Below, in pieces: positions 1 through 64,000 of a stretch of 64,000 bases of DNA. The DNA is from Gammaproteobacteria bacterium (GTDB lineage Bacteria; Pseudomonadota; Gammaproteobacteria; Ga0077536). The position numbers and the translations under genes were made by a program. Numbering within the stretch: position 1 is the first letter of the stretch; the number at the start of each line of letters is the position of its first letter. The notes under the pieces were generated by a model. That model was not told the origin of the DNA, did not search any database, and saw only the letters and a program-made list of their open reading frames with translations. Location of the stretch: contig CAXXLL010000003.1 of the NCBI GenBank assembly GCA_963662545.2, forward strand, positions 32,001-96,000, in the 5' to 3' direction.

Positions 1-165
1 GGAGGCATGAAGACCCCAGGAGCCTGTATGGCATAGGATGAATCTACGGCGGCGGTAGGAAATCGGTCCAGCTTTCCGATCATGTTCGTTAAATAGTCAC
101 CACTATTCGCCTCGAATGATCGAAAAGCTGGCCTCGATTTCCCCCTCGCCTCGCTACGATTCCCT

Positions 166-990
166 ATGCCATACAGACGCCTAGTGGGCACCATCACCGC
201 CGTGCTGCTGGTCTACGCGGGGCTGTGTGCGCTCGTATACCTGGCCCAGCCCAGCCTGATTTACCATCCAGATCGCCAACTTACCGGCGCACCGGCCGAT
301 CGCGGGCTGGCATTCGAGGACGTTACTCTCGATACTGCCGACGGCGAATCGATCCACGGTTGGTACGTCCCGGCGGCAGAGTCCGCCAGCCACGTACTCT
401 TTTTCCACGGCAACGCCGGCAACATTTCGCACCGTCTGGATACCGTCGAGATTCTTCACCGGATGGGGCACGCGATCTTGATCGTCGACTACCGGGGATA
501 TGGGCGGAGCAGCGGCCGACCGTCGGAGGCCGGAACCTACGCCGATGCCGCCGCGGCCTGGGATTACCTACGCGACACGCTTGGCGTCGAACCGCAGCGG
601 ATCGTCGTCTATGGTCGCTCGCTCGGCGGCGCCGTCGCCGTATGGCTTGCCGCGAACCGCACGCCTGCAGGACTCATTATTGAATCGACGTTTACACACA
701 TGGCTGACATGGGCGCCCATCACTACCCTTACCTGCCTGCCCGAGCGCTGACGCGCATCCATTACGATTCACTGTCGCGCATGCCCTCGGTTCGTTGTTC
801 AGTGTTCGGCGCCCACAGCGACGAAGACGAAATCGTACCCTTTCATTTGGGCAAAAAGCTCGCTGATTCGGCGCGGAATCTCGCTCTGTTCGTGACGCTT
901 AAAGGTTCTCACAATGATTCCTTCCTACGCGGCGGAGCCGCCTATCACCGGGCACTCGACACGTTCATTCGCAGCGTGTCCGGTGATTGA
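166..990 (+). CDS. alpha/beta hydrolase (ABHD13/Bem46-like) with N-terminal membrane anchor
   Basis: FFHGNAGN, DYRGYG and GRSLGG nucleophile elbow; N-terminal hydrophobic helix. Confidence 0.85.
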   Translation: MPYRRLVGTITAVLLVYAGLCALVYLAQPSLIYHPDRQLTGAPADRGLAFEDVTLDTADGESIHGWYVPAAESASHVLFFHGNAGNISHRLDTVEILHRMGHAILIVDYRGYGRSSGRPSEAGTYADAAAAWDYLRDTLGVEPQRIVVYGRSLGGAVAVWLAANRTPAGLIIESTFTHMADMGAHHYPYLPARALTRIHYDSLSRMPSVRCSVFGAHSDEDEIVPFHLGKKLADSARNLALFVTLKGSHNDSFLRGGAAYHRALDTFIRSVSGD

Positions 991-1053
991 CCGGTGCCGG
1001 CCCTTCTGCGACATTGAACGCGCCCGCCACACGACCGAGATAAGCTCAAGACC

Positions 1054-1782
1054 ATGAAAATCCAGTTTTTCTCGGACATCCACCTCGAGTTCGGGCCAGC
1101 CGAACTGCCGCTGACCGATGCTGACATCATCGTCGCGGCAGGCGACGTGGGCGTCGGGACGACGGGCGCTGAATGGCTGAAAACGGGCGGTAAACCGACT
1201 CTATACATCGCCGGCAATCACGAATACTACGGCGGCGACATCGCCACGGTTCAACAGGACATTCAAGCGGCCGTGGCTGGGACGAAAATCGTCTTTCTCG
1301 AATGCGAATCGGCCGAGTTCGATGGGGTTAGATTCTTGGGTGCGACCTTCTGGACGAACTTCATGGGCGAAAACGAGAAGCTGATGGAAACGCTCAACGA
1401 GCAAATGAACGATTATCAACAGATCACTTATCAGGGACGCGACCTGGCGCCGCATGATCTGGCGGCGATCAACCGTGAATCCAGCGCCTGGCTGGAGGAG
1501 GAACTGGCCCGTGGCTACGACGGTAAAACCGTCGTCCTGACGCATCATGCGCCGCTCTTTGCAAGCTGGCGATCGTCTCTGAATTCCATTTTCAAAGGCG
1601 CCTATTGCAATAACTTGAGCCGCATGATCATCGACTACCCTATCGATCTCTGGATCCACGGACACATCCATGCGCGGTCGGACTATCTCGCGAACGATTT
1701 ACGTGTCGTGTGTAATCCTAGAGGTTATGACGGTTATCAACTGGTCGATGATTTCGACGCGGCACGGACCGTGACCGTGTGA
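1054..1782 (+). CDS. calcineurin-like metallophosphoesterase
   Basis: SDIHLE, AGD, GNHEYY, THHAP, HGHIH, NPRGY motifs. Confidence 0.85.
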   Translation: MKIQFFSDIHLEFGPAELPLTDADIIVAAGDVGVGTTGAEWLKTGGKPTLYIAGNHEYYGGDIATVQQDIQAAVAGTKIVFLECESAEFDGVRFLGATFWTNFMGENEKLMETLNEQMNDYQQITYQGRDLAPHDLAAINRESSAWLEEELARGYDGKTVVLTHHAPLFASWRSSLNSIFKGAYCNNLSRMIIDYPIDLWIHGHIHARSDYLANDLRVVCNPRGYDGYQLVDDFDAARTVTV

Positions 1783-1948
1783 TTAGCGCGGGCGCCTTTT
1801 AAGGTCACGTTAATGCAGTCGTTTCTCAATACGAACGCACGTGCAGAAAACCGCCTGCCACACCCGGGCACGCTGTTCGCGGCGGCTATAGGGGCGATTA
1901 TGCTACGATGCGCGGTCAACTTGGAGGCCGAATCGAAACGGCGCTGTC

Positions 1949-2287
1949 ATGCCCGAAAAACATACTTATAGGATTACATTTCACAATCAGGGAAAGGTCT
2001 ACGAGATCTATGCACAGAGCGTGCATCAAAGCGGTCTTTTCGGATTCATCGAAGTGGAACAAATCGTTTTCGGCGCAAAGTCCTCAGTTGTCGTCGACCC
2101 GTCTGAGGAACATCTCAAAACTGAATTCGAGGGAGTCACTCGCACCTACCTCCCCATGCACGCCATCATACGAATCGACGAAGTTGAAAAGACCGGACAC
2201 AGCAAAATTACCGATGGGGACGAACGCAGTAACAACGTCACACCGTTCCCCGTTTTCACGCCGGGCCAGGGAACAACGAAATCCTGA
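1949..2287 (+). CDS. DUF1820 family protein
   Basis: YRITFHNQGKVYEIYA...DPSEEHLKTEFEGVTRTYLPMHAIIRIDEV typical of the family. Confidence 0.8.
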   Translation: MPEKHTYRITFHNQGKVYEIYAQSVHQSGLFGFIEVEQIVFGAKSSVVVDPSEEHLKTEFEGVTRTYLPMHAIIRIDEVEKTGHSKITDGDERSNNVTPFPVFTPGQGTTKS

Positions 2288-2389
2288 CCCCCCCGAGGTG
2301 GCGGAATTTTTCGGCAGCGCCTCAGGTTTTTCGCTTTAAATACGCGTTGCGAATGATAGGACGTTTCCTTGTTTGTAACGGTATTCGTC

Positions 2390-2472
2390 ATTCGCCCGCA
2401 AGCGGGCTCCTACGCAGCCCCCGCACTGTGTTGGCGAAATCTCGAATCATAGGAGCCCGCTTGCGGGCGAAT
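2390..2472. repeat. REP doublet (GTAG-type, REPIN-like)
   Basis: 23-bp perfect inverted repeat attcgcccgcaagcgggctccta (2390-2412) / taggagcccgcttgcgggcgaat (2450-2472); each arm is internally palindromic. Confidence 0.8.
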
Positions 2473-2476
2473 TGAA

Positions 2477-3004
2477 ATGTGTCTCGTAATTCGGAACAGC
2501 TTTCTGGTTGCGTTCATCGTCCTCTGCGGTGCGTGCAACGCGGCGGCTGCCGCCGCCGCGCCGTGGACATTACGAGAATCGAACGCCATCGCCGCAGCCG
2601 GATACGCGCACGCCGTACAGGTTGATAACTCCGGAGGAGAAATCCGGGTATTCCGGGACGACCGCGCCCGCGTTTTTCTCGAATTCAAAATCTCGCCGGG
2701 GTTCGACGGCTTCTCGCGCTCGAGCTGCCCGACCTTCCAGATTGATGGGCGGAAACCCATGCATTTTTTCGATATCGACCGGTCCTGTCGCGTCGACGTT
2801 AGCCGCGCGATTTACGCGCTCGGACAAATTCGAAACAAGGTACTCACGTCGCTGATTTTGCATCGCTTGATGAACGGCGGAACCGTGGCGTTTCGCTACC
2901 TGACGCAGAACGGTGCTTATCACGAATCGAGATTTGCGTTGTTGCAGTCCAAGCAGGTCCTGCGTAATGCGCTCGGCCTCGATACGCGCATCTCACCGGA
3001 ATAG
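2477..3004 (+). CDS. hypothetical exported protein
   Basis: 175-aa ORF with signal-peptide-like N-terminus filling the gap in a + strand gene run. Confidence 0.6.
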   Translation: MCLVIRNSFLVAFIVLCGACNAAAAAAAPWTLRESNAIAAAGYAHAVQVDNSGGEIRVFRDDRARVFLEFKISPGFDGFSRSSCPTFQIDGRKPMHFFDIDRSCRVDVSRAIYALGQIRNKVLTSLILHRLMNGGTVAFRYLTQNGAYHESRFALLQSKQVLRNALGLDTRISPE

Positions 3005-3029
3005 CCGGCGCCACTCTGACTGGGCCTAA

Positions 3030-4160
3030 ATGCGAATTACCGTGCTCGATTCGCTGGCCGACATCGATCCCAAAGTCTGGGATGCCATGGCAGGCGGCGA
3101 TCCTTTTCTCAAGCACGGCTTTCTTCACGGGCTGGAGGTCACCGGCTGTTTGGCACCGCAGGGCTGGTACCCGCAGCACCTCGCTGTTTATGACGATGAA
3201 GTCTTACGCGGCGTACTGCCGTTATATGTGCGCGACAACAGCTACGGCGAGTTTGTTTTCGACTGGAGCTGGGCCGACGCCTTCGAACGTGCCGGCGGAA
3301 ACTATTATCCCAAGCTGGTCACAGCAATTCCCTTTTCCCCAGTGACCGGACGGCGGCTGCTGATCGATCCTAATGCCGAAAACCGTGCACAAATCGCCGA
3401 ATTAATGGTCGGCGCGGGTGTTCGTGCCTGCGACGATAACGGTATGTCGTCCTGGCACTGCCTGTTCCCGGAACCAGACGAACTGGCATCCTTTGAGAAG
3501 GCCGGTCTACTGACGCGGCTCGGCTGTCAATATCATTGGTTCAATCACGACTACGCGGATTTCGACGATTTCCTCGCCGCCTTGACGTCCAAGAAGCGCA
3601 AACAAATCAAACGAGAGCGACGTAAGGTATGTGAACAAGACCTGGAGATCGAAGTGTTGGTGGGCGACGATATCAGTGCCGATCACTGGTCTATTTTTCA
3701 CCGCTTTTACTGCTCGACTTTCTATCGCAAGTGGGGCGAACCGCGCCTTACCGAATTGTTCTTTCAGACCTTGAACGAACGGCTTCCGGGCGCGCCCATG
3801 CTGTTACTTGCGAGCGCCGACGGTGAATATTTCGCGGGCGCTTTTGCGTTAGTGGGGGAAGACACGCTCTACGGCCGGCATTGGGGTTGCAGCGAGTCCC
3901 GCGATAATTTGCATTTTGAGCTGTGCTACTATCGAACCATCGAATACTGCATCCGGCACGGACTCAAGCGGCTCGATGCCGGTGCACAGGGCGAACACAA
4001 ACTTGCACGTGGATTCATCCCTGTCAGCACTTGGTCCATGCACTGGATACGCGACACCGGTTTCAGGCATGCCGTGGGCGAATTCGTGAAACGCGAACGC
4101 CAAGCGTTGGAACAACAAATGCGCGCGCTGGAAGCACACGTCGCCTTCAAGCAGGACTAA
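3030..4160 (+). CDS. GNAT family N-acetyltransferase (FemAB-like / DUF482)
   Basis: SYGEFVFDWSWA, YGRHWG, LHFELCYY, AGAQGEHKLARGF; usual neighbour of aat. Confidence 0.88.
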   Translation: MRITVLDSLADIDPKVWDAMAGGDPFLKHGFLHGLEVTGCLAPQGWYPQHLAVYDDEVLRGVLPLYVRDNSYGEFVFDWSWADAFERAGGNYYPKLVTAIPFSPVTGRRLLIDPNAENRAQIAELMVGAGVRACDDNGMSSWHCLFPEPDELASFEKAGLLTRLGCQYHWFNHDYADFDDFLAALTSKKRKQIKRERRKVCEQDLEIEVLVGDDISADHWSIFHRFYCSTFYRKWGEPRLTELFFQTLNERLPGAPMLLLASADGEYFAGAFALVGEDTLYGRHWGCSESRDNLHFELCYYRTIEYCIRHGLKRLDAGAQGEHKLARGFIPVSTWSMHWIRDTGFRHAVGEFVKRERQALEQQMRALEAHVAFKQD

Positions 4161-4204
4161 GGAACCTCTGAATAAGTTATGGCACACCTGCCTTGCGCCT
4201 GCAA
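4161..4204. repeat. truncated MITE end (same family as 30977-31138)
   Basis: ggaacctctgaataagttatggcacacctgccttgc resembles the reverse complement of the right end of the MITE at 31138. Confidence 0.7.
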
Positions 4205-4932
4205 TGGATCGCCATGATCTGACCAGTTCCCTGTATTGGGTCCTGGATTGCCGCCTGGCCCAGGATTTCCCGCCGACCGATCACGCACTCGATGAACCGG
4301 ACGGCTTGCTCGCGATAGGCGGCGATCTCAGTGTCGAACGCCTGGTTCACGCGTATTCACGTGGAATTTTTCCGTGGTATTCGGACGGTCAACCGATTTT
4401 GTGGTGGACGCCGAACCCGCGATCGATCCTTGAGCCCGAAGCGGTTCATCTCTCTAAAAGCCTTGCCAGAAAAATTCGTAAAGGCCTTTTCAATCTCGAG
4501 TGGGACCTCGCGTTCGAGCTCGTTATCAACGCCTGCGCCGCACCACGCGACCCGCACGGAGGGACCTGGATCACGAGCGACATGCGCGACGCGTACCTGG
4601 AATTGTACCGGCGCGGCATTGCACATTCGGTCGAATGCTGGCGCGACGGGGTACTATGCGGTGGCCTCTACGGAATCGCAATCGGGCGCATTTTTTTCGG
4701 TGAATCGATGTTCAGTCACGAACGCGATGCATCCAAAGTTGCTTTCATTCACCTTTGCCGCCTGCTTGGGGATTGGGGTTATCGCTTGATTGACTGCCAG
4801 ATCCATACGCCACATCTTGAGCGGCTCGGCGCGCGATGCGTGTCACGCCACGATTTCGAAACAATGCTCCACACGTGGGTTGATCAAACCGTGTCGCCGT
4901 CGGCGTGGCAGCATCTAGGACGGCCGTCGTGA
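4204..4932 (+). CDS. aat: leucyl/phenylalanyl-tRNA--protein transferase
   Basis: GLLAIGGDL, YSRGIFPW, GGLYG, FFGESMFS, DASKVA, LIDCQ. Confidence 0.95.
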   Translation: MDRHDLTSSLYWVLDCRLAQDFPPTDHALDEPDGLLAIGGDLSVERLVHAYSRGIFPWYSDGQPILWWTPNPRSILEPEAVHLSKSLARKIRKGLFNLEWDLAFELVINACAAPRDPHGGTWITSDMRDAYLELYRRGIAHSVECWRDGVLCGGLYGIAIGRIFFGESMFSHERDASKVAFIHLCRLLGDWGYRLIDCQIHTPHLERLGARCVSRHDFETMLHTWVDQTVSPSAWQHLGRPS

Positions 4933-5693
4933 CTGAACCGCCGACGGCGCCCCGTCTCGGATTCTTTACCTCACCGCCGCATGAATGCGGCTACCTTCCG
5001 GCGCGTGACGCCGTGACGATGTTTACCGATCCACGTTTGAACCTGAATATCGAGGCCTATACCTGGCTTTCCGCACATGGATTCAGAAGAAGCGGCGCCC
5101 ATGTATACCGGCCACACTGTGGCTCGTGCAACGCCTGTATCGCGGTGCGCGTAGCCGTCGATGAATTCAAACCGCGTCGGATTCACCAGCGCACGATCGT
5201 GGCGAACCAGGACCTCGAAATCAAACATCGGCCGGCGTGTTTCGACCCCGAGCATTTTCGACTGTACGAATCCTATCTCACCGCGCGGCATCCCGATTCC
5301 CGGATGGATTCATCCAGCCCCAGCGCATACATGAGTTTTCTCACGGCTTACTGGTGCGAAACGGATTTCTACGAATTTCGCCGCAAGGATGAGCTACTGG
5401 CCGTCGCCGTCGTCGACAAACTCGGTGACGGGTTGTCGTCGGTCTATACATTTTTCTCGCCCGATCACCAAAACCGCAGCCTTGGGCGGTTCGCCATACT
5501 CAAGCAGATCGAATGGGCCCGCACGGCCGAACTTCCCTGGCTGTATCTCGGATACTGGATCAAAGCTTGCGGCAAGATGTCTTATAAAAACGAGTATGCG
5601 CCGCTCGAATACTACCGAGACGGTCATTGGACGAGGGATCCCGCTTCGCGTAGCGCCATCGTGGAAAGCCGCGAAGCGCAATCCCGTCGATGA
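4929..5693 (+). CDS. bpt: aspartate/glutamate leucyltransferase (ATE-like arginyltransferase family)
   Basis: CGYLP, GFRRSG, YRPHCGSCNAC, LSSVYTFF, YLGYWI, KMSYK; GTG start overlaps the aat stop. Confidence 0.9.
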   Translation: MTEPPTAPRLGFFTSPPHECGYLPARDAVTMFTDPRLNLNIEAYTWLSAHGFRRSGAHVYRPHCGSCNACIAVRVAVDEFKPRRIHQRTIVANQDLEIKHRPACFDPEHFRLYESYLTARHPDSRMDSSSPSAYMSFLTAYWCETDFYEFRRKDELLAVAVVDKLGDGLSSVYTFFSPDHQNRSLGRFAILKQIEWARTAELPWLYLGYWIKACGKMSYKNEYAPLEYYRDGHWTRDPASRSAIVESREAQSRR

Positions 5694-5781
5694 ACGCGGC
5701 ATTTTCTTCTTTTGCGACTGCCTTTGCTGCGCCTGCCCGATTGAGGCACAATTGCGCGCTTCCTAGCGAGACCGAGGAATT

Positions 5782-6000
5782 ATGCCAAAGGAAGACCAAA
5801 TCGAAATGCAGGGTAAGGTCATCGAAACCTTGCCCAACACCATGTTTCGAGTGGAACTCGAAAATGGCCATGTCGTGACCGCTCACATATCCGGCAAGAT
5901 GCGAAAAAATTACATCCGCATTCTGACGGGGGATACAGTGACGGTCGAACTGACGCCCTACGATCTCTCGAAGGGACGGATCACCTACCGCGCCCGCTGA
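5782..6000 (+). CDS. infA: translation initiation factor IF-1
   Basis: 72 aa, canonical IF-1 sequence ([16 protein letters not shown]...[12 protein letters not shown]). Confidence 0.99.
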
Positions 6001-6066
6001 GCACAGGGTTTCGATGGTCCGCCGTTGAATTCTGGGCGGCCGAAAACCGGGGTTTTCGCCAACCTA

Positions 6067-6525
6067 TCAAGAGCGCAGCTCGGCCAGCAGTGCAATGACA
6101 CCGTCGGCGATGAGGCGGCCCGCCGTTTCGTATCCCCGCCGATTACCGCCGTAAGGATCCGGCACTTCGATGAATCCTGAGCGTGCGGTGGAAGGCATCA
6201 AAGTGATCGTTCCCGCAAACGCCTCCGGCCGTATGAAGCTGATCAGATCCAGATGTCCCCGGTCCAGCGCCACAATGGTATCGAACCGTACGAAATCCGC
6301 CTGCTCGAGTGGGCGAGATCGCAATGCGGAGATGTCCGCACCATACGCGGCGGCAACGGCTACCGCGGCAGGTGCCGGGCAAATACCCTCCCCGGCGTGC
6401 GTCCCGGCGGAATCGACCAGCCACCCGGTGTGTTCGCCATACCCGTCGAGTGCGGCCTGGAACAGGCCCTCGGCCATCGGCGAGCGGCAGATATTACCGG
6501 TGCAAACGAATAAGACGCGCTGCAT
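6067..6525 (-). CDS. low molecular weight protein-tyrosine phosphatase
   Basis: VCTGNICRS P-loop and DPY motif. Confidence 0.93.
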   Translation of the reverse strand: MQRVLFVCTGNICRSPMAEGLFQAALDGYGEHTGWLVDSAGTHAGEGICPAPAAVAVAAAYGADISALRSRPLEQADFVRFDTIVALDRGHLDLISFIRPEAFAGTITLMPSTARSGFIEVPDPYGGNRRGYETAGRLIADGVIALLAELRS

Positions 6526-6689
6526 GCGCTAGTAAGCCGTCCGGCCAATCGGTTCCACAATTTGCTGTTTCTTTTTGCCCCCGGATGTCGTGCTCGTCCT
6601 TGTGCAAGGCCCGCTACACGGCGTTTTCACGGCGTGCCAGCAACAATTATCCCTGCGCGACTTATGAAACCAGTTCGCGGGACGGCACA

Positions 6690-7433
6690 CTAGGCTCGGC
6701 GCAGCTGCTCCAGATCAGCGCGCGTATCGATGCCGGCGCCGCAAGCGGCGACGGCATCGGCGGCAATAATACTTGCACCGAAATCGAGTGCACGCAGCTG
6801 TTCCAGGCATTCGAGTTCCTCGATCTGCACGGGCGGTGCGGCCGCGAAACGGGCGAGGAAGTCGGTGCGAAACCCATAGATGCCGACATGCCGCCGGTAC
6901 GCCTCTAGCGCATGAGTCACCCGAGCACCATCGGCAAATTCGTCCCGGCTCCACGGAATTGTCGCGCGGCTGAAGTAGAGTGCGCGGTCGTTTGAGTCGC
7001 GTACCAGCTTGACGACGTTGGGGTCGAACAGCTGCTCGAATGCAAGCGGTTCACAAATGGTCGCGAGGTCGCATTCCGGACTCTGGGCCAGCGCGGCGAC
7101 CTGTCGAATCACACTGGCCGGAATATCCGGTGTATCGCCCTGGACATTGACGATCACGAGATCAGCCGGTTCGCCCCTGACGCGCACTGCTTCTGCAATT
7201 CGATCGGTTCCGGAGCGGTGATTGGGGGATGTCATGCAGGCGCTGGCCCCGAATCCAATGGCCGCGTTCAGGATGCGTTCGTCATCGGTCGCAATGATGA
7301 CGTCTTCCGCGCCGCTCTCGCGCGCGCGTTCATAGGCATGCTGGATCAGCGGTTTCCCATGAATCTCAAGAAGCGGCTTACCCGGCAGGCGAGTCGCACC
7401 GTAGCGAGCCGGGATGTAAACCTTGAACTTCAA
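6690..7433 (-). CDS. kdsB: 3-deoxy-manno-octulosonate cytidylyltransferase
   Basis: [32 protein letters not shown]. Confidence 0.96.
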
Positions 7434-7621
7434 GAACCCAGCTGCTCGATTTCTTCGGGGCTGATCTCACGCGCTTCGTCCTCCAACATCACCGGTATCC
7501 CATCGCGTATGGGATAGGCCAGCCGGGCTGCTTTCGAAATCAGTTCGCCCTTTTCTTTGTCGTAAATAAGTGCGCCTTTCGTTACGGGGCACACGAGCAG
7601 ATCAAGCAGCTTCTTGTCCAT
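7430..7621 (-). CDS. Trm112 family protein (YcaR-like)
   Basis: [12 protein letters not shown]...[12 protein letters not shown]; lies between lpxK and kdsB. Confidence 0.93.
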
Positions 7622-8612
7622 GGAATACCCTTCTCAATAGCGTTTTGACACGGCGTTCGAATACGTCGGGAAGTTCGGCCGCGACCGGTACGTACCAGAA
7701 TCGATCGTCCTTTAGATGTTCGCACTTTACTGCATCCTTTTCGGTCATGAGAACCGGATGCTCGTCACCGAAAGCGAAATCGTCCGCCACAAAACGATGA
7801 TGATCGGGAAACGGATGCGGCGTGACGCGAAATCCGTTGCGCTTGAGGAGTGCGAAGAAACGCTCCGGATTACCGATTCCCGCAACCGCATGTACTACTT
7901 TTGGCGCAAACGCCTCGAACGTTTCCGAGCTTTGGGCGTCCATCATTCGATGGACGCGACCAGCGAGGTATCGCATCGAAAATTCGCCGCGCGCGGCCAG
8001 ACCATTGGTCACGATCAAGTCGACCCGGTCAAGTCGGGACGGCGGTTCCCGCAGCGGTCCCGCCGGCAGGCAGGCGCCGTTTCCAAAGCGGCGAATACCG
8101 TCGACGACGGCGATTTCGATGTCACGAGCGAGCGCGTAATGTTGCAGCCCATCGTCGCTGATAATGATGTTCACGCCGGAATGCTTGCGTAGCGCAATGA
8201 TGGCCATACGGCGATTCGGCCCGACCGCGACGGGCATTCCGGTACGCCGGGCCAGAAGCACCGCTTCGTCGCCAACGGCAACGGGATCGCTGTCGGCCCT
8301 GACCTGTTGCGGCCAGTTCGTCGCAATACCACGGTAGCCCCGTGCGACGATCCCCGGCTGGAAACCAAAATCCTTCAACTTACGAGCGAGCCAGATCACC
8401 AGGGGTGTTTTACCCGTACCCCCGATCGATATGTTCCCGACGACGATGATCGGTACCGGCGCTCGGTAAACGCTGAGCAGCCCCGACTCATACGCCGCCC
8501 GGCGCGCCCAGGCACATGCCTGATAAAGACGGCCCAGCGGGGCGAGCAGGATGCGGGCAGGGTGTTTTCCGTACCAGACGTCGTCGAGCATGTCATGCCA
8601 GGTGTTGTTCAA
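7602..8612 (-). CDS. lpxK: tetraacyldisaccharide 4'-kinase
   Basis: [35 protein letters not shown]; start uncertain (8612 TTG or 8591 ATG). Confidence 0.95.
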
Positions 8613-8631
8613 GCGATCCGCGCCTCGGCAC

Positions 8632-9051
8632 TCACTCCTGCTCGCGTAAACGTGTCGGGAATGTGATTCGGTATAGCTTAGCCTGCCGCGCCGCATCCAT
8701 AACGTCGACCACCGTTTGGTGGCTGGCTTGTGCGTCGGCACGGATGATCACGACCGGGTCACCGTCGTCGGTTCGTGCATCCAGCAAGGCTTGCCGGATC
8801 GTAATGAGTTTGGTGTTGATCAAGGCCATTTCGTTGATGAAAATATTACCCTCGCGATCAATTGATATTTCAATCTTGTCGAGTGGATCTTCACGCAATT
8901 CCTCGCTGGCCTGGGGTAGGGTCAGGTCGATTTCCGACTCCTTGATGAACGTGGTTGAAACCATGAAGAAAATGAGCAGCAGGAATACAACGTCGATTAA
9001 CGGCGTCAGATTGATATCGACGTCCTGTTCACTGGTCGGTCGGAAATTCAC
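8632..9051 (-). CDS. exbD: ExbD/TolR family biopolymer transport protein
   Basis: INLTPLIDVVFLLLIFFMV motif. Confidence 0.9.
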   Translation of the reverse strand: MNFRPTSEQDVDINLTPLIDVVFLLLIFFMVSTTFIKESEIDLTLPQASEELREDPLDKIEISIDREGNIFINEMALINTKLITIRQALLDARTDDGDPVVIIRADAQASHQTVVDVMDAARQAKLYRITFPTRLREQE

Positions 9052-9052
9052 G

Positions 9053-9685
9053 TCAGCCGCCGGATCCTGCTTCTTCTCTTTCGCGTTCGCCGTGCAGTAC
9101 TTCGACGAGCTTCAGCGCTTCCTGCTCCATTGCGACGACGAAACCTTCAACCCGGCCGCGAAAAAACCGATAGAACATTAGTGTCGGGATCGCCACGGAC
9201 AGCCCTGCAGCGGTCGTGATCAAGGCTTCCGAGATCCCGCCGGCAAGAACAGAAGCATCACCCACGCCCTGTGCCGTGATCGCCGCGAAGACCTTGATCA
9301 TGCCGATCACGGTGCCGAGTAAACCGAGCAAGGGCGTAATCGCGGCAATGGTTCCGAGTGTGTTCAGGTAACGTCCCAATTCATAGACGACGTGCCGGCC
9401 CACTTCCTCGATGCTTTCCTTCATGACGATGCGGTCATGCTCCCGATTGACCAGCCCGGCGGACAACACCCTGCCCAGTGGCGAGCCGTCGCGCAACGCC
9501 TGAATACGCTTTGCATCGAGGACATCGGAGCGCGCCCATTGCCAGACCTGAGCGACGAGGTTATCCGGCGTAATACGGCGGGTCTGTAACGACCAGAAGC
9601 GCTCGACGATGAGCGCCATGGCGATGACGGAGGACATCAATATCGGCAACATCATCCATCCACCTGCTTTGACGAATTCCAACAC
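9053..9685 (-). CDS. exbB: MotA/TolQ/ExbB proton channel protein
   Basis: PLLGLLGTVIGMI, GGISEALITTAAGL. Confidence 0.9.
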   Translation of the reverse strand: MLEFVKAGGWMMLPILMSSVIAMALIVERFWSLQTRRITPDNLVAQVWQWARSDVLDAKRIQALRDGSPLGRVLSAGLVNREHDRIVMKESIEEVGRHVVYELGRYLNTLGTIAAITPLLGLLGTVIGMIKVFAAITAQGVGDASVLAGGISEALITTAAGLSVAIPTLMFYRFFRGRVEGFVVAMEQEALKLVEVLHGEREREEAGSGG

Positions 9686-9799
9686 GGGGGGACACTCTCC
9701 TCACAACGCGTGCGCTGCACACCAGATTGCGGCAGACCTTACCAAACGGAATGTAACGCGCCTAGCCCGGATATCTCACCAGACGGTCTTCCGTGGCTC

Positions 9800-12085
9800 C
9801 TAACCACCCCTGCTTCGCCAAAATCCCCATCCCGACTCACGATACGTGCTCACTCGGATCGCATGACGCCCGACCTCGAGCCTGACGGCGCCCTGCTTCG
9901 CGGTGTTCAGCACCCGTGCACCGCGGTCGCGATAGCGTGCGACGACTTGGGCGTGAGGGAAGCCGTAACGGTTGCGGTAACCCGCGGAAACGACCGCGAA
10001 CTCTGGCCGCACGGCGTCCGCGAACGCCGCCGTTGAGGAGCTGATGCTGCCGTGGTGCGGCACGATCAAGACCTCGACAGCCAAGGCCGCGCCATAACGG
10101 TCGAGTAGCAACGATTCGCCACCGCTTTCGACATCGCCGGGCAGCAGCGCGCCGCCGCCCGATCCATCGATGGCGAGAACACAGGAGCGATCGTTGCGAG
10201 ATCCTTGATCGCGTGGGAAAGGATGCAGGATCCGGAACGACACGCCGTCCCAGGTCCAGCCGTCCGCTGCCCGGCACAGCGCCGCATGCGGTAAGGGATC
10301 GGACCGACGGCTCTCAGAAACGAGTACGCGCTGAACGGGCATGGCTTCTATCACCGCATGCGCACCACCCGCGTGATCGGCATCGGCATGGCTGATGATC
10401 ACGGCGTCAAGCCGATCGACGCCAAGCGCCTTCAAGGCTGGCAAGATCACGACCGAACCGGCTTCCGAGGGCCCACCCCACCAGCGCGGCCCGGTATCAT
10501 AGAGCGCCGCATGGCGCCTGGTCTGCACCAGGATCGCAAGCCCCTGCCCAACGTCAAACACCTCGAGTCGAAACTCGCCGTCTTCCAGAGGCCGCTGGCG
10601 CGGAAGGGCGCAGGTGCACAACAGCAGAATGCCGAGCACACGTCCTGCAACACCGCGGGGCAACGCAAGAATGGATAGGCCCAGAACGAGCAGCACGGCA
10701 CCACCCGCGTCGATTGATCCCGCGACCATAAGCCGCGGAGATACGGCCGCCAGGTATTCGAGAAAACGCCAGAGCAGCAGCCACGAGCGCGCCGCCATAT
10801 CCCACAGCAAGGGCGCGATCGCGCCATCGAGGAGTGAGCAAATAACGCCGAGAAGCGTTAGCGGAACCACGAAAGCTGCGCACCAGGGGACTGCGACGAG
10901 GTTTGCGACCGGTGCCGTCAACGACAGTTGACCGAAGAAAAGCGCCGCGAGCGGCGCGATGCCGATTGCCAGGGCGAGGTGCGAACGCCAGTGGCGGGCA
11001 AAGCCGGCGCGGTGCGTGACCGCGCCCATCCATACGAGGATTCCGGCAGCACAGAATGACAACCAGAATCCGCCCGACAAAGGGCTCAGGGGATCGGCCG
11101 TAACGACCGCCACAAGGGCCAGGGACAGGTTGTCCGAACTCAGTACGCGCCGACCTTTGAGCGCGGCGAAGCCGGCCGTTGCGACGACGATGGCAGCGCG
11201 CCGCGCGGGTACGCCAAATCCTGCGAGTGCGGCATAGGCTAGAGCGGCAGCGACCGCCATAAACCAGGCCAAACGAATCGCGGGATACGATTGGCGGTGC
11301 CGAAAACCATAGCCCCCAGCGTAACGCGACAACAAAAACGTCCATCCGGCCACCAGGGAAACGTGTAGGCCGGAGATTGCGAGCAGGTGCCCAGTCCCGG
11401 TCTGGCGCATCACATCCCACTGTCCATCCCCAAGTCCGCTACGATCCGACACCGCCAGGGCCTTGATCACCGCCGCCGTTGCGGGTACCGGGATCGCGGC
11501 ATCGATGCGTGCGCTGAGACGGCTTCGAATACCGGCTAGCGAGCGTGCCGGCGCGATGTCCAAACAGAGGTTTTCCGGATGAGCCACGACATAACCACGG
11601 GCTCCAACGCCGCGAACGAGCAAGGCGCGTTCCAAATCCCGCCCGCCCGGGTTTGCAAAGGCGTGCGGACGTTTTAGGCGCACGTAAAGTTCACACCAGG
11701 CGCCCAGTGGCGGTAGTGCAGGGTTGTCGAACCAGACGAGGGCGACGCGTCGAGGTAGCGCACGCCCGTCACGCCGTCTATCGTCGAGTTTGAGATTGAA
11801 CGAAACTAAGCCGCCGCGTCGGATGGCGAATGAGTCCACGACGCCACCCACTTTCAGCACCTCGCCTTCGAGTTCCGGCGCAACCCGATCGTCGAGGGCA
11901 CCGCTGATGCTCAGGCTCGCCCAGGCGAAACCCGCAAGCGCGAGTGCCGGTAGACGCGTCGCCCGACAAACGGCCGCGGCGGCGGCGATACTGATCAACA
12001 ATATCGCCGTTGTACTATGCGGCGGCGCCGGATTAGCGAGCGCGCTCAGAATACCGGCGAGGTAAAATGCCCCGTAAACCTGCAT
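9800..12085 (-). CDS. comEC: DNA internalization competence protein ComEC/Rec2
   Basis: HLLAISGLH, DVGQG, SHADADH, PHHGS, NRYGFPH. Confidence 0.93.
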   Translation of the reverse strand: MQVYGAFYLAGILSALANPAPPHSTTAILLISIAAAAAVCRATRLPALALAGFAWASLSISGALDDRVAPELEGEVLKVGGVVDSFAIRRGGLVSFNLKLDDRRRDGRALPRRVALVWFDNPALPPLGAWCELYVRLKRPHAFANPGGRDLERALLVRGVGARGYVVAHPENLCLDIAPARSLAGIRSRLSARIDAAIPVPATAAVIKALAVSDRSGLGDGQWDVMRQTGTGHLLAISGLHVSLVAGWTFLLSRYAGGYGFRHRQSYPAIRLAWFMAVAAALAYAALAGFGVPARRAAIVVATAGFAALKGRRVLSSDNLSLALVAVVTADPLSPLSGGFWLSFCAAGILVWMGAVTHRAGFARHWRSHLALAIGIAPLAALFFGQLSLTAPVANLVAVPWCAAFVVPLTLLGVICSLLDGAIAPLLWDMAARSWLLLWRFLEYLAAVSPRLMVAGSIDAGGAVLLVLGLSILALPRGVAGRVLGILLLCTCALPRQRPLEDGEFRLEVFDVGQGLAILVQTRRHAALYDTGPRWWGGPSEAGSVVILPALKALGVDRLDAVIISHADADHAGGAHAVIEAMPVQRVLVSESRRSDPLPHAALCRAADGWTWDGVSFRILHPFPRDQGSRNDRSCVLAIDGSGGGALLPGDVESGGESLLLDRYGAALAVEVLIVPHHGSISSSTAAFADAVRPEFAVVSAGYRNRYGFPHAQVVARYRDRGARVLNTAKQGAVRLEVGRHAIRVSTYRESGWGFWRSRGG

Positions 12086-12197
12086 TTGTCATCCATGACA
12101 ACTTCCCCCATCCATTTCTAACGACTGCGGCCCGCACCTATGCTCGCAGCCCATATGGCAGTTCAAGCTTGAAGTGTAACTCAACAAGCCCGCGATA

Positions 12198-12725
12198 ATG
12201 AATCCCAGAAGTATCTTGCGGCGTTACCTCGGAGACCGCGAATCGATCGCCAAATCCCGCGTGGCCGGTTGGCTCGGCGCGCGACTCCACGATTCCGAGG
12301 TCTGGCATCTCGGTCGACGCTCCGTCGCCGGCGGAGTATCACTCGGGTTTTTCCTCGCGTTCATTCCCCTCCCCATCCAGATGCTGGTCGCCGCGCCGCT
12401 GGCATTGACGTTCCGGGTCAACCTGCCGGTAACGATGGCGTCGCTCTGGATCACGAACCCCTTCACCTTTGCGCCCATGTACCTTTTTGCCTACAAAGTG
12501 GGCGAATGGATCACGGGGTACCCAGGCGAGGTCGGGGCGCTTGCCTTCCCAAGTTCCTTTTCAGGACTCATCGACATCCTCGGTGAGATCTGGCTGCCCC
12601 TGTGCGTGGGTTGTCTCGTTTGCGGGTGCAGCGCCGCTGCGATCGGTAATGTTTCCGTGCGCTGGATGTGGCGTGCCTATCTTCTCAACCGGCGCCGCAG
12701 GCGGCGTCTCGAACGCGCACGCTAG
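12198..12725 (+). CDS. DUF2062 membrane protein
   Basis: RRSVAGG, P-P-QM and ITNPFTF motifs; usual position between lolD and comEC. Confidence 0.85.
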   Translation: MNPRSILRRYLGDRESIAKSRVAGWLGARLHDSEVWHLGRRSVAGGVSLGFFLAFIPLPIQMLVAAPLALTFRVNLPVTMASLWITNPFTFAPMYLFAYKVGEWITGYPGEVGALAFPSSFSGLIDILGEIWLPLCVGCLVCGCSAAAIGNVSVRWMWRAYLLNRRRRRRLERAR

Positions 12726-12778
12726 CAGCCTTTCATAGGTTGGTTCTTAAGCCCGTAGTTCCCAAATACCGTTTTAAC

Positions 12779-12870
12779 GAACCACAGAGATCACAAAGGA
12801 AACCATTATCTTTTGACCTGTAAAGAGTCTTTTTTCCGTTTCTCTGTGTACTCTGTGATCTCTGTGGTTC
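12779..12870. repeat. REP-like palindromic element (accacagag type)
   Basis: 17-bp perfect inverted repeat gaaccacagagatcaca / tgtgatctctgtggttc around an AT-rich spacer, with extra ctctgtg units. Confidence 0.7.
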
Positions 12871-12908
12871 ATTGCGATCGTAAATCGGAACCGCGAGTTT
12901 ATTAACTA

Positions 12909-14605
12909 GTGTGCATCCCTAAACGCGATGCGGTTGAAATAAAAAGGAAAATTTGTCGCTTAAGGGATCGAAACCTCCGGTGGGTCGTGATCTAATGGAA
13001 CTTCAAACCTCTGATTTTCCACACAATCATCGACACCACAGGAGGGGGAATGCGTCAGAAACGCACGGCCCAAGCGAGTATATACGAGCTGTTTGCTGAC
13101 CATGACCTGGGGCGAGAGCTGCAGGGCATGTCCGAGTGGCTCGATGCTCACCCCAAGGTCCTCACGCCGGTCATGAACGATCTGTGTCGGCGGGGTTTGA
13201 AGCCCACCGGTCGACGCGGACTGTCGGCGGAGTCGGTGCTGCGCTGCGCGGTGCTCAAGCAGCACCGGCAATTGAGTTACGAGGAGCTGGCCTTTCACCT
13301 GCAGGACTCGGCGAGCTTTCAGGCCTTCGCCCGGTTGCCGGGTAATGAACGTCCGAAGAAGTCTGCCTTACAGCGGGTGGTCTCGGCGATCCAGGTATCG
13401 ACGTGGGAGTCTATTCATCGCGCCCTGCTGGCGACGGCGAAAGAGACGCGCATTGAGCCGGCACAGCGTGTACGGATTGATAGCACGGTAACGGACAGTG
13501 CCATCCACGCGCCGAGCGACAGTCATCTGCTGTGGGATGGCGTGCGTGTTGTGGTTCGTCTGCTCGCACAGGCGCGCGAGTTGCCTGGCGCGCCGGAGTT
13601 GTGCTTCGTGAACCACACTCGATTGGCGAAGAAGCGTGCGCGGGCGCTGTGGTATGCGCGTGGTGCGAAGCAACGCCAACGTCTGTATCGCGATTTGATT
13701 GGGGCGACGCGTTCAACCTTGGAAGCGGTAGCGAGGGTACGTGAGCAGCTGCTGAGCCCGGGCGTCACCGGCGTTGAACTGCCGGACTGGCTAGCGCAGG
13801 TAGCGCACTACGAAACACTTGTTCTGCAGGTGATTTCGCAAACTGAGCGGCGGGTGTTCGGCGGTGAGAAGGTCCCCGCGAGCGAGAAGTGCGTGAGCTT
13901 GTTCGAGCCGCATACCGACATCATCATAAAGGGTGCGCGCGACGTTCAGTACGGACACAAAATCAATCTGGCTTCGGGGCGCAGTGGCCTCATCCTCGAC
14001 GTGGTCATCGAGCGAGGCAATCCGGTCGATAGTCAGCGCTTCATGCCGATGCTCGAACGGCATCGAACACACTACGGGACGATGCCACGACAGGTCGCCG
14101 CCGATGGCGGCTATGCGAGCCTCGACAATCTCCGGGCGGCGAAAGCAGAAGGCATCGAAGACGTTGCCTTCCACAAGAAGCGCGGGCTCGCGATCGCCGA
14201 CATGGTCAAGAGTCAGTGGGTCTATCGACGCTTGCGCAACTTCCGCGCCGGCATCGAGGCCGGTATCTCCTGCCTGAAGCGTGCATACGGATTGGCACGT
14301 TGCACCTGGAAGAGCCTGCCGCACTTCGAAGCCTACGTGTGGTCTTCTGTGGTCGCCTACAACCTCAGCCTGCTCGCGCGCTATCAACTCGAATAGCGAC
14401 GTTCACTCGCACTAACTGACCTCCTCGATATCGTCGAACGGGCGACTTTGGGTTGCAGCGCTCTGCGGCCGGCGAACGTACTCACAATTACGCTCGAAGA
14501 GCCCTTCGACCCCCACCGAACCGCCGCTACCGCTCCAACAACCTACTTTCAACACCTCGATTTCTCCGTGCCCATCGAAGAAAATGCCTGTTTATGGACG
14601 GACAC
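12909..14605 (+). mobile_element. insertion sequence, ISNCY/IS5-like, copy 1 (1697 bp)
   Basis: imperfect 16-bp terminal IRs (gtgtgcatccctaaac vs gtgtccgtccataaac, 13/16); flanked by direct repeat taacta; second copy at 27754-29450. Confidence 0.92.
13050..14396 (+). CDS. DDE transposase (ISNCY/IS5-like)
   Basis: RIDSTV, AADGGY, RNFRAGIEAGISCLKR DDE signature. Confidence 0.93.
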   Translation: MRQKRTAQASIYELFADHDLGRELQGMSEWLDAHPKVLTPVMNDLCRRGLKPTGRRGLSAESVLRCAVLKQHRQLSYEELAFHLQDSASFQAFARLPGNERPKKSALQRVVSAIQVSTWESIHRALLATAKETRIEPAQRVRIDSTVTDSAIHAPSDSHLLWDGVRVVVRLLAQARELPGAPELCFVNHTRLAKKRARALWYARGAKQRQRLYRDLIGATRSTLEAVARVREQLLSPGVTGVELPDWLAQVAHYETLVLQVISQTERRVFGGEKVPASEKCVSLFEPHTDIIIKGARDVQYGHKINLASGRSGLILDVVIERGNPVDSQRFMPMLERHRTHYGTMPRQVAADGGYASLDNLRAAKAEGIEDVAFHKKRGLAIADMVKSQWVYRRLRNFRAGIEAGISCLKRAYGLARCTWKSLPHFEAYVWSSVVAYNLSLLARYQLE

Positions 14606-14613
14606 TAACTAAG

Positions 14614-15309
14614 CTACGGCAAGCTGTTATCGACTGGCTGCAACAGGCCGTCGTCGAGACGATAGTGCCGGTTCATGCGCGCGGCCACCTGTTCGTTGTG
14701 CGTGACGATCACGACCGCCGCCCGTTCCCCGTGACACAACTCGAGCAGCAGATCGCACGCGATCGCCGCATTGCGAGCATCCAGGTTTCCGGTCGGCTCG
14801 TCCGCAAGCAGGCACTTCGGCGAGTTAACGATCGCGCGCGCGATCGCGACGCGCTGCCGTTCGCCGCCGGAGAGTTCAGCCGGGCGATGTCCTGCACGCG
14901 CGCCAAGACCGACTCGCTCGAGGACTGCCTGCGCGCGGTCCGCCGCTTCGGCACCGCGCATCCGCCCGATGAGCAGCGGCATGGCGACATTTTCCAAAGC
15001 GGAAAATTCCGGCAGAAGATGATGGAACTGGTATACGAAACCGAGCATCTGGTTTCTGAGGTGTCCGCATTCGCGATCCTTGAGGGTGGCGAGGTTGCGG
15101 CCACACAACATCACGCAACCCGCGCCCGGCTGATCCAAACCGCCAAGCAGGTGTAGAAGCGTACTCTTGCCTGATCCGGATGCACCGCTGACCGCGACGG
15201 TTTCGCCAGCATTCACCGTCATATCGATGCCCTTTAATACCTCGATGCGGGCATCGCCATCCGCAAAACTTCGCGTAATACCGCGGCACTCGATCACCAC
15301 GTCACTCAT
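14614..15309 (-). CDS. lolD: lipoprotein-releasing ABC transporter ATP-binding protein
   Basis: GASGSGKST Walker A, LolD motif [18 protein letters not shown]. Confidence 0.95.
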
Positions 15310-16561
15310 GCCGAAGTCCTTCGCTCGGCACCGTGCTCACCGCGAGCCAAGCGGGATAAAGCGGCGCGAGCACGCTCAACAACCCAGCGAGCACGGCCGT
15401 GACGATGAGGTCCGGCATGCGGAGTTCGGAAGGAATGTCGCTGATGTAGTAAACCTCGGGCGACAGGATCTTAAACCCTATGACCGTCTCGAAAAACGTC
15501 ACGATAGCGCCGACGTTCAAGGCCAGCACCACGCCGACGACCAAACCGACACCCACGCCGACGATCCCCGTGATCCCGCCCTGAATCAGGAACACCCGCA
15601 TCAATGCACCGCGCTCCATGCCCAGCGACCCCAGCATCGCAATGTCCGGGCGCTTTTCGGTCACGGCCATGACGAGTATCGAGACGATATTGAACGCCGC
15701 GATACCAATTGCGATCGCGAGAATACTGAACATTACGATCTTTTCAGTTTTCAATGCGCGGAACAGGTTCCGATGCATCTGCGTCCAGTCCCGGGTTTCG
15801 GCGAAACCCATATCGAGGCCGCGGAGCAGTTTCGTCAACTCGCCTCTTATGGTCGGCGCGAGTGACGCGTCTTTGAGGACCGCGCGAACGCCGTCGATAC
15901 CGGGCCCCGTACGAAACAGGCGCTGCGCATCGACCAGATGGATCAGCCCCAAACCCGAATCGTGCTCGTTCAAACCGAATTCAAAGATCCCGATAACTTC
16001 GAATCGCTTCAGCCGCGGCAACAACCCCGCCGGCGTAACAATGGGCTGCGGCGCGATCAGGGTGAGCCTGTCACCCGGCGACACCCCGAAGGCGTCGGCG
16101 AGTTCGCGCCCGATCACGATACGAAAACTCCCGGGTTCAAGCTCGTTCAGCCTGCCTTTACGCATGTGTGCATCCACGGACGTCACCCGCTGTTCGAGTT
16201 CGGGCACGATGCCCCGCACTTCCACGGCGCGAACGATGCCGTGGCGAGACAGGAGTACGTCGCGGCTGACGAAAGGTGCCGCGCCGACTACAGAGGGATT
16301 TCCGGCAACGGCGTTGACGAGTGCGGGCCAATCGCGGACGGCTTTATCGTCGGTTTCGACGACAATATGCGATGTCATGCCAAGAATGCGTTCGCGCAGT
16401 TCACCCTCGAAGCCGTTCATAATCGACAGTATCGTGAGGAGGACGGCAACGCCTAGCGCCGTCGCCACGATGGAAGTCACGGACATGAAGGCGATAAAGT
16501 GATTACCGCGGCTGGCGAATATGTAGCGTGTGCCGATGAAGGCTTCGACTGGCGAAAACAT
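15302..16561 (-). CDS. lipoprotein-releasing ABC transporter permease (LolC/E family)
   Basis: SIMNGFEGELRERILG, AAFNIVSIL, LYPAW; adjacent to lolD. Confidence 0.92.
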   Translation of the reverse strand: MFSPVEAFIGTRYIFASRGNHFIAFMSVTSIVATALGVAVLLTILSIMNGFEGELRERILGMTSHIVVETDDKAVRDWPALVNAVAGNPSVVGAAPFVSRDVLLSRHGIVRAVEVRGIVPELEQRVTSVDAHMRKGRLNELEPGSFRIVIGRELADAFGVSPGDRLTLIAPQPIVTPAGLLPRLKRFEVIGIFEFGLNEHDSGLGLIHLVDAQRLFRTGPGIDGVRAVLKDASLAPTIRGELTKLLRGLDMGFAETRDWTQMHRNLFRALKTEKIVMFSILAIAIGIAAFNIVSILVMAVTEKRPDIAMLGSLGMERGALMRVFLIQGGITGIVGVGVGLVVGVVLALNVGAIVTFFETVIGFKILSPEVYYISDIPSELRMPDLIVTAVLAGLLSVLAPLYPAWLAVSTVPSEGLRHE

Positions 16562-16624
16562 GGCTGCGAATTATAGCGAAATGGCGAAGATCATCCGTTG
16601 CGATACCGGAAACGTCCAATGGCA

Positions 16625-17290
16625 ATGAACATTCTTGCACTCGAAACGTCGGCGGATGCGTGTTCGGTCGCAGTTTACAGCGAGCGCGTGCTCGTAGAAC
16701 GCCATGAAGTAGCGCCGAGACGCCACACCGAATTGATCTTCGCCCTGATCGACGAAGCATTGGAAGAGGCGCGAATCGATCGCAAGGCGATCGATCTCGT
16801 TGCATTCGGACGGGGACCCGGTTCCTTTACCGGTGTCAGAATCGCGGCGTCGGTGGCGCAAGGCATCGCCTTCGCCCACGATCTGCCAGTCGCCCCCGTT
16901 TCAACGCTGTTTGCCCTTGCGGCCGGCGCCGCACGTCTGTTCGACGCCGCCAAGGTCGTTACCGTTACGGACGCGAGACGCAAAGAAATCTATACCGCTG
17001 CGTACGAATTAAATGAAGACCTTAGTAGCACCCGTGTAGTCGACGCGGAGAGGGTCATCGCACCCGAGGATTTCAGGCTGCCTGCAACGGCGGATTGGGT
17101 GGCGGTCGGGAACGGCTGGAAAGAATACGAAAATCGCTTCGCGCCGGCGATGATACCGCCACGGCGCCCAGACCTGCCGCACCCACGGGCGCGCGACGTC
17201 GCGCGCATCGCCGCCATCATGCACGAATCTGGGCAATCCGTTGCGCCGCGCGATGCCCTGCCGGTCTACCTCCGCAAAGGTGTCGATTGA
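16625..17290 (+). CDS. tsaB: tRNA threonylcarbamoyladenosine biosynthesis protein TsaB
   Basis: ILALETS, GPGSFTGVRI, DARRKEIY, P-YLR. Confidence 0.95.
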   Translation: MNILALETSADACSVAVYSERVLVERHEVAPRRHTELIFALIDEALEEARIDRKAIDLVAFGRGPGSFTGVRIAASVAQGIAFAHDLPVAPVSTLFALAAGAARLFDAAKVVTVTDARRKEIYTAAYELNEDLSSTRVVDAERVIAPEDFRLPATADWVAVGNGWKEYENRFAPAMIPPRRPDLPHPRARDVARIAAIMHESGQSVAPRDALPVYLRKGVD

Positions 17291-17428
17291 TCGAACGCCC
17301 AACTCGAACAAGCTCGACCATCTAGCGCCGGTACGGGGAATGTGATTTCGGCATCGTGATACCTCCTCTGCCAAGTCGTTGAGGTATCTACCAAACCAGG
17401 TCAACTCCACTACCCGACACATGAATCG

Positions 17429-18182
17429 TCATGCACGGGCCATCGGCACGCGCACGACCGAACTCGTTACCTGACCCGCGGCGCTGAGATCGATGATCCG
17501 GTAGCCGGGCGCCCTCGCATCCGCAGCGTAGCGCGTCGCCCGGGGCATGAATTGAACACAGGTCGACGGCGTAGCGAGAACCCGAACGCGCCCGCGGTAC
17601 CAGTCTAGGTTCTGGTGTACGTGTCAATGCAACGAGGCGAACGGCGGGATGCGCATCTATCGCCGACCACAATGCATCCGGCGAAACCAACCCCATCGCA
17701 TCCATCCAGGGGCTGCCGATCGATGCCGGATGATGATGCAGAAACACGGCAGCGTAATCGTCGTCGGCGGCGCCCAGCGAGCGGTTCAACCAATCGATCT
17801 GCGCCGCTTCGATCTCGCCATGCGCGCAATCATCGACCTGGGTATCCAGCAGGATCAGATGCCATTCGGCAATCACATAACAGAGCGGCGCTGGTGCGGC
17901 CGTACTCAAGCCCGATTCGGCTAAGAACCGCGGCTGATCGTGGTTCCCGGGCAGGCACAGCACCGGGACTTCTTCTGCCAGCATATGCCGCAAATATCCG
18001 TATGCCTCGCGACTGCCGTCCATCGCCAGGTCACCGGTCAGCAATAGCCCGTCGTAAGCAGGATTGAATCGATGCAGGTGCTTTATCACGCGCTCGAAAC
18101 TTGCTCGCGTATCCACGCCTTCGAAACAATCTCCGGCCTCGGCGTAGATGTGCGTATCGGTTATTTGAATAAGGCGGATCAT
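17429..18182 (-). pseudogene. cpdA: 3',5'-cyclic-AMP phosphodiesterase (CpdA-like), frameshifted
   Basis: QITDTH, TGDL, PGNHD, LHHHP in one frame; HVHQ...LATPSTCVQF...PGYRII continues in another frame after an apparent 2-bp loss near 17625 (could be a sequencing error). Confidence 0.8.
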
Positions 18183-18266
18183 GCGCGCGGCAGGTCAAAT
18201 GAGCCATGACAGCATTGGCGCACAAGGTTAGCATGAAAGGTGTTAGTGCAAAGATCGATAACGGTT

Positions 18267-18929
18267 ATGGCAAACAAAACAATCGTGCTAAATAACAGCC
18301 TTTACGACTATTACCGTGGTGTGTCATTGCGCGAAGACCCGTTGCTCGAGGCATTACGCAAAGAAACCGAAGGCATGCGCGGTGCCGGTATGCAAATCGC
18401 GCCCGAACAGGGCCAGTTCATGAGCTTGCTGGCTCGAATCAGCGGTGTAAAAAAGGCGCTCGAGATCGGCGTGTATACCGGTTACAGCGCCTTGTGCGTG
18501 GCACGTGCACTGCCACCCGATGGACGTCTTATTGCGTGCGACGTCAACCGGGAATGGACGAACCTCGCACGGCGCTATTGGGAACGGGCGGGCGTCGCCG
18601 ACAAGATCGAACTTCGGCTCAAACCGGCCAGCGAAACCTTGCAGGAAATGCTCGACGCCGGTGAACGAGGCAAGATCGACTTCACCTTCATCGATGCCGA
18701 CAAGGAAAACTACGTGCGCTACTTTGAATACGCGTTGGAACTTTCTAAACCAGGCGCGCTGATCCTCGTCGACAACGTTCTCTGGGGCGGGAAGGTCGCG
18801 AACGATACGGTCCACGATACGGACACCATGGCGATCCGGGATCTGAATGCGCGACTGCATAATGACGATCGCATCGAACTGGCAATGCTGCCGCTGGGAG
18901 ACGGTTTGACGATTGCGGTTAAACGCTGA
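18267..18929 (+). CDS. class I SAM-dependent O-methyltransferase (caffeoyl-CoA OMT-like)
   Basis: MQIAPEQGQF, LEIGVYTGYS, FIDADK, DNVLWGG. Confidence 0.9.
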   Translation: MANKTIVLNNSLYDYYRGVSLREDPLLEALRKETEGMRGAGMQIAPEQGQFMSLLARISGVKKALEIGVYTGYSALCVARALPPDGRLIACDVNREWTNLARRYWERAGVADKIELRLKPASETLQEMLDAGERGKIDFTFIDADKENYVRYFEYALELSKPGALILVDNVLWGGKVANDTVHDTDTMAIRDLNARLHNDDRIELAMLPLGDGLTIAVKR

Positions 18930-19205
18930 GCGGTTGGCAGCCCGGCTGGCGCCGTGCGCGAAAAGCATCCCAAGGGGCGACGAAATCCCAGCGCCTCCCG
19001 GCTCACGACAGCGCCATTTCCGGCGCCGCTTCCCGTCCGCAGCTCCCTTGCGCTGCCTCCTTCGGGGGCGTTCCGTGCGGTGGCCCAGGATGGGCCGCTT
19101 TGATGCCGAAATTAGACCTCGTCGCTAACGCGCTGATCTATGAAAGAAACCTCGATCTTATCCCCAGATTACGCGCAATTTTCGCATAGCTTACTCTTGA
19201 CAAAT

Positions 19206-19253
19206 ACACATTATGTTGGGGTGTTGAATTCTCTTGACCACAATCTATTGTGG
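19206..19253 (+). promoter_or_regulatory. tandem NrdR boxes overlapping the putative nrdAB promoter
   Basis: acacattatgttgggg (19206-19221) and ccacaatctattgtgg (19238-19253) resemble acaCwAtATaTwGtgt and start 32 bp apart; TTGACC at 19234 is a possible -35. Confidence 0.75.
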
Positions 19254-19345
19254 TGTTATACAGTCGCTTACGTTATATTTATAAGAAGATTTACGAGCCG
19301 TTTTCAAGCGGCCGTAACAACAGAATCTAGGCGTCTGGAGGGGCT

Positions 19346-22231
19346 ATGGAATTGGAGAATGCCGCCGTACGGACGGAGACCGTTCCGCTGCACTCACAAC
19401 AAGCTAGCGACGCAGCCGTTGCCATCGCAGCGACAGCGCCGGGTGAGTTCAGGGTCATCCGCCGCAACGGCAAGGTCACCGCATTCGACGGCAACAAAAT
19501 AAAGGTCGCGCTGACCAAGGCATTCCTCGCAGTCGAGGGCAGTAACGCCGCAGCGTCCACCCGCATTCACAACCTGGTCGAAGAGTTGGCGCAGCAAATC
19601 GCAGCGGCTGTCACGCGGCGCATGCCGTCGGGTGGAGCGACCCACATCGAGGACATTCAGGATCATGTCGAGTTGGCGCTGATGCGCGCCGGCGAACACA
19701 AAGTCGCGCGTTCTTACGTGCTCTACCGCGAGGATCGGTCGCGCAAACGCAAAGCGCAGCAACGCGAACAAGCACCCGTAATAAAGCAAAATACTATCAA
19801 CGTCAGCCTGCCCGACGGCGCCAAAGTCCCGCTGGACAAAAAGCGGCTGCAACAGGTCGTCGAAGAGGCCTGCTCCGGCATTCAGGGCGCCGATGCCGAC
19901 GCCGTGATCAAGGAGACCATGCGATCGCTGTTCGACGGTGTCGCCGAATCCGACATTCCCAAAGCGGTGACGATGAGCGCGCGGATGTTCATCGAACGCG
20001 AACCGAATTACACCTACGTTGCCGCGCGACTGCTGCTCGATGCGTTGCGCCAGGAAGCCTTGAGTTTCGTCAGCAAGCACAAGGATGAAGCGACCCATCA
20101 CGAAATGGCCGATCGCTATCCGCTTTATTTCGAAGCCTACGTCAAGCGGGCCATTGATCTGGAGCTGATGGATCCGCGCCTGGGTAATTACGATCTCGTA
20201 CGCCTCGGCGAGGCGATCAAACCCGAACGTGATTTCAACTTCAACTACCTTGGCATGCAGACGCTCTACGATCGGTATTTCCTACACAGCCAGGAGACCC
20301 GGTTCGAGCTGCCGCAAGCGTTCTTCATGCGTGTGGCCATGGGTCTGTCGATCAACGAAATCGATCCGGAATCGTGGACCATCGAGTTTTACGACCTGCT
20401 CTCGACTTTTGACTTTATGAGCAGTACGCCAACCCTGTTCAATTCGGGGACTTTACGGCCGCAGCTCTCGTCGTGCTATCTCACCACCGTGCCCGATGAC
20501 CTCAACGGTATTTTCAGCGCGATCCGGGACGACGCACTGCTGTCCAAATTCGCCGGCGGCCTCGGTAACGATTGGACGCCGGTGCGGGGAATGGGAGCCC
20601 ACATCAAGGGAACGAACGGTAAATCGCAAGGGGTCGTACCCTTTCTCAAAGTCGCAAATGATACAGCCGTCGCCGTCAACCAGGGCGGTAAACGAAAGGG
20701 CGCCATGTGCGCGTATCTCGAGACATGGCATATGGATATCGAGGAATTCCTCGAACTGCGAAAGAACACGGGCGACGATCGGCGCCGTACGCACGACATG
20801 AACACCGCGAACTGGGTACCGGATCTGTTCATGAAGCGCGTATGCGAGGACGGTGAATGGACGCTGTTTTCCCCCGATGAAGTACCTGATTTACACGACC
20901 TCTTCGGTGCCGAGTTCGAAAAAAGATATCGGGAGTACGAGGACAAGGCCACACGCGGAGAAATCCGCAATGTAAAACGCCTGAGGGCCGTCGATCTGTG
21001 GCGCAAGATGCTGGGTATGCTCTTCGAGACCGGGCATCCGTGGATAACGTTCAAGGATGCGGCTAACCTCCGCTCGCCCCAGCAGCACACTGGCGTCGTG
21101 CACAGCTCCAACCTGTGTACCGAGATTACCTTGAATACGTCCGCGGGCCATGAAATAGCGGTCTGCAATCTCGGTTCCATCAATCTCGCGCAGCACATGG
21201 ACGACGACGGCCTCAACCTTAAGAAGCTGGAGCACACGGTGACCATCGCCATGCGCATGCTCGACAACGTCATCGACTACAACTACTACAGCGTATCGAC
21301 CGCGAGAGCCTCCAACCTGCGGCACCGTCCGGTGGGCCTGGGCCTCATGGGATTCCAGGACTGCCTGTACAAACTTCGCCTGCCGTATGCATCCGATGAA
21401 GCCGTTAATTTCGCGGATGAATCGATGGAAGCGGTCAGTTATTTCGCGATCAAGGCGTCTACCGATCTGGCGGCCGAGCGCGGCGTTTACCCAAGCTTCG
21501 ACGGCTCGCTGTGGAGCAAGGGCATTCTGCCCATCGATTCTATCAGTCTGCTCGACGAAGGCCGGGGCGGATACCACGACATGAACCGCGATTCGAGCAT
21601 GAATTGGGCGGCGCTGCGCGAGCGCGTTGAACAAACGGGTATGCGCAATTCTAATTGCATGGCGATCGCACCGACAGCGACGATTTCGAACATCTGCGGC
21701 GTTACCCAGTCGATCGAGCCCACTTATCAGAATTTGTTCGTGAAGGCGAATCTCTCGGGCGACTTCACGGTCGTCAATATGTACCTCGTTGATGAATTGA
21801 AGGAACGCCGCTTATGGGATGAGGTCATGGTCAACGACCTCAAGTACTACGACGGTAGCGCGGCGCAGATAGATCGTATTCCCGACGAACTCAAGCAAAT
21901 CTACGCCACTGCTTTCGAGGTCGACCCTCGCTGGCTGGTCGAGGCGGGATCGCGCCGCCAGAAATGGCTGGACCAGGCGCAATCCTTGAATCTGTATATG
22001 TCAGAACCGAATGGCGCGAAGCTCGATAACCTTTACAAGCTGGCATGGGTTCGCGGTCTCAAGACGACCTACTACTTGCGCACCTTGGGCGCGACCCATG
22101 TCGAAAAAAGCACCTTGGCGGACGGCAAGCTCAATGCCGTCGCCGGAATGGTCATTACGGACCCAACGGAAAAGCAAGAAGCTCCGTTAGTGTGCTCGGT
22201 AGTGGATCTGGAATGCGACGCCTGCCAATAG
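19346..22231 (+). CDS. nrdA: ribonucleoside-diphosphate reductase class Ia alpha subunit (two N-terminal ATP-cone-like domains)
   Basis: VIRRNG ATP cone, STPTLFN, LSSCYL, SSNLCTEI, APTATIS, KTTYYLR, C-terminal CxxC. Confidence 0.97.
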   Translation: MELENAAVRTETVPLHSQQASDAAVAIAATAPGEFRVIRRNGKVTAFDGNKIKVALTKAFLAVEGSNAAASTRIHNLVEELAQQIAAAVTRRMPSGGATHIEDIQDHVELALMRAGEHKVARSYVLYREDRSRKRKAQQREQAPVIKQNTINVSLPDGAKVPLDKKRLQQVVEEACSGIQGADADAVIKETMRSLFDGVAESDIPKAVTMSARMFIEREPNYTYVAARLLLDALRQEALSFVSKHKDEATHHEMADRYPLYFEAYVKRAIDLELMDPRLGNYDLVRLGEAIKPERDFNFNYLGMQTLYDRYFLHSQETRFELPQAFFMRVAMGLSINEIDPESWTIEFYDLLSTFDFMSSTPTLFNSGTLRPQLSSCYLTTVPDDLNGIFSAIRDDALLSKFAGGLGNDWTPVRGMGAHIKGTNGKSQGVVPFLKVANDTAVAVNQGGKRKGAMCAYLETWHMDIEEFLELRKNTGDDRRRTHDMNTANWVPDLFMKRVCEDGEWTLFSPDEVPDLHDLFGAEFEKRYREYEDKATRGEIRNVKRLRAVDLWRKMLGMLFETGHPWITFKDAANLRSPQQHTGVVHSSNLCTEITLNTSAGHEIAVCNLGSINLAQHMDDDGLNLKKLEHTVTIAMRMLDNVIDYNYYSVSTARASNLRHRPVGLGLMGFQDCLYKLRLPYASDEAVNFADESMEAVSYFAIKASTDLAAERGVYPSFDGSLWSKGILPIDSISLLDEGRGGYHDMNRDSSMNWAALRERVEQTGMRNSNCMAIAPTATISNICGVTQSIEPTYQNLFVKANLSGDFTVVNMYLVDELKERRLWDEVMVNDLKYYDGSAAQIDRIPDELKQIYATAFEVDPRWLVEAGSRRQKWLDQAQSLNLYMSEPNGAKLDNLYKLAWVRGLKTTYYLRTLGATHVEKSTLADGKLNAVAGMVITDPTEKQEAPLVCSVVDLECDACQ

Positions 22232-22261
22232 GCTCGATTGCGGGATTACAGGGAGAGATTA

Positions 22262-23524
22262 ATGCTAAATTGGGATGATCCGGTTTCGAAATTCAAAAGC
22301 ACAAAAGAAACGCCGGGTGCGAAAGCGATGATGGCCAGCGAGGCGCTGGCCGCAGTCGAGCGGGCTGAGGAACGGGTCGCGAATTCCGTCAAACAGACGC
22401 TGACGGTCTCGCCGGCGCCCGTCATCGATCGTTCGCCCGATACAGGTTCAGATGATAATGAAGGCGAACAGGGCTTAACCGGCCTCGAACAGGTCGCCTT
22501 CGGCGCGCGTCGTCTGGTTGTCGACGACAAGAAGATGATCAACTGCCGGGCGGACTTGAACCAACTCGTACCGTTCAAATACAAGTGGGCCTGGCAAAAA
22601 TACCTGGACGGTTGCGCCAATCATTGGATGCCGCAGGAAATCAACATGAATGCGGACATCAGCCTTTGGAAAGATCCCAATGGGCTGACCGATGACGAAC
22701 GCACCATAGTCAAACGAAATCTCGGCTTCTTTTCAACCGCCGATTCGCTGGTTGCAAACAACCTTGTACTCGCGGTTTATCGGCATATCACGAACCCTGA
22801 ATGCCGGCAGTATCTCCTTCGCCAGGCGTTTGAAGAGGCACTGCATACGCATGCCTACCAGTATTGCATCGAGAGCCTGGGGCTGGACGAAGCAGAAGTT
22901 TTCAACATGTACCGCGAGGTTCCGACAGTCCATGACAAGGCCGCCTGGGCCATGCAGTTTACCGACAGCCTCGGCGATCCACAGTTCGTAACCGGCACGC
23001 CCGAAGCCGATCAACGTTTACTACGCGATCTCATCGCATTCTACGTGGTGTTCGAAGGCATCTTTTTTTACGTCGGCTTCGTGCAGATCCTGTCCATGGG
23101 ACGGCGCAACAAGATGACCGGTGTAGCGGAGCAGTTTCAATACATCTTGCGCGACGAATCCATGCACATGAACTTTGGCATCGACGTAATCAATCAGATC
23201 AAGGTCGAGAATCCGCATATCTGGACCCCATCTTTTCAGGCTCAGATAGTCTCGCTGCTCCGTGAAGCTGTCGATTTGGAAATCGCGTACGCCCACGACA
23301 CCGTGCCGAGAGGCGTCCTGGGCCTCAACGCCGTCATGTTCGAAGACTACTTGCAATTTATAGCCAATCGACGATGCGCTCAAATCGGGCTGCCCGAGCA
23401 ATATCCCGGGGCGACCAATCCATTTCCCTGGATGAGTGAAGTGATCGACCTCAAGAAGGAGAAGAATTTCTTTGAAACTCGGGTAACCGAGTACCAGACC
23501 GGCGGCGCTCTTAGCTGGGACTAA
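22262..23524 (+). CDS. nrdB: ribonucleoside-diphosphate reductase beta subunit
   Basis: [34 protein letters not shown]. Confidence 0.97.
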
Positions 23525-23575
23525 TTGGGCATTAGACCAGACCTCCTCGCATGGGAGCTAAGATGCGCTGCATTA

Positions 23576-23608
23576 GCCGGTGGGGCTAAAATCCCACCGG
23601 CATTTTTT
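23576..23608 (+). terminator. rho-independent terminator after nrdB
   Basis: gccggtggg...cccaccggc hairpin followed by atttttt. Confidence 0.8.
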
Positions 23609-23637
23609 ATCTATCTAATCTTCCCTAGCATTTATTC

Positions 23638-23703
23638 ATTCGCCCGCAAGCGAGGCTCCTAAGGCGCCGCGGTTTCGGATCCCCGGCGCGATAGCGGGCG
23701 AAT
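23638..23703. repeat. degenerate REP doublet (same family as 2390-2472)
   Basis: attcgcccgcaagcgaggctccta ... gcgggcgaat. Confidence 0.65.
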
Positions 23704-23722
23704 ATTTCAGCCCACGTCGTCG

Positions 23723-24358
23723 CTACGTGTCAACGCGGGCACCGAAAAGTTGTCCGCTGCGAACTGCGTCGTTAAATTCGACGTGTTGACACTTCGATAC
23801 GAGCATCGTTGGGAGCGGGTAGCGCGCCAGGAGTCGGGGAAAAAAATCATCTATCAATCCTTGCAGCGACATTTGCACCGCGGTGCCGTTGGTCAGCAGC
23901 GAGGCATCGACGGACTTGACCAGAAGCAAGGCATCGGCCTGTATACGATGAGCAACGTGAAGCGCGATACTGTCCGAAGTCACTTCCCAGGTTTCGGGTA
24001 GGCCGTCGATGGTCATCCCTGGAGGAGGTGTCCAGATCGCCGTATAGCGCTTTCCGGTCCCTCCTGCTATTTCAGCTAAATCTGAACTCAAGCAGGGGGC
24101 CTGCAAAAGCGCCTGCAACACCTGCGCATTCATTCGCATGGCCTCGATCGCAAGCGCATGCGCTACACGGTCATCAAATTCCCATGTCGCTTGGAGCGCC
24201 CTCACCTGATCGGCGAAACCACCCCCTCCCGGCACCATCACGCATCGGACTTCACCGTTTTGTTCGGCGCAGGCGCTCAACCATTGACGCAGGTCCGGCG
24301 CCCGCATCATGGCGCCGCCGAGCTTAACGACCCATGTTTTCGATTTCGGCATCAGCAA
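23723..24358 (-). CDS. amino-acid-kinase family protein, Orf21/MfnE-like (methylofuran biosynthesis)
   Basis: VVKLGG, VPGGGGFAD, WEVTSDSIA, LLLVKS; located in the H4MPT cluster. Confidence 0.8.
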   Translation of the reverse strand: MLMPKSKTWVVKLGGAMMRAPDLRQWLSACAEQNGEVRCVMVPGGGGFADQVRALQATWEFDDRVAHALAIEAMRMNAQVLQALLQAPCLSSDLAEIAGGTGKRYTAIWTPPPGMTIDGLPETWEVTSDSIALHVAHRIQADALLLVKSVDASLLTNGTAVQMSLQGLIDDFFPRLLARYPLPTMLVSKCQHVEFNDAVRSGQLFGARVDT

Positions 24359-25731
24359 AGAGGTTCAACATGGCTGCCGCTTTGTCCAGACTTTCCTGGT
24401 ATTCGCCGTCCAATTCGGAATCGATGACAATACCGCCGCCGGCCCAGCAGTAAAGCTTCTCGCGATGGTGGAGCAACGTTCGAATGGCAATGTTCGTATC
24501 CATTTGCCCATCGTGAGAAACGTACCCGATAGCGCCACAATAGATGCCGCGCCGCGTGGGCTCGAGCTCTTCGATGATCTCCATACGCGCGTAATTTCGG
24601 CGCACCGGTTATCGAGCCCCCAGGGAAGCAGCCGCGTAGAACGTCGAGGGCATGTAAGCCATCTTGCCGCCGCCCGCGTACCGTACTGACCAGGTGATGA
24701 ACCCGAGCGAATGATTCTACCGCGAACAATTCCGGTACTTCGATAGTGCCGAACACGCAGATTGTACCCATATCGTTGCGTAATAAATCGACGATCATCA
24801 GATTTTCGGCGCGATCTTTCGCGCTTTGGGATAACTCGACCGCCAGCCTGCGATCGTCCACAGGATTGCACGATCGCGGTCGTGTCCCCTTGATCGGTTT
24901 CGTTTCGACTTCGTCGCCGGTGACCCGGAGAAACCGTTCCGGCGACGAGCTCAATACCGCGGCACCGGGAATCTTCAAAAAGGCGGCGTAGGGCGCGGCA
25001 TTCAAATTTCTCAATCTCAGATAGGCATCCCACGGGTCGCCTTCGGCCAATGCTGAAAAACGCTGTGCGAAATTAACCTGATAACAATCACCGTCTCGAA
25101 TGTAACGCTTGATCCGCCGGAACGCAGCTGCGTACTGCAAGTAGCTCATGTCACGCCGTACGGACGAGGTGACGATAAAGCGAGTCGAGAACGCGGCCGG
25201 CGTCACGGTACGGGGTATTTCGAGCCGAGCGAGGGCGTCGCGAACCTCAGCTTCTTGGAGACCACGATGGATGAACCAGGCACGGCCTTCGTCGTGGTCG
25301 ACAAGCAGGAATCGATCGTAAATCCCGACGGCCATATCGGGGACCTGGATATCACGGACCGCAGTGGCGGGAAGCCGTTCGATACGCCTCGATAGATCGT
25401 AGCCAAAATATCCGATGGCACCCCCGGTGAAGGGAAGTTCGGGGTGTCGGGTTTCACGGCCCAGTCGGTCCCTCACCAAGCCGAAGGGATCTGCCGCCGA
25501 TTCAGACAAACGGCCGTTCTCGAAGATCCGCGTGACCTCACCCTCAGTGACGAAGGTGGTGACGGGGTCCCACGCGACGATGTCATAGCGTCCCGCCGTG
25601 TCGCAAAAGCGGCAGCTGTCGAGCAGAACAAACCATGGATGTTGAGAAAGACGGTGCACGCGGGCGGCCGTATCGTGCCAGTACGCGACCGGTACTGCGC
25701 GGGGCTCAGAAAGCGTCAATTCGTCATCCAC
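24324..25731 (-). pseudogene. pabB: aminodeoxychorismate synthase component I, frameshifted
   Basis: GDCYQVN, SSPERFL, PIKGT, ENLMIVDLLRND, GGSITGAPKLRA; one extra base at ~24585 moves MEIIEELEP...YCGAIGY...AGGGIV into another frame. Confidence 0.85.
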
Positions 25732-26765
25732 GCCAATTTAGCCACCGCGACGGCCGGCGCGGCGATGGAAACGTCTTCGGCGAGCTCCGAAGCGGCCCCA
25801 ATCAACGCATCGAAGCTCTGGTAGGAAGCGCCGGTCGAGCGCGCAAGCTGCTGCACGAGGAAACGCCCGACGCCTGCGCCGACCATAAGCCGGCTGTGCA
25901 CGCGAGTCGGTTCTCGGCTCACAGCCAAACTGACGGAGTGATCGACCAGATTGCGCTGAGTGCGCGCGATGAACTCGGCGACTTTGACAATCTCCGAAAG
26001 ATCACCTGCCTCGTGGTCCCAACCGAGCATACGCGCAAGCCTCCTCGCACTCGAGATCAGGTCCTTTCCCCGATTATCGGCGGTGTGCATGAGATCATGT
26101 CGATCTTCGATCTGGCCCAGGAGTCGATATACGTCGCTCATGGTGGCAAAGTGCTCGGCTGCCAGGTGTTGCCAATGTCCGCGGAACGGCACGGCGCGGC
26201 AAACGGCGATCACGGGCGTGCGCACCACCCCGGTGTACACGAGTTCTTCACAGGCGAGTCGCGATGCATCGTTCCTCCCTGCGCATTGAACTTCAGCATT
26301 GATGATGGGAATGATGTCGGTGGTCGTACTTCCAACATCGACGAGTACACCATCACCAATGAGTTCAGCGGCAAACGCTCCGAGCGCAAGCCAATTGGCC
26401 GATGCTACCGACAGGGTATACGGCCCGGTAGCTTGTTCCGGACTCAACCATCCGTCGTAGCCGCCATAAATTCGGACCGTGGCGGAAGCATTTATATGTG
26501 GTAGCAGGCGCTCGACGATTTGTTTGACACCGGCCGATCGGTCTGCAAACACATCGCACAACTCGCCAGTCATCGTCACCGCATGAACGGCATCCTCGCC
26601 ATCGATGTCGAAATCCAGCAGGGCCACGGCGCGCGACAACTCGCCCACGCCACGCCAGAGCGGGCACGCGATCTGCCGGACCTTGAGAATGTCGCCGTCG
26701 TCATTGAGCTTCGCGATTTTCAAGTGCGCGCCGCCGACATCCCAACCGAAATATTGCTTACTCAT
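25716..26765 (-). CDS. hydantoinase/oxoprolinase-like Orf9/MfnF-like protein (H4MPT-linked C1 pathway)
   Basis: GWDVGGAHLK, TMTGEL, DVGSTTTDI, LVYTGVVRTP. Confidence 0.85.
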   Translation of the reverse strand: MSKQYFGWDVGGAHLKIAKLNDDGDILKVRQIACPLWRGVGELSRAVALLDFDIDGEDAVHAVTMTGELCDVFADRSAGVKQIVERLLPHINASATVRIYGGYDGWLSPEQATGPYTLSVASANWLALGAFAAELIGDGVLVDVGSTTTDIIPIINAEVQCAGRNDASRLACEELVYTGVVRTPVIAVCRAVPFRGHWQHLAAEHFATMSDVYRLLGQIEDRHDLMHTADNRGKDLISSARRLARMLGWDHEAGDLSEIVKVAEFIARTQRNLVDHSVSLAVSREPTRVHSRLMVGAGVGRFLVQQLARSTGASYQSFDALIGAASELAEDVSIAAPAVAVAKLAWMTN

Positions 26766-26975
26766 CAGAAAGCAGGTGTAGCTCGAGTCAGTTTCGTGGT
26801 ACAGCCGTCCTGGAACCGGCTCCCGGGCCGTTCGAATTGACCGGTTTCATTTCCATTCTAAATAGGTGTTTCGAATGATGCGACACTTCGTTGTCTCCGC
26901 AGGAGGGCTTGATTCGCCCGATGGGGTGCGATATCGCGCTATGATCGCCTCGCCGACAGATTACTCAATGCCCTG

Positions 26976-27674
26976 ATGGAAATCATTCCCGTTATCGATA
27001 TCAAAGGCGGCGTCGTCGTCCATGCGAAGCGCGGTGAACGCACGAATTATGAACCGATATCCACGCGCTTGTCGGTTTCCCCAGAACCCTTGGATGTGGT
27101 CCAGGGTTTCTTGAATTTTCTTCCGTTCGAGAACATTTACATCGCCGACCTCGACGCCATCACCGGCGATTCGCGTAACGACGACATCATCATCGCTATC
27201 GCCACTGCTTATCCCGAACTCAGGATCTGGCTCGATGCGGGATTTTCCAAGATCGACTCGATGGCTGCGTTCATGCGAACGACGAATATCGATTTCGTCT
27301 TCGCCAGTGAATCGATTCCTTCGATGTCGGGGTTCGAAAAAATGCGCGCACTGCTGGCGCCGGAGCGGGTTGTGCTGTCTCTCGATCGTTCGGACGCTGC
27401 TCTGATCGGCTGCCCGGATATCTTCGAGCAACCGGACGCCTGGCCCGAGCGGATTATTCACATGAACTTGAGCCGGGTCGGCACGGAAAGTGGACCCGAC
27501 TGGGACGGCCTCAAACGTCTGCATGAAACCGCCAGCGAGCATAAGATTTACGCCGCGGGCGGCGTACGCGATGAAAACGATCTCCGCCGGCTTGCGGAAC
27601 TAAGCATTAGCGGCGCACTGGTCGCCACCGCGCTGCATAACGGTGGCATCCGAAGTCTGCGCCTCAGCGGATGA
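26976..27674 (+). CDS. HisA/HisF-like TIM-barrel Orf17 (H4MPT cluster)
   Basis: IIPVIDIKGGVVVHA, YIADLDAI, AAGGVR, ALVATALH. Confidence 0.85.
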   Translation: MEIIPVIDIKGGVVVHAKRGERTNYEPISTRLSVSPEPLDVVQGFLNFLPFENIYIADLDAITGDSRNDDIIIAIATAYPELRIWLDAGFSKIDSMAAFMRTTNIDFVFASESIPSMSGFEKMRALLAPERVVLSLDRSDAALIGCPDIFEQPDAWPERIIHMNLSRVGTESGPDWDGLKRLHETASEHKIYAAGGVRDENDLRRLAELSISGALVATALHNGGIRSLRLSG

Positions 27675-27692
27675 TCTAAGTATCGTGCGCAC

Positions 27693-27726
27693 AAAAAAAC
27701 GCCCCGCTAAGCGGGGCGCCATTTTC
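27693..27726 (-). terminator. rho-independent terminator (probably the original fae terminator, possibly bidirectional)
   Basis: cgccccgc-taa-gcggggcg hairpin with a 7-T tail on the minus strand. Confidence 0.75.
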
Positions 27727-27753
27727 GATCGGCGGGTAAGCCCCACCTAGCAA

Positions 27754-29450
27754 GTGTCCGTCCATAAACAGGCATTTTCTTCGATGGGCACGGAGAAATC
27801 GAGGTGTTGAAAGTAGGTTGTTGGAGCGGTAGCGGCGGTTCGGTGGGGGTCGAAGGGCTCTTCGAGCGTAATTGTGAGTACGTTCGCCGGCCGCAGAGCG
27901 TTGCAACCCAAAGTCGCCCGTTCGACGATATCGAGGAGGTCAGTTAGTGCGAGTGAACGTCGCTATTCGAGTTGATAGCGCGCGAGCAGGCTGAGGTTGT
28001 AGGCGACCACAGAAGACCACACGTAGGCTTCGAAGTGCGGCAGGCTCTTCCAGGTGCAACGTGCCAATCCGTATGCACGCTTCAGGCAGGAGATACCGGC
28101 CTCGATGCCGGCGCGGAAGTTGCGCAAGCGTCGATAGACCCACTGACTCTTGACCATGTCGGCGATCGCGAGCCCGCGCTTCTTGTGGAAGGCAACGTCT
28201 TCGATGCCTTCTGCTTTCGCCGCCCGGAGATTGTCGAGGCTCGCATAGCCGCCATCGGCGGCGACCTGTCGTGGCATCGTCCCGTAGTGTGTTCGATGCC
28301 GTTCGAGCATCGGCATGAAGCGCTGACTATCGACCGGATTGCCTCGCTCGATGACCACGTCGAGGATGAGGCCACTGCGCCCCGAAGCCAGATTGATTTT
28401 GTGTCCGTACTGAACGTCGCGCGCACCCTTTATGATGATGTCGGTATGCGGCTCGAACAAGCTCACGCACTTCTCGCTCGCGGGGACCTTCTCACCGCCG
28501 AACACCCGCCGCTCAGTTTGCGAAATCACCTGCAGAACAAGTGTTTCGTAGTGCGCTACCTGCGCTAGCCAGTCCGGCAGTTCAACGCCGGTGACGCCCG
28601 GGCTCAGCAGCTGCTCACGTACCCTCGCTACCGCTTCCAAGGTTGAACGCGTCGCCCCAATCAAATCGCGATACAGACGTTGGCGTTGCTTCGCACCACG
28701 CGCATACCACAGCGCCCGCGCACGCTTCTTCGCCAATCGAGTGTGGTTCACGAAGCACAACTCCGGCGCGCCAGGCAACTCGCGCGCCTGTGCGAGCAGA
28801 CGAACCACAACACGCACGCCATCCCACAGCAGATGACTGTCGCTCGGCGCGTGGATGGCACTGTCCGTTACCGTGCTATCAATCCGTACACGCTGTGCCG
28901 GCTCAATGCGCGTCTCTTTCGCCGTCGCCAGCAGGGCGCGATGAATAGACTCCCACGTCGATACCTGGATCGCCGAGACCACCCGCTGTAAGGCAGACTT
29001 CTTCGGACGTTCATTACCCGGCAACCGGGCGAAGGCTTGAAAGCTCGCCGAGTCCTGCAGGTGAAAGGCCAGCTCCTCGTAACTCAATTGCCGGTGCTGC
29101 TTGAGCACCGCGCAGCGCAGCACCGACTCCGCCGACAGTCCGCGTCGACCGGTGGGCTTCAAACCCCGCCGACACAGATCGTTCATGACCGGCGTGAGGA
29201 CCTTGGGGTGAGCATCGAGCCACTCGGACATGCCCTGCAGCTCTCGCCCCAGGTCATGGTCAGCAAACAGCTCGTATATACTCGCTTGGGCCGTGCGTTT
29301 CTGACGCATTCCCCCTCCTGTGGTGTCGATGATTGTGTGGAAAATCAGAGGTTTGAAGTTCCATTAGATCACGACCCACCGGAGGTTTCGATCCCTTAAG
29401 CGACAAATTTTCCTTTTTATTTCAACCGCATCGCGTTTAGGGATGCACAC
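27754..29450 (-). mobile_element. insertion sequence, ISNCY/IS5-like, copy 2 (1697 bp, inverted relative to copy 1)
   Basis: same ends and length as 12909-14605; at least 2 SNPs seen; flanks tatcta / ttgcta are not a perfect direct repeat. Confidence 0.92.
27963..29309 (-). CDS. DDE transposase (protein identical to 13050-14396)
   Basis: identical 448-aa translation. Confidence 0.93.
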   Translation of the reverse strand: MRQKRTAQASIYELFADHDLGRELQGMSEWLDAHPKVLTPVMNDLCRRGLKPTGRRGLSAESVLRCAVLKQHRQLSYEELAFHLQDSASFQAFARLPGNERPKKSALQRVVSAIQVSTWESIHRALLATAKETRIEPAQRVRIDSTVTDSAIHAPSDSHLLWDGVRVVVRLLAQARELPGAPELCFVNHTRLAKKRARALWYARGAKQRQRLYRDLIGATRSTLEAVARVREQLLSPGVTGVELPDWLAQVAHYETLVLQVISQTERRVFGGEKVPASEKCVSLFEPHTDIIIKGARDVQYGHKINLASGRSGLILDVVIERGNPVDSQRFMPMLERHRTHYGTMPRQVAADGGYASLDNLRAAKAEGIEDVAFHKKRGLAIADMVKSQWVYRRLRNFRAGIEAGISCLKRAYGLARCTWKSLPHFEAYVWSSVVAYNLSLLARYQLE

Positions 29451-29461
29451 TAGATAGATCG

Positions 29462-29974
29462 TCAGCTATGCGCGGCGAAGGGGTGCTCGGCAGATCCTTT
29501 CTGCGCCACGACATCCGATGCCTTGGGCTCACGGGCGATGGCGCGCTGAATCGATTCCTTCACCGCTTGATAGTTGTAGTCCTGGATCTTGGCGTCATCT
29601 TCGGCCAGCCAATGGATGAAGACACCGACACAAATGAAAATATCGTCGGCTTCTGCTGCGGGAATCGTGCCATCCCCGACGCTGTCGGCAACCGCCATGG
29701 CGACGGCGCGCTGAGCCGGGCCAAACATTTGAACCGCCTGCTTCGAACCCTTGATCGTGACCTTGTTGAACATAACCGTATTGGGCTTGGTCATCAGGTT
29801 CGGTGCGACGACGGCGAGCAGGCTATTAAAACCGTCTTTGTGATTCGTCAAACAATTACAGAATGCGGTTTCGACTGCGCTTCCGCGCGGTCCCATGATC
29901 AAATCGATATGGGCTACCTCATTGCCGTCGCCAACCAGCGATTCACCTGTAAGTACTCGATCAACAACTGCCAT
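29462..29974 (-). CDS. fae: formaldehyde-activating enzyme
   Basis: [42 protein letters not shown]-terminus. Confidence 0.97.
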
Positions 29975-30098
29975 GCCTTGTTCTCCTTAGTAGTGCTGCA
30001 GAATCCTCAGGTTGAGTCCCAAAGAGTGCTTTGAAAATGGACATTTCGCCAACACCTCGTCAGCGGTTTGACGCGCCTGTAGCAGGCCCGTTGATACT

Positions 30099-30971
30099 TT
30101 ATTTTTTTTGGAGGCGTTCTTGAAGCAACAGTACGGACACGCTCGCTACGGTTAGATCTGCGCTTGTTCCCGGGTTGACGCCCCTCGATTTAAGCTCGTC
30201 ATCGAACGCGGTGAGTACGGGTCTGAGCCGCCGGGGATTCTCGCACGCTTTCAAGGCCTTTTCCACCTCCCGCGCGCGCCGCCGCACCTCCTCCGCCACG
30301 ACCGATCCGTGCTTTCTAACGACGTGTGAATCCGGATGCAAACTCAGGAAACTCAAGTAACAAGCGCTGCAAGCCCACGCCAAAGAATGCCATCGCGCAC
30401 GGTAGCGAAACAGGTTCGGTAAGCCCGTACAAAAGACGTCCTCGAAATCTGTAACGTATTGGCGAGCGATCGTGTCCCGTGAATGGGCAAGACGCATGAC
30501 CTCCCGCAAATTCGCGTCGGGTTCTCGCGATACATCCTGCTCGGCAACCGCTCCCATCCCCGCCGGTTCAGCTAATTGGATACCGGCGTAACAGCATTTC
30601 GCATCGTCGACCGTCAGATTTTCGAGCACCTCTGCCAGGCTCGCACGAAGATCGTCGCCGCCCCTCTCCAGTACTGCGTTGGCGATTGGCGCGAGTAGAA
30701 GAACGATCCCCAGATTGGTATTGCACTCGACGGCCGCCCGCGTGGCGGCGATCGCAGTCCGAATGCGCTCGCCAACCGTGAGCAAAGGCATCGCCAACGC
30801 CGGTGCAGCCGCTTTCGCGCTGATGAGAAAATCCTGCGCCCGCATACCGTGGCCATCGGCACACAAGCTCACGTTACCGGGCTTAAAGGCCACGACGTCG
30901 AGACGGCACGCCTTCGCGAAGATGGATTCGACACGCTCCGCTAACGAACCGGCGCGGTCTTCGCCTTTCAT
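30099..30971 (-). CDS. CitG-like triphosphoribosyl-dephospho-CoA synthase family Orf7
   Basis: KPGNV, NTNLGIVLL, DSHVVRKHG, NPGTSADL. Confidence 0.88.
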   Translation of the reverse strand: MKGEDRAGSLAERVESIFAKACRLDVVAFKPGNVSLCADGHGMRAQDFLISAKAAAPALAMPLLTVGERIRTAIAATRAAVECNTNLGIVLLLAPIANAVLERGGDDLRASLAEVLENLTVDDAKCCYAGIQLAEPAGMGAVAEQDVSREPDANLREVMRLAHSRDTIARQYVTDFEDVFCTGLPNLFRYRARWHSLAWACSACYLSFLSLHPDSHVVRKHGSVVAEEVRRRAREVEKALKACENPRRLRPVLTAFDDELKSRGVNPGTSADLTVASVSVLLLQERLQKK

Positions 30972-30976
30972 GCTAA

Positions 30977-31138
30977 GGAACCTCTGAATAAGTCATGGTG
31001 CGTCTGAATTGTTCATGCAATCGTGCAGATCAAGGCACGAATCGCAGGTCATAGCGGGGGCTAGGGCTAAGGTTCGTAACGTAAGGCTCCGCGATTTCAT
31101 GGGCAAGGCAGATGGGCCATGACTTATTCAGAGGTTCC
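30977..31138. mobile_element. MITE (162 bp, non-autonomous)
   Basis: 22-bp perfect terminal inverted repeat ggaacctctgaataagtcatgg / ccatgacttattcagaggttcc; no ORF; partial copy at 4161. Confidence 0.8.
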
Positions 31139-31200
31139 CTTGCTTCCTATTCCGATTTACGAAACAGATTTCAATTCGCCCCAAGTAAGGAAATCTCGCA

Positions 31201-32130
31201 TCATTCGGAACGCCTATTCATCACGGCGACACCGCGTCTGAGGCGGGTCAGAAACGCATGACCCAGCATGGCCGTGACGTCGATGCCGGTCGCCCGTTGC
31301 AGCCCCCGCCAGGCGGGAATTCCATTGACCTCAGTCACCAGCCAGCGCCCGTCCACCGCGCGCATGAGATCGACGCCAGCGTAGTCCGCGGACACCGCCG
31401 CCGCAGCATTTTCCGCGAGTTTTACCAGCTTGTCCTGCAATGGTATGGAGCGGCAGTCTGCGCCCTGTGCGCGATTCGTGATCCAGTGATGACTGCGCCT
31501 TTCCATCGCCGCTATAGCCTCGCCATCGACGACCATCACGCGACAATCGCAGTACGGACCGTCACCGATCTCGATGAACTCCTGCAGGTAAGCGACCTCG
31601 CCCGGCAATAGATGAGTCAAGTCGTTCGGCGATTCCACGCGCCGTAAACCCTTGCCCTGTGAGCCGAACAGAGGTTTCTTCACCAAGGTTCGACCGAGCG
31701 AAAGCTGCCGGCGAACGAACTCCATTGCGCTCTCCACGGACTCGCTGACGAAAGTCACCGGTGTCGGGACGTCGTGATGCCGCAGCAGAAGGCTCGTCAT
31801 CGCCTTGTCGACAGTGCGTTCTATGGTCCGCCCGGAATTGAATACCGGAAGCCCGAGCGCGGCAAGCTGATGCAGAAAATCCAGGCGCAATACGATCTCC
31901 TCCAGGGATCCTCCCGGCACACCCCGCACGAAAGCGCCGTCCGGAAGTCGTCCGTCGAAGCCGGGGATCGATAAACCACTGGCCGACGCCTCGAGATCGA
32001 CGTGGCATTCCTTGAGCGACACAAAGGCCGCGTGCAGGCCCTGCCCCGCCAACCAGGTCTGCAAAGACGCGCCGTGCCATCCGGGTTCGTCCGTGAAAAT
32101 AACGACGTCGGGCTTGGAGTCAGCTCGCAT
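31201..32130 (-). CDS. RimK-like ATP-grasp ligase Orf5 (cofactor glutamylation)
   Basis: IERTVDKAMTS, KPLFGSQGKG, WITNRAQG, YAGVDL, EVNGIPAW; follows mch. Confidence 0.88.
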   Translation of the reverse strand: MRADSKPDVVIFTDEPGWHGASLQTWLAGQGLHAAFVSLKECHVDLEASASGLSIPGFDGRLPDGAFVRGVPGGSLEEIVLRLDFLHQLAALGLPVFNSGRTIERTVDKAMTSLLLRHHDVPTPVTFVSESVESAMEFVRRQLSLGRTLVKKPLFGSQGKGLRRVESPNDLTHLLPGEVAYLQEFIEIGDGPYCDCRVMVVDGEAIAAMERRSHHWITNRAQGADCRSIPLQDKLVKLAENAAAAVSADYAGVDLMRAVDGRWLVTEVNGIPAWRGLQRATGIDVTAMLGHAFLTRLRRGVAVMNRRSE

Positions 32131-32131
32131 A

Positions 32132-33118
32132 TCAATCGGAAAAAGACTGCTCCAGCAAGGCTTCGTGAATTTCACCGGATTCGAAAGTATGACCCGTTTC
32201 CATGCTCGTTACCGTTGCTTTGGCAGGCGAGAAGAGCATGGGATCGACTTTGTAGAAATCGTATTCGTAGTCTTTGAATACCTGCGCAAACGGTTTTCCA
32301 AAATCGCGCGACGACGCGCTCGGTAGTTGCCGCGCGAGTTCTTCCGCCTTTTCATCACTGGTATTCACGTACAAGTGCACCTGCCCGCCAAAAAGGATCG
32401 CATCGTTGGTTCGACCCATGGCCGTCATGAAATCGGGCGCCGGCGGCGGCAGCGGCGCGGCGGCCGACCCGTCGACGAAATCGTCCAACGGAAATTTAAG
32501 TTCGTGTATCTTGTGCAAAGCGACCTCGAGTACACGCGACACGATTTGCACGCCGCCCGCGAGGCTCGTTGTCGGGGTCAGGATGACGGTGAGTTGTGCG
32601 GGCGTGATACCGCAGCGTTCGACTATCTTGTCCGTGATTTCGACCGGCGGGACCTTATCGACTTCGAGAACGATCACGGTATCGCCTGGCGGCGAGCGGT
32701 ACCCGAGTTCATCGAACAGGTCTTCGCGGCTACCCATGGCCCGCGCCGGTCCCGATCCGAGCGCGAAGAACGCCGATTTGCCTTCACCGTGGCTCAGACT
32801 CCACCCGGCGTATTGCGACCCGAGACAGGCGATCACCGGGTGGCTGGCCGTCACGTCGACCTGCCATCGCCAGCGCTTGAAAGGCGCAGCGCCGGATATC
32901 ACGACCCGTCCCAGGCCACCCATGCAGATCTCGCTGATCAAACGGCCCGCCTCGAGACCGCCCGGTACGCCGATCCCGGCGTCGACCATGCAAACGCCGT
33001 TATCCAGGTGGTTGACTTGGACGCGAAAATTGGCGGCGTTCGAAACGAGTTCGCGAACGAGTGGTTGCACGCTCTCATTCACGTTGCACGCCCCATCGAG
33101 TTCAAGCTTGGACATCAC
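32132..33118 (-). CDS. mch: methenyl-H4MPT cyclohydrolase
   Basis: [49 protein letters not shown]. Confidence 0.96.
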
Positions 33119-33127
33119 CCTCCCCCA

Positions 33128-34351
33128 TCACACTTCTCTTATCTCTTTTTCACGCGGCACCACACCTTCGCGATAGGCGCCGACGAAGTCGCGGAAACTA
33201 TCGTAGAGCCCCACCAGGGTAGACATTAAAGCCCTGGCGGAGTCCGCACTCGCGTAAAGCGTACACAAGGGCGCGCCCGCACCGATCACGGTGCCCGCTG
33301 TCGGTTGGTCAGCGACGTAGTTCGGCCACGCGATCCTTGCGGGGATCGTCCACGACGTCTCAGCATAGAGCACAAGATGGCCGCAGGTCGTTGCGCGTGC
33401 GGGTCTACTATACAAGAGCTCACCAGTGGTACAAGCCGCCATGTGGGCGTTAAAGATCGCGCCCTTGTCGCTGTAGAGATCGAGGGTTGCCGTCGGCCGC
33501 GGATTGATATCGATCAGGGCGACACGGTCATCGGCGCGTTGGATGAAATCGATCCCGAAGCAACCGATCAACGCTAACTTTCGCGCCACCTCAGCGCCCA
33601 TTTCCTGAACCCTGTTCAGTAAACTATCGGGCGCCTCGATAAGGGTTCGAGCGCCTTCGTATCGAAATGATCGTGCAGGAACCCTACGCCATTGCAGGTG
33701 TGCAGAAATGCCGCATAGACGCGACCCCGAAGCGCCCGCGACGAATAGCCCCGATAGGCTCCGGCCGGGTAAATACTGCTGGAAATAGTAGCCCGTTCCG
33801 GGCGCATCCCGATCGTTGGCGAAGCGCACGTGAGCACCGCCCGTGTGTCCGGACGCCTTGACAAGCCAGACGTGGTCATCGTCAGCGCGATCGCTCAGGG
33901 TGAGCGGCATGCACGCTCCGTTATCTGCATTGAGACGACCGTAGATGGCTGGCATATCCGCCAAACTGGATATGACTTCAGGACCGTTCCCGTGGATTTG
34001 GCTACCACGCGCGATCGCCGCCACCACGTCCGCACGCGCTTCGAACCCGCTGCCTAATACAACGGGCATCGGCCCCGCTTCGCGTTGAAACACCCCGATG
34101 GCCTCGAGCAGAGATTTTTCGTCAAACCGGAAATCGGCGAGATCCGTCAACTGGATCACGCCATACGCCACCGCACGGGTATCGAGATCACCGAACGGGT
34201 CGATCACCCAGGGCAACCAACCCCCTGCGACGGCAGCATGAGCGAGCGCGCGCGCCGAGCGAGCGACGATCAGTACGCGCTTATCGATCGCGGGCGCGGC
34301 CGCTGCTCCAAGGTTCCGGAAATGATGGCGCCCCGGTTGCATGGTTCGCAT
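33128..34351 (-). CDS. ATP-grasp protein OrfY (methylofuran polyglutamate synthesis-like)
   Basis: SARALA, DPFGDLDT, GSGFE, INPRPTAT, G-PLCT; directly upstream of mch; true start probably nearer 34311. Confidence 0.8.
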   Translation of the reverse strand: MRTMQPGRHHFRNLGAAAAPAIDKRVLIVARSARALAHAAVAGGWLPWVIDPFGDLDTRAVAYGVIQLTDLADFRFDEKSLLEAIGVFQREAGPMPVVLGSGFEARADVVAAIARGSQIHGNGPEVISSLADMPAIYGRLNADNGACMPLTLSDRADDDHVWLVKASGHTGGAHVRFANDRDAPGTGYYFQQYLPGRSLSGLFVAGASGSRLCGISAHLQWRRVPARSFRYEGARTLIEAPDSLLNRVQEMGAEVARKLALIGCFGIDFIQRADDRVALIDINPRPTATLDLYSDKGAIFNAHMAACTTGELLYSRPARATTCGHLVLYAETSWTIPARIAWPNYVADQPTAGTVIGAGAPLCTLYASADSARALMSTLVGLYDSFRDFVGAYREGVVPREKEIREV

Positions 34352-35274
34352 TTAAGAAAGGCCAGGGTGCCCGCTTCGTTGAATGCAGCGTTGAGAGCAT
34401 CGACGAGCGCGGTGGCTTTGTCATCGCTTTCGGCAAACGCGAAGCCAGTCGGTCCCCAACTGCTCTGTCCAACGCCCTTTGACCCGAATTCGTGGACACA
34501 GAACTCAAGCGCCTCGCGGACACCAGCACTGGTATAACGGCCATTCTGTGCGGCCGCGAAATAATCGCCGACGATGCCCTGTATTTCCCCGACGGACGCG
34601 CCGAATGCGTCGAAATCCCGCTCCGCCACGGCTGGCAAAAGCCCCATCAAGGTCACATGGCACAGATGCCCGGCGGTTGCCGCGTCCATGGGCTTCAAGG
34701 CGTGAAACGCCTCGATTTCTGCACGACCGCTGAGTCCTGCGCGGCCCGCATCGAGAATCAGAACGGCGCGCCATTCCTCGGGAAAATCGAGTCGGGCGAC
34801 GATGGGCGGGATGGCAGTCGCCACACCGTGTCCGCCGTCGACGACGAGGCCTCCCCGTTCGAACAGACCGAGCCCGATACCCGAACGCTTGCCCCGCCCG
34901 AGGATTTGGGCGAGCTCAGCGGCCGGCGGCTTACGCCCGAATACTCGGGCCACCGCTGTCGCCGTAGCAAGTGCCAATTGAGTACCGGATCCGAGACCCG
35001 TGTGCGGGGGAATAGCCGCGTCGACGCAGACGCGAATTTCAGGGGGGAGCCGCAAGTACTCGAGCAGGGTTTCGACGAAAGGGCGCACCCGATCACTGTA
35101 TTCGCCGACGATTTCCAAGCCGGTGTGCGGCTCGGCCCTGATGATCGTCGTCAAGGGTCGAACCGATAATCCGATACCCCCGAATCGCCGGCCGAGCGTA
35201 CCGCCCAGATCCAGGAAACCAAGATGCAGTCGCGCGGGTGCTTCGATTCGCACGGTTGTTCGGGCTGAAGTCAC
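34270..35274 (-). CDS. mptG: beta-ribofuranosylaminobenzene 5'-phosphate synthase
   Basis: PARLHLGF, HTGLGSGTQLALA, RSGIG, GQSSWGPTGF (GHMP kinase fold). Confidence 0.92.
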   Translation of the reverse strand: MTSARTTVRIEAPARLHLGFLDLGGTLGRRFGGIGLSVRPLTTIIRAEPHTGLEIVGEYSDRVRPFVETLLEYLRLPPEIRVCVDAAIPPHTGLGSGTQLALATATAVARVFGRKPPAAELAQILGRGKRSGIGLGLFERGGLVVDGGHGVATAIPPIVARLDFPEEWRAVLILDAGRAGLSGRAEIEAFHALKPMDAATAGHLCHVTLMGLLPAVAERDFDAFGASVGEIQGIVGDYFAAAQNGRYTSAGVREALEFCVHEFGSKGVGQSSWGPTGFAFAESDDKATALVDALNAAFNEAGTLAFLKCEPCNRGAIISGTLEQRPRPRSISAY

Positions 35275-35450
35275 AACTCAAGTTCAGGATCGGAATTGCC
35301 GCGAAGCATTATAGTGCGCTCAGCGCAATGGGACTACGGGTGCGCTCTTTATAGAGCAGATATGGCGACTGTGGTAACGTACTCGAAGTAGAAAATCCAT
35401 GGTGGTTGCGAGCATGGATTTCGCTGTTAGCAATAATGTGAATCCTGCCT

Positions 35451-36743
35451 TTGGCAGAGAGCGAAGTCATGCCACCGAGACCCGCGTTCAACCGCAAATC
35501 TGAGACCACTGCGGCCGTCGCCGCCGTTTGCCCGTTCTGTTCGTTGCTATGCGACGATCTCGAGTTGCGGCAAACCGACGATCGAAGCTTCAAGATCACA
35601 CGCAATGGCTGCGCGCGTGCGCGCGCCGATTTCGCGCGTGCGCCCATCGTCTCCGAGCCGCTGGTCGGCGGCCAAAGCACCTCCCTCGAAAATGCGGTCG
35701 TTGCCGCTGCCCGCCTGCTAAAGCGCAGCGAGCAGCCCCTGATCGCGGGCCTCGCGACAGACGTCGACGGCATACGCGCCGCGGTCGACCTCGCCGAGCG
35801 ATGCGGCGGTATTTTGGACCATGTTCACGGTGATGTCATGAACGCCACGACCTCGGTTTTGCAGTCGCGCGGGTGGTATGCGACGACGCTTTCCGAATTG
35901 CGCAATCGCGCCGATTTCGTATTACTCGCCGGCGTCGATCTGAACGAACGCTATGAAAACCTGTCACGCCGGTGCCTGCGACCGGCAGCGAGCCTCCACC
36001 CGAAAAACCTCCGCAAGCGCCGAGTCGTATATCTGGGCGGCGCGGCGTCTGCGCCACGCGATGAATCCACCGAATGCATATCGTGTCGGGCTGAATCAAT
36101 GGCGGAAACCCTGCAAGCTTTATTGGCGACATTGAAAGGCGCGCGTCTGACCGCACGATCGATCGGCGGCGTATCGCGCAAAACACTCGGCCGGCTCGCT
36201 GACTCCATGAACGCGGCCGCCTACGCAGTCATCGTCTTTGCGCCGGCATCGCTGGGCGTTCATCGCGAGTCTGCGATAGCGGCGATCTGCGACATCGCCG
36301 ACGAACTGAACCGCGAAGGGCGCGGCGCCATCCTGAGCCTCAGTGGTGATGACGGTGGCCAGACGGCCGTGAGCACCTGTACGTGGATGACCGGCTATCC
36401 CTTACGCGTGTCCTTTGGAAAGACCCTTCACTATGACCCGGTGGCAAACAGCACAAACAAACTGATGGACTCGGGCGCGGTCGACGGTCTCGTCTGGGTC
36501 GACGCCTTTGGCCGCCATCCGGATCCGCCGGCCGGCAACGCGGCGACCGTCATCCTGAGCAGCGTGAAGACAGCGGCGGCGCAAACGGCCGCGGTTTATA
36601 TCCCGGTCGGTACCCCGGGCGTCGATCATTTCTCCCGTCTGCTGCGAACCGATTCGGTGGTGTCGCTCCCCCTGCCGGGGTTACGGCACGCAGGGCTGCC
36701 CGACGTCGCCGCCGTTCTCACTGCGATCACGAGCAGGCTTTGA
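35451..36743 (+). CDS. fhcB: formyltransferase/hydrolase complex subunit B
   Basis: CPFCSLLCDD, TTLSELRNRAD, WMTGYPLR, IPVGTPGVDH. Confidence 0.9.
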   Translation: MAESEVMPPRPAFNRKSETTAAVAAVCPFCSLLCDDLELRQTDDRSFKITRNGCARARADFARAPIVSEPLVGGQSTSLENAVVAAARLLKRSEQPLIAGLATDVDGIRAAVDLAERCGGILDHVHGDVMNATTSVLQSRGWYATTLSELRNRADFVLLAGVDLNERYENLSRRCLRPAASLHPKNLRKRRVVYLGGAASAPRDESTECISCRAESMAETLQALLATLKGARLTARSIGGVSRKTLGRLADSMNAAAYAVIVFAPASLGVHRESAIAAICDIADELNREGRGAILSLSGDDGGQTAVSTCTWMTGYPLRVSFGKTLHYDPVANSTNKLMDSGAVDGLVWVDAFGRHPDPPAGNAATVILSSVKTAAAQTAAVYIPVGTPGVDHFSRLLRTDSVVSLPLPGLRHAGLPDVAAVLTAITSRL

Positions 36744-36756
36744 GGAGACCACGCTG

Positions 36757-38421
36757 ATGCTGACACGGCTGCAAGGCGGTCGCATTGTCGACCCGATGAA
36801 TGGCATCGACGGGGAGGTCAGGGATCTCTATATCCGGGGCGGCCGGATCGTTGCGGCGCCTGCGGATCCGCGCGAAGCAGACAATGTGATCGACGTCTCC
36901 GGGCGCGTCGTGATGGCGGGCGCGATCGATTTACACACCCACATCGGCGGCGGCAAGGTCAATATCGCGCGCATGATGCTGCCCGAAGATCATGCCCGCG
37001 ACCCGGTCGCCGCCCGACGCCACCCGCATGCCGGCTGCGGACATGCGGCACCGGCCACGCGAACGGCCGGCTATCGTTACGCTGAGATGGGCTACGTCGC
37101 ATGCTTTGAGCCTGCGATGCTAGCGCTGAACGCACGGCAGGCCCATATGGAAATGGCCGATACCCCGATGATCGACAAGGGCGGCTACGTGCTCTTGGGT
37201 AACGATGACTTTTTCCTGCGCGCTTTGAAGCAGAAGCGCGACCCGAAGTTCATCCGCGACTACGTCGCCTGGACACTGTGCGCAGCACAGGCCCTGGCGA
37301 TCAAAGTGGTCAACCCCGGCGGCATCAACGCCTTCAAGTACAATCAGCGCAAGCTCGACCTGGACGAGGCCAATTCGGCTTACGGGGTGACACCACGGCA
37401 GATCCTGCTCTCGCTGTCCGCGGCCGTGAGCGACCTCGGCCTGCCCCATCCGCTGCACATTCATGGCTGCAATCTCGGCGTGCCCGGCAACCTGGCGACG
37501 ACCCTCGATACCATCCGCGCGCTCGACGGGCTGCGTGTCCACCTGACCCATATTCAATTCCACAGCTACGGCACCGAAGGCGACCATCAGTTTTCTTCGG
37601 GTGCAGCGCAGATTGCCGAAGCGGTGAATGCCAGGCCCGACATTTCACTCGATGTCGGACAAGTCATGTTCGGGCAAACAGTGACGGAATCCGGCGACAC
37701 CATGCGGCAGTTTGCCGGCAGCGCCTACGCCGATCCGAAGAAATGGGTCGGCATGGACATCGAATGCGACGCCGGCTGCGGTGTGGTGCCTTTCCGCTAC
37801 AAAAATCGTAATTTCGTCAATGCCTTACAGTGGGCCATCGGCCTGGAGTTGTTCCTGCTGGTCGACGACCCCTGGCGCATCTTCCTGACCACCGATCACC
37901 CCAATGGCGCGCCCTTTACCAGCTACCCGCACCTCATCCGCCTGCTGATGGATCGCAGCTTTCGCAACGACATGCTGGCGACTATTAATCCGGAGGCGGC
38001 CGCAGCAAGCCATCTCGGTGCCCTCGATCGCGAATACAGCCTCTACGAGATCGCGATCATGACGCGGGCGGCGCCTGCGCGATCGCTCGGACTCGACGGA
38101 TTCGGGTCGCTCGGCGTCGGCGCGCGAGCCCACGTGACCGTGTACGAGGATCACGAGAACCGCGAGACCATGTTCGCCAGGCCGGAAACCGTCCTCAAGG
38201 ACGGCAAACTCATCGTGCGCGACGGCCGCGTCGTGGAGGAAGTCTCCGGTGCGACGCATGTCGTCCACCCGGAGTACGACCCCGGCATTGAAACCGAGTT
38301 GTCACGCTACTTCGACCGCTTCATGACGATAAAAAAGGATAACGTCCGCATAGCCGACGACGAGATCCGCGATGGCGGACGCGGCGAACTGGTGGTGCAT
38401 GCAACGGCAGCAAGCACGTGA
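36757..38421 (+). CDS. fhcA: formyltransferase/hydrolase complex subunit A (amidohydrolase)
   Basis: DLHTHIGGGK, KVVNPGG, THIQFHSYG, TTDHPNG. Confidence 0.95.
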   Translation: MLTRLQGGRIVDPMNGIDGEVRDLYIRGGRIVAAPADPREADNVIDVSGRVVMAGAIDLHTHIGGGKVNIARMMLPEDHARDPVAARRHPHAGCGHAAPATRTAGYRYAEMGYVACFEPAMLALNARQAHMEMADTPMIDKGGYVLLGNDDFFLRALKQKRDPKFIRDYVAWTLCAAQALAIKVVNPGGINAFKYNQRKLDLDEANSAYGVTPRQILLSLSAAVSDLGLPHPLHIHGCNLGVPGNLATTLDTIRALDGLRVHLTHIQFHSYGTEGDHQFSSGAAQIAEAVNARPDISLDVGQVMFGQTVTESGDTMRQFAGSAYADPKKWVGMDIECDAGCGVVPFRYKNRNFVNALQWAIGLELFLLVDDPWRIFLTTDHPNGAPFTSYPHLIRLLMDRSFRNDMLATINPEAAAASHLGALDREYSLYEIAIMTRAAPARSLGLDGFGSLGVGARAHVTVYEDHENRETMFARPETVLKDGKLIVRDGRVVEEVSGATHVVHPEYDPGIETELSRYFDRFMTIKKDNVRIADDEIRDGGRGELVVHATAAST

Positions 38422-39311
38422 AGATCAATGGCGTGCTGATCGACAACACCTTTGCGGAAGCGTTTCCGATGAAGGCGACGCGCTTGATCATCACAGCGAT
38501 GAATGACACCTGGGCGAATCATGCCGCGCAGGCCTTGACCGGCTTCGCGACCTCTGTCATCGCCTGCGGTTGCGAGGCGGGTATCGAACGCCCGCTGACG
38601 CCCAGCGAAACACCGGACGGCCGCCCGGGCGTCGCGGTGCTCTTGTTCACCATGAGCAAGAAGGAACTCGGCAAGCAGATTCAAAATCGCGTGGGACAAT
38701 GTGTATTGACGTCCCCGACGAGCGCCTGTTTTGCAGGATTCGATGAAGGCGAACCCATTGATCTCGGCAAGCAGTTGAGATTTTTCGGCGACGGCTACCA
38801 GATCTCCAAAAAGCTCGGTACGCGACGCTACTGGCGAATACCGGTCATGGATGGCGAGTTTCTGTGCGAGGAAATGACCCGTTTCACCAAAGGCATTGGC
38901 GGCGGCAATTTCCTCATGCTCGCGCGTGACCAGGCCGCCGCCCTGGCCGCATCCGAGCGGGCCGTAGCGGCGATGCAGAAAATACGCGGGGTCATCATGC
39001 CCTTCCCCGGCGGCGTGGTGCGTTCGGGCTCGAAAGTCGGGTCGAAGTACAAGGCGCTGCTGGCGTCGACGAATCATCCCTTCTGCCCCACCCTGAGAGG
39101 CGCCGTCAGCAGCGCATTGACGCCGGATATCGGCGCCGTGCTCGAGATCGTCATCGACGGGCTCGACGTGGCGTCGATCGAGGAAGCAACCCGGGTCGGT
39201 ATCCGCGCCGCATGCCGTGGCCGCGGGCACGGTCTGATCCGCATCAGCGCGGGCAATTACGGGGGCAGCCTCGGGCCCTATCATTTCCACTTGCGAAAGA
39301 TCCTGCGATGA
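38418..39311 (+). CDS. fhcD: formylmethanofuran--H4MPT formyltransferase
   Basis: DNTFAEAF, TSVIACGCEAG, TPDGRPG, RSGSKVGS, SAGNYGG. Confidence 0.95.
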   Translation: MKINGVLIDNTFAEAFPMKATRLIITAMNDTWANHAAQALTGFATSVIACGCEAGIERPLTPSETPDGRPGVAVLLFTMSKKELGKQIQNRVGQCVLTSPTSACFAGFDEGEPIDLGKQLRFFGDGYQISKKLGTRRYWRIPVMDGEFLCEEMTRFTKGIGGGNFLMLARDQAAALAASERAVAAMQKIRGVIMPFPGGVVRSGSKVGSKYKALLASTNHPFCPTLRGAVSSALTPDIGAVLEIVIDGLDVASIEEATRVGIRAACRGRGHGLIRISAGNYGGSLGPYHFHLRKILR

Positions 39312-40129
39312 GCGCACTGATCTTCGAGTTGCTCGACCCACCGGGGCGCAGTCTCGACCTCGCGGGCTTGAATCCCGCCAGCCTCGCCGGAAAATCGCTC
39401 GATGCAATCCGCCGGCTGCGCCTCCCGTATGGCCGCCGGCGGAAAGCACTGGGTGATCTTTTCAAGGTATCGGGGGACGCATCTTCCGAACTCAGCATCC
39501 TCGGCGTCAACCGGCACTGCCACCAGATCGGCCGGGGCATGGCTGACGGCATACTCGTCGTCCGCGGCCATGCCGGCGACGGTCTCGGGCGCGAAATGAG
39601 CGGCGGTCAGATACGTGCGAAAGGCAACGCCGGCGACGGCGTCGGCGCCGGCATGACGGGCGGTAGCATCACACTCACCGGATCTGTCGGCGACCGCGCG
39701 GGTGGTCTCGTTCCCGGTGCGACCCGCGGCATGAACGAAGGCATGATCCGGATTGGAAAATCTGCCGGCGCGAGGACGGGTGAACGCATGCGGCGGGGCT
39801 TTATTGTCATTGCGGGCGATGCGGGAGCGCACACCGGCGAGCGTATGATCGCCGGCACCATCGTCGTACTCGGCCAGTGCGGTGTCCACCCTGGTATTGG
39901 CATGCGCCGCGGCACGCTGCTGCTCGCCAAAGCGCCCACCTCGATGACACCGACGTTCAACGACTGCGGTGAATTCGAACTCGCGATCATCGCGATCCTA
40001 AAGAACTACATCGCCTCTCATGACCGCCGTCTAAAGCGCAGGCTCGAAATCTTCACCCGTGCGCGCCGCTGGTGCGGTGACATGTCATACGGCGGCAAGG
40101 GCGAAATCTTCATTGCGAGCGAGAACTGA
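39308..40129 (+). CDS. fhcC: formyltransferase/hydrolase complex subunit C
   Basis: GXGXG beta-helix repeats, RMRRG, MIAGT; ATG overlaps the fhcD stop. Confidence 0.92.
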   Translation: MSALIFELLDPPGRSLDLAGLNPASLAGKSLDAIRRLRLPYGRRRKALGDLFKVSGDASSELSILGVNRHCHQIGRGMADGILVVRGHAGDGLGREMSGGQIRAKGNAGDGVGAGMTGGSITLTGSVGDRAGGLVPGATRGMNEGMIRIGKSAGARTGERMRRGFIVIAGDAGAHTGERMIAGTIVVLGQCGVHPGIGMRRGTLLLAKAPTSMTPTFNDCGEFELAIIAILKNYIASHDRRLKRRLEIFTRARRWCGDMSYGGKGEIFIASEN

Positions 40130-40139
40130 GAGCGGATCC

Positions 40140-41804
40140 ATGCCCACCAAGCGCATTGACAGAAAAGGAAGGTTTCGCGGACGCGCGCTCGACGACGAGG
40201 CCGTCGCGCAGGTCGTGGGCCTCGTCGGCCAGGGTCCGTACCGACGCGATTTACTGATCGAATACCTGCATCTCATTCAAGACGTGCACGGCTGCCTGAG
40301 CGCCGAACACCTCGTGGCCTTGGCGCATTGTCTGCGATTGTCGACCACGGAGGTTTACGAAGTCGCCACTTTTTATCATCATTTCGATGTCGTCACCGCG
40401 GATGAGAAACGCCCGCCGGATCTGACCGTCCGGGTGTGCGATTCGATCACCTGCGAGATGTTCGGCGCGAGTGCGCTCTTCGATGAACTCGATGAGATTT
40501 TCGGTGAGAAGGTACGGGTGCAACGCGTGCCCTGCGTGGGCCGCTGTCACGGCGCACCCGTCGCGGTTGTCGGTCAGAACGCGATCGAACGCGCCGACAC
40601 CGCGAGCCTGATCGAACGGGTCGAACAGTGTGCGACGGCACCGCAGCCGACCTCGCATATCCCGTTCGACGAATACTGCAATGTCGGTGGATACGAGCTG
40701 TTGAAAAAATGCGTAAGGGGTGAAATCCAACGCGAGGCGGTCATCGACATCCTGGCCGATTCCGGCCTGCGAGGACTGGGCGGCGCCGGATTTCCGGCCG
40801 GCCGGAAATGGAGCATCCTGCGCGGCCAGCCGGCGCCCCGGCTGATCGCGGTCAACATCGACGAAGGCGAGCCGGGAACATTCAAGGATCGCTACTACCT
40901 CGAACGCGATCCGCACCGGTTCCTCGAGGGCTTGCTGATCGCCGCGTGGGCGATCGAAGCCGAGGGCTGCTATATCTACCTGCGAGATGAATATGCCGCG
41001 TGCCGCCGCATGCTCGTGGACGAACTCACACGCCTCGCCGCCGATCCGCCGGCGCCGCTCCCCGTCATGGAACTTCGCCGCGGTGCAGGCGCTTATATCT
41101 GTGGTGAAGAGTCAGCCATGATCGAATCGATCGAAGGTAAACGCGGCATGCCCCGGCTGCGCCCGCCTTACGTCGCCGAAGTCGGGCTGTTCGGGCGGCC
41201 GACGCTCGAACACAATATGGAAACCCTCTACTGGGTCCGCGATATCGTGGAAAAAGGGGCCGCATGGTTCAGCTCGCACGGCCGTCGCGAACGCTCGGGC
41301 TTGCGGGCATTCTCCGTCAGCGGCCGCGTCAACAACCCCGGTGTGCATCTGGCACCGGCGGGGATCTCGGTCAGCGAACTGATCGATGAATATTGCGGCG
41401 GCATGCTGGACGGCCATGCCTTCTACGGCTACTTCCCGGGCGGCGCGTCGGGCGGGATCCTCCCCGCCAGTCTCGGCGACCTGCCCCTCGATTTCGACAC
41501 GCTGCAGGAATACGGGTGCTTCATCGGCTCGGCAGCCATTATCATTTTGTCGGATCAGGACAATGCGCGGAGCGCGGCGCTCAATGCCATGCGGTTCTTC
41601 GAGCACGAATCCTGCGGTCAATGTACCCCGTGCCGGGTCGGCACTGCGAAGGCCGCGACGCTGATGGAGCGGCCCGCCTGGGATGCCCCGCTGCTCGAAG
41701 ATTTGGCGCGGGCCATGGAGGACGCATCGATCTGCGGCCTCGGGCAGGCGGCGCCGAATCCGCTGCGATGTGCAATAAAATACTTTCCGCAGGAATTCGA
41801 GTGA
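40140..41804 (+). CDS. NAD-dependent formate dehydrogenase beta subunit (fused NuoE/NuoF-like, Fdh1B type)
   Basis: RRDLLIEYLHLIQD, GLRGLGGAGFP, DEGEPGTFKDR, GAYICGEES, ESCGQCTPCR. Confidence 0.9.
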   Translation: MPTKRIDRKGRFRGRALDDEAVAQVVGLVGQGPYRRDLLIEYLHLIQDVHGCLSAEHLVALAHCLRLSTTEVYEVATFYHHFDVVTADEKRPPDLTVRVCDSITCEMFGASALFDELDEIFGEKVRVQRVPCVGRCHGAPVAVVGQNAIERADTASLIERVEQCATAPQPTSHIPFDEYCNVGGYELLKKCVRGEIQREAVIDILADSGLRGLGGAGFPAGRKWSILRGQPAPRLIAVNIDEGEPGTFKDRYYLERDPHRFLEGLLIAAWAIEAEGCYIYLRDEYAACRRMLVDELTRLAADPPAPLPVMELRRGAGAYICGEESAMIESIEGKRGMPRLRPPYVAEVGLFGRPTLEHNMETLYWVRDIVEKGAAWFSSHGRRERSGLRAFSVSGRVNNPGVHLAPAGISVSELIDEYCGGMLDGHAFYGYFPGGASGGILPASLGDLPLDFDTLQEYGCFIGSAAIIILSDQDNARSAALNAMRFFEHESCGQCTPCRVGTAKAATLMERPAWDAPLLEDLARAMEDASICGLGQAAPNPLRCAIKYFPQEFE

Positions 41805-41866
41805 GATGGATGCAAAGATCGCCGAAGGTACCGTGATCCGCTTCAAGCTCGATGGGCGCGAGGTCG
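41748..41866 (+). repeat. direct repeat 1A (fdh beta 3' end plus abortive fdh alpha start)
   Basis: 119 bp, 12 mismatches (counted by eye) to 42747-42865. Confidence 0.9.
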
Positions 41867-42014
41867 CTTCTCGCAATGCCGAGCCCCGCTACGCCGCCGC
41901 CCGAGGTATCGTTCTGTCGTCACACCGCGAACCGGGCCGCTTCTCAGCGTCGACGCGCGCGCTCGAAGCCCGTCGCAGCATCTCGAAAAACCCGCTTTGA
42001 ATGATCGTTGTCTA

Positions 42015-42314
42015 TCAATGGTAATCCTCTTCGCGCTGATGGCGAATCGCGAGTATCGTCACAGTGGATGGATCTTCGATCTCGAACAAGACCACGTACC
42101 CTGCCGATCCGAAAGGGATCAGGAGTTCACGCAGGAATGGATTGGTGTCATCCGCCTTGCGGCAGCTAAACGGAAAATCCTGCAGGAATTCGACGGCTTT
42201 GGCTATCGCATCACGAGCCCTCCTGGCTGCTTGAAGGTCCCTCTCAAGCAGGTATTCGTAAAGACGGAACAGATCCTCCCGTGCTACCCGGGTATAACGG
42301 ATCCGATAGCTCAA
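42015..42314 (-). CDS. type II TA toxin, RelE/ParE family
   Basis: Y-I-YT--AREDL-RLYEYL, PFSCRK, RELLIPFGSAGYVVLF, ILAIRHQRE. Confidence 0.88.
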   Translation of the reverse strand: MSYRIRYTRVAREDLFRLYEYLLERDLQAARRARDAIAKAVEFLQDFPFSCRKADDTNPFLRELLIPFGSAGYVVLFEIEDPSTVTILAIRHQREEDYH

Positions 42315-42592
42315 TCCTCTGAGCCCACACCGCGAGACTCAGCCACTTTGAGCATGTCATCAAGTTCAGAAAGAACGACATCAGCGGCGTAATACTCATT
42401 GGTCCGCTTTGCTTCATCGCGGGAAACCAAGCCACGTGAAATGAACTCCTCACGCACCTGCCGATGCAATATGGATGCTTTTATGGATTTTTCTACGAAA
42501 CTCGACAGACTCTCCCCCTCAGTCAGGACACTTTCAGCAGCTTTTCGTAGTTCGGGGGTCACTCGAAGTGTTGGAATATTGGCAGTTTTCAA
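42311..42592 (-). CDS. putative antitoxin (YlcI/YnfO-like, ribbon-helix-helix)
   Basis: KTANIPTLRVTPELRKAAESVL--GESLSSFVE; 4-bp overlap with the toxin. Confidence 0.8.
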   Translation of the reverse strand: MKTANIPTLRVTPELRKAAESVLTEGESLSSFVEKSIKASILHRQVREEFISRGLVSRDEAKRTNEYYAADVVLSELDDMLKVAESRGVGSED

Positions 42593-42606
42593 AATGACCT
42601 CTTGCG

Positions 42607-42623
42607 ACGCATTTGCGATGCGT
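42607..42623 (-). promoter_or_regulatory. putative TA autoregulatory operator
   Basis: acgcat-N5-atgcgt inverted repeat just upstream of the antitoxin start. Confidence 0.5.
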
Positions 42624-42746
42624 TAAGTATGGCGTTAATTACCGGACTGGGCAAGTGGCCGATACCTTTATGAATACCTCGTGCCAGGTTATTGGTGTGG
42701 TTCAATAGGATTTTGAGGGATCTGACCCTGAGATGTCCTCGGATAC

Positions 42747-42865
42747 GCAGCGCCAAATCCGTTGCGATGCGCAATAAAATACTTTCCGGAGGAATTCGAA
42801 TGAGATGGACGCAAAGACCGCCGATCGAACCGTGATCCGCTTCAAGCTCGATGGCCGCGAGGTCG
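42747..42865 (+). repeat. direct repeat 1B (orphan fdh beta 3' end plus functional fdh alpha start)
   Basis: 119 bp, ~90% identical to 41748-41866. Confidence 0.9.
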
Positions 42866-45564
42866 AAGCGCTGCCCGGCGAAACCATCCTCAATGCCGCG
42901 CGCCGCACCGGTACCGAGATCCCGACGCTGTGCCACATGGACGGCTACCGTGCGGACGGCAATTGCCGCGCCTGCGTGGTCGAGATCAAGGGCGAACGCG
43001 TGCTCGCACCGGCGTGCTGCCGCCTGCCGAGCGAGGGGATGGAAGTGGAAGCCAGCAACGAGCGCGCGCGGTTTAGCCAGCGCATGGTCGTCGAAATGCT
43101 GCAATCCGATATGCCCGAGGGCGGCGCTTCGCCCTACACACCGCGTTCCGAACTCGACCATTGGTGCGAATTTCTCGGTGTCACCGAACCGCGTTTCCCA
43201 CGGCGCGCACAACCGCAAAAGGACCTCTCCAACCCGGCGATCGCCGTCAATCTCGACGCCTGTATCCAGTGCACGCGCTGTGTGCGAGCGTGCCGCGAGG
43301 AGCAGGTCAACGATGTCATTGGCTATGCCTTCCGCGGCACACATTCGAAGATCGTGTTCGATCTCGGCGACCCCATGGGCGACAGCACCTGCGTGAGCTG
43401 CGGCGAATGCGTGCAGGCCTGTCCGACCGGCGCATTGATGCCCGCCGAAGGCGCCGCCAATTTCGAGCCCGATCGCCAGGTCGAGTCGGCCTGTCCGTAT
43501 TGCGGTGTAGGCTGCCTCCTGACCTTCAATATCAGGAACGATCGCATCATCTACGTCGACGGCCGCGACGGCCCGTCGAACAACAGTCGCTTGTGCGTGA
43601 AAGGCCGCTACGGCTTCGATTACGTCCATCACCCCGATCGGCTGACCCGGCCCTTGATCCGCAAAGAGGGCGCCGCAAAGAGCTCCGAACTACTGACCCC
43701 GTCAGATATACCTGCATACTTTCGAAACGCGAGCTGGGACGAAGCCCTTGCATTCGCGAGTGGCGGACTCAAGGCTATACGCGATGCGCAAGGCGGCCAG
43801 GCGCTCGCAGGATTCGGCTGCGCCAAAGGCTCCAACGAGGAGGCGTATCTGTTTCAGAAGCTGGTCCGAACGGGCTTCGGCACGAACAACGTCGATCATT
43901 GCACCCGTCTTTGTCATGCATCGTCCGTGGCAGCGATGTTGGAGACCATCGGCTCGGGCAGCGTTTCCAACCAGGTGGCTGACGTGGCCCAGGCCGAAGT
44001 GATCATCGTGATCGGTGCGCGGCCGACGATGAACCATCCGGTCGCCGCCACTTTCATGAAGAACGCGGCCAAGGCCGGCACGACCCTGATCCTGATGGAT
44101 CCCTACCGCGCCGATCTCGCGCGGCACGCCGATTATTTTCTCCAGTTTCATGCGGACACGGACGTGCCGCTGCTGAACGCCATGATGCATACCATCATCG
44201 ACGAAAACCTGCACAATCCGGCGTTTATCGAAGCGCACACCGAGGGTTTCGAATCGCTCCAAGCCTGCGTGACGAACTACAGCCCGGAAAAAGTCGCTCC
44301 CATCTGCGGCATTCCCGCCGCCGCCATCAAGGAGGTTGCCCGCAAGTATGCGACGGCCAAGGCGTCCATGATTTTCTGGGGCATGGGGATTTCGCAGCAT
44401 GTTCATGGCACGGATAATGCGCGCTGCCTGATCGCGCTCGCCTTGCTCTGCGGGCAGATCGGCCGGCCGGGTTCCGGCATCCACCCGCTGCGCGGTCAGA
44501 ATAACGTTCAGGGCGCCTCGGACGTCGGTTTGATCCCCATGGTTTATCCGGATTACCAACCCGTCGGGGACGAAGCGGTACGGCGCAAGTTCGAAAAATT
44601 CTGGGGCACCGAACTCGACCCCAACCCGGGTCTGACGGTCGTCGAAATCATGGATGCCGTGCACGAAGGCGCGATCAAGGGTATGTACATCATGGGGGAA
44701 AACCCGGCGATGTCGGATCCCAATCTCAATCATGCGCGTGCAGCCCTGGCGAAGCTCGAGCACCTGGTCGTGCAGGATATTTTCTTCACCGAGACGGCGG
44801 GGTTCGCTGACGTGATTCTGCCGGCGTCGGCGTTTCCGGAAAAAACCGGTACCTTCACGAACACCGATCGACGCGTGCAAATAGGCCGCCAGGCCATCGA
44901 GCCGCCCGGCGATGCGCGCCACGATATCTGGATCATCGAGGAAATGGCGAGGGGCCTCGGCCTCGACTGGAATTACTCGGGCGTCGATGCCGTATTCGAC
45001 GAGATGCGTGCGGCGATGCCCAGTATCGGCGGCATCACATGGGACCGCCTGCAACGCGAACATTCCGTGACCTATCCCTGCACGCGCGAAGGCGATCCAG
45101 GGCAACCGATTCTGTTCGAACAGGATTTTCCGACGCCGAACGGCCGCGGTAAGTTCGTACCGGCCGAATACACCCATGCCGCCGAGCTGCCCGACGACGA
45201 ATATCCGAAAATATTCATGACCGGCCGTCAGCTAGAACACTGGCACACCGGAAGCATGACCCGCAACGCGCGTGTCCTCGACGCACTGGAGCCGGAACCC
45301 GTGATCAACGTTCACCCGACGGATATGGACGAGATCGGGGTCGAAGCAGGCGAATTCGTGCGCGTCGAATCACGGCGCGGCGCCGTCGTGGCCCGCGTGC
45401 GAGCGGATAGCGGAATGCAGACCGGTTCGATCTTCATGGCGTTCTGCTACGTGGAAGCGGCGGCTAACCTGCTGACCACCGAAGAACTCGATCCCGTCGG
45501 AAAGATCCCGGAATTCAAATACTGCGCCGTACGAATTTCAAGGCAGAAGGCCAAAGTCGCCTGA
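42805..45564 (+). CDS. formate dehydrogenase alpha subunit (Fdh1A-like, Mo/W-bis-PGD, Cys ligand)
   Basis: N-terminal 2Fe-2S/4Fe-4S motifs, CPYCGVGC, HCTRLCHAS, PLRGQNNVQG, PEFKYCAV. Confidence 0.93.
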   Translation: MDAKTADRTVIRFKLDGREVEALPGETILNAARRTGTEIPTLCHMDGYRADGNCRACVVEIKGERVLAPACCRLPSEGMEVEASNERARFSQRMVVEMLQSDMPEGGASPYTPRSELDHWCEFLGVTEPRFPRRAQPQKDLSNPAIAVNLDACIQCTRCVRACREEQVNDVIGYAFRGTHSKIVFDLGDPMGDSTCVSCGECVQACPTGALMPAEGAANFEPDRQVESACPYCGVGCLLTFNIRNDRIIYVDGRDGPSNNSRLCVKGRYGFDYVHHPDRLTRPLIRKEGAAKSSELLTPSDIPAYFRNASWDEALAFASGGLKAIRDAQGGQALAGFGCAKGSNEEAYLFQKLVRTGFGTNNVDHCTRLCHASSVAAMLETIGSGSVSNQVADVAQAEVIIVIGARPTMNHPVAATFMKNAAKAGTTLILMDPYRADLARHADYFLQFHADTDVPLLNAMMHTIIDENLHNPAFIEAHTEGFESLQACVTNYSPEKVAPICGIPAAAIKEVARKYATAKASMIFWGMGISQHVHGTDNARCLIALALLCGQIGRPGSGIHPLRGQNNVQGASDVGLIPMVYPDYQPVGDEAVRRKFEKFWGTELDPNPGLTVVEIMDAVHEGAIKGMYIMGENPAMSDPNLNHARAALAKLEHLVVQDIFFTETAGFADVILPASAFPEKTGTFTNTDRRVQIGRQAIEPPGDARHDIWIIEEMARGLGLDWNYSGVDAVFDEMRAAMPSIGGITWDRLQREHSVTYPCTREGDPGQPILFEQDFPTPNGRGKFVPAEYTHAAELPDDEYPKIFMTGRQLEHWHTGSMTRNARVLDALEPEPVINVHPTDMDEIGVEAGEFVRVESRRGAVVARVRADSGMQTGSIFMAFCYVEAAANLLTTEELDPVGKIPEFKYCAVRISRQKAKVA

Positions 45565-45629
45565 ATTTCTAATCGACCGTTCTGAACGCACAACGTATCC
45601 GGGAAATCGTGGGCCAAATCGCACCGACC

Positions 45630-45660
45630 CCCGGATTGCGCTGCGCTTCATCCGGGCTAC
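45630..45660 (-). repeat. GTAG-type REP element
   Basis: reverse complement gtagcccggatgaagcgcagcgcaatccggg forms a hairpin with a GTAG foot. Confidence 0.65.
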
Positions 45661-45674
45661 GGCCTTCATAGGTG

Positions 45675-46058
45675 TTATGTGGCTCTTGATTTAGAGTAGA
45701 GTTTGACATCCCTTAGTCCCTTGAAATCGGTATCTTGGGTCCACAGAACTGCGCCATATTTCTGTGCGGTTGCATAAATAATGCTATCCGCCAACGGCAA
45801 TTTGTGTTCAATACCGTAACAGGCGGCATCTACAGCCAGCTCGCTGTCCAGGGATACAACTTTTCCTTGCTCCATATGAGCTATTGCTTCAAGGGCTGAT
45901 TCTTCGTCCCTCTGACGCACAATGCTCTTGAAAACCTCGGTAATGGTGATACTGGGCACCAATAACTCTTCTAAAACCTCTATCGGTTTAGCGAATGAGC
46001 CCGCATTCTTGTCGCCGGCGAAATATGATAACCATCCCGATGAGTCGACGACATTCAT
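45675..46058 (-). CDS. type II TA toxin, VapC/PIN domain
   Basis: VVDSSGWL, ITEV, LPLADSIIYATA, LWTQDTDF acidic PIN residues. Confidence 0.9.
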   Translation of the reverse strand: MNVVDSSGWLSYFAGDKNAGSFAKPIEVLEELLVPSITITEVFKSIVRQRDEESALEAIAHMEQGKVVSLDSELAVDAACYGIEHKLPLADSIIYATAQKYGAVLWTQDTDFKGLRDVKLYSKSRAT

Positions 46059-46261
46059 ACCCTGTCTTTATCTCGCCTTACATTCGTATCAATGCCTTTC
46101 AGGAAGCCTCTCATTTTCTTCATGGGCTTTATAGGAATGAGTTCGATCCGATTTTGATAGGTGAGAACTTGAATCTTCTGGCCGGAATATATTCCCATTG
46201 ACTCCCGCACTTTTTTGGGAATCACGATTTGATATTTCGGTGAAACGGTTACAGCAGTCAC
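46055..46261 (-). CDS. AbrB/MazE/SpoVT family antitoxin
   Basis: VSPKYQIVIPKKVRE; 4-bp overlap with vapC; upstream TTGACG-N17-TATCGT promoter-like sequence. Confidence 0.88.
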   Translation of the reverse strand: MTAVTVSPKYQIVIPKKVRESMGIYSGQKIQVLTYQNRIELIPIKPMKKMRGFLKGIDTNVRRDKDRV

Positions 46262-46425
46262 GGCCGATACTCCATCGATAATAGCACCGTTTTACGATAT
46301 CTCTATCGATAAGCTCCGTCAAGCCACGTAACGAACGAGTCTCACGGATCCCCACATACTCGCTAGGAAAAGCGATCGAAAACTAATGAGATGTAGGTGC
46401 ACCGAACCTCAATTAAGCGCGCGAG

Positions 46426-47200
46426 CACGAACACCGATCGACGCGTGCAAATAGGCCGCCAGGCCATCGAGCCGCCCGGCGATGCGCGCCACGATATCTG
46501 GATCATCGAGGAAATGGCGAGGGGCCTCGGCCTCGACTGGAATTACTCGGGCGTCGATGCCGTATTCGACGAGATGCGTGCGGCGATGCCCAGTATCGGC
46601 GGCATCACATGGGACCGCCTGCAACGCGAACATTCCGTGACCTACCCCTGCACGCGCGAAGGCGATCCAGGGCAACCGATTCTGTTCGAACAGGATTTTC
46701 CGACGCCGAACGGCCGCGGTAAGTTCGTACCGGCCGAATACACCCATGCCGCCGAGCTGCCCGACGACGAATATCCGAAAATCTTCATGACCGGCCGTCA
46801 GCTAGAACACTGGCACACCGGAAGCATGACCCGCAACGCGCGTGTCCTCGACCTACTGGAGCCGGAACCCGTGATCAACGTTCACCCGACGGACATGGAC
46901 GAGATCGGCGTCGAAGCGGGCGAATTCGTGCGCGTCGAATCACGGCGCGGCGCCGTCGTGGCCCGCGTACGGACGGATCCCGGGATACAGCCCGGCAGCC
47001 TATTCATGGCGTTTTGCTATGTGGAAGCTGCCGCGAATTTGTTGACGACCGAAGAGCTGGACCCGGTAGGAAAGATCCCCGAATTCAAATATTGCGCAGT
47101 GAGATTGAGGAAAGCCATTGACAATTCAGCTCCGCGCTCCCACATTCCACGGTTTAATTCCGCACAGGGCGATGGTCGCGAACGAGACGGGCATCGATGA
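46426..47200 (+). pseudogene. orphan duplicate of the fdh alpha 3' end (direct repeat of 44856-45530) with a different C-terminal tail
   Basis: offset 1570 bp; near-identical 5' part, strongly diverged at synonymous sites in the last ~130 bp; frame open to 47200. Confidence 0.9.
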
Positions 47201-47212
47201 GTCCGCAACACA

Positions 47213-48334
47213 ATGCCCCAACCTGAAGCGCTCTCAAATCTATCCCCGGCGAAGAAGCTCCTGGCCGGGCTGCTCACTCTGCTTGTTTTGGGTGCGGGTA
47301 TCCTCGCCCTTGCGGAAGGGGCGGTGCGGGTGCGTGCCTGGATCAAATACGGCTCCGCCGATCATTTCGACGAGATGTACTACTACGACGAGCAACTGGG
47401 GCTCAAATACGTGGTGCCGAACTACCGCACCCGGACTGTACAGGTCAATTCGATCGGCTTCCGCGGACCGGAGCTGGAAGTCAAGTCCGAGTCGACCTTG
47501 CGCATCGGGTTCCTGGGAGGTTCGACGACCTTTTGCGCGGAGGTGAGCGGCAACGATCAGGTGTGGGCGGCTTTGCTCAGCGCCAATCTACAATCGGCCT
47601 TTCCCGGGCTTGATGTCGATTACGTCAATGGTGGAGTACCCGGGTATACCCTCGAACAGTCTCTCAAGAACCTCGAACGGCGAGTCGCCCCGCTCGATCC
47701 AGACGTCATCGTTATCTACCACGCTTCAAACGACATGACCGGAGAGACTCGCGAGCTAGCGAAGGAATCAGGAATATTGCGCGAATTTCATCGGGACCCG
47801 AGCTGGCTCGCACGACATTTCCTGCTTTGGCATCTTGCGGAAATGAATCTAAAGATCCTTCTAGTCAAACGGGAAGGCGACGAACAGAAGCTGAAGTTAT
47901 TTCCCGATGACTTCGGCGCCGAATTCGATCAGAAGTTGGAACACCTGATCGCGAGTGCTCAGAAAGTCGCCGAAATCGTCGTGGTAGTGACCTGGACCCA
48001 GCAAATTCGCGAGCAACAGTCACCCGCACAACAACTCGAGGCCGCATCGTCCGGCTTGTACTACATGCCGTTCATGACCCCGACGAGTCTCCTGGAAGCC
48101 TACGGACGTTACAATACAGCGATTCGAAACGCCGCCACCCGTACCGGCGCCATTCTGGTTGAGGAGGAGAATTCCATTCCGGGCGATGGCGCGCATTTTA
48201 ACGACACCGTGCACTTCAAAGACGCTGGCAGTCGAGCGATGGCGGACCGCATCGCCCGCCGGCTACTGGAATCGCCGCGACTGAAAGCGCTCGTCCAAAA
48301 GAAGCTCCTAAACTCGATGGAGAAGAAATCGTGA
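47213..48334 (+). CDS. SGNH/GDSL hydrolase family membrane-anchored protein
   Basis: NSIGFRG, LGGSTTF, NGGVPGY, ND, DTVH. Confidence 0.8.
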   Translation: MPQPEALSNLSPAKKLLAGLLTLLVLGAGILALAEGAVRVRAWIKYGSADHFDEMYYYDEQLGLKYVVPNYRTRTVQVNSIGFRGPELEVKSESTLRIGFLGGSTTFCAEVSGNDQVWAALLSANLQSAFPGLDVDYVNGGVPGYTLEQSLKNLERRVAPLDPDVIVIYHASNDMTGETRELAKESGILREFHRDPSWLARHFLLWHLAEMNLKILLVKREGDEQKLKLFPDDFGAEFDQKLEHLIASAQKVAEIVVVVTWTQQIREQQSPAQQLEAASSGLYYMPFMTPTSLLEAYGRYNTAIRNAATRTGAILVEEENSIPGDGAHFNDTVHFKDAGSRAMADRIARRLLESPRLKALVQKKLLNSMEKKS

Positions 48335-48720
48335 CGCCGGTTCGTCAGAGCAATCGTGCCTTCGCATTAATGTTCGCAATCGTGTTCGCGATCATCACTT
48401 TGCTTGGTTGGTTTTTCTTTGAAAAGACGCCCATTTGGGCGGTTTGGGTAAGTGGCGCGCTGTTATTGGTTGCCTGGGTGTGCCCTGGGGTCCTGCTGCC
48501 GCTGAATCGATTGTGGGGTCTTTTCGCGTTTCGGCTCGGCACGGTGAGCAACGTACTTGTCCTGGGTATCGTACTTTACGGAATATTCGCACCCCTAGCA
48601 TTCTTCTTTCGAGTTATCGGCCGTGATTTGATGAATCGCGACATGGATCCAGCGGCCGATACCTATCTGACCCGGGTCGATCGCCAGATGGATTCAAACA
48701 GTCTCGACGACATGTACTAA
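48331..48720 (+). CDS. SxtJ family membrane protein
   Basis: NRAFALMF, P--LLPLNRLW, GRDLM, TY; context with DUF5989 and carbamoyltransferase. Confidence 0.75.
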   Translation: MTPVRQSNRAFALMFAIVFAIITLLGWFFFEKTPIWAVWVSGALLLVAWVCPGVLLPLNRLWGLFAFRLGTVSNVLVLGIVLYGIFAPLAFFFRVIGRDLMNRDMDPAADTYLTRVDRQMDSNSLDDMY

Positions 48721-48730
48721 GGAATTGCCT

Positions 48731-48883
48731 GTGATCTCGTTGTTCAAAGAAATCCTGAAGTATGTAATAGCTTCCAAGAAGCTATGGCTATTACCAATCA
48801 TTGTGCTGCTAGTCGCGCTCGGTGGGCTCCTTGTGCTGGCCGAAGGGACCGCGTTCGCGCCGTTCATTTACGCTATCTTCTGA
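48731..48883 (+). CDS. DUF5989 (SxtK-like) small membrane protein, not in the ORF track
   Basis: 50 aa MISLFKEILKYVIASKKLWLLPIIVLLVALGGLLVLAEGTAFAPFIYAIF; KK-WLLP and APFIY--F signatures. Confidence 0.85.
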   Translation: MISLFKEILKYVIASKKLWLLPIIVLLVALGGLLVLAEGTAFAPFIYAIF

Positions 48884-48921
48884 CGGGCTCATTTCGGGCC
48901 ATTAACACGACTGGGCTATTC

Positions 48922-49297
48922 ATGCTTGTCCTGGGAATATCTGCTTTCTATCACGACAGCGCTGCCGCTCTCGTAAGGGATGGCGAGATTGTGGCCGCCG
49001 CCCAGGAAGAGCGATTCTCGCGAAAGAAGGGTGATTCCGACTTCCCCACCGGCGCCGTAAAGTTCTGCCTGGAATCGTGCGGCGTCTCGGTCGACGAAAT
49101 CGACTTCGTGGGGTTTTACGATAAGCCGCTGCTGACATTCGACCGCTTACTTGAGACCTATCTCGGTTATGCCCCGAAAGGACTGCCGTCATTCCGTAGA
49201 TCGATTCCACTTTGGGTAAAGGAAAAATTGCTCATCAAGAAAACGGTCCGAGAGCAGATCACTCATCTCGGACTCGGCGATCTTCCCGAACGTAAAG
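48922..49297 (+). pseudogene. NodU/CmcH-type carbamoyltransferase, 5' fragment truncated by IS21
   Basis: LGISAFYHDSAAAL, AAAQEERFSRKK; only ~125 codons before the IS end; remainder absent beyond the IS. Confidence 0.88.
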
Positions 49298-49499
49298 TGT
49301 CAACGGCGGAGCAAAATTAGTCCACCCGGGCGGAGCAAAACTAGTCCACTTAACGTTATGCGGTACGCAGTGTTGGGGGGTTGTCCCGGTAGTCCATAGG
49401 AGGGACCCGCGCTGCTTCGTGTAGCGCTTGCGTTACGCGGAGCGAAGCAGCGTGGGAGGTTCCTGTGGACCCACACCGGGTCAACCTTGAGTTCGGTGG

Positions 49500-50270
49500 T
49501 CAAGCAGGCGTATTTGGGGATTTCCGCCGTTTTTGGCTTTGGTTGAGACGATAGCTCTCGCCGTTCATTTCCAGGATATGGACAGGGTGGGTCAGGCGGT
49601 CCAGCAAAGCCCCGGTCAGACGTTCCGAGCCGAATATCTCCGTCCACTCATCGAACGGCAAGTTGGAGGTCACCATGATCGAGCCCCGCTCGTAGCGCTG
49701 GCTGAAGACTTCGAACAGCAGCTCGGCGCCGGTCTTCGAGAGCGGCACGAAGCCGAGTTCGTCGATGATCAGAAGGTGATACTTTGCCAGTTGCTTCTGC
49801 AGGCGCAACAGGCGTTTTTCATCCCTGGCCTCCATCAGTTCATGAACCAGGGCGGCGGCCGTGATGAAGCCGACGGAGAGCCCCTTTTGGCAGGCCGCCA
49901 GACCGAGACCGAGGGCGATATGGGTCTTGCCGGTTCCGCTGTTGCCGAGCGCGATGATATTCTCACGACGCTCTACGTATTCGCATCGCGCCAACTCCAG
50001 AACCAGCATCTTGTTGAGCGAGGCGATGGCCTTGAAGTCGAAGCTGTCGAGGCTTTTGACGGCGGGGAACCTAGCCTGTCTGCTCCGCCGCTCGACCATG
50101 CGGCGCTCACGGTCGATCAGTTCCAACTCGGTCAGACGGACAAGATACCGCACAGGGTCGGCGCCCTCGGTGGCGCATTGGCGGGCCAGCTTGTCGTATT
50201 CGCGCAGGAACGTCGGCAGTTTCAGGGTCTTGAGGTGATGGGCCAGCAACACTTGCGGCGTATCGGTCAT
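49500..50270 (-). CDS. istB: IS21 helper ATPase
   Basis: GNSGTGKTH Walker A, LLIIDELGF, TSNLPF, ALLDRL. Confidence 0.95.
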   Translation of the reverse strand: MTDTPQVLLAHHLKTLKLPTFLREYDKLARQCATEGADPVRYLVRLTELELIDRERRMVERRSRQARFPAVKSLDSFDFKAIASLNKMLVLELARCEYVERRENIIALGNSGTGKTHIALGLGLAACQKGLSVGFITAAALVHELMEARDEKRLLRLQKQLAKYHLLIIDELGFVPLSKTGAELLFEVFSQRYERGSIMVTSNLPFDEWTEIFGSERLTGALLDRLTHPVHILEMNGESYRLNQSQKRRKSPNTPA

Positions 50271-51766
50271 GACGCGCCTCCACCCAACAAGCTCATATAA
50301 CTGGCGGCGGCCGTGGTCGCCACGTTGGCCCGAGGCAGGTAGGGATAGATATCCAGGTCGAGTTTGGGCGGGCGTCGCTCGATACGGCACAGCACAAGGT
50401 GTTTGACGGCGTCGTAGCCGATCGCGCCCAGGCGCAGGGCGTCCTTCACCGCGCCGTGAAGCACCTCGAGATCGAAGGTCTCCAGAAGCCGAAGGACCTG
50501 GACGTATTCCCGCTTGCCGGCCTTGCCCATGCGCGCCTCCAGGAGACGGCGCAGGGTTGGGAAGGCATCAGGCAGTTCCCATCCGGCTAGCGGCGCGGCC
50601 TGATCCAGGGCACCGATCTTGTGCTCCAGCAAAGGCAGGTAGTGGATCGGATCGAAGACCCTATCTTCCCGGTCGTAGGAACGGGGGTGTCGGGCAATGA
50701 TCCCGGCGCCGCAACCGATAACCACCTCGTGGACATAGCCACGGATCCAGACTTCCTGATGGCCGTAGGCGACGGGCACGGAATAGTCATTCGTCCGGTA
50801 GCGCACCAGGGACAGCGAGTTGACCCGCGTGCCCTGCTTGTCGCACGCGTCGAACGGTGCCGGCAGTGGCCTCTTCAACGCTTCGCGGTCACGCACAAAC
50901 CGTTCGCCGATGCTCTCGCGGTGGCCGCGCAGGACGTCGTCTTGCCGTTTGCGGCATTGTTCCTCCAGGTAAGCGTTGAAGGCGTCCCAGCTCGCGAACC
51001 GGGGAAGCGGCGTCATGAAGTTCCGTCGGGCGTAGCCAACCACCCCCTCAACATTGCCTTTGTCGTTGCCCTTGCCGGGACGGCCGTAACGGTCCTCGAA
51101 GAGGTAATGGGACTGCAGTCCGCTGAACGCTCGCGTTCGTTGTCGCGTGCCATCCGGCAAGATGCGCGACACCAGGCACTTGTCGTTGTCGTAGAGAATC
51201 GATCGGGGAACACCGCCGAAGAAGGCGAAGGTTCTGTTGTGCCCGTCCAGCCAGGCCTCCGTCGTCGCTGACGGGTAGGCCGCAACGAAGCAGGCATCGC
51301 TGTGGGGAAGTGTCATGACGAAAAAATGCGCCCGATACTTGACGCCGGCGATGATCGCATCCGCCTCGCCAAAGTCCGCTTGAGCATGGCCCGGAGGATG
51401 TGACAACGGCACAAACATCTCACGCCGACGAAGGCGCCGTTCCCGAACGTAATCCTTCACGATGGTCTCTTTGCCCGTGAAGCCATGTTCGTCGCGAAGG
51501 CGCTCGAATATACGCTTCGCCGTGTGGTGCTGCTTACGGTGAACCGTTCGGTCCTCCTCCAGAATACGGTCGATGATATCCGTGAAGGGGGCCCGTTTCG
51601 GGCGTTTCGGTGGCTGGCGTCGCCGATATCCCGGCGGTTCCGAATGCCGCAGCATCTTCCTCACCGTCTCGCGCGCAATGCCAAACCGACTTGCCGCCTC
51701 TCGCTGGCTCAGACCATCAACATGGCAGGCCAGCCGAACGCGCAGATATAGGTCCACGGTGTACAT
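50267..51766 (-). CDS. istA: IS21 transposase
   Basis: AQADFG, ILYDN, KGNVEG DDE motifs; stop overlaps the istB start. Confidence 0.95.
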   Translation of the reverse strand: MYTVDLYLRVRLACHVDGLSQREAASRFGIARETVRKMLRHSEPPGYRRRQPPKRPKRAPFTDIIDRILEEDRTVHRKQHHTAKRIFERLRDEHGFTGKETIVKDYVRERRLRRREMFVPLSHPPGHAQADFGEADAIIAGVKYRAHFFVMTLPHSDACFVAAYPSATTEAWLDGHNRTFAFFGGVPRSILYDNDKCLVSRILPDGTRQRTRAFSGLQSHYLFEDRYGRPGKGNDKGNVEGVVGYARRNFMTPLPRFASWDAFNAYLEEQCRKRQDDVLRGHRESIGERFVRDREALKRPLPAPFDACDKQGTRVNSLSLVRYRTNDYSVPVAYGHQEVWIRGYVHEVVIGCGAGIIARHPRSYDREDRVFDPIHYLPLLEHKIGALDQAAPLAGWELPDAFPTLRRLLEARMGKAGKREYVQVLRLLETFDLEVLHGAVKDALRLGAIGYDAVKHLVLCRIERRPPKLDLDIYPYLPRANVATTAAASYMSLLGGGAS

Positions 51767-51933
51767 CCTCCCGCCTTCCATCTCAAAAAAGATCGAAGGC
51801 TACAGGTGGCAGAGTTTTACTCCGCCCGCGGCTGGGAAATCCCGCCGCTTCCGTGGACTAATTTGTCACCGCCGTTCTCACGTATGTAGCATAGGCAATC
51901 AACTGACCTTGACTAGAGATCGAAAAGGCGCCC

Positions 51934-52683
51934 TCAACCCAATGGATCTATCCGACTTAATTCAAGTAACTCACGTATCAAGGGTTGCGCATTGTTTCGC
52001 GACGGAACCTCCGTCTCAATGCGATACAAATAACCCGGCAGCTCATCGCACACGATGAAGGAATAGCTCTTGTTCGCAAAGCGTTCGAATAATTCGCGTT
52101 TGGGATCGTTGAGATACGGCTGAAAGCTGATCTCGAAGCCCTGCCACTCGCGGCCGTCAAATGTAAATGTCTTCGGCGTCACCGTCGCGGATTGCGCCAG
52201 GGCGAACTTGATGCGCCGCTGGAAATAGCGCCAGCGTTCGCGCGAACCTCCATCGGGATCGGTCAGCCTGTTCATTTCGTAGACATCGCCCTGCAGATAC
52301 ACCTTTATCACCGGGTTTACGGTCGCGCTGTCGACGGGTGATACGGGGAAATTGCGTTCGCCAGTCAAAAACTCGACCGACGCGACCTTGGTTCCATCGT
52401 CGTTAATTTTCTGGATTACGAATCGGACTCGATCGGAAAACCCGGTTTCGAGCGAACCTGCCTTTTCAAAGTGGTAAGTCAACTCCATCGCATGCGATAC
52501 CGATTTCAACTGATCGGTGAGCCACAATCGAGTCTCGGCCTCGGAAAACTCGATGCCATCGGCTGCCTCGGGTTCCTGGGCGGTGACGTTCGACCACACT
52601 ACTGTGATCGTGATAACGGACAGGCACAAGCTTGCAATAGCTTGGTGAAACCACCGATATTTCGCCAATCGACTAATCATCAT
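51934..52683 (-). CDS. hypothetical exported protein downstream of xoxJ
   Basis: signal-peptide-like N-terminus; overlaps the xoxJ stop; no recognised motif. Confidence 0.65.
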   Translation of the reverse strand: MMISRLAKYRWFHQAIASLCLSVITITVVWSNVTAQEPEAADGIEFSEAETRLWLTDQLKSVSHAMELTYHFEKAGSLETGFSDRVRFVIQKINDDGTKVASVEFLTGERNFPVSPVDSATVNPVIKVYLQGDVYEMNRLTDPDGGSRERWRYFQRRIKFALAQSATVTPKTFTFDGREWQGFEISFQPYLNDPKRELFERFANKSYSFIVCDELPGYLYRIETEVPSRNNAQPLIRELLELSRIDPLG

Positions 52684-53557
52684 CTGCGATCTCCCGAATG
52701 ATCAGTTCGCGCATCGGCACGCCGTACTCCGCCAGGATTTGATCGATCTCCGCCTGATTCTCCGCGATCAATCGATTGATCTGGGCCTTCCATTCATCCT
52801 CGCCAAACCGCACTGCCATCGAGATCTGATAATTAAACCGCAAGCCGGGTTCATTGTTCATTGGAATGACCCGAATTTCGTGATCCTGAATTTCTTTGGC
52901 GTAATAGCCCGCGATTGGCCCCCAGATGAAGGTCAGGTTTATTTTGTCCTGGACGAGATCGCGCTCGATGATCTTGCCCGGGGTTTCCCGGGCGTCTCCC
53001 GTCATCGTCTGATAGGGCGTCCCATACTCCATCAAGTCGACCTGGAATATCCAGTCGGTCGTCGGCCCGCGGTCCCAGATCCCGATGCGGAGTTTTTCTT
53101 TCTGCTCGACCGTCAGCTCTTTCAGATCGTCCTGCGATTCGATGAAGTCTAGCCCCCGGCCCTTGACGTAGACCATGGCCCACGACGAATGCAGATAGGG
53201 GCGGGTCGTCGCCGCCATGTCGAAGTTCTCGATGGTCCCCATCACGAGATCACATTTATAGCTTCCATCAGATGTATCGTTATTACGCAGCGTGTTCCTG
53301 ATGAATCCGATCCGCTGTGGAAACCATTCGTACTCAAGCGGCAGGCTCAGTTTGCGCGCAAACAATTCCGCGATCTTGTTCTCGTAACCGAGCCCTTGCT
53401 TGTTCGACATCGGCAGATTGGAAGGATCGGCACACACGCGAAGCGCCGTACGCTCAGTCACCGGATCTGCTGAAACTGGCGCGCCCAATACGACGCCGAA
53501 GAGCACCAGCGCCAATCGGATATATCGCGCGGATCGGACCTTGAGGAGAGAATTCAT
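52673..53557 (-). CDS. xoxJ: XoxJ/MxaJ-like periplasmic binding protein
   Basis: LRVCADPSNLPMSN, GYENKIAEL, GFIRNTL, CDLVMG, WGPIAGY, ILAEYGVP. Confidence 0.88.
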   Translation of the reverse strand: MNSLLKVRSARYIRLALVLFGVVLGAPVSADPVTERTALRVCADPSNLPMSNKQGLGYENKIAELFARKLSLPLEYEWFPQRIGFIRNTLRNNDTSDGSYKCDLVMGTIENFDMAATTRPYLHSSWAMVYVKGRGLDFIESQDDLKELTVEQKEKLRIGIWDRGPTTDWIFQVDLMEYGTPYQTMTGDARETPGKIIERDLVQDKINLTFIWGPIAGYYAKEIQDHEIRVIPMNNEPGLRFNYQISMAVRFGEDEWKAQINRLIAENQAEIDQILAEYGVPMRELIIREIADDD

Positions 53558-53616
53558 TGGCAAGGCATGATCTAAGAAAAGGAGAAGAGAATCATGCAAT
53601 AGGTGGCTTGCTTTAT

Positions 53617-54069
53617 CTACTTGGCCTTGTTTTCAAGCGCCTTTTTCATCTTCTTGATCGCGCGGTTGACCATATTTCTCGCAATCTTGATGTTCGCGAG
53701 GTTCTCTTCGATCTGCGCTATATTGGCCGGTGGATCCGCGTCGCCGACGACGATCGCGCCGACCATGCCCGTGCTTATATGCGGAGTGCATTTGTAGATG
53801 TAAGCGCCTTCCTTTTCGACGGTGATGCTAAACCCCTCCTCGCCCATCTTCGAATTCCAGCCCTCGGCGCCTTCGGGGATCATGCCTTCCAGCGCTGCCG
53901 TATCGTGCCCGATCATATTCATGAATCTGACCGTATCACCGGGTTGCGCAAAGGTAACCAGAGGCCTCCACTGGGTGATAACGCCTTTGACGATATGCTC
54001 CTCCGCCGATACCCATGAGCTCACCAGCGCTCCCGCCATGCAAAGGATGACCTGGAATATTCTTTTCAT
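53617..54069 (-). CDS. pseudoazurin-like type 1 blue copper protein
   Basis: signal peptide, PGDTVRF, GHD, YKCTPHISTGMVGAIVVG (His, Cys, His, Met ligands), C-terminal helical tail. Confidence 0.88.
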   Translation of the reverse strand: MKRIFQVILCMAGALVSSWVSAEEHIVKGVITQWRPLVTFAQPGDTVRFMNMIGHDTAALEGMIPEGAEGWNSKMGEEGFSITVEKEGAYIYKCTPHISTGMVGAIVVGDADPPANIAQIEENLANIKIARNMVNRAIKKMKKALENKAK

Positions 54070-54247
54070 TCTATTGAACTCCGTTGAACTTACGCTGCCG
54101 TCGCCTTGGCGGCCGTTCCGCACCGGTTTCGGACTTTCACAATAGGCTATCGGCAACACCATGAACGCGGGCTGAATTACGCGGCGCACCTTTATACCAG
54201 AGCGAAACCGATAGTCAATGAAATGGCTGAACCTCGGACCAATAAAT

Positions 54248-54282
54248 AAAAAACCCGGCACTTCGGACGAAGTGCCGGGTTT
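54248..54282 (-). terminator. rho-independent terminator / stem-loop after xoxF
   Basis: aaacccggcacttc-ggac-gaagtgccgggttt hairpin with a T-run on the minus strand. Confidence 0.8.
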
Positions 54283-54341
54283 AAGCTCATAAAGTCAGTT
54301 TAAGACTGATCTTGTTAATTTATCGCTATCAACGATGCTGC

Positions 54342-56204
54342 TTACGGCAGGCTGAAAACAGTCAACACGCCGCCTAAGCGGGTGAAGCTGTTCAAACCCT
54401 TGTAGGCACCGACCGCACCGAGGCCGTCGGTGTCGTTGATGAGGCCTGCGGCCATGCCGATACCGGCCCAACCGCCAACGCCCGACAGCACGCCGACATA
54501 TTGCTTGCCGCCGTGACCCCAGGTATTGGTGTTGGCGATGATCCCGGAAGGCGTCTTGAACTTCCAGAGCAGCTTGCCGCTCTTGGCGTCAATGGCCTTC
54601 AGGTAACCGCCTAGCGTGCCATAGAACACGACGTCACCGGCCGTCGCCAGCGCACCGCTCCAAACGGAGAAGCGCTCCGGAATCGACCAGACGATCTTGC
54701 CCTTGTCCGCATCCCAGGCAATGAAGTTACCCAGGTTGTTATTGTCGGCGCTGTTGCCGAATTCCGGACCAGGCGAGACACGGCCGGCCGGGAACATGCT
54801 GAGCACAGCGTTCACGTACGGCTGACCCGCCACATACTCACCACCGCTTACCGGCTCGTAATTCATGCAGACGTGGTTCGTCGGCACGTAAAACAGGCCT
54901 GTGCGCGGGCTGTAAGCCGCGGGCTGCTGGTCCTTGGTACCGAGTGCGGCCGGGCAGATGTTGGTGGTATTGACGTCTTCACCCTGAAAGTGGGTGCTGT
55001 ATTTGGCGACCACCTGGGGACGGCCCGTCTTCATGTCGACATGCGTGGCCCAGTTGACCGCGGGATCGTATTTCTCGGCAACGAGAAGCGCGCCGTTGGT
55101 ACGGTCCAGCGTATAGCCGAAGCCGTTGCGGTCGAAATGGACGAGGGCTTTGGTGTCTTTGCCCTTGACCTTCATGTCGACGAGGATCATCTCGTTGATG
55201 CCGTCGTAGTCCCACTCATCGTGGGGCGTCATCTGATAGACCCAGTGGGCCATCCCGGTATCGACGTCACGCGAGATAATGGCCATGGTCCACTTGTTGT
55301 CGCCGGGGCGAACAACCGGGTTCCAGGTCGACGGGTTGCCGGTACCGTAGTAGAACGCGTTGCGCTCTTTGTCGTACGGCCACCAACCCCACACCGAGCC
55401 ACCGCCGATCTTCCACTGATCGCCCTTCCAGGTCTTCAGCGAAGAATCCGCGCCGACGGGCTGACCCAGCGAAGTGGTCTTCTCAGGATCGAACAGCATG
55501 TCCGAATCAGGACCCATGCTGTAGGCGCGCCAGACGCGCTTGCCGTCACTCAGGTTATACGCATTGACCCAGCAGCGCACGCCAAACTCGGCACCGGACA
55601 TCCCCGTGATGACTTTGTCCTTCATCACATGCGGGGCATTGGTGTTGGTTTGACCCAGCTTGGGATCACCGTTCTTGATCGACCAGACGACTTTGCCGTC
55701 CTTCGCGTTCAACGCGACCAGCGTGGTGTCGGCCTGCTGCAGAATGATCTTGCCTTCACCGTAGCCTACTCCGCGGTTGACCACGTCACAGCACATGACC
55801 GGGACGGTCTCGTCGTAGTCTTGAACGGGTACGTACTCCCAGACGATCTCGAGGTTGTCGAGATTGATGGCGAACACGTTGTTGGGAAACGCTGCAACGA
55901 TATACAGCGTGTCATGCGACAGACCCGTTTCTGACCCCGGCAGGACGAGTGGTCCACCTTCGTGCCCACGCAGGACACCGGTGGAAAACGTCCACGCCGC
56001 CTGGAGCTTGTGCGCGTTCTGGTTGTTGATTTGCTTCAACTCCGAATAACGCCAGTTCCAGTAGTTACCACCGGGAAATACCCAGTAGTTGGGGTCTTGC
56101 ATTAGCTTCTCAAGTCCTGCGTTGGCGGACACCTGTGCGGTGCCCACGAACGCCACAAGAGAGGCTGCCGCGATGAGCCATCGCTTAAACGATGTTTTCC
56201 TCAT
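54342..56204 (-). CDS. xoxF: lanthanide-dependent PQQ methanol dehydrogenase
   Basis: signal peptide, RGHEGGPL, vicinal [25 protein letters not shown] (extra Ln-binding Asp), strong RBS ggaggagg. Confidence 0.95.
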
Positions 56205-56666
56205 GACCTCCTCCTTCACACTTACTTTAAATAACAATCACGTGATTGATCTCTTTGTTGTTTTAACTCCGAGCCGGCCCGAGATCGAGAAGCCGAAACA
56301 GAGCGTTGGAAATCGGTTACAGACGCGTCGACGGAAAATAGACGGTACAGAGCGGGATACCCGGCGGGGCCGGGCCAATGGCAACGCGGAACCGCGGGCG
56401 TTCCGCCGGGCGAAGACAACTTTACGGACAATGGTGTACCACCCCTCCGGTCGCTGATTTTACCGACCTGAACATTCGCACAGGTCGTTGGGCATGCTTT
56501 ATCGGTTCTTATTACGACTATTCAGATGCCCCGGACACGACTGAGATCTAAATCCGTGTGTCTCGGTGCTGGCGATCTCCCGTGCACACCATCATAGGAG
56601 ACGCTTCGTTATTTCATCTCGTGCGCCTAGCGGCAACGCCACAGGGCGGGGGAGTCAGCTCGATTA

Positions 56667-56682
56667 TAGGGAAATTTTCCTA
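56667..56682. promoter_or_regulatory. candidate response-regulator binding palindrome upstream of xoxF
   Basis: tagggaaattttccta, 7 of 8 positions symmetric. Confidence 0.4.
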
Positions 56683-56751
56683 AGCGGCAACCGATTTCGC
56701 CGCCATACGGACCCGTATTCCCACGTTCCGTTTGCGGGAATTTCGGGCCGA

Positions 56752-57144
56752 CTATTCTGGTTCGCCTGCCGTTTTCACAACGGCGTTCGCCTTTTTCCGA
56801 TTCATGCCGATGAAGCATCGTTTCTTGGCGTCGGCCCGTGCTTTGTCAAGCTCACTAACGACCACCTCGGCCCGCTCGCTGTCACGGAAAATCCCGCCCT
56901 TCTCGCCCGGCATACGCCGGTAGATTTCGAAAGTACGCGCCTCGCTGAAATCCTCGAAATCCATCTGCTGTGCGATAATGTCGATCTCACACGAGCAGGC
57001 GTAAAGATTATCGACCGTCTGGCCGCCATGGGTCTTCATGCAGGTCAAAACATGGTCTACGCGTTCGAGCGTGGGGTAGTCGTTGGCCGATGCTGCGAAT
57101 GGAAGAGCGGCAATTAGTAGGATGAGTCCCAGGGTATTTCGCAT
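56752..57144 (-). CDS. small exported four-Cys protein of a type seen near PQQ-dehydrogenase genes
   Basis: signal peptide, NDYPT...C-M...CSC-ID...C pattern; upstream of xoxF on the same strand. Confidence 0.65.
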   Translation of the reverse strand: MRNTLGLILLIAALPFAASANDYPTLERVDHVLTCMKTHGGQTVDNLYACSCEIDIIAQQMDFEDFSEARTFEIYRRMPGEKGGIFRDSERAEVVVSELDKARADAKKRCFIGMNRKKANAVVKTAGEPE

Positions 57145-57322
57145 GTATATCCTCCAGTGCGTCGTCGAATATTACCAATTTATTGCGAATGCCTCGTTTC
57201 CTGACCGACTTGCGACGGATGGCCTTCCGATCAGGACAATACCTTATTGCACCGTCGCGCCGGTTGTTTCAGGCGGCCCAATCAGGCTTGAGCCCCGGTC
57301 CTGATAGCGGGTACGATTTCGC

Positions 57323-58681
57323 ATGTCTTTGACCGCGATCGCTTTCCTGGGGGCCTACGGGCTCGGACTCCTGTCTTCGTTCGTGGTTCATCCCCGCTGG
57401 GGACTGATCACCTACATCGCCGTATTTTACCTGCATCCACCGCTGCGTTGGTGGGGCGTTGGTCTGCCGGACATGCGTTGGTCGCTGCTGGCTGCCGTCG
57501 TGACGCTGATCTCACTGCCGCAGGCGAAGCTTCCCCCACAGGCGACACCATTCGCTTCTATTGCGCTCGCAAAGCTCCTGATGATTTACGTCGCGTGGAT
57601 GTGGATACAGACGGCATGGGCCAGTCCGCGCCACCTCGAAGGGGTGATTCTCTTTACTAAATATCTGGTTTTGTTCTACTTGATCTACCGCCTGATCATC
57701 GATGAAAAGACCCTGCTCCTGTTCGCCGTGGCACACGTGCTTGGATGTTTTTATTTCGGACTTCTCGCGCTCGACGCGCGGGGCGTCGGGCGGCTCGAGT
57801 ACATCGGCGGGCCCGGTGCAAATGATTCAAATACGCTGGGTATGCATGTGTCCACGGGCCTGTTCTTCGCAGGTACGCTGATACTGACGCAGCGGGGATG
57901 GATCCGCTGGACCGTTCTGCTGATGGTTCCGGTACTCGCCAACTGCATCGTCCAGGCCGAAAGCCGGGGCGCTTTCCTGGGCGCGGCTTTCGGAGGCCTC
58001 GCCTTCTTCTATCTGGCGCCAAAGCTCTACCGGAAATACATCTTCACGCTGGGCATCATCTCCATCTTCATCCTCCTGGCATACGCCCCTGCCGTATACT
58101 GGGATCGTATGGGCACCCTGAGTGCGGTCCAGTCGGACGAGGTCGAAATCGACCGTAGTTCGCAGTCGCGCATCGCACTCGCCGCCGCGCAGTTTGATAT
58201 GTTCACGGACTACCCATTCGGGCTCGGCTTCGATACCACTACCCAGCTCAGCCGCGGCTACCTCGAGACAGAGTGGCTGACAGCGGCGTTTCGTCAGGAC
58301 GTAGCGTCACAAGGTGGACGCTCCTCGCACAACACGCTGCTCAGTGTGCTGGTGGACCAGGGATTCCCGGGGATCATCATCGCGTTGGCGATAATACTCG
58401 TGGTGTTATCGCTGGTTCGAAGGTTCAAAAAGCTCGACGATCAGGGCCTTTCGCAAGAACTCGGTCTTTATCGAGCGGCTATCGGAGCAACGCTCGCGGC
58501 CGTTCTCACATCCGGAATGTTCACCAATTACCTGAAGGCCGAAATACAGCTTTGGAGCCTTGCGCTGCTGGTGGCGGCTTACGAACTCGGAAAGCTGAGA
58601 TGCGCCGAAAGGAAGGCGCAGGCCCGAATGGCGCGAGAGGATCCTGCCCCACAAGTCGGCTATTTGGCGCCGTCAAGGTAA
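57323..58681 (+). CDS. O-antigen ligase family membrane protein
   Basis: multiple TM helices, SRGAFLG, P-GLG, SHNTLLSVL-D-G. Confidence 0.8.
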   Translation: MSLTAIAFLGAYGLGLLSSFVVHPRWGLITYIAVFYLHPPLRWWGVGLPDMRWSLLAAVVTLISLPQAKLPPQATPFASIALAKLLMIYVAWMWIQTAWASPRHLEGVILFTKYLVLFYLIYRLIIDEKTLLLFAVAHVLGCFYFGLLALDARGVGRLEYIGGPGANDSNTLGMHVSTGLFFAGTLILTQRGWIRWTVLLMVPVLANCIVQAESRGAFLGAAFGGLAFFYLAPKLYRKYIFTLGIISIFILLAYAPAVYWDRMGTLSAVQSDEVEIDRSSQSRIALAAAQFDMFTDYPFGLGFDTTTQLSRGYLETEWLTAAFRQDVASQGGRSSHNTLLSVLVDQGFPGIIIALAIILVVLSLVRRFKKLDDQGLSQELGLYRAAIGATLAAVLTSGMFTNYLKAEIQLWSLALLVAAYELGKLRCAERKAQARMAREDPAPQVGYLAPSR

Positions 58682-58686
58682 ACCCC

Positions 58687-59478
58687 GTGCAATCGGCCGG
58701 CATTCGAAACTTCGACCCCGATGAACTCGCATCGCTGTTCGATCTCAAGTATCGCGGCAGCGTCGAGCTCGGCCCAGACCCCGCGCGGCGGCAGCGCTTC
58801 AACTATTACAATCCAGACGATCACTATGAAGCCCTGATCCGGAAGCTGGTGCAGCCGCAAACCCGCTGGCTCGAGGTGGGTTGCGGGCGCCATATTTTCC
58901 CCAGTAATCCGGCGCTCGCGAAAGAGCTGTCCGCGCGTTGCGCCTCGCTCACCGGAGTCGATCCTGATGCAACCATCGAGGAAAACCCGTTCGTGCACGG
59001 CAAGGTGCGCGGGATGGTCGAGGACCTGGACCCCGAGCTCCAATTCGATCTCGTCACGCTCCGCATGGTCGCGGAGCACGTCGCCGACCCCGCCGATATG
59101 CTCAAGACCCTTTCGAATCTCGTGGTTCCGAACGGGATTGTAGTCATCTACACCATCAACAAGTGGAGCCCTGTTCCACTTGCCACGGCAGTAACGCCTT
59201 TCTCGCTGCACCATCCGATCAAGTACGTTCTGTGGCGCGGGGAGGAAAAAGATACCTTTCCTACGACTTACAGGATGAACACACGCGCGCAACTGCGCGA
59301 ACTGTTCTCTACAGCAGGATTTGCGGAAGACTGCTTCTGGTATCTCGACGACTGCCGAACCTTTCAGAGATTCAGGCTCTTGAACCTGCTCGAACTCAGC
59401 GCCTGGCGAGTACTCAAGGCAATGGGTTTAAGGTATCCGGAAAACTGCCTTCTGGGCGTTTACCGCCGCCGCGGTTAA
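58687..59478 (+). CDS. class I SAM-dependent methyltransferase
   Basis: WLEVGCG, GVDPD, FDLV, MVAEHV, L-PNG. Confidence 0.8.
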   Translation: MQSAGIRNFDPDELASLFDLKYRGSVELGPDPARRQRFNYYNPDDHYEALIRKLVQPQTRWLEVGCGRHIFPSNPALAKELSARCASLTGVDPDATIEENPFVHGKVRGMVEDLDPELQFDLVTLRMVAEHVADPADMLKTLSNLVVPNGIVVIYTINKWSPVPLATAVTPFSLHHPIKYVLWRGEEKDTFPTTYRMNTRAQLRELFSTAGFAEDCFWYLDDCRTFQRFRLLNLLELSAWRVLKAMGLRYPENCLLGVYRRRG

Positions 59479-59564
59479 GGCATCGAGGACGTGCTTATTT
59501 CCAATCCGATTGAACACGTATCCGTAGCCTAAAGCGGTCGCACGGTCCAGACGACTTATCACCC

Positions 59565-60554
59565 ATGAACAACATTCTCGTTACCGGCGGCGCGGGTTAT
59601 ATCGGCAGCCACGTCGTGAAACTGCTCGGCCGCGCCGGTCACCGGCTCGTTACCCTGGACAACCTGAGCAAGGGTCGCCGCGACGCCGTTTTGTTCGGGG
59701 AATTCGTCGTCGGCGACACCGGCAATCGGGAACTGATCTCCAGCCTGCTGCGCCGTCACCACATCGATACGGTAATGCATTTTGCGGCCTTCACGATCGT
59801 GCCGGAATCGGTAAGTGACCCGCTCAAGTATTACGCGAACAACACCTGTAACACCCGTAACCTGCTCGAATGCTGTGTCGAACATGGGATAGGTCAATTT
59901 GTCTTCTCTTCGACCGCAGCGGTCTATGGCACGACGGAAGACGGCGTCTGCGGGGAGGAAACCGTGACCGAACCGGTCAACCCGTATGGACAATCGAAAC
60001 TTCTAAGCGAGATCATGCTGGCCGACACCTGCCGTGCCCACGACATGCGCGCCGTGATCCTGCGGTATTTCAATGTCGCCGGCAGCGACCCCGAAGGAGA
60101 AATCGGGCAATCCACGCCAGGCTCCACCTTGCTGGTCAAGGTGGCCGTCGAGGCTGCGCTCGGCAAACGGGACGCGGTCCGGATCTTCGGCACGGATTAC
60201 CCGACGCCTGACGGGACCGGCGTGCGGGATTACATCCACGTGACCGATCTGGCTGCCGCGCACGTCGATGCGCTCGGATATCTGGAGTCTGGCGGGACCA
60301 CCATCACCTTGAACTGTGGCTACGGCCATGGGTACAGCGTGCGCGAGATCCTGGAAGCCGTCGGGCGCGTCGCATCGAAGCCTTTGAACCTGATCGAGAC
60401 CGACCGCCGGCCTGGAGATCCCCCGCTGCTCATTGCCAAAGCCGATCGGATCAAAGAGGCACTCGGCTGGTCACCGCGCTACGATGACCTCACCGTCATC
60501 GTCCAGACATCCATGGATTGGGAAAGAAAACTGAGTGGGGAAGGCCTCGGCTGA
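59565..60554 (+). CDS. galE: UDP-glucose 4-epimerase
   Basis: VTGGAGYIGSH, FSSTAAVYG, YGQSK, LRYFN, DGTGVRDYIHV. Confidence 0.95.
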   Translation: MNNILVTGGAGYIGSHVVKLLGRAGHRLVTLDNLSKGRRDAVLFGEFVVGDTGNRELISSLLRRHHIDTVMHFAAFTIVPESVSDPLKYYANNTCNTRNLLECCVEHGIGQFVFSSTAAVYGTTEDGVCGEETVTEPVNPYGQSKLLSEIMLADTCRAHDMRAVILRYFNVAGSDPEGEIGQSTPGSTLLVKVAVEAALGKRDAVRIFGTDYPTPDGTGVRDYIHVTDLAAAHVDALGYLESGGTTITLNCGYGHGYSVREILEAVGRVASKPLNLIETDRRPGDPPLLIAKADRIKEALGWSPRYDDLTVIVQTSMDWERKLSGEGLG

Positions 60555-61372
60555 TGTTTGACTCCCGGCCTGCCACACCCTGCACTGGTCGTCGTCGACC
60601 GCCCGCATGGGTGACGCTGGTCGCCGTGTTGGCCGGAATGGCTTTGTTCACGACGTTCCCAGCCCAGGCGGAATCACCCCTCGCCGACACAGTCGAGCGG
60701 ATCAAACCGGCGATCGTGGGCGTCGGCACCTTTGCACCCCTCAGACGACCGCGCGCTAAACTGTTCGGAACCGGATTCTCCGTGGGCAACGGCCGCCTGA
60801 TTGCGACCAACCATCACGTCATAGAACTCGAACTGGATGATCAAAAGAACGAACGGCTGGTGGTCTTCGCGGGGCGCGGGCGTGAACCCGGACTGCGCGA
60901 GGCCACGGTAATGGCCATTGACCGGCGTCACGACCTGGCACTCCTTTCAATCGAGGGCGAACCGCTCCCGGCGTTTATCTTGGGCGACGATGCGGCTGTA
61001 CGCGAAGGGCAGACCGTCGCGTTCACGGGATTTCCGATCGGGGCCGTGCTCGGTCTCTATCCCGTCACCCATCGCGGCATCATTTCCGCGATAACACCGA
61101 TCGTGATCCCGGCGGACCATTCGACGCAGTTGTCGCGCGACCATATCCGAGAGCTGCGCAACCCCTACCTGGTTTTCCAGCTCGACGCCACGGCCTACCC
61201 CGGCAACAGCGGCAGCCCCGTGTACGATCAAAATGACGGCAAGGTGATCGGCGTGATCAACCAGGTCCTGGTCAAGGGCACGAAGGAAAGCGTGCTTCGC
61301 GATCCCAGTGCGATCAGCTACGCAATCCCGATACGGTATCTCCGCGAGCTTCTCGACGGCGCTCCGCAATGA
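60554..61372 (+). CDS. trypsin-like (S1) serine protease, exported
   Basis: GTGF, TNHHV, DLALL, GNSGSP catalytic triad motifs. Confidence 0.88.
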   Translation: MFDSRPATPCTGRRRPPAWVTLVAVLAGMALFTTFPAQAESPLADTVERIKPAIVGVGTFAPLRRPRAKLFGTGFSVGNGRLIATNHHVIELELDDQKNERLVVFAGRGREPGLREATVMAIDRRHDLALLSIEGEPLPAFILGDDAAVREGQTVAFTGFPIGAVLGLYPVTHRGIISAITPIVIPADHSTQLSRDHIRELRNPYLVFQLDATAYPGNSGSPVYDQNDGKVIGVINQVLVKGTKESVLRDPSAISYAIPIRYLRELLDGAPQ

Positions 61373-61438
61373 GCAGGCAGCCTCGCCGCAGCAACCGCGA
61401 GTATCATCGGACCGGCATTGACGCGCTGCAGACCTAAC

Positions 61439-63031
61439 ATGGCGTATCTGCTTCACGATACCCTCTATGAGACTGCGTCACGGGAACCCTCCCGAGAGAT
61501 CCTTGTGCATGACAAGCATGGCGCGATCGACGCGGCGGCGTTCTACCGAGAAGTCGTCCGTCTGGCCGGCGAACTGCGCGCCGCAGGCGTCGTACCGAAC
61601 GACCGCGTCGCCGTTTACTTGCCGAAGATCCCGCTGAGCGCGTATGCGTTCTACGCCGCCGCGTCGGCCGGCGGCGTATTCGTGCCGGTAAACCCGGTGC
61701 TGAAACCAGCGCAGGTCAGCCACATCCTGAACGACTGCGAGGTCCGAATCCTCGTCACCAGCCCTGAGCGGCTGAATCAACTACAAGACGTTATTGCCCA
61801 TACCCCGAGCCTCGTCCGGATCATCCTGTCCGAGCATCCCGCCAGTGATGCGATCTGCCCGGTCCCCTGGTCCTGCTGGCCTGCTACCGCGCCCGCTCCC
61901 CTGGAACCTCCCGATCTCCCGTTGCGGCTAGACAACGACATGGCGGCCATCCTGTACACGTCCGGCAGTACCGGCAAGCCGAAAGGCGTGATCATCTCGC
62001 ACCGAAACATCGTCGATGGCGCGCGGAGCGTCGCGCAGTATCTCGGCATCACTGAGCACGACCGCCTTCTCGCCGTGCTGCCGTTCAGCTTCGATTACGG
62101 ACTGAACCAACTGACCACAGCCGTACTGAAGGGCGCCACCTGCGTCTTGCTCGATTACCTGCTGCCGAGGGACGTGTTGAAAGCGGTGGAACGCCATCGC
62201 ATCACGGGACTCGCTGCGGTCCCTCCCCTTTGGGCGCAGCTCGCGCCGTTGGAATGGCCGGACGCAGCGCAGCGGAGCCTCCGCTACATCACCAACTCCG
62301 GCGGCGCGATGCCCGACGCTGTACTGTCGCGCCTGCGCGATAAGCTGCCCGATACCGAGCCGTACCTGATGTACGGCCTGACCGAGGCGTTTCGTTCGAC
62401 CTTCCTGCCACCAGATAAGATCGATGAGCGCAAAGGCTCGATGGGCAAGGCGATTCCGAATGCCGAAATCATAGTCATGCGTCCGGACGGCACGCCGGCC
62501 GCGCCGAATGAACCCGGCGAATTGGTGCACCGCGGCGCGCTTGTGGCCCTCGGATACTGGAACGATCCGGAACGGACCGCGACGCGCTTCAAGCCCGCAC
62601 CGGGCCAGCCGGAGGGCATTACGGTCCCGGAAATCGCCGTATGGTCTGGCGATACGGTGCGCAAGGACGAAGACGGTTACCTGTATTTCGTCGGCCGTAG
62701 CGATGCCATGATCAAGACCTCCGGGTACCGCGTCAGTCCGGACGAGATCGAGGAAGTGGTGTCTGCGCTGGAAGGCATCGAAATCACCGCCGCGCTCGGC
62801 GTTCCACACCCCGACCTCGGGCAGGCCATCGTTCTGGTCGTTTGTGTCACCGATGGTGCCGACCTCGACGAGGCGTACATCGCTTCGGCATGTCGCCGCG
62901 CACTGCCCAACTTCATGGTGCCCGCTCGTATCGTATTGCGGGACGAGATGCCGCAGAACCCGAACGGCAAAGTCAACCGGCAACAGCTACGCAGCGACTA
63001 TGCTAGCCTTTTCGAGCCAGCCGAGGACTGA
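61439..63031 (+). CDS. acyl-CoA ligase (AMP-forming), exosortase A system-associated type
   Basis: YTSGSTGKPKG, YGLTEAFRST, AVWSGD, IKTSGYRVSP; paired with the downstream PLP decarboxylase. Confidence 0.85.
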   Translation: MAYLLHDTLYETASREPSREILVHDKHGAIDAAAFYREVVRLAGELRAAGVVPNDRVAVYLPKIPLSAYAFYAAASAGGVFVPVNPVLKPAQVSHILNDCEVRILVTSPERLNQLQDVIAHTPSLVRIILSEHPASDAICPVPWSCWPATAPAPLEPPDLPLRLDNDMAAILYTSGSTGKPKGVIISHRNIVDGARSVAQYLGITEHDRLLAVLPFSFDYGLNQLTTAVLKGATCVLLDYLLPRDVLKAVERHRITGLAAVPPLWAQLAPLEWPDAAQRSLRYITNSGGAMPDAVLSRLRDKLPDTEPYLMYGLTEAFRSTFLPPDKIDERKGSMGKAIPNAEIIVMRPDGTPAAPNEPGELVHRGALVALGYWNDPERTATRFKPAPGQPEGITVPEIAVWSGDTVRKDEDGYLYFVGRSDAMIKTSGYRVSPDEIEEVVSALEGIEITAALGVPHPDLGQAIVLVVCVTDGADLDEAYIASACRRALPNFMVPARIVLRDEMPQNPNGKVNRQQLRSDYASLFEPAED

Positions 63032-63044
63032 CCGGCCGAACGTT

Positions 63045-64000
63045 ATGAGCAAGCTAAAAAATACCCATGCAAAGCTTGGGGCTCTTCAGGCGGAGGACGG
63101 AAGCCTACTCGTCAATGGCATTCCGATCGAGTTGATCGCCGAACGGGTCGGGCAAACACCATTTTACGTCTACGACCGCGCGGCCATTACGGCCCGGGTG
63201 GCGGAACTCAGGGCAGCACTTCCAAGTTTGGTGAAACTGCATTACGCGATCAAGGCCAATCCGATGCCTGCCGTCGTCGCACACATGAAGCCTTTGGTCG
63301 ATGGTTTCGACGTCGCCTCCCATCGCGAAATGCTCGTTGCGCTCGACAGCGGTATGCAGGCGTCGGAAATCAGCTTTGCGGGACCGGCAAAACGCGAACC
63401 GGAGCTACGCGCGGCTATTGCCGCCGGGATCTGCATCAACTGCGAATCGGAGACCGAACTCGAACGCATAGAGGTCCAATCCGAACAACTCGGGATACAG
63501 CCGCGGGTGGCACTGCGCGTGAATCCCGCCTTCGAACTCAAGGGGTCCGGCATGAAAATGGCCGGCAGCCCGAAACAGTTCGGGATCGACGCGGCGCGCA
63601 TCCCGGCGGCGATGCGCCGGGCGAAAGAAGCCGGTCTCGGTTTCGAAGGTCTGCACATTTACTGCGGGTCGCAGAACCTGAACGCCGATTCGATCATCGA
63701 AGCAAACCTGCGTACCGTCGAACTGGCCTGCCGATTGCAGGACGAGACCGGCATCGCTCTCGAATTCATCAACATCGGCGGCGGTTACGGTATCCCCTAT
63801 TTCCCAGGCGAGCTGGCGTTGGGCCTGGCAAAAGTGGGAGAGGCACTCGGCAGGACGCTGGATGCCAACGCAGTGGGCCTGGCCGACACCGAAATCGTCG
63901 TCGAGCTGGGCAGATTTCTCGTCGGCGAGGCCGGCTACTACGTCACCCGCGTGACCGACATCAAGGAATCCCAGGGCCACGGCTTCGTAATGGTGGACGG
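63045..64000 (+). CDS. PLP-dependent decarboxylase (DAP/ornithine decarboxylase fold), exosortase A system-associated type; runs off the window
   Basis: translated by eye: TPFYVYD, YAIKANP (PLP lysine), FDVAS, FAGPAK, LRVNP, GGGYGIPYF, ELGRFLV. Confidence 0.85.
   Translation, partial: MSKLKNTHAKLGALQAEDGSLLVNGIPIELIAERVGQTPFYVYDRAAITARVAELRAALPSLVKLHYAIKANPMPAVVAHMKPLVDGFDVASHREMLVALDSGMQASEISFAGPAKREPELRAAIAAGICINCESETELERIEVQSEQLGIQPRVALRVNPAFELKGSGMKMAGSPKQFGIDAARIPAAMRRAKEAGLGFEGLHIYCGSQNLNADSIIEANLRTVELACRLQDETGIALEFINIGGGYGIPYFPGELALGLAKVGEALGRTLDANAVGLADTEIVVELGRFLVGEAGYYVTRVTDIKESQGHGFVMVD

Follow-up and report, generated by a model that had tools for sequence, protein, structure and literature searches.

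Architecture of the fds locus

The window, the 64-kb stretch of DNA that was analysed, carries the genes of an NAD-type formate dehydrogenase (fds). Within these genes, two direct repeats of fds sequence, R1 and R2, bracket two unrelated toxin-antitoxin (TA) pairs, both antisense to the fds genes and more AT-rich than their surroundings. The GC content is 0.48-0.56 in cargo 1 and 0.44-0.50 in cargo 2, dropping to 0.44-0.51 within the cargos, whereas the fds genes lie at 0.59-0.66. A single complete fdsB (581 aa) and a single complete fdsA (919 aa) are kept, and both can be aligned end to end with those of L001, the closest relative found (about 92% nucleotide identity). This arrangement, described in an earlier note on the same DNA, is confirmed. 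The features are listed below by position, strand (where one applies) and content.

40059..41804, plus strand: full-length fdsB-like gene, NuoE/NuoF-type subunit (Pfam 2Fe-2S_thioredx, Complex1_51K, SLBB, NADH_4Fe-4S; residues 1-581 align with L001 at 92%)
41738..41866: R1 copy 1, made of the last 67 nt of fdsB, a 1-nt spacer and the first 61 nt of an fdsA allele; left part native, right part foreign
41806..42000, plus strand: remnant open reading frame of 64 aa, 20 codons of a foreign fdsA start running into cargo 1; no Pfam family
41867..42736: cargo 1, 870 nt; missing from L001 and L019, matches in 0 of 80 loci
42015..42314, minus strand: ParE/RelE-family toxin gene, 99 aa (Pfam ParE_toxin, E=1.2e-16)
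42311..42592, minus strand: YlcI/YnfO-type antitoxin gene, 93 aa (NCBIfam NF041551, YlcI/YnfO_N, E=1.8e-11, 43.9 bits, cutoff 30); 4-nt overlap with the toxin start
42737..42865: R1 copy 2, a foreign fdsB 3'-end remnant including the stop, then the native start of the working fdsA
42805..45564, plus strand: full-length fdsA-like gene, molybdopterin subunit (Pfam; residues 1-919 align with L001); chimeric, with a native part up to about 45398 and a foreign allele from there through the stop
44856..45530: R2 copy 1 (repeat search and self-BLAST)
45397..45564, plus strand: foreign-allele fdsA 3' end with the tail ...VRISRQKAKVA; best match L019 (85% over 168 nt), L001 being absent from the six best matches listed
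45531..46425: cargo 2, 895 nt, comprising the foreign fdsA tail, a downstream spacer with a hairpin, and vapBC with its upstream region; missing from L001 and L019
45630..45660: hairpin-forming element, 31 nt, directly past the foreign fdsA stop; unique in the window
45675..46058, minus strand: VapC (PIN) toxin gene, 127 aa (Pfam PIN, E=2.4e-16)
46055..46261, minus strand: AbrB/MazE-type antitoxin gene, 68 aa (Pfam MazE_antitoxin, E=1.5e-7; TIGR01439 AbrB, E=1.4e-13); 4-nt overlap with vapC
46278..46322, minus strand: a pair of overlapping promoter-like sites preceding the vapB-like gene; consensus matches only, in a region that gave 3 against 2.9 expected
46426..47113, plus strand: R2 copy 2, a displaced native fdsA 3' fragment lacking the last ~20 nt and running into foreign sequence (Pfam Molydop_binding on a 267-aa open reading frame)

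Both repeats were recovered by self-BLAST and by a repeat search, and self-BLAST gave no other close direct repeats in the window. R1 (41738-41866 against 42737-42865) spans 129 nt at 88.4% identity, with 15 mismatches and no gaps; R2 (44856-45530 against 46426-47100) spans 675 nt at 94.4% identity, with 38 mismatches and no gaps. The spacings of 999 and 1570 nt equal the sizes of the circles that had been predicted (999 and 1570 bp). The copies differ mostly at synonymous positions, again as noted earlier. This holds for R2 (Sd 27.5 against Nd 10.5, dN/dS 0.10) and for the fdsB part of R1 (six synonymous and three nonsynonymous differences, dN/dS 0.11); the fdsA part of R1 has three of each (dN/dS 0.27). 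A dN/dS of about 0.1 between copies suggests that they are alleles which evolved as working genes in separate lineages.

In agreement with the description of the cassettes as free of recombinases, Pfam gave no recombinase domain in cargo 1 or cargo 2. None was found among the 60 largest non-overlapping open reading frames of the window either, where the mobility genes are limited to DDE transposases and IS21 istA/istB. The window has no intI, there was no Rfam match, and no terminal inverted repeats, attC-like structure or shared motif were found at the cargo ends.

Cassette 1

The toxin gene of cargo 1 has 65-70% nucleotide identity to annotated RelE/ParE and YlcI/YnfO pairs on Burkholderiales plasmids. 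Of the original label for this pair, RHH-like/RelE-ParE, the toxin half stands. The antitoxin reading frame has no Pfam match, and its NCBIfam match above the cutoff replaces 'RHH-like' by 'YlcI/YnfO-type'.

As judged from its alleles, R1 is a reciprocal chimera and not a simple target duplication. Compared to L001, copy 1 is 96% identical in its left 53 nt and 85.5% in its right 76 nt, and copy 2 is 86% identical in its left 53 nt and 94.7% in its right 76 nt. The informative sites read 111111212222222, so that a single switch accommodates 14 of the 15 (site 41771 being the sole one off the pattern); only 30 of 6435 arrangements are equally ordered. The switch lies between 41790 and 41801, at the same point in both copies. 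Such a pattern would be the expected trace if the chromosome had undergone a single crossover with a molecule that bore a foreign 129-nt fdsB/fdsA junction. It could alternatively come from a double crossover inside the repeats, with a donor that was already repeat-cargo-repeat, and the in-register switch speaks only mildly against that origin.

Cassette 2

The assignment of the second pair as AbrB/VapC is upheld, and its VapC has 60% amino acid identity to annotated VapC proteins paired with AbrB/MazE genes on Leptospira plasmids. Homologues of both window TA families thus occur on plasmids of distant taxa, as expected if the modules are mobile. The DNA of cargo 2 had no plasmid or phage match. 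A 32-nt version of the hairpin (93.75%) lies downstream of fdsA in L018 (4481-4512, opposite strand).

The mismatches of R2 are unevenly placed: the first 543 nt have 7, whereas 31 fall within the final 132 nt (Fisher p=2e-17). Over this divergent end, copy 2 resembles L001 (91%) and copy 1 resembles L019 (85%), the C-terminal tail included. Of the 31 sites that differ between the copies at 45399-45528, L001 is matched by one copy at 29, and in 27 of these cases that copy is copy 2. Copy 2 has 95.9% identity to L001 12052-12739, and its left 541 nt, which form the cargo-adjacent arm, are 97.2% identical to L001 and 98.7% to copy 1. On these allele matches R2 is a mosaic: the working fdsA tail and the last 132 nt are foreign and L019-like, and the displaced copy retains the native end. 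The proposal that the repeats hold alleles from other lineages and not fresh duplications is borne out by this end and by the reciprocal foreign halves of R1. Insertion of a small circle by single crossover, also proposed, agrees with R1, but the native-like left arm of R2 copy 2 calls for more than a foreign circle. Since a circle from a distant donor would leave a foreign arm, a mosaic unit or later gene conversion must be assumed.

The adjacent stretch, 47114..52002, is a third insertion relative to L001 that adjoins and truncates R2 copy 2. It contains a GDSL-like hydrolase, an SxtJ-like protein, a truncated carbamoyltransferase and IS21 istB/istA.

Empty sites and recurrence in other loci

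The comparison set consisted of 80 loci (L001-L080) from MAG contigs or draft assemblies. Sequence comparison shows both cassette sites to be empty in L001: fdsB and fdsA are contiguous, and fdsA is followed by sequence matching the window from 52003 onward. Both sites are also empty in L019. The closest relative of the foreign R1 arms is L001 (~85-86%) and that of the R2 tail is L019; the foreign arms therefore point to different donors and two separate events.

The earlier note saw in the fds genes a candidate attachment site. They are not a preferred one, given that none of 74 other fdsB/fdsA junctions holds cargo (the largest gap is 280 nt) and only one of 67 other fdsA 3' ends has a second fragment. 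Except for the 32-nt hairpin, relatives of the four TA proteins and of both cargo DNAs were absent from the 80 loci, so that these particular units are only candidate mobile units. L078 (and L072) have a PIN/RHH pair in place of the spacer near fdsA without detectable duplication, and repeats are thus not a feature of every TA pair near fdsA. In L043 the same genes carry a diverged tandem duplication of 1.34 kb (91% identity, with frameshifts) that encloses no cargo and may have arisen in assembly.

The architecture recurs with other TA families. The 80 loci and the window (1.44 Mb) were scanned for direct repeats no shorter than 100 nt, with 85% identity or more, around 0.8-1.1 kb of unique cargo. 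All repeat pairs found in this way enclosed a TA pair: two in the window, one in L018 and one in L046, with four different TA families, in assemblies that are all unvalidated. In L018, an MNT/HepT-like pair lies between 187-nt repeats at the fdsA 3' end, the one case of the predicted different cargo at the same kind of site. In L046, a HigB-like/HTH pair lies between 147-nt repeats overlapping the 3' end of rpe, in line with the expectation that the pattern would occur at adjacent genes elsewhere. L007, 92.5% identical to L018, independently has the same MNT/HEPN genes downstream of fdsA. Cassette 2 and L018 both supply a complete replacement of the fdsA 3' end and downstream spacer, with the native end displaced.

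Origin of the cassettes

We lean towards the explanation that TA units are linked to a piece of a host gene and enter the chromosome by homologous recombination, with addiction blocking their loop-out. What is seen directly is the architecture, its recurrence with other TA families, the vacant sites of relatives, the arms made of foreign alleles, the reciprocally chimeric repeat of cassette 1, and the lack of a recombinase (in the cargos and the 60 largest reading frames) and of transposon ends. The two putative addiction-module cassettes, each a type II TA operon with its own promoter region, would have been acquired independently, and each would have been physically linked in transit to a conserved host-gene fragment that served as the homology arm. 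Insertion would occur by RecA-type homologous recombination between the unit and the gene resident in the recipient, through a circular or ends-in intermediate (a Campbell-type or 'insertion-duplication' event), which would place the cargo between two chimeric fragment copies, preserve one intact gene copy and make an element-encoded recombinase unnecessary. Cassette 2 would require an extra step, whereby the unit was formed or re-formed in a close relative ~1.3% diverged, or gene conversion evened out its left arm. Because the repeats would ease excision, only cargo that punishes its loss, through an active TA system, would be likely to persist, and finding TA cargo every time would follow from this. 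As to the transfer route, comEC is indeed in the window (9800-12085, minus strand), but by itself it says little about transformation. Natural transformation imports linear single strands, so that delivery of a 1-1.6 kb circle would not be straightforward. The interpretation offered by the earlier note is thus partly supported.

It is quite improbable that the assembler concatenated co-existing haplotypes or chimeric reads, so that repeat-cargo-repeat exists in no cell. In its favour, the loci used for comparison are MAG contigs and the duplication in L043 resembles haplotype concatenation. However, such concatenation puts copy B straight after copy A, as in L043, without unique cargo between them, and would not make both copies reciprocally chimeric. 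Moreover, frames are preserved with one intact fdsB and one intact fdsA, the architecture is present in three separate assemblies with different contig naming styles (the window, L018 c_000000019785 and L046 k141_...), and the MNT/HEPN genes of L018 are found again in L007. Elements that integrate in the 3' ends of protein genes also resemble cassette 2 and L018; CIME elements and e14/icd carry a replacement target 3' end, as these two do. Integrase-less remnants or satellites of such site-specific elements, mobilised in trans by a tyrosine recombinase, or by XerCD, encoded elsewhere, are nevertheless a very improbable source, even more so than misassembly. The largest reading frames of the window contain no recombinase, the targets are three unrelated ones (the fdsB/fdsA junction, the fdsA 3' part and the rpe 3' end), R1 lies at a gene junction and not at a 3' end, and the repeats (129, 675, 187 and 147 nt) share no common core and no inverted repeats at the cargo ends.

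A stronger competitor, though still an unlikely one, is in-situ 'insertion with long target duplication', that is, break-and-copy or template switching, with foreign arms arriving later by allelic recombination or gene conversion and no travelling host fragment. This fits R2 well, where both left arms are native-like (7 of 543 positions differ) and a template switch into a foreign fdsA tail-hairpin-vapBC segment and back to 44856 would yield the exact structure. According to the portion of PMC2853133 consulted (Table 3), it is documented for restriction-modification (RM) systems, in which the repeats reach about 420 bp. There, however, left-right identity (e.g., 417/423) exceeds that of the repeat to the empty-site genome (345/370, 343/370). 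R1 shows the reverse, its copies differing more from each other (88%) than its native halves do from L001 (95-96%). The foreign halves of R1 are the cargo-adjacent ones on both sides, and later exchange limited to two cargo-proximal halves and switching in register would be an unlikely coincidence.

Comparison with known systems

Integration of a travelling unit by homologous recombination has a familiar counterpart in Campbell-type single-crossover integration of non-replicating circular DNA, such as laboratory suicide vectors. The product is homology-cargo-homology, both copies are chimeric with the same switch point, and the reverse crossover leads to loss. Besides being a laboratory tool, it is known for plasmids and phages with replication or transfer functions. 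The unit length likewise equals the repeat spacing here, whereas the candidate unit would be a natural one of 1-1.6 kb with only a TA operon and a host-gene fragment. Chromosomal superintegrons hold promoter-containing TA pairs as ~1-kb cassettes without their own recombinase, which are thought to stabilise the array. Here, in contrast, the flanks are host coding sequence, and the attC-like inverted repeats, Rfam match and intI of such a system are missing.

The closest precedent is the long-target-duplication insertion of RM systems (Nobusato et al. 2000, Gene 259:99; Furuta, Abe & Kobayashi 2010, PMC2853133), and the idea is accordingly less new than the earlier note held. In the sections of PMC2853133 drawn on here, the repeats measure from 46 to about 420 bp, some over the 3' end of a host gene, and the insert has a lower GC content than its surroundings. 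The cases come mostly from naturally competent species; a virus-like invade/amplify/release cycle, in which the repeats serve for amplification, is hypothesised, and DNA breakage by the restriction enzyme is suspected to have a role. Shared features are a small addiction-type complex without a mobility gene, direct repeats far beyond transposase duplications (here 129-675 nt) that correspond to one copy in a relative with an empty site, and a lower-GC insert. The differences are that the cargo here is type II TA, whose toxins in these families supply no DNA breakage, and that one or more of the repeat pairs, instead of duplicating the target, are reciprocally chimeric with a foreign allele. 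A 2014 review of RM and TA systems (PMC3874152), in the part available, credits this mode to RM only.

Belot et al. 2026 (PMC13617665) attribute TA islets to homologous recombination at flanking core genes or to Tn3 res sites and, in the text available, call the mechanisms poorly characterised so far. Those islets are also lone chromosomal TA pairs set between core genes; pairs have been acquired independently at one and the same spot, and they behave as selfish, addictive modules. They differ in arising by double crossover in intact flanking genes with no duplication left, and 'direct repeat' occurs 0 times in that text. The pneumococcal tvr locus, as far as the accessible text of PMC6265443 goes, undergoes recombinase-driven excision and reintegration of ~1-1.5 kb circles with TA homologues. 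It has in common small, direct-repeat-bounded circular intermediates with a TA-like pair, and retention by addiction was raised; it differs in relying mainly on a locus-encoded recombinase at a single locus, and TA addiction was not found in experiments.

The reciprocal chimera of R1 bears on the 'subsequent infection' step of the RM cycle, for which the consulted part of PMC2853133 states that there is no evidence. More generally, the cassettes suggest that addictive genes may spread by ordinary homologous recombination, without an enzyme of their own.

Repeats and toxin-antitoxin genes in the formate dehydrogenase operon

The gene set of the window is of the methylotroph type, with H4MPT-pathway genes (mch and fhc/ftr-like genes), a PQQ dehydrogenase and comEC. 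Comparison of the 64 kb with itself revealed exactly two close direct repeats, R1 and R2, both made of sequence from the fds genes. In each pair, copy 1 lies to the left and copy 2 to the right, and the unique DNA between the copies (cargo 1, 870 nt; cargo 2, 895 nt) holds only the genes of a predicted toxin-antitoxin (TA) pair. Repeats and cargo together are referred to here as a cassette.

Features of the operon and the two cassettes
40059-41804, fdsB-like gene of a NAD-type formate dehydrogenase (Pfam architecture)
42805-45564, fdsA-like gene of a NAD-type formate dehydrogenase (Pfam architecture)
41738-41866 and 42737-42865, R1, 129 nt, 88.4% identity, gapless, spacing 999
42015-42314, minus strand, ParE-family toxin gene of cargo 1 (Pfam)
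42311-42592, minus strand, antitoxin gene of cargo 1, upstream of the toxin gene (NCBIfam YlcI/YnfO match; no Pfam family)
44856-45530 and 46426-47100, R2, 675 nt, 94.4% identity, gapless, spacing 1570
45675-46058, minus strand, PIN/VapC gene of cargo 2 (Pfam/NCBIfam)
46055-46261, minus strand, AbrB/MazE-type gene of cargo 2 (Pfam/NCBIfam)

R1 comprises the final 67 nt of fdsB, a 1-nt spacer and the initial 61 nt of fdsA. R2 lies wholly within fdsA, starting at nt 2052 of 2760 and ending about 30 nt short of the stop codon. One intact copy of each gene is kept despite both insertions. Both gene pairs have the layout of type II TA systems, that is, adjacent small co-oriented genes, one with a toxin domain and the other with an antitoxin or DNA-binding domain; the genes overlap by 4 nt in cargo 1 (42311-42314) as well as in cargo 2 (46055-46058). 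The GC content of the cargos is 0.44-0.51, compared with 0.59-0.66 for the fds genes. An earlier note on this DNA had described the locus correctly on every point that could be checked, save for the label of the first antitoxin, which it called RHH-like; the NCBIfam match makes a YlcI/YnfO-type protein the better fit.

The pairing of ParE with YlcI/YnfO is also annotated on Burkholderiales plasmids, at no more than 65-70% nucleotide identity to cargo 1. The VapC of cargo 2 has 60% protein identity to the products of Leptospira-plasmid vapC genes that are paired with AbrB/MazE genes; at the DNA level cargo 2 has no plasmid matches. Phage matches were found neither for cargo 1 nor for cargo 2.

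Empty sites in related genomes

A scan for FdsA in genome contigs provided 80 comparison loci (L001-L080), all from MAGs or draft assemblies; the window's own genome is absent from this set. The closest relative is L001, a Pseudomonadota MAG locus that is collinear with window positions 32030-56356 at 91-96% nucleotide identity. In L001, fdsB (8254-9996) and fdsA (10001-12757) are contiguous, and the sequence beyond fdsA resumes at the equivalent of window position 52003. Compared with L001, the window therefore has three additions: cargo 1 plus an extra 129-nt copy, cargo 2 plus an extra 675-nt copy, and a third, larger block.

47114-52002, 4.9-kb block absent from L001, in place of about 120 nt of L001

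L001 is an empty site for both cassettes, since it has no cargo and a single copy of each repeat sequence, to which R1 (L001 9933-10061) and R2 (L001 12052-12739) align. The same holds for L019, a more distant locus (fdsA region about 76-78% nucleotide identity, FdsA 82% amino acid identity) that is empty at both TA sites. The 4.9-kb block encodes a GDSL-like hydrolase, an SxtJ-like protein, a small membrane ORF, a carbamoyltransferase truncated after about 178 aa, and IS21 istB/istA. This block has removed the final ~20 nt of fdsA from R2 copy 2. Copy 2 is a dead remnant; the functional fdsA relies on an imported 3' end. All three insertions relative to L001 in this 24-kb stretch are therefore clustered at the fds operon.

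The repeat copies as native and foreign alleles

The earlier note had asked for dN/dS between the repeat copies, and the calculation bears out its view that they differ mostly at synonymous positions: the ratio is 0.10 for R2, 0.11 for the fdsB part of R1 and 0.27 for the fdsA part of R1. The copies appear to be alleles and not recent duplications. In what follows, L001 serves as a proxy for the native allele, and an allele of another lineage is called foreign.

Copy 1 of R1 is 96% identical to L001 over its left 53 nt and 85.5% over its right 76 nt; for copy 2 the corresponding values are 86% and 94.7%. The copies differ at 15 sites, and the order in which copy 1 or copy 2 matches L001 is 1,1,1,1,1,1,2,1,2,2,2,2,2,2,2. 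A single switch, located at 41790-41801 in both copies, accounts for 14 of the 15 sites, and only 30 of 6435 site orderings do as well. In copy 1 and copy 2 alike, the foreign half lies next to the cargo. By this allele pattern, R1 is a reciprocal native/foreign chimera.

The pattern in R2 is asymmetric, with 7 mismatches in the initial 543 nt versus 31 in the final 132 nt (Fisher p=2e-17). The left parts of both copies are native-like (97% to L001). In the divergent right part the copies are only 77% alike, whereas copy 2 has 91% identity to L001. The divergent end of copy 1, which is the 3' end of the working fdsA, is closest to L019 (85% over 168 nt), and this L019-like segment takes in the C-terminal tail and the stop codon. 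The foreign segment of R1 is nearer to L001 and that of R2 nearer to L019, which points to different donors and implies two separate acquisitions.

Occurrence at other loci

The four TA proteins (tblastn) and the cargos (blastn) were searched against the 80 loci, and only a short hairpin from cargo 2 was found. The architecture itself recurs. A direct-repeat scan of the 80 loci and the window (1.44 Mb) gave two further cases after IS tandems, dispersed repeats and paralogues had been set aside, so the expectation that the pattern would be seen in relatives was borne out at an fdsA end and at an rpe end.

L018 (gammaproteobacterial MAG), fdsA, then the usual spacer, a nucleotidyltransferase/HepT-like pair and a second fdsA end
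L046 (Methylococcaceae MAG), antisense HigB-like and HTH pair between 147-nt repeats of 92.5% identity, spacing 998

The L018 repeat is the terminal 187 nt of fdsA (95% identity, spacing 1283). Its TA assignment is weak, with Pfam E-values of 1.7e-4 and 6e-4 and NCBIfam MntA/HepT scores under the cutoff. The related locus L007 (92.5% nucleotide identity to L018) has the same genes after fdsA, and its contig stops within them. In L046, the HigB-like gene has a Gp49 match (E=9e-21), and the repeats cover the final 57 nt of the ribulose-phosphate 3-epimerase gene. Together with the window, this gives four cases in which paired repeats of 100 nt or more surround 0.8-1.1 kb of unique cargo. A TA pair is predicted in all four, from four different families, and in three the cargo is antisense to the host gene.

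The fds genes are no special target. The earlier suggestion that other cargo might occupy the same fds sites elsewhere holds for the fdsA end, where L018 carries a different cargo, but not for the fdsB/fdsA junction, which is occupied in none of the 74 junctions other than the window's. Among fdsA 3' ends other than the window's, a second fragment is present in 1 of 67. A small-ORF-pair heuristic (42 pairs, 80 ORFs) added only two TA pairs, in L006 (at the locus edge) and L078; because it overlooked the pairs in L018 and L046, this census is no reliable denominator.

The repeats set aside were of several kinds. L064 and L027 have short dispersed intergenic repeats, L051, L060 and L067 have paralogue pairs at 65-74%, and in L007 a membrane-protein gene is flanked by a 40-nt repeat. 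L004 begins with a 1215-nt direct repeat (1-1215 and 1803-3017) of 100% identity in an IS110-type transposase region, which is either a second IS copy in tandem or an artefact of assembly. In L003, an unusually long fdsB-fdsA spacer of 280 nt is filled by two exact 55-nt copies 155 nt apart (4977-5031 and 5132-5186), in appearance a small repeat element of the intergenic kind.

L043, an Eremiobacterota MAG contig, has about 1340 nt duplicated in tandem with no cargo in between (7613-8956 and 8953-10293). The duplication spans the 3' two-thirds of fdsB and the start of fdsA at 91% identity (77-96% by segment), with frameshifts. This may be a true cargo-less allelic insertion-duplication, or it may be an assembly error in which the assembler concatenated two haplotypes.

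In Binatia MAGs, the spot directly 3' of fdsA varies: L068 has nothing there, while in L073, L075 and L066 a 195-aa ORF follows fdsA; this ORF had no NCBIfam match and may be Uma2-like. In L073 it overlaps a 59-nt direct repeat pair (12728-12786 and 13260-13318). L078 and L072 have the 195-aa ORF as well as a PIN/RHH pair after fdsA, for which no duplication was detected.

An antisense ParE/YlcI-YnfO pair also lies between direct repeats on a megaplasmid of Mycetohabitans rhizoxinica B49 (NZ_CP062172.1, locus L085), a finished genome. The repeats (6471-8700 and 10242-12431; measured as 471-2700 and 4242-6431 of locus L082) are at least 2.2 kb long and 91% identical. Each contains a 1356-nt 'hypothetical protein' gene, and the locus ends within a third hypothetical gene. 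Due to the hypothetical genes in the repeats and the surrounding IS/TA-rich island, this pair is not counted as a clean case; it may be the cassette architecture on a larger scale.

Known classes of mobile elements

No recombinase gene was found in the cargos or among the 60 largest non-overlapping ORFs of the window, in which the only transposition genes are those of two DDE transposases (13050-14396 and 27963-29309) and the IS21 genes (49500-51781). The ends of all four cargos lack terminal inverted repeats and attC-like hairpins, there are no Rfam families in 41000-48000 at E<=1, and the four cassettes have no junction motif in common, their target sequences being unrelated. An integron cassette is thus rejected, as there are no attC-like ends, no Rfam match and no integrase among the window's ORFs. 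The same applies to a transposon, IS or MITE, since terminal inverted repeats are missing and the repeats consist of coding sequence, 129-675 nt long. With no integrase in the window and no core common to the four cassettes, a site-specific integrative element targeting a gene 3' end was also set aside, though a trans-acting integrase encoded outside the 64-kb window may serve such an element.

The one element that recurs between cassettes is a hairpin of about 31 nt in cargo 2 (45630-45660), just past the foreign fdsA stop codon. It occurs once in the window and is not dispersed, and it was rejected as a REP element or a lead to a RAYT. Its counterpart in L018 (4481-4512, 30/32 nt, opposite strand) also follows fdsA, and the L018 flank there matches L007. 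The hairpin seems to be part of the conserved downstream region of fdsA in the donor lineage, and this would fit a cargo 2 that opens with a real fdsA end and spacer of foreign origin. Some lineages may conserve the hairpin in their fds operons as a terminator-like or REP-like element. Remnants of genes from an earlier host were absent from the non-coding flanks of the window cargos in tblastx and blastn comparisons with all loci.

Elsewhere in the window, 12903-14606 and 27753-29456 form an inverted pair of 1704-nt IS copies (99.8% identical, 3 mismatches), each encoding a 448-aa DDE_Tnp_1 transposase. The pair encloses about 13 kb, including ribonucleotide reductase and ABC-transporter genes, and is a composite-transposon-like layout or an inversion substrate. 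Long imperfect palindromes are present at 18-182 and 30977-31138 (self-inverted BLAST matches of 170 and 164 nt, 71-73%); a 45-nt piece of the latter also matches 4161-4205, inverted, at 87%.

Proposed mechanism of insertion

The cassette structure is real at the level of sequence, far beyond chance. The core idea of the earlier note, a TA unit that needs no recombinase and has a host-gene piece for its homology arm, is the best-supported reading, and we place it just on the probable side. The reciprocal foreign/native chimera of R1 is evidence from the sequence that the homology arm arrived with the cargo. Of the features of a Campbell-type insertion, namely two chimeric copies and one switch position, both are seen in R1; in R2 only copy 1 is visibly chimeric. 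R1 would be accounted for by one reciprocal crossover of the chromosome with a molecule in which the cargo is joined to a single 129-nt junction of foreign type; this molecule would be a 999-nt circle or an ends-in linear equivalent. Alternatively, R1 could have arisen by double crossover with a donor that already held repeat, cargo and repeat, but this route needs two exchanges in register, each no more than about 60 nt from the cargo.

In a Campbell-type insertion, cargo and one repeat would form circular or ends-in linear intermediates, of predicted sizes 999 and 1570 nt, and integration would depend on homologous recombination (RecA). R2 requires an extra assumption. Its 1570-nt unit might have arisen in, or most recently come from, a close relative with a divergence of about 1.3%; it would then carry 541 nt of native sequence and a foreign tail, and the crossover would have occurred in the near-identical part. 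The left arms might instead have been homogenised by gene conversion. A third option is a replication template switch onto a foreign stretch of fdsA tail, hairpin and vapBC, with re-entry into the chromosome at 44856. In every version of R1 and R2, the enzymes would be the host's own. Transfer by natural transformation, which the earlier note linked to comEC, is a possible but unsupported route, and the presence of comEC alone does not show competence. Natural transformation brings in linear single strands.

Recombination between direct repeats as long as these (129-675 nt) should be easy, which would make an insert between them unstable unless its loss is penalised. This would explain why all four cassettes carry a predicted TA pair, and from the way addiction modules are known to behave we infer that addiction is the reason.

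A broader reading, which we consider doubtful, is that addiction modules (TA and, by extension, restriction-modification (RM) systems) move between species by a general route that needs no recombinase. The unit would be a non-replicating molecule of 1-2 kb, with a conserved host-gene fragment as a portable 'attachment site'. Host homologous recombination would insert it wherever that gene occurs, and loop-out between the repeats would regenerate it; the unit would persist as loop-out kills.

Relation to restriction-modification systems

The founding paper on insertion with long target duplication of RM systems is reportedly that of Nobusato et al. in 2000. In the available sections of Furuta et al. 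2010, RM genes without a mobility gene are described between repeats of 46 to ~420 bp, which align to a single copy in an empty-site genome, mainly in naturally competent species (PMC2853133). The window cassettes are a TA-carrying version of this arrangement. By the criteria of that study, the repeats exceed 30 bp (129 and 675 nt), both align to single-copy sequence at empty sites (L001 and L019), and the inserts are smaller than 20 kb (870 and 895 nt) and carry no other mobile-element genes (PMC2853133). The cargo differs, being ParE/YlcI-YnfO and VapC/AbrB instead of R and M genes. The allele pattern differs too: the RM repeats tabulated there have a mutual identity that exceeds their identity to the empty site (e.g., 417/423 versus 345/370), whereas the R1 copies are 88% identical to each other and their native halves 95-96% identical to L001 (PMC2853133). 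Only the left 543 nt of R2 are duplication-like in the manner of those cases.

As far as its available text goes, a 2014 review that covers both RM and TA systems gives long target duplication for RM alone (PMC3874152). According to the accessible part of a 2026 study of 80 TA systems, acquisition mechanisms are still poorly characterised; the routes proposed are entry mediated by mobile genetic elements, Tn3 res sites, and double crossover in the core genes on either side, and the term 'direct repeat' is absent from that text (PMC13617665). No published type II TA pair between long host-gene duplicates was found in the full-text literature searched, with subscription journals mostly outside it; this is an absence within the searched texts and no proof of absence.

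Implications

The fds locus offers a concrete and testable route by which chromosomal TA pairs may reach their positions, and for which no element-encoded enzyme is required. The window cassettes carry a neglected observation on RM systems over to TA systems. They also generate partial gene duplicates and chimeric alleles within core metabolic operons, which annotation and MAG quality checks may mistake for errors. If the broader reading is true, the cargo-proximal repeat halves would be a travelling record of past hosts, the release-and-reinfection step missing from the proposed RM life cycle would be supplied, and there would be an explanation for lone TA pairs that sit in or between core genes without a mobile element in the vicinity. 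The suggested rule is that any DNA may be inserted in this way, and that only addictive cargo would outlast the instability of its flanking repeats.

Follow-up and report, generated by a model that had tools for sequence, protein, structure and literature searches.

In a marine gammaproteobacterium (genome G000), the gene for a lanthanide-type methanol dehydrogenase, xoxF, is followed by that of a pseudoazurin-type blue copper protein in the place of the cytochrome gene xoxG. We think it somewhat more likely than not that XoxF passes electrons directly to this copper protein, which would fill the role of cytochrome XoxG and hand the electrons on to an aa3 oxidase. If this is true, the copper protein would be the first partner of a methanol dehydrogenase to lack haem; it would tie lanthanide, copper and iron to marine methanol turnover, and could explain the methylotrophy of many genomes that lack xoxG. 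As far as the available text of PMC8546591 goes, every characterised methanol dehydrogenase has been described with a dedicated c-type cytochrome acceptor, and the accessible part of PMC6028718 calls the acceptors that XoxF enzymes use in nature poorly understood. The literature that we searched yielded neither a description of a pseudoazurin in the place of xoxG beside xoxF nor a cupredoxin reduced by a haem-free PQQ-lanthanide enzyme.

Organisation of the cluster

We call the whole 64,000-nt stretch of DNA that was analysed the window; G and L numbers denote genomes and loci. On its minus strand lie xoxF (54342..56204), an intrinsic-terminator-like hairpin (54251..54282), a promoter-like site (54191..54218), the gene for the copper protein with its signal peptide (53617..54069), xoxJ (52673..53557) and a gene for an exported hypothetical protein (51934..52683), the start of which overlaps the end of xoxJ. 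Coordinates and family matches bear out this order as given in an earlier note on the sequence, to whose list we add a fifth conserved gene of the cluster, upstream of xoxF, for a small exported Cys-containing protein (56752..57144, minus strand). The remark that no flanking gene encodes a CXXCH haem motif also holds: in all frames of at least 30 aa between positions 44000 and 64000, the sole instance is at 58968-59510, outside the cluster.

XoxJ, an accessory protein with a periplasmic binding-protein fold, scores 263.5 bits against TIGR03871 (cut-off 212) and lies downstream of xoxF as in canonical xoxFGJ clusters. The exported hypothetical matches no Pfam or NCBIfam family and only unnamed clusters in the ESM Atlas; it is present in 50 of the 81 loci of our clustering, and since it is also found in xoxG-type clusters (L215, L217, L218, L220, L225 and L228) it appears to be a general xox accessory gene. 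Similarly, the small upstream protein has no Pfam or NCBIfam family and received no name from the ESM Atlas, and it occurs near xoxF in cupredoxin-type and xoxG-type loci alike. Further along the window (29465..45564) are fae, mch, fhcB/A/D and formate dehydrogenase subunit genes, where TIGR03126, TIGR03120, TIGR03121, TIGR03119 and TIGR01591 exceed their cut-offs and the fhcB model TIGR03129 stays below; judged by sequence, these genes encode formaldehyde and formate oxidation, the predicted downstream steps of methanol oxidation.

The earlier note spoke of an operon, which is too strong a word for xoxF and the copper protein gene because a terminator-like hairpin and a promoter-like site of the latter's own separate them. 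The hairpin, read from 54282 to 54251, has 14 pairs and then a T run, was picked up by a terminator scan and has a folding energy of -30.5 kcal/mol (z -5.29; equalled by none of 200 shuffles); a similar one occurs in 44 of 51 xoxF-to-cupredoxin spacers versus 32 of 510 shuffles. A hairpin of the same kind also follows xoxF in six of eight XoxF5 loci with xoxG downstream, and we therefore rejected it as an argument against a partnership of XoxF and the cupredoxin. The putative promoter, TTGACT-N16-TATAAA with a TG preceding the -10 box, was missed by a consensus promoter scan of the spacer; its pattern is seen in 7/39 upstream regions (six of them with CTCTGGTATAA in common) versus 80/1950 shuffles.

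XoxF and its branch

The 620-aa XoxF scores 684 bits against TIGR03075 (cut-off 480) and combines a PQQ propeller with the vicinal cysteines (CC, 138-139), Glu206 in GAEFG, Asn290 in GNPS and, from residue 329, DEWDYD, which holds the catalytic Asp and the extra Asp of the D-x-D lanthanide motif noted earlier. On these features it is a lanthanide methanol dehydrogenase, with lanthanide-dependent activity predicted. Its closest solved relatives are 6DAM (E 3.8e-263, 878 bits), from a methanotroph related to Methylomonas LW13, and 6OC5 of Methylorubrum extorquens (E 4.3e-248, 828 bits), both of which we take to be XoxF5; in the comparison with XoxF1/2 and MxaF, 4MAE reaches 608 bits and MxaF entries at most 573, which places the protein in XoxF5.

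In an IQ-TREE phylogeny built from sequences other than XoxF4, XoxFs of cupredoxin loci form one branch of 19 rows (SH-aLRT 100) with insertions and substitutions in common: an LPxxxTGL insertion at 88-95, VSG at 452-454 and Asn465. The branch-specific insertions are on the surface. A second XoxF5 lineage without these signatures has a cupredoxin in the same slot (L209, L303, L304). A FastTree topology in which cupredoxin-linked XoxFs were a single clade was rejected, as L209 falls outside in IQ-TREE and lacks the signatures. A predicted complex of XoxF with the cupredoxin, from alignments of 38 rows, scored 0.05, which speaks neither for nor against a partnership, and the charges of the XoxF, cupredoxin and XoxG sets have wide, overlapping ranges without a usable signal.

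The copper protein

The 150-aa cupredoxin scores 43.7 bits against PF00127 (cut-off 21.2), and G000 has no other protein of this family. As the earlier note had claimed, its copper site is intact, with all four ligands of a type 1 blue copper centre (His55, Cys94, His97 and Met102) in a cupredoxin fold; they are invariant in two alignments, of 36 and 38 homologues. By sequence, all solved pseudoazurins top its ranking, and they take Foldseek ranks 1-27 for its structural model (pLDDT 86.4). With the pseudoazurins of Alcaligenes, Achromobacter, Paracoccus and Sinorhizobium it shares the His and Cys-x-Pro-His-x4-Met ligand pattern and a barrel plus two C-terminal helices (117-126 and 131-149 in the model). 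It differs from them in scoring 82.2 bits against the pseudoazurin model TIGR02375, below the cut-off of 109.85 (a classical control reached 160), and in lacking an N-terminal loop of 6-7 residues that is found in 5/5 classical sequences and 0/31 of the others aligned. This Lys/Met loop, part of the docking face, is missing from all xox-linked proteins. Homologues occur in Enterovibrio, Poseidonocella and Granulosicoccus.

Search for a cytochrome acceptor

The G000 assembly (three contigs, 96.85% complete) gave no match over cut-off to XoxG, MxaG or PedF profiles, an outcome that agrees with the earlier note's proposal, and the dedicated c-type cytochrome of canonical xoxFGJ systems was found neither in the cluster nor in the genome; XoxG2/MauO was covered by reading the CXXCH inventory rather than by sequence search. 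Profiles built from 11-17 XoxG-like proteins matched only one dihaem c5-like protein, one c4-like protein and quinohaemoprotein haem tails. The two top matches, this c5-like protein and the tail of a quinohaemoprotein split by an insertion sequence, were rejected as XoxG. G000 does have pqqC, two A-type oxidases, one with a subunit II without haem c, and 11 PQQ-propeller proteins that carry a haem motif, not counting the split one.

The locus thus resembles the xoxF-xoxG-xoxJ cluster of M. extorquens (XoxF 6OC5, XoxG 6ONQ) in its full-site XoxF5-type enzyme, in xoxJ downstream, in a small exported redox protein between the two genes and in the hairpin after xoxF, which many xoxG loci have. It differs from that cluster, and from the XoxF5 with unlinked XoxG4 of Methylomonas LW13, in the type 1 copper redox protein, the missing XoxG, MxaG and PedF and the XoxF insertions. 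G485 (2.1 Mb) and G484 (2.5 Mb), small genomes of one chromosome each, also have xoxF-cupredoxin-xoxJ without XoxG or MxaG; we interpret their PF13442 matches (three and four proteins, respectively) as c4, c5, a SorB-like cytochrome and subunit II of the oxidase, and G484 has one PQQ dehydrogenase at E <= 1e-60.

Distribution among relatives

Within the family, the cupredoxin is present in 45 of 46 xoxF genomes and directly downstream of xoxF, in the slot before xoxJ, in 42; in the remaining four, either xoxF and the cupredoxin gene sit on separate contigs or no cupredoxin gene was detected. The synteny proposed in the earlier note is thus strong in relatives. An unlinked XoxG-like gene occurs in 16 of the 46, and 30 have no XoxG-like match, including the single-contig G019 and G033 and the two-contig G004. 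These genes do not track xoxF (16/46 with it versus 7/35 without) and have unrelated neighbours. An extra xoxF paralogue, in G081, comes with its own XoxJ-cytochrome fusion. Of the 35 family genomes that lack the xoxF orthologue, 20 retain the cupredoxin, clearly so in genus g4 (cupredoxin 6/7, xoxF 0/7) and also in g7 and part of g6. In several genomes the cupredoxin gene accompanies xoxJ away from xoxF.

In a sample of Gammaproteobacteria, recounted after G421 was moved out of the branch, genomes of the XoxF branch have the cupredoxin in 18/19 and XoxG in 7/19 cases, versus 4/20 and 17/20 for the others; these counts and those of the family are not independent, because the main branch represents one evolutionary event, and Fisher tests on them overstate for the same reason of kinship. 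MxaG is present in three of 11 XoxG-less branch genomes tested; G246 lacks the cupredoxin as well as XoxG and MxaG. Methylohalomonas lacus HMT 1 has two XoxFs of the branch type, two cupredoxins, MxaF and MxaG, and no XoxG match. The cupredoxin of G421 is found in 1/6 genomes of its family and may reflect an island acquired by transfer or an error in binning. Other XoxF5 loci of the sample have xoxG in the same slot (L210, L212, L220, L225, L228). One metagenome contig (L302) reads xoxF-cupredoxin-xoxG-xoxJ; its XoxG is intact and exceeds the TIGR03874 cut-off at 238 bits. On account of this contig we rejected the rule, obeyed by a set of 53 loci, that xoxG and the cupredoxin do not occur in one cluster. 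The anti-correlation with xoxG that the earlier note wished to see tested stands in that XoxG is scarcer where the cupredoxin is present, but replacement is not absolute, since 16 of the 46 family genomes keep an unlinked XoxG and L302 has both.

Electron route and alternative explanations

The closest precedents are methylamine dehydrogenase with amicyanin or azurin and type II quinohaemoprotein alcohol dehydrogenase with azurin, where a cupredoxin is likewise fed by a periplasmic quinoprotein. They differ from the present case in that the donors either use TTQ or route electrons via a haem of their own, whereas XoxF is a haem-free PQQ-lanthanide enzyme. Counting against direct transfer to copper, the classical enzyme MxaFI donates specifically to cytochrome cL. 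In mau clusters, amicyanin and azurin interchange, according to the available portion of PMC2680597.

In the route that we favour, XoxF, as identified from its sequence, would oxidise methanol in the periplasm with PQQ and a lanthanide; single electrons from reduced PQQ would then reach the type 1 copper of the pseudoazurin, probably by way of the vicinal disulfide, and the pseudoazurin would reduce CuA in an A-type haem-copper oxidase. The accessory roles of XoxJ and the two hypothetical proteins would be the usual ones, and formaldehyde and formate would be oxidised by the products of the H4MPT and formate dehydrogenase genes, which lie 6-22 kb away. The earlier note's interpretation is partly supported: the absence of xoxG and the synteny are in its favour, but replacement is not absolute and a relay to a copper nitrite reductase finds no support here. 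More tentatively, and with perhaps slightly more doubt than conviction, we propose that an XoxF5 branch in at least ten mostly uncultured Gammaproteobacteria families was remodelled to pass electrons from PQQ-lanthanide to a dedicated pseudoazurin, a La-Cu-CuA wire with no haem before the oxidase, and that the swap occurred at least twice via an intermediate order, xoxF-cupredoxin-xoxG-xoxJ, that is still extant.

A less likely but serious alternative is that XoxF reduces a haem protein first, namely an unlinked XoxG where present and otherwise c5, c4, the haem of a caa3 subunit II or some cytochrome that went unrecognised, and that the pseudoazurin is the second carrier to the oxidase, in place of cytochrome cH/c550. 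The tandem of cupredoxin and xoxG in L302 and the cupredoxin-cupredoxin-xoxG clusters without xoxF (L089, L106, L290) are in line with this, as is the second-carrier slot, which is open in G000 because no c551-type match was found there beyond the c5-like protein. A c-type cytochrome is also the acceptor of all characterised XoxF and MxaFI enzymes in the text available of PMC8546591. An unrecognised cytochrome is a real possibility because the true acceptor in Methylococcaceae, XoxG4, is unlinked and was identified only through expression, as the available parts of PMC5723320 and PMC5874918 have it. Such a relay, however, requires a first acceptor in G485, G484, G019, G033 and G000, in which the search turned up only generic cytochromes, and leaves the frequent loss of XoxG and the changed XoxF surface loops of the branch unexplained.

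It is rather improbable that the pseudoazurin is simply an all-purpose periplasmic shuttle from quinohaemoproteins and the bc1 complex to the oxidase, placed beside xoxF for co-regulation. Its persistence without xoxF in g4, g7 and part of g6, its own promoter-like site, its travelling with xoxJ and its standing as the only PF00127 protein beside so many haem-motif PQQ-propeller proteins would fit such a role, and type II quinohaemoprotein dehydrogenases use azurin, at least in the part of PMC8348568 available; a related protein is also encoded directly ahead of petABC in G040 and G378. Nevertheless, G484 has the cluster without another strong PQQ dehydrogenase, and XoxF would be left without a known acceptor in 30 of the 46 family genomes. 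This role is compatible with direct transfer as an added one. The L302 tandem, the persistence without xoxF and the 11 quinohaemoproteins of G000 that it could serve speak against a dedicated direct acceptor; XoxF is probably not the sole donor to the copper protein, which may serve other periplasmic donors too.

A relay to copper nitrite reductase, which the earlier note had raised, or to N2O reductase in denitrifying methylotrophy, or copper handling outside methanol oxidation, is very improbable: classical pseudoazurin is an electron donor of the reductases for nitrite, NO and N2O (PMC12848317, in its available text) and a Methylophaga plasmid encodes a related protein close to genes for copper resistance, but none of the five family genomes tested, G000 included, has NirK or NosZ over cut-off (partial NirK matches were rejected as multicopper-oxidase-like proteins), the xox-linked proteins all lack the classical N-terminal loop, and no FNR-box-like match occurs in 51 spacers.

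Among the RNA contigs listed, which give no ranking of genes, none covers xoxJ or spans the hairpin; contigs that cover the window's xoxF come from RNA libraries of two studies, one of sponge metagenomes, making the lineage a candidate methanol sink in such habitats.

The xox cluster and its cupredoxin

The gene order claimed by the earlier note was borne out by gene identities: on the minus strand, xoxF (56204-54342; TIGR03075, 684 bits) is followed by a hairpin, a cupredoxin gene (54069-53617; PF00127, over cut-off), xoxJ 3' of it (TIGR03871, over cut-off) and the gene of an exported hypothetical protein, and a conserved small gene lies upstream of xoxF. In XoxF, the vicinal cysteines, both the Glu and the Asn ligand and the DEWDYD motif are present. 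Among solved structures its closest matches are XoxF 6DAM and 6OC5, which we take to be of clade 5; 4MAE and all MxaF chains rank far lower. The cupredoxin is an exported protein of 150 residues with His55, Cys94, His97 and Met102. Pseudoazurins rank first for it by sequence and by fold, and it falls below the TIGR02375 cut-off (82 versus 110 bits). In an alignment and tree of 36 proteins, the five classical pseudoazurins, taken from plasmid records, formed a separate branch (SH-aLRT 100) and all carried an N-terminal loop of 6-7 residues found in none of the other 31; 'short-loop pseudoazurin' is therefore the most fitting name for the cupredoxin of this cluster.

The hairpin closely resembles a strong terminator. 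A similar one was found in 44 of 51 spacers versus 32 of 510 shuffles (some genomes being counted twice), and 3' of xoxF in 6 of the 8 XoxF5 loci where xoxG follows; because xoxG loci have it too, it is a general feature and no argument against an XoxF-cupredoxin partnership. Six close relatives also have the promoter-like site seen at 54218-54191. Part of the window is contained in 17 RNA runs; contigs from four of them, belonging to two studies, covered xoxF in all four and, in two, the cupredoxin gene in part. The xoxF contigs of two sponge RNA runs stop at 54274 and 54286, inside the hairpin, which is a weak hint only, these being contigs with possible DNA carry-over.

The genes of the H4MPT pathway and of formate dehydrogenase are found at 29465-45564, with an IS21-type element and other genes between them and the xox cluster. 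This element (istA, istB; 49500-51881) is inserted directly after the cluster and is multicopy, since RNA contigs that leave it continue into several different sequences. The 3' part of the formate dehydrogenase alpha gene is present a second time (46397-47200), shortly downstream of the complete gene and of a PIN-domain gene (45675-46058), and the same transposase-like frame occurs twice, on opposite strands (12996-14393 and 27966-29363).

Electron carriers in the genome

In the genome of the window (G000; 5.58 Mb, three contigs, 96.85% complete), xoxF, xoxJ and the cupredoxin gene each occur once, and the cupredoxin is the sole PF00127 match. In line with the earlier proposal that the cupredoxin takes the position of XoxG, no xoxG or mxaG homologue was recognisable genome-wide. 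Nothing passed the cut-offs for XoxG (TIGR03874), MxaG (TIGR03872) or PedF (TIGR04494), and XoxG-like profiles, built from the XoxG-like proteins of relatives (one of which was checked against XoxG 6ONQ, E 1.4e-14) and from 17 more diverse ones, matched a dihaem c5-like protein, a c4-like protein and quinohaemoprotein haem domains, and nothing else. XoxG2/MauO, one of four named XoxG groups according to the available parts of PMC5874918 and PMC5723320, was covered by reading the CXXCH inventory rather than by sequence search. The genome also has pqqC, two A-type oxidases, petB, petC and a locus that, in our reading, resembles alternative complex III. Its quinohaemoproteins are much expanded: 11 PQQ-propeller proteins carry a haem motif, N-terminal in eight and C-terminal in three, and one quinohaemoprotein dehydrogenase gene (G000:C3:893147-896600) has an insertion sequence between PQQ domain and haem tail.

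Conservation among relatives

The xoxF-cupredoxin synteny is conserved in relatives, as the earlier proposal implied. An xoxF orthologue (at least 80% identity) was present in 46 of 81 family genomes; 45 of these 46 have the cupredoxin, and 42 have it at most 1.5 kb downstream of xoxF on the same strand. Beyond the family, named genome contigs scanned with the cupredoxin alignment yielded 317 relatives, and xoxF, xoxJ or both adjoin the cupredoxin in most of the best 80. At the locus of Gammaproteobacteria bacterium Ga0077536, XoxF is 88% identical to that of the window, so the family probably is this lineage; the XoxF and H4MPT genes of Ga0077536 are noted in PMC8121065, whose available part leaves the acceptor unmentioned. 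Five records titled Hydrogenophaga or Klebsiella (L056, L058, L060, L068, L074) have xox loci that group inside this uncultured family, and the titles are probably placeholders. In one family member (G024, L149:7072-8919), xoxF lacks the Glu, Asn and D-x-D motifs, has 57% identity and forms a long branch inside the family; the cupredoxin still adjoins it, xoxJ is lost, and this XoxF is a probable pseudo-enzyme.

For a cupredoxin-independent sample, 401 genomes of the class were searched with XoxF; 44 matched, and xoxF regions were read in 39, four family members and one other being left out. The place after xoxF was occupied by xoxG, the cupredoxin or neither. Cupredoxin-linked XoxFs largely form one branch of XoxF5 (FastTree, 93 rows; IQ-TREE quick, 37 rows, SH-aLRT 100 for 19 rows) and share an LPxxxTGL insertion, VSG at 452-454, Asn465 and Cys211-Trp212; the 452-465 stretch is presumably the loop lining the MxaF active-site funnel, a proposed cytochrome docking area. 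Counting G413 inside the branch by the 85% identity of a partial gene and G421 outside, the cupredoxin (E <= 1e-38, weaker matches in G127 and G356 uncounted) was present in 18 of 19 branch genomes versus 4 of 20 others, and XoxG in 7 of 19 versus 17 of 20, counts which are one evolutionary event sampled repeatedly, not many independent ones. MxaG, tested in 11 of the 12 XoxG-less branch genomes, was present in three; seven of the eight with neither cytochrome have the cupredoxin. XoxG was present in 3 of 18 further genomes selected for the cupredoxin. The cleanest cases are G485 and G484, each a single chromosome (2.1 and 2.5 Mb) with the whole cluster, in which only three and four proteins, respectively, match PF13442. 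One branch XoxF is followed by xoxJ and a hypothetical gene (L235), in a 95% complete genome (G246) where no cupredoxin, XoxG or MxaG was found; a SorB-like cytochrome gene comes next, on the opposite strand.

The suggested anti-correlation with xoxG thus holds in that XoxG is rarer in the branch, but it is incomplete, as 16 of the 46 xoxF-bearing family genomes have an XoxG-like gene and a metagenome locus, L302, has both genes. The XoxG-like genes of those 16 are always on a different contig from xoxF, such genes also occur in 7 of the 35 family genomes without an xoxF orthologue, and their neighbours are unrelated to methanol oxidation (9 regions read). Where family members have additional, more distant xoxF-like paralogues, these mostly adjoin a cytochrome of their own.

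A second lineage has the same arrangement: at L209 (G421), an XoxF5 without the branch signatures is followed by a cupredoxin and xoxJ, and XoxG and MxaG were not found in the genome. This cupredoxin groups with Enterovibrio, Poseidonocella and Granulosicoccus proteins in a separate branch (SH-aLRT 99). Short-loop pseudoazurins of this second xox-linked branch (P0127, P0137, P0141, P0178, P0214) come from cultured Enterovibrio species, Poseidonocella sedimentorum and a Granulosicoccus bin.

Electron transfer and its alternatives

Gene identities, intact metal sites, synteny, the lack of recognisable XoxG, MxaG, NirK and NosZ, and branch-specific XoxF changes are established at the level of sequence. 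We lean towards direct electron transfer from XoxF to the cupredoxin. Methanol would be oxidised by the PQQ-lanthanide XoxF, single electrons would pass to the type 1 copper of the pseudoazurin, and from there they would move on to CuA of an aa3 or caa3 oxidase. Since pseudoazurins have redox potentials well above that of PQQ, electron transfer from XoxF to copper would be downhill.

A less probable but serious alternative is that the cupredoxin acts as a second carrier behind a cytochrome. Of 68 loci from a metagenome scan, the best 23 were read: L303 and L304 are xoxF-cupredoxin-xoxJ, L307 stops after the cupredoxin, and in L302 the order is xoxF-cupredoxin-xoxG-xoxJ, with an intact XoxG that passes the TIGR03874 cut-off. 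The L302 and L303 cupredoxins are nearly identical. The cupredoxin and XoxG can therefore share a cluster, from which xoxG can also be lost, a pattern compatible with either a relay or redundancy and subsequent loss.

It is rather unlikely that the cupredoxin is a general carrier placed beside xoxF for co-regulation. In G040 (L151:5479-8566) and G378 (L288:9213-12408), petABC is immediately preceded by the gene of a related short-loop pseudoazurin, 6-9 kb away from xoxF, and this suggests that the protein is a general carrier in those two genomes. The closed 1.5 Mb genome of G040 contains xoxF and xoxJ, and no XoxG or MxaG was found in it; G378 carries three XoxG. The cupredoxin also occurs in 20 of the 35 family genomes without an xoxF orthologue, which speaks against a dedicated role. 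Some of these are assembly breaks, but xoxF looks truly lost and the cupredoxin kept in the genera g4 (cupredoxin in 6 of 7, xoxF in 0 of 7) and g7 (4 of 6) and in part of g6; 7 kb flanks of the cupredoxin are without xoxF in L045, L050 and L074. A role in denitrification or copper handling is very improbable, and the suggested relay to a copper nitrite reductase finds no partner, NirK and NosZ not being recognisable in G000.

The cupredoxin-type xox system is a genuine variant that is widely conserved and seems to be unpublished; the proposed transfer from XoxF to the cupredoxin is open to a clear and cheap biochemical test. A literature search with few subscription journals found no description of a cupredoxin in a xox cluster or as XoxF acceptor in the available parts of PMC12997859 (no match), PMC8121065, PMC6028718, PMC5874918, PMC10875860, PMC5723320, PMC12848317, PMC11331073, PMC6850437, PMC8348568, PMC2680597, PMC12542740 and PMC8546591; gene-neighbourhood figures in published supplements could show the arrangement.

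Related arrangements

Tandem cupredoxins follow xoxF or precede xoxJ at L041, L042, L047, L049, L070 and L077 (about 600 bases upstream of the match), the first having a long N-terminal extension that resembles a membrane tether. Some genomes of the same XoxF branch contain clusters of two cupredoxins and an xoxG-like gene, without xoxF and next to polyamine genes (L089:4749-6954, L106:6106-8295, L290:5396-7610).
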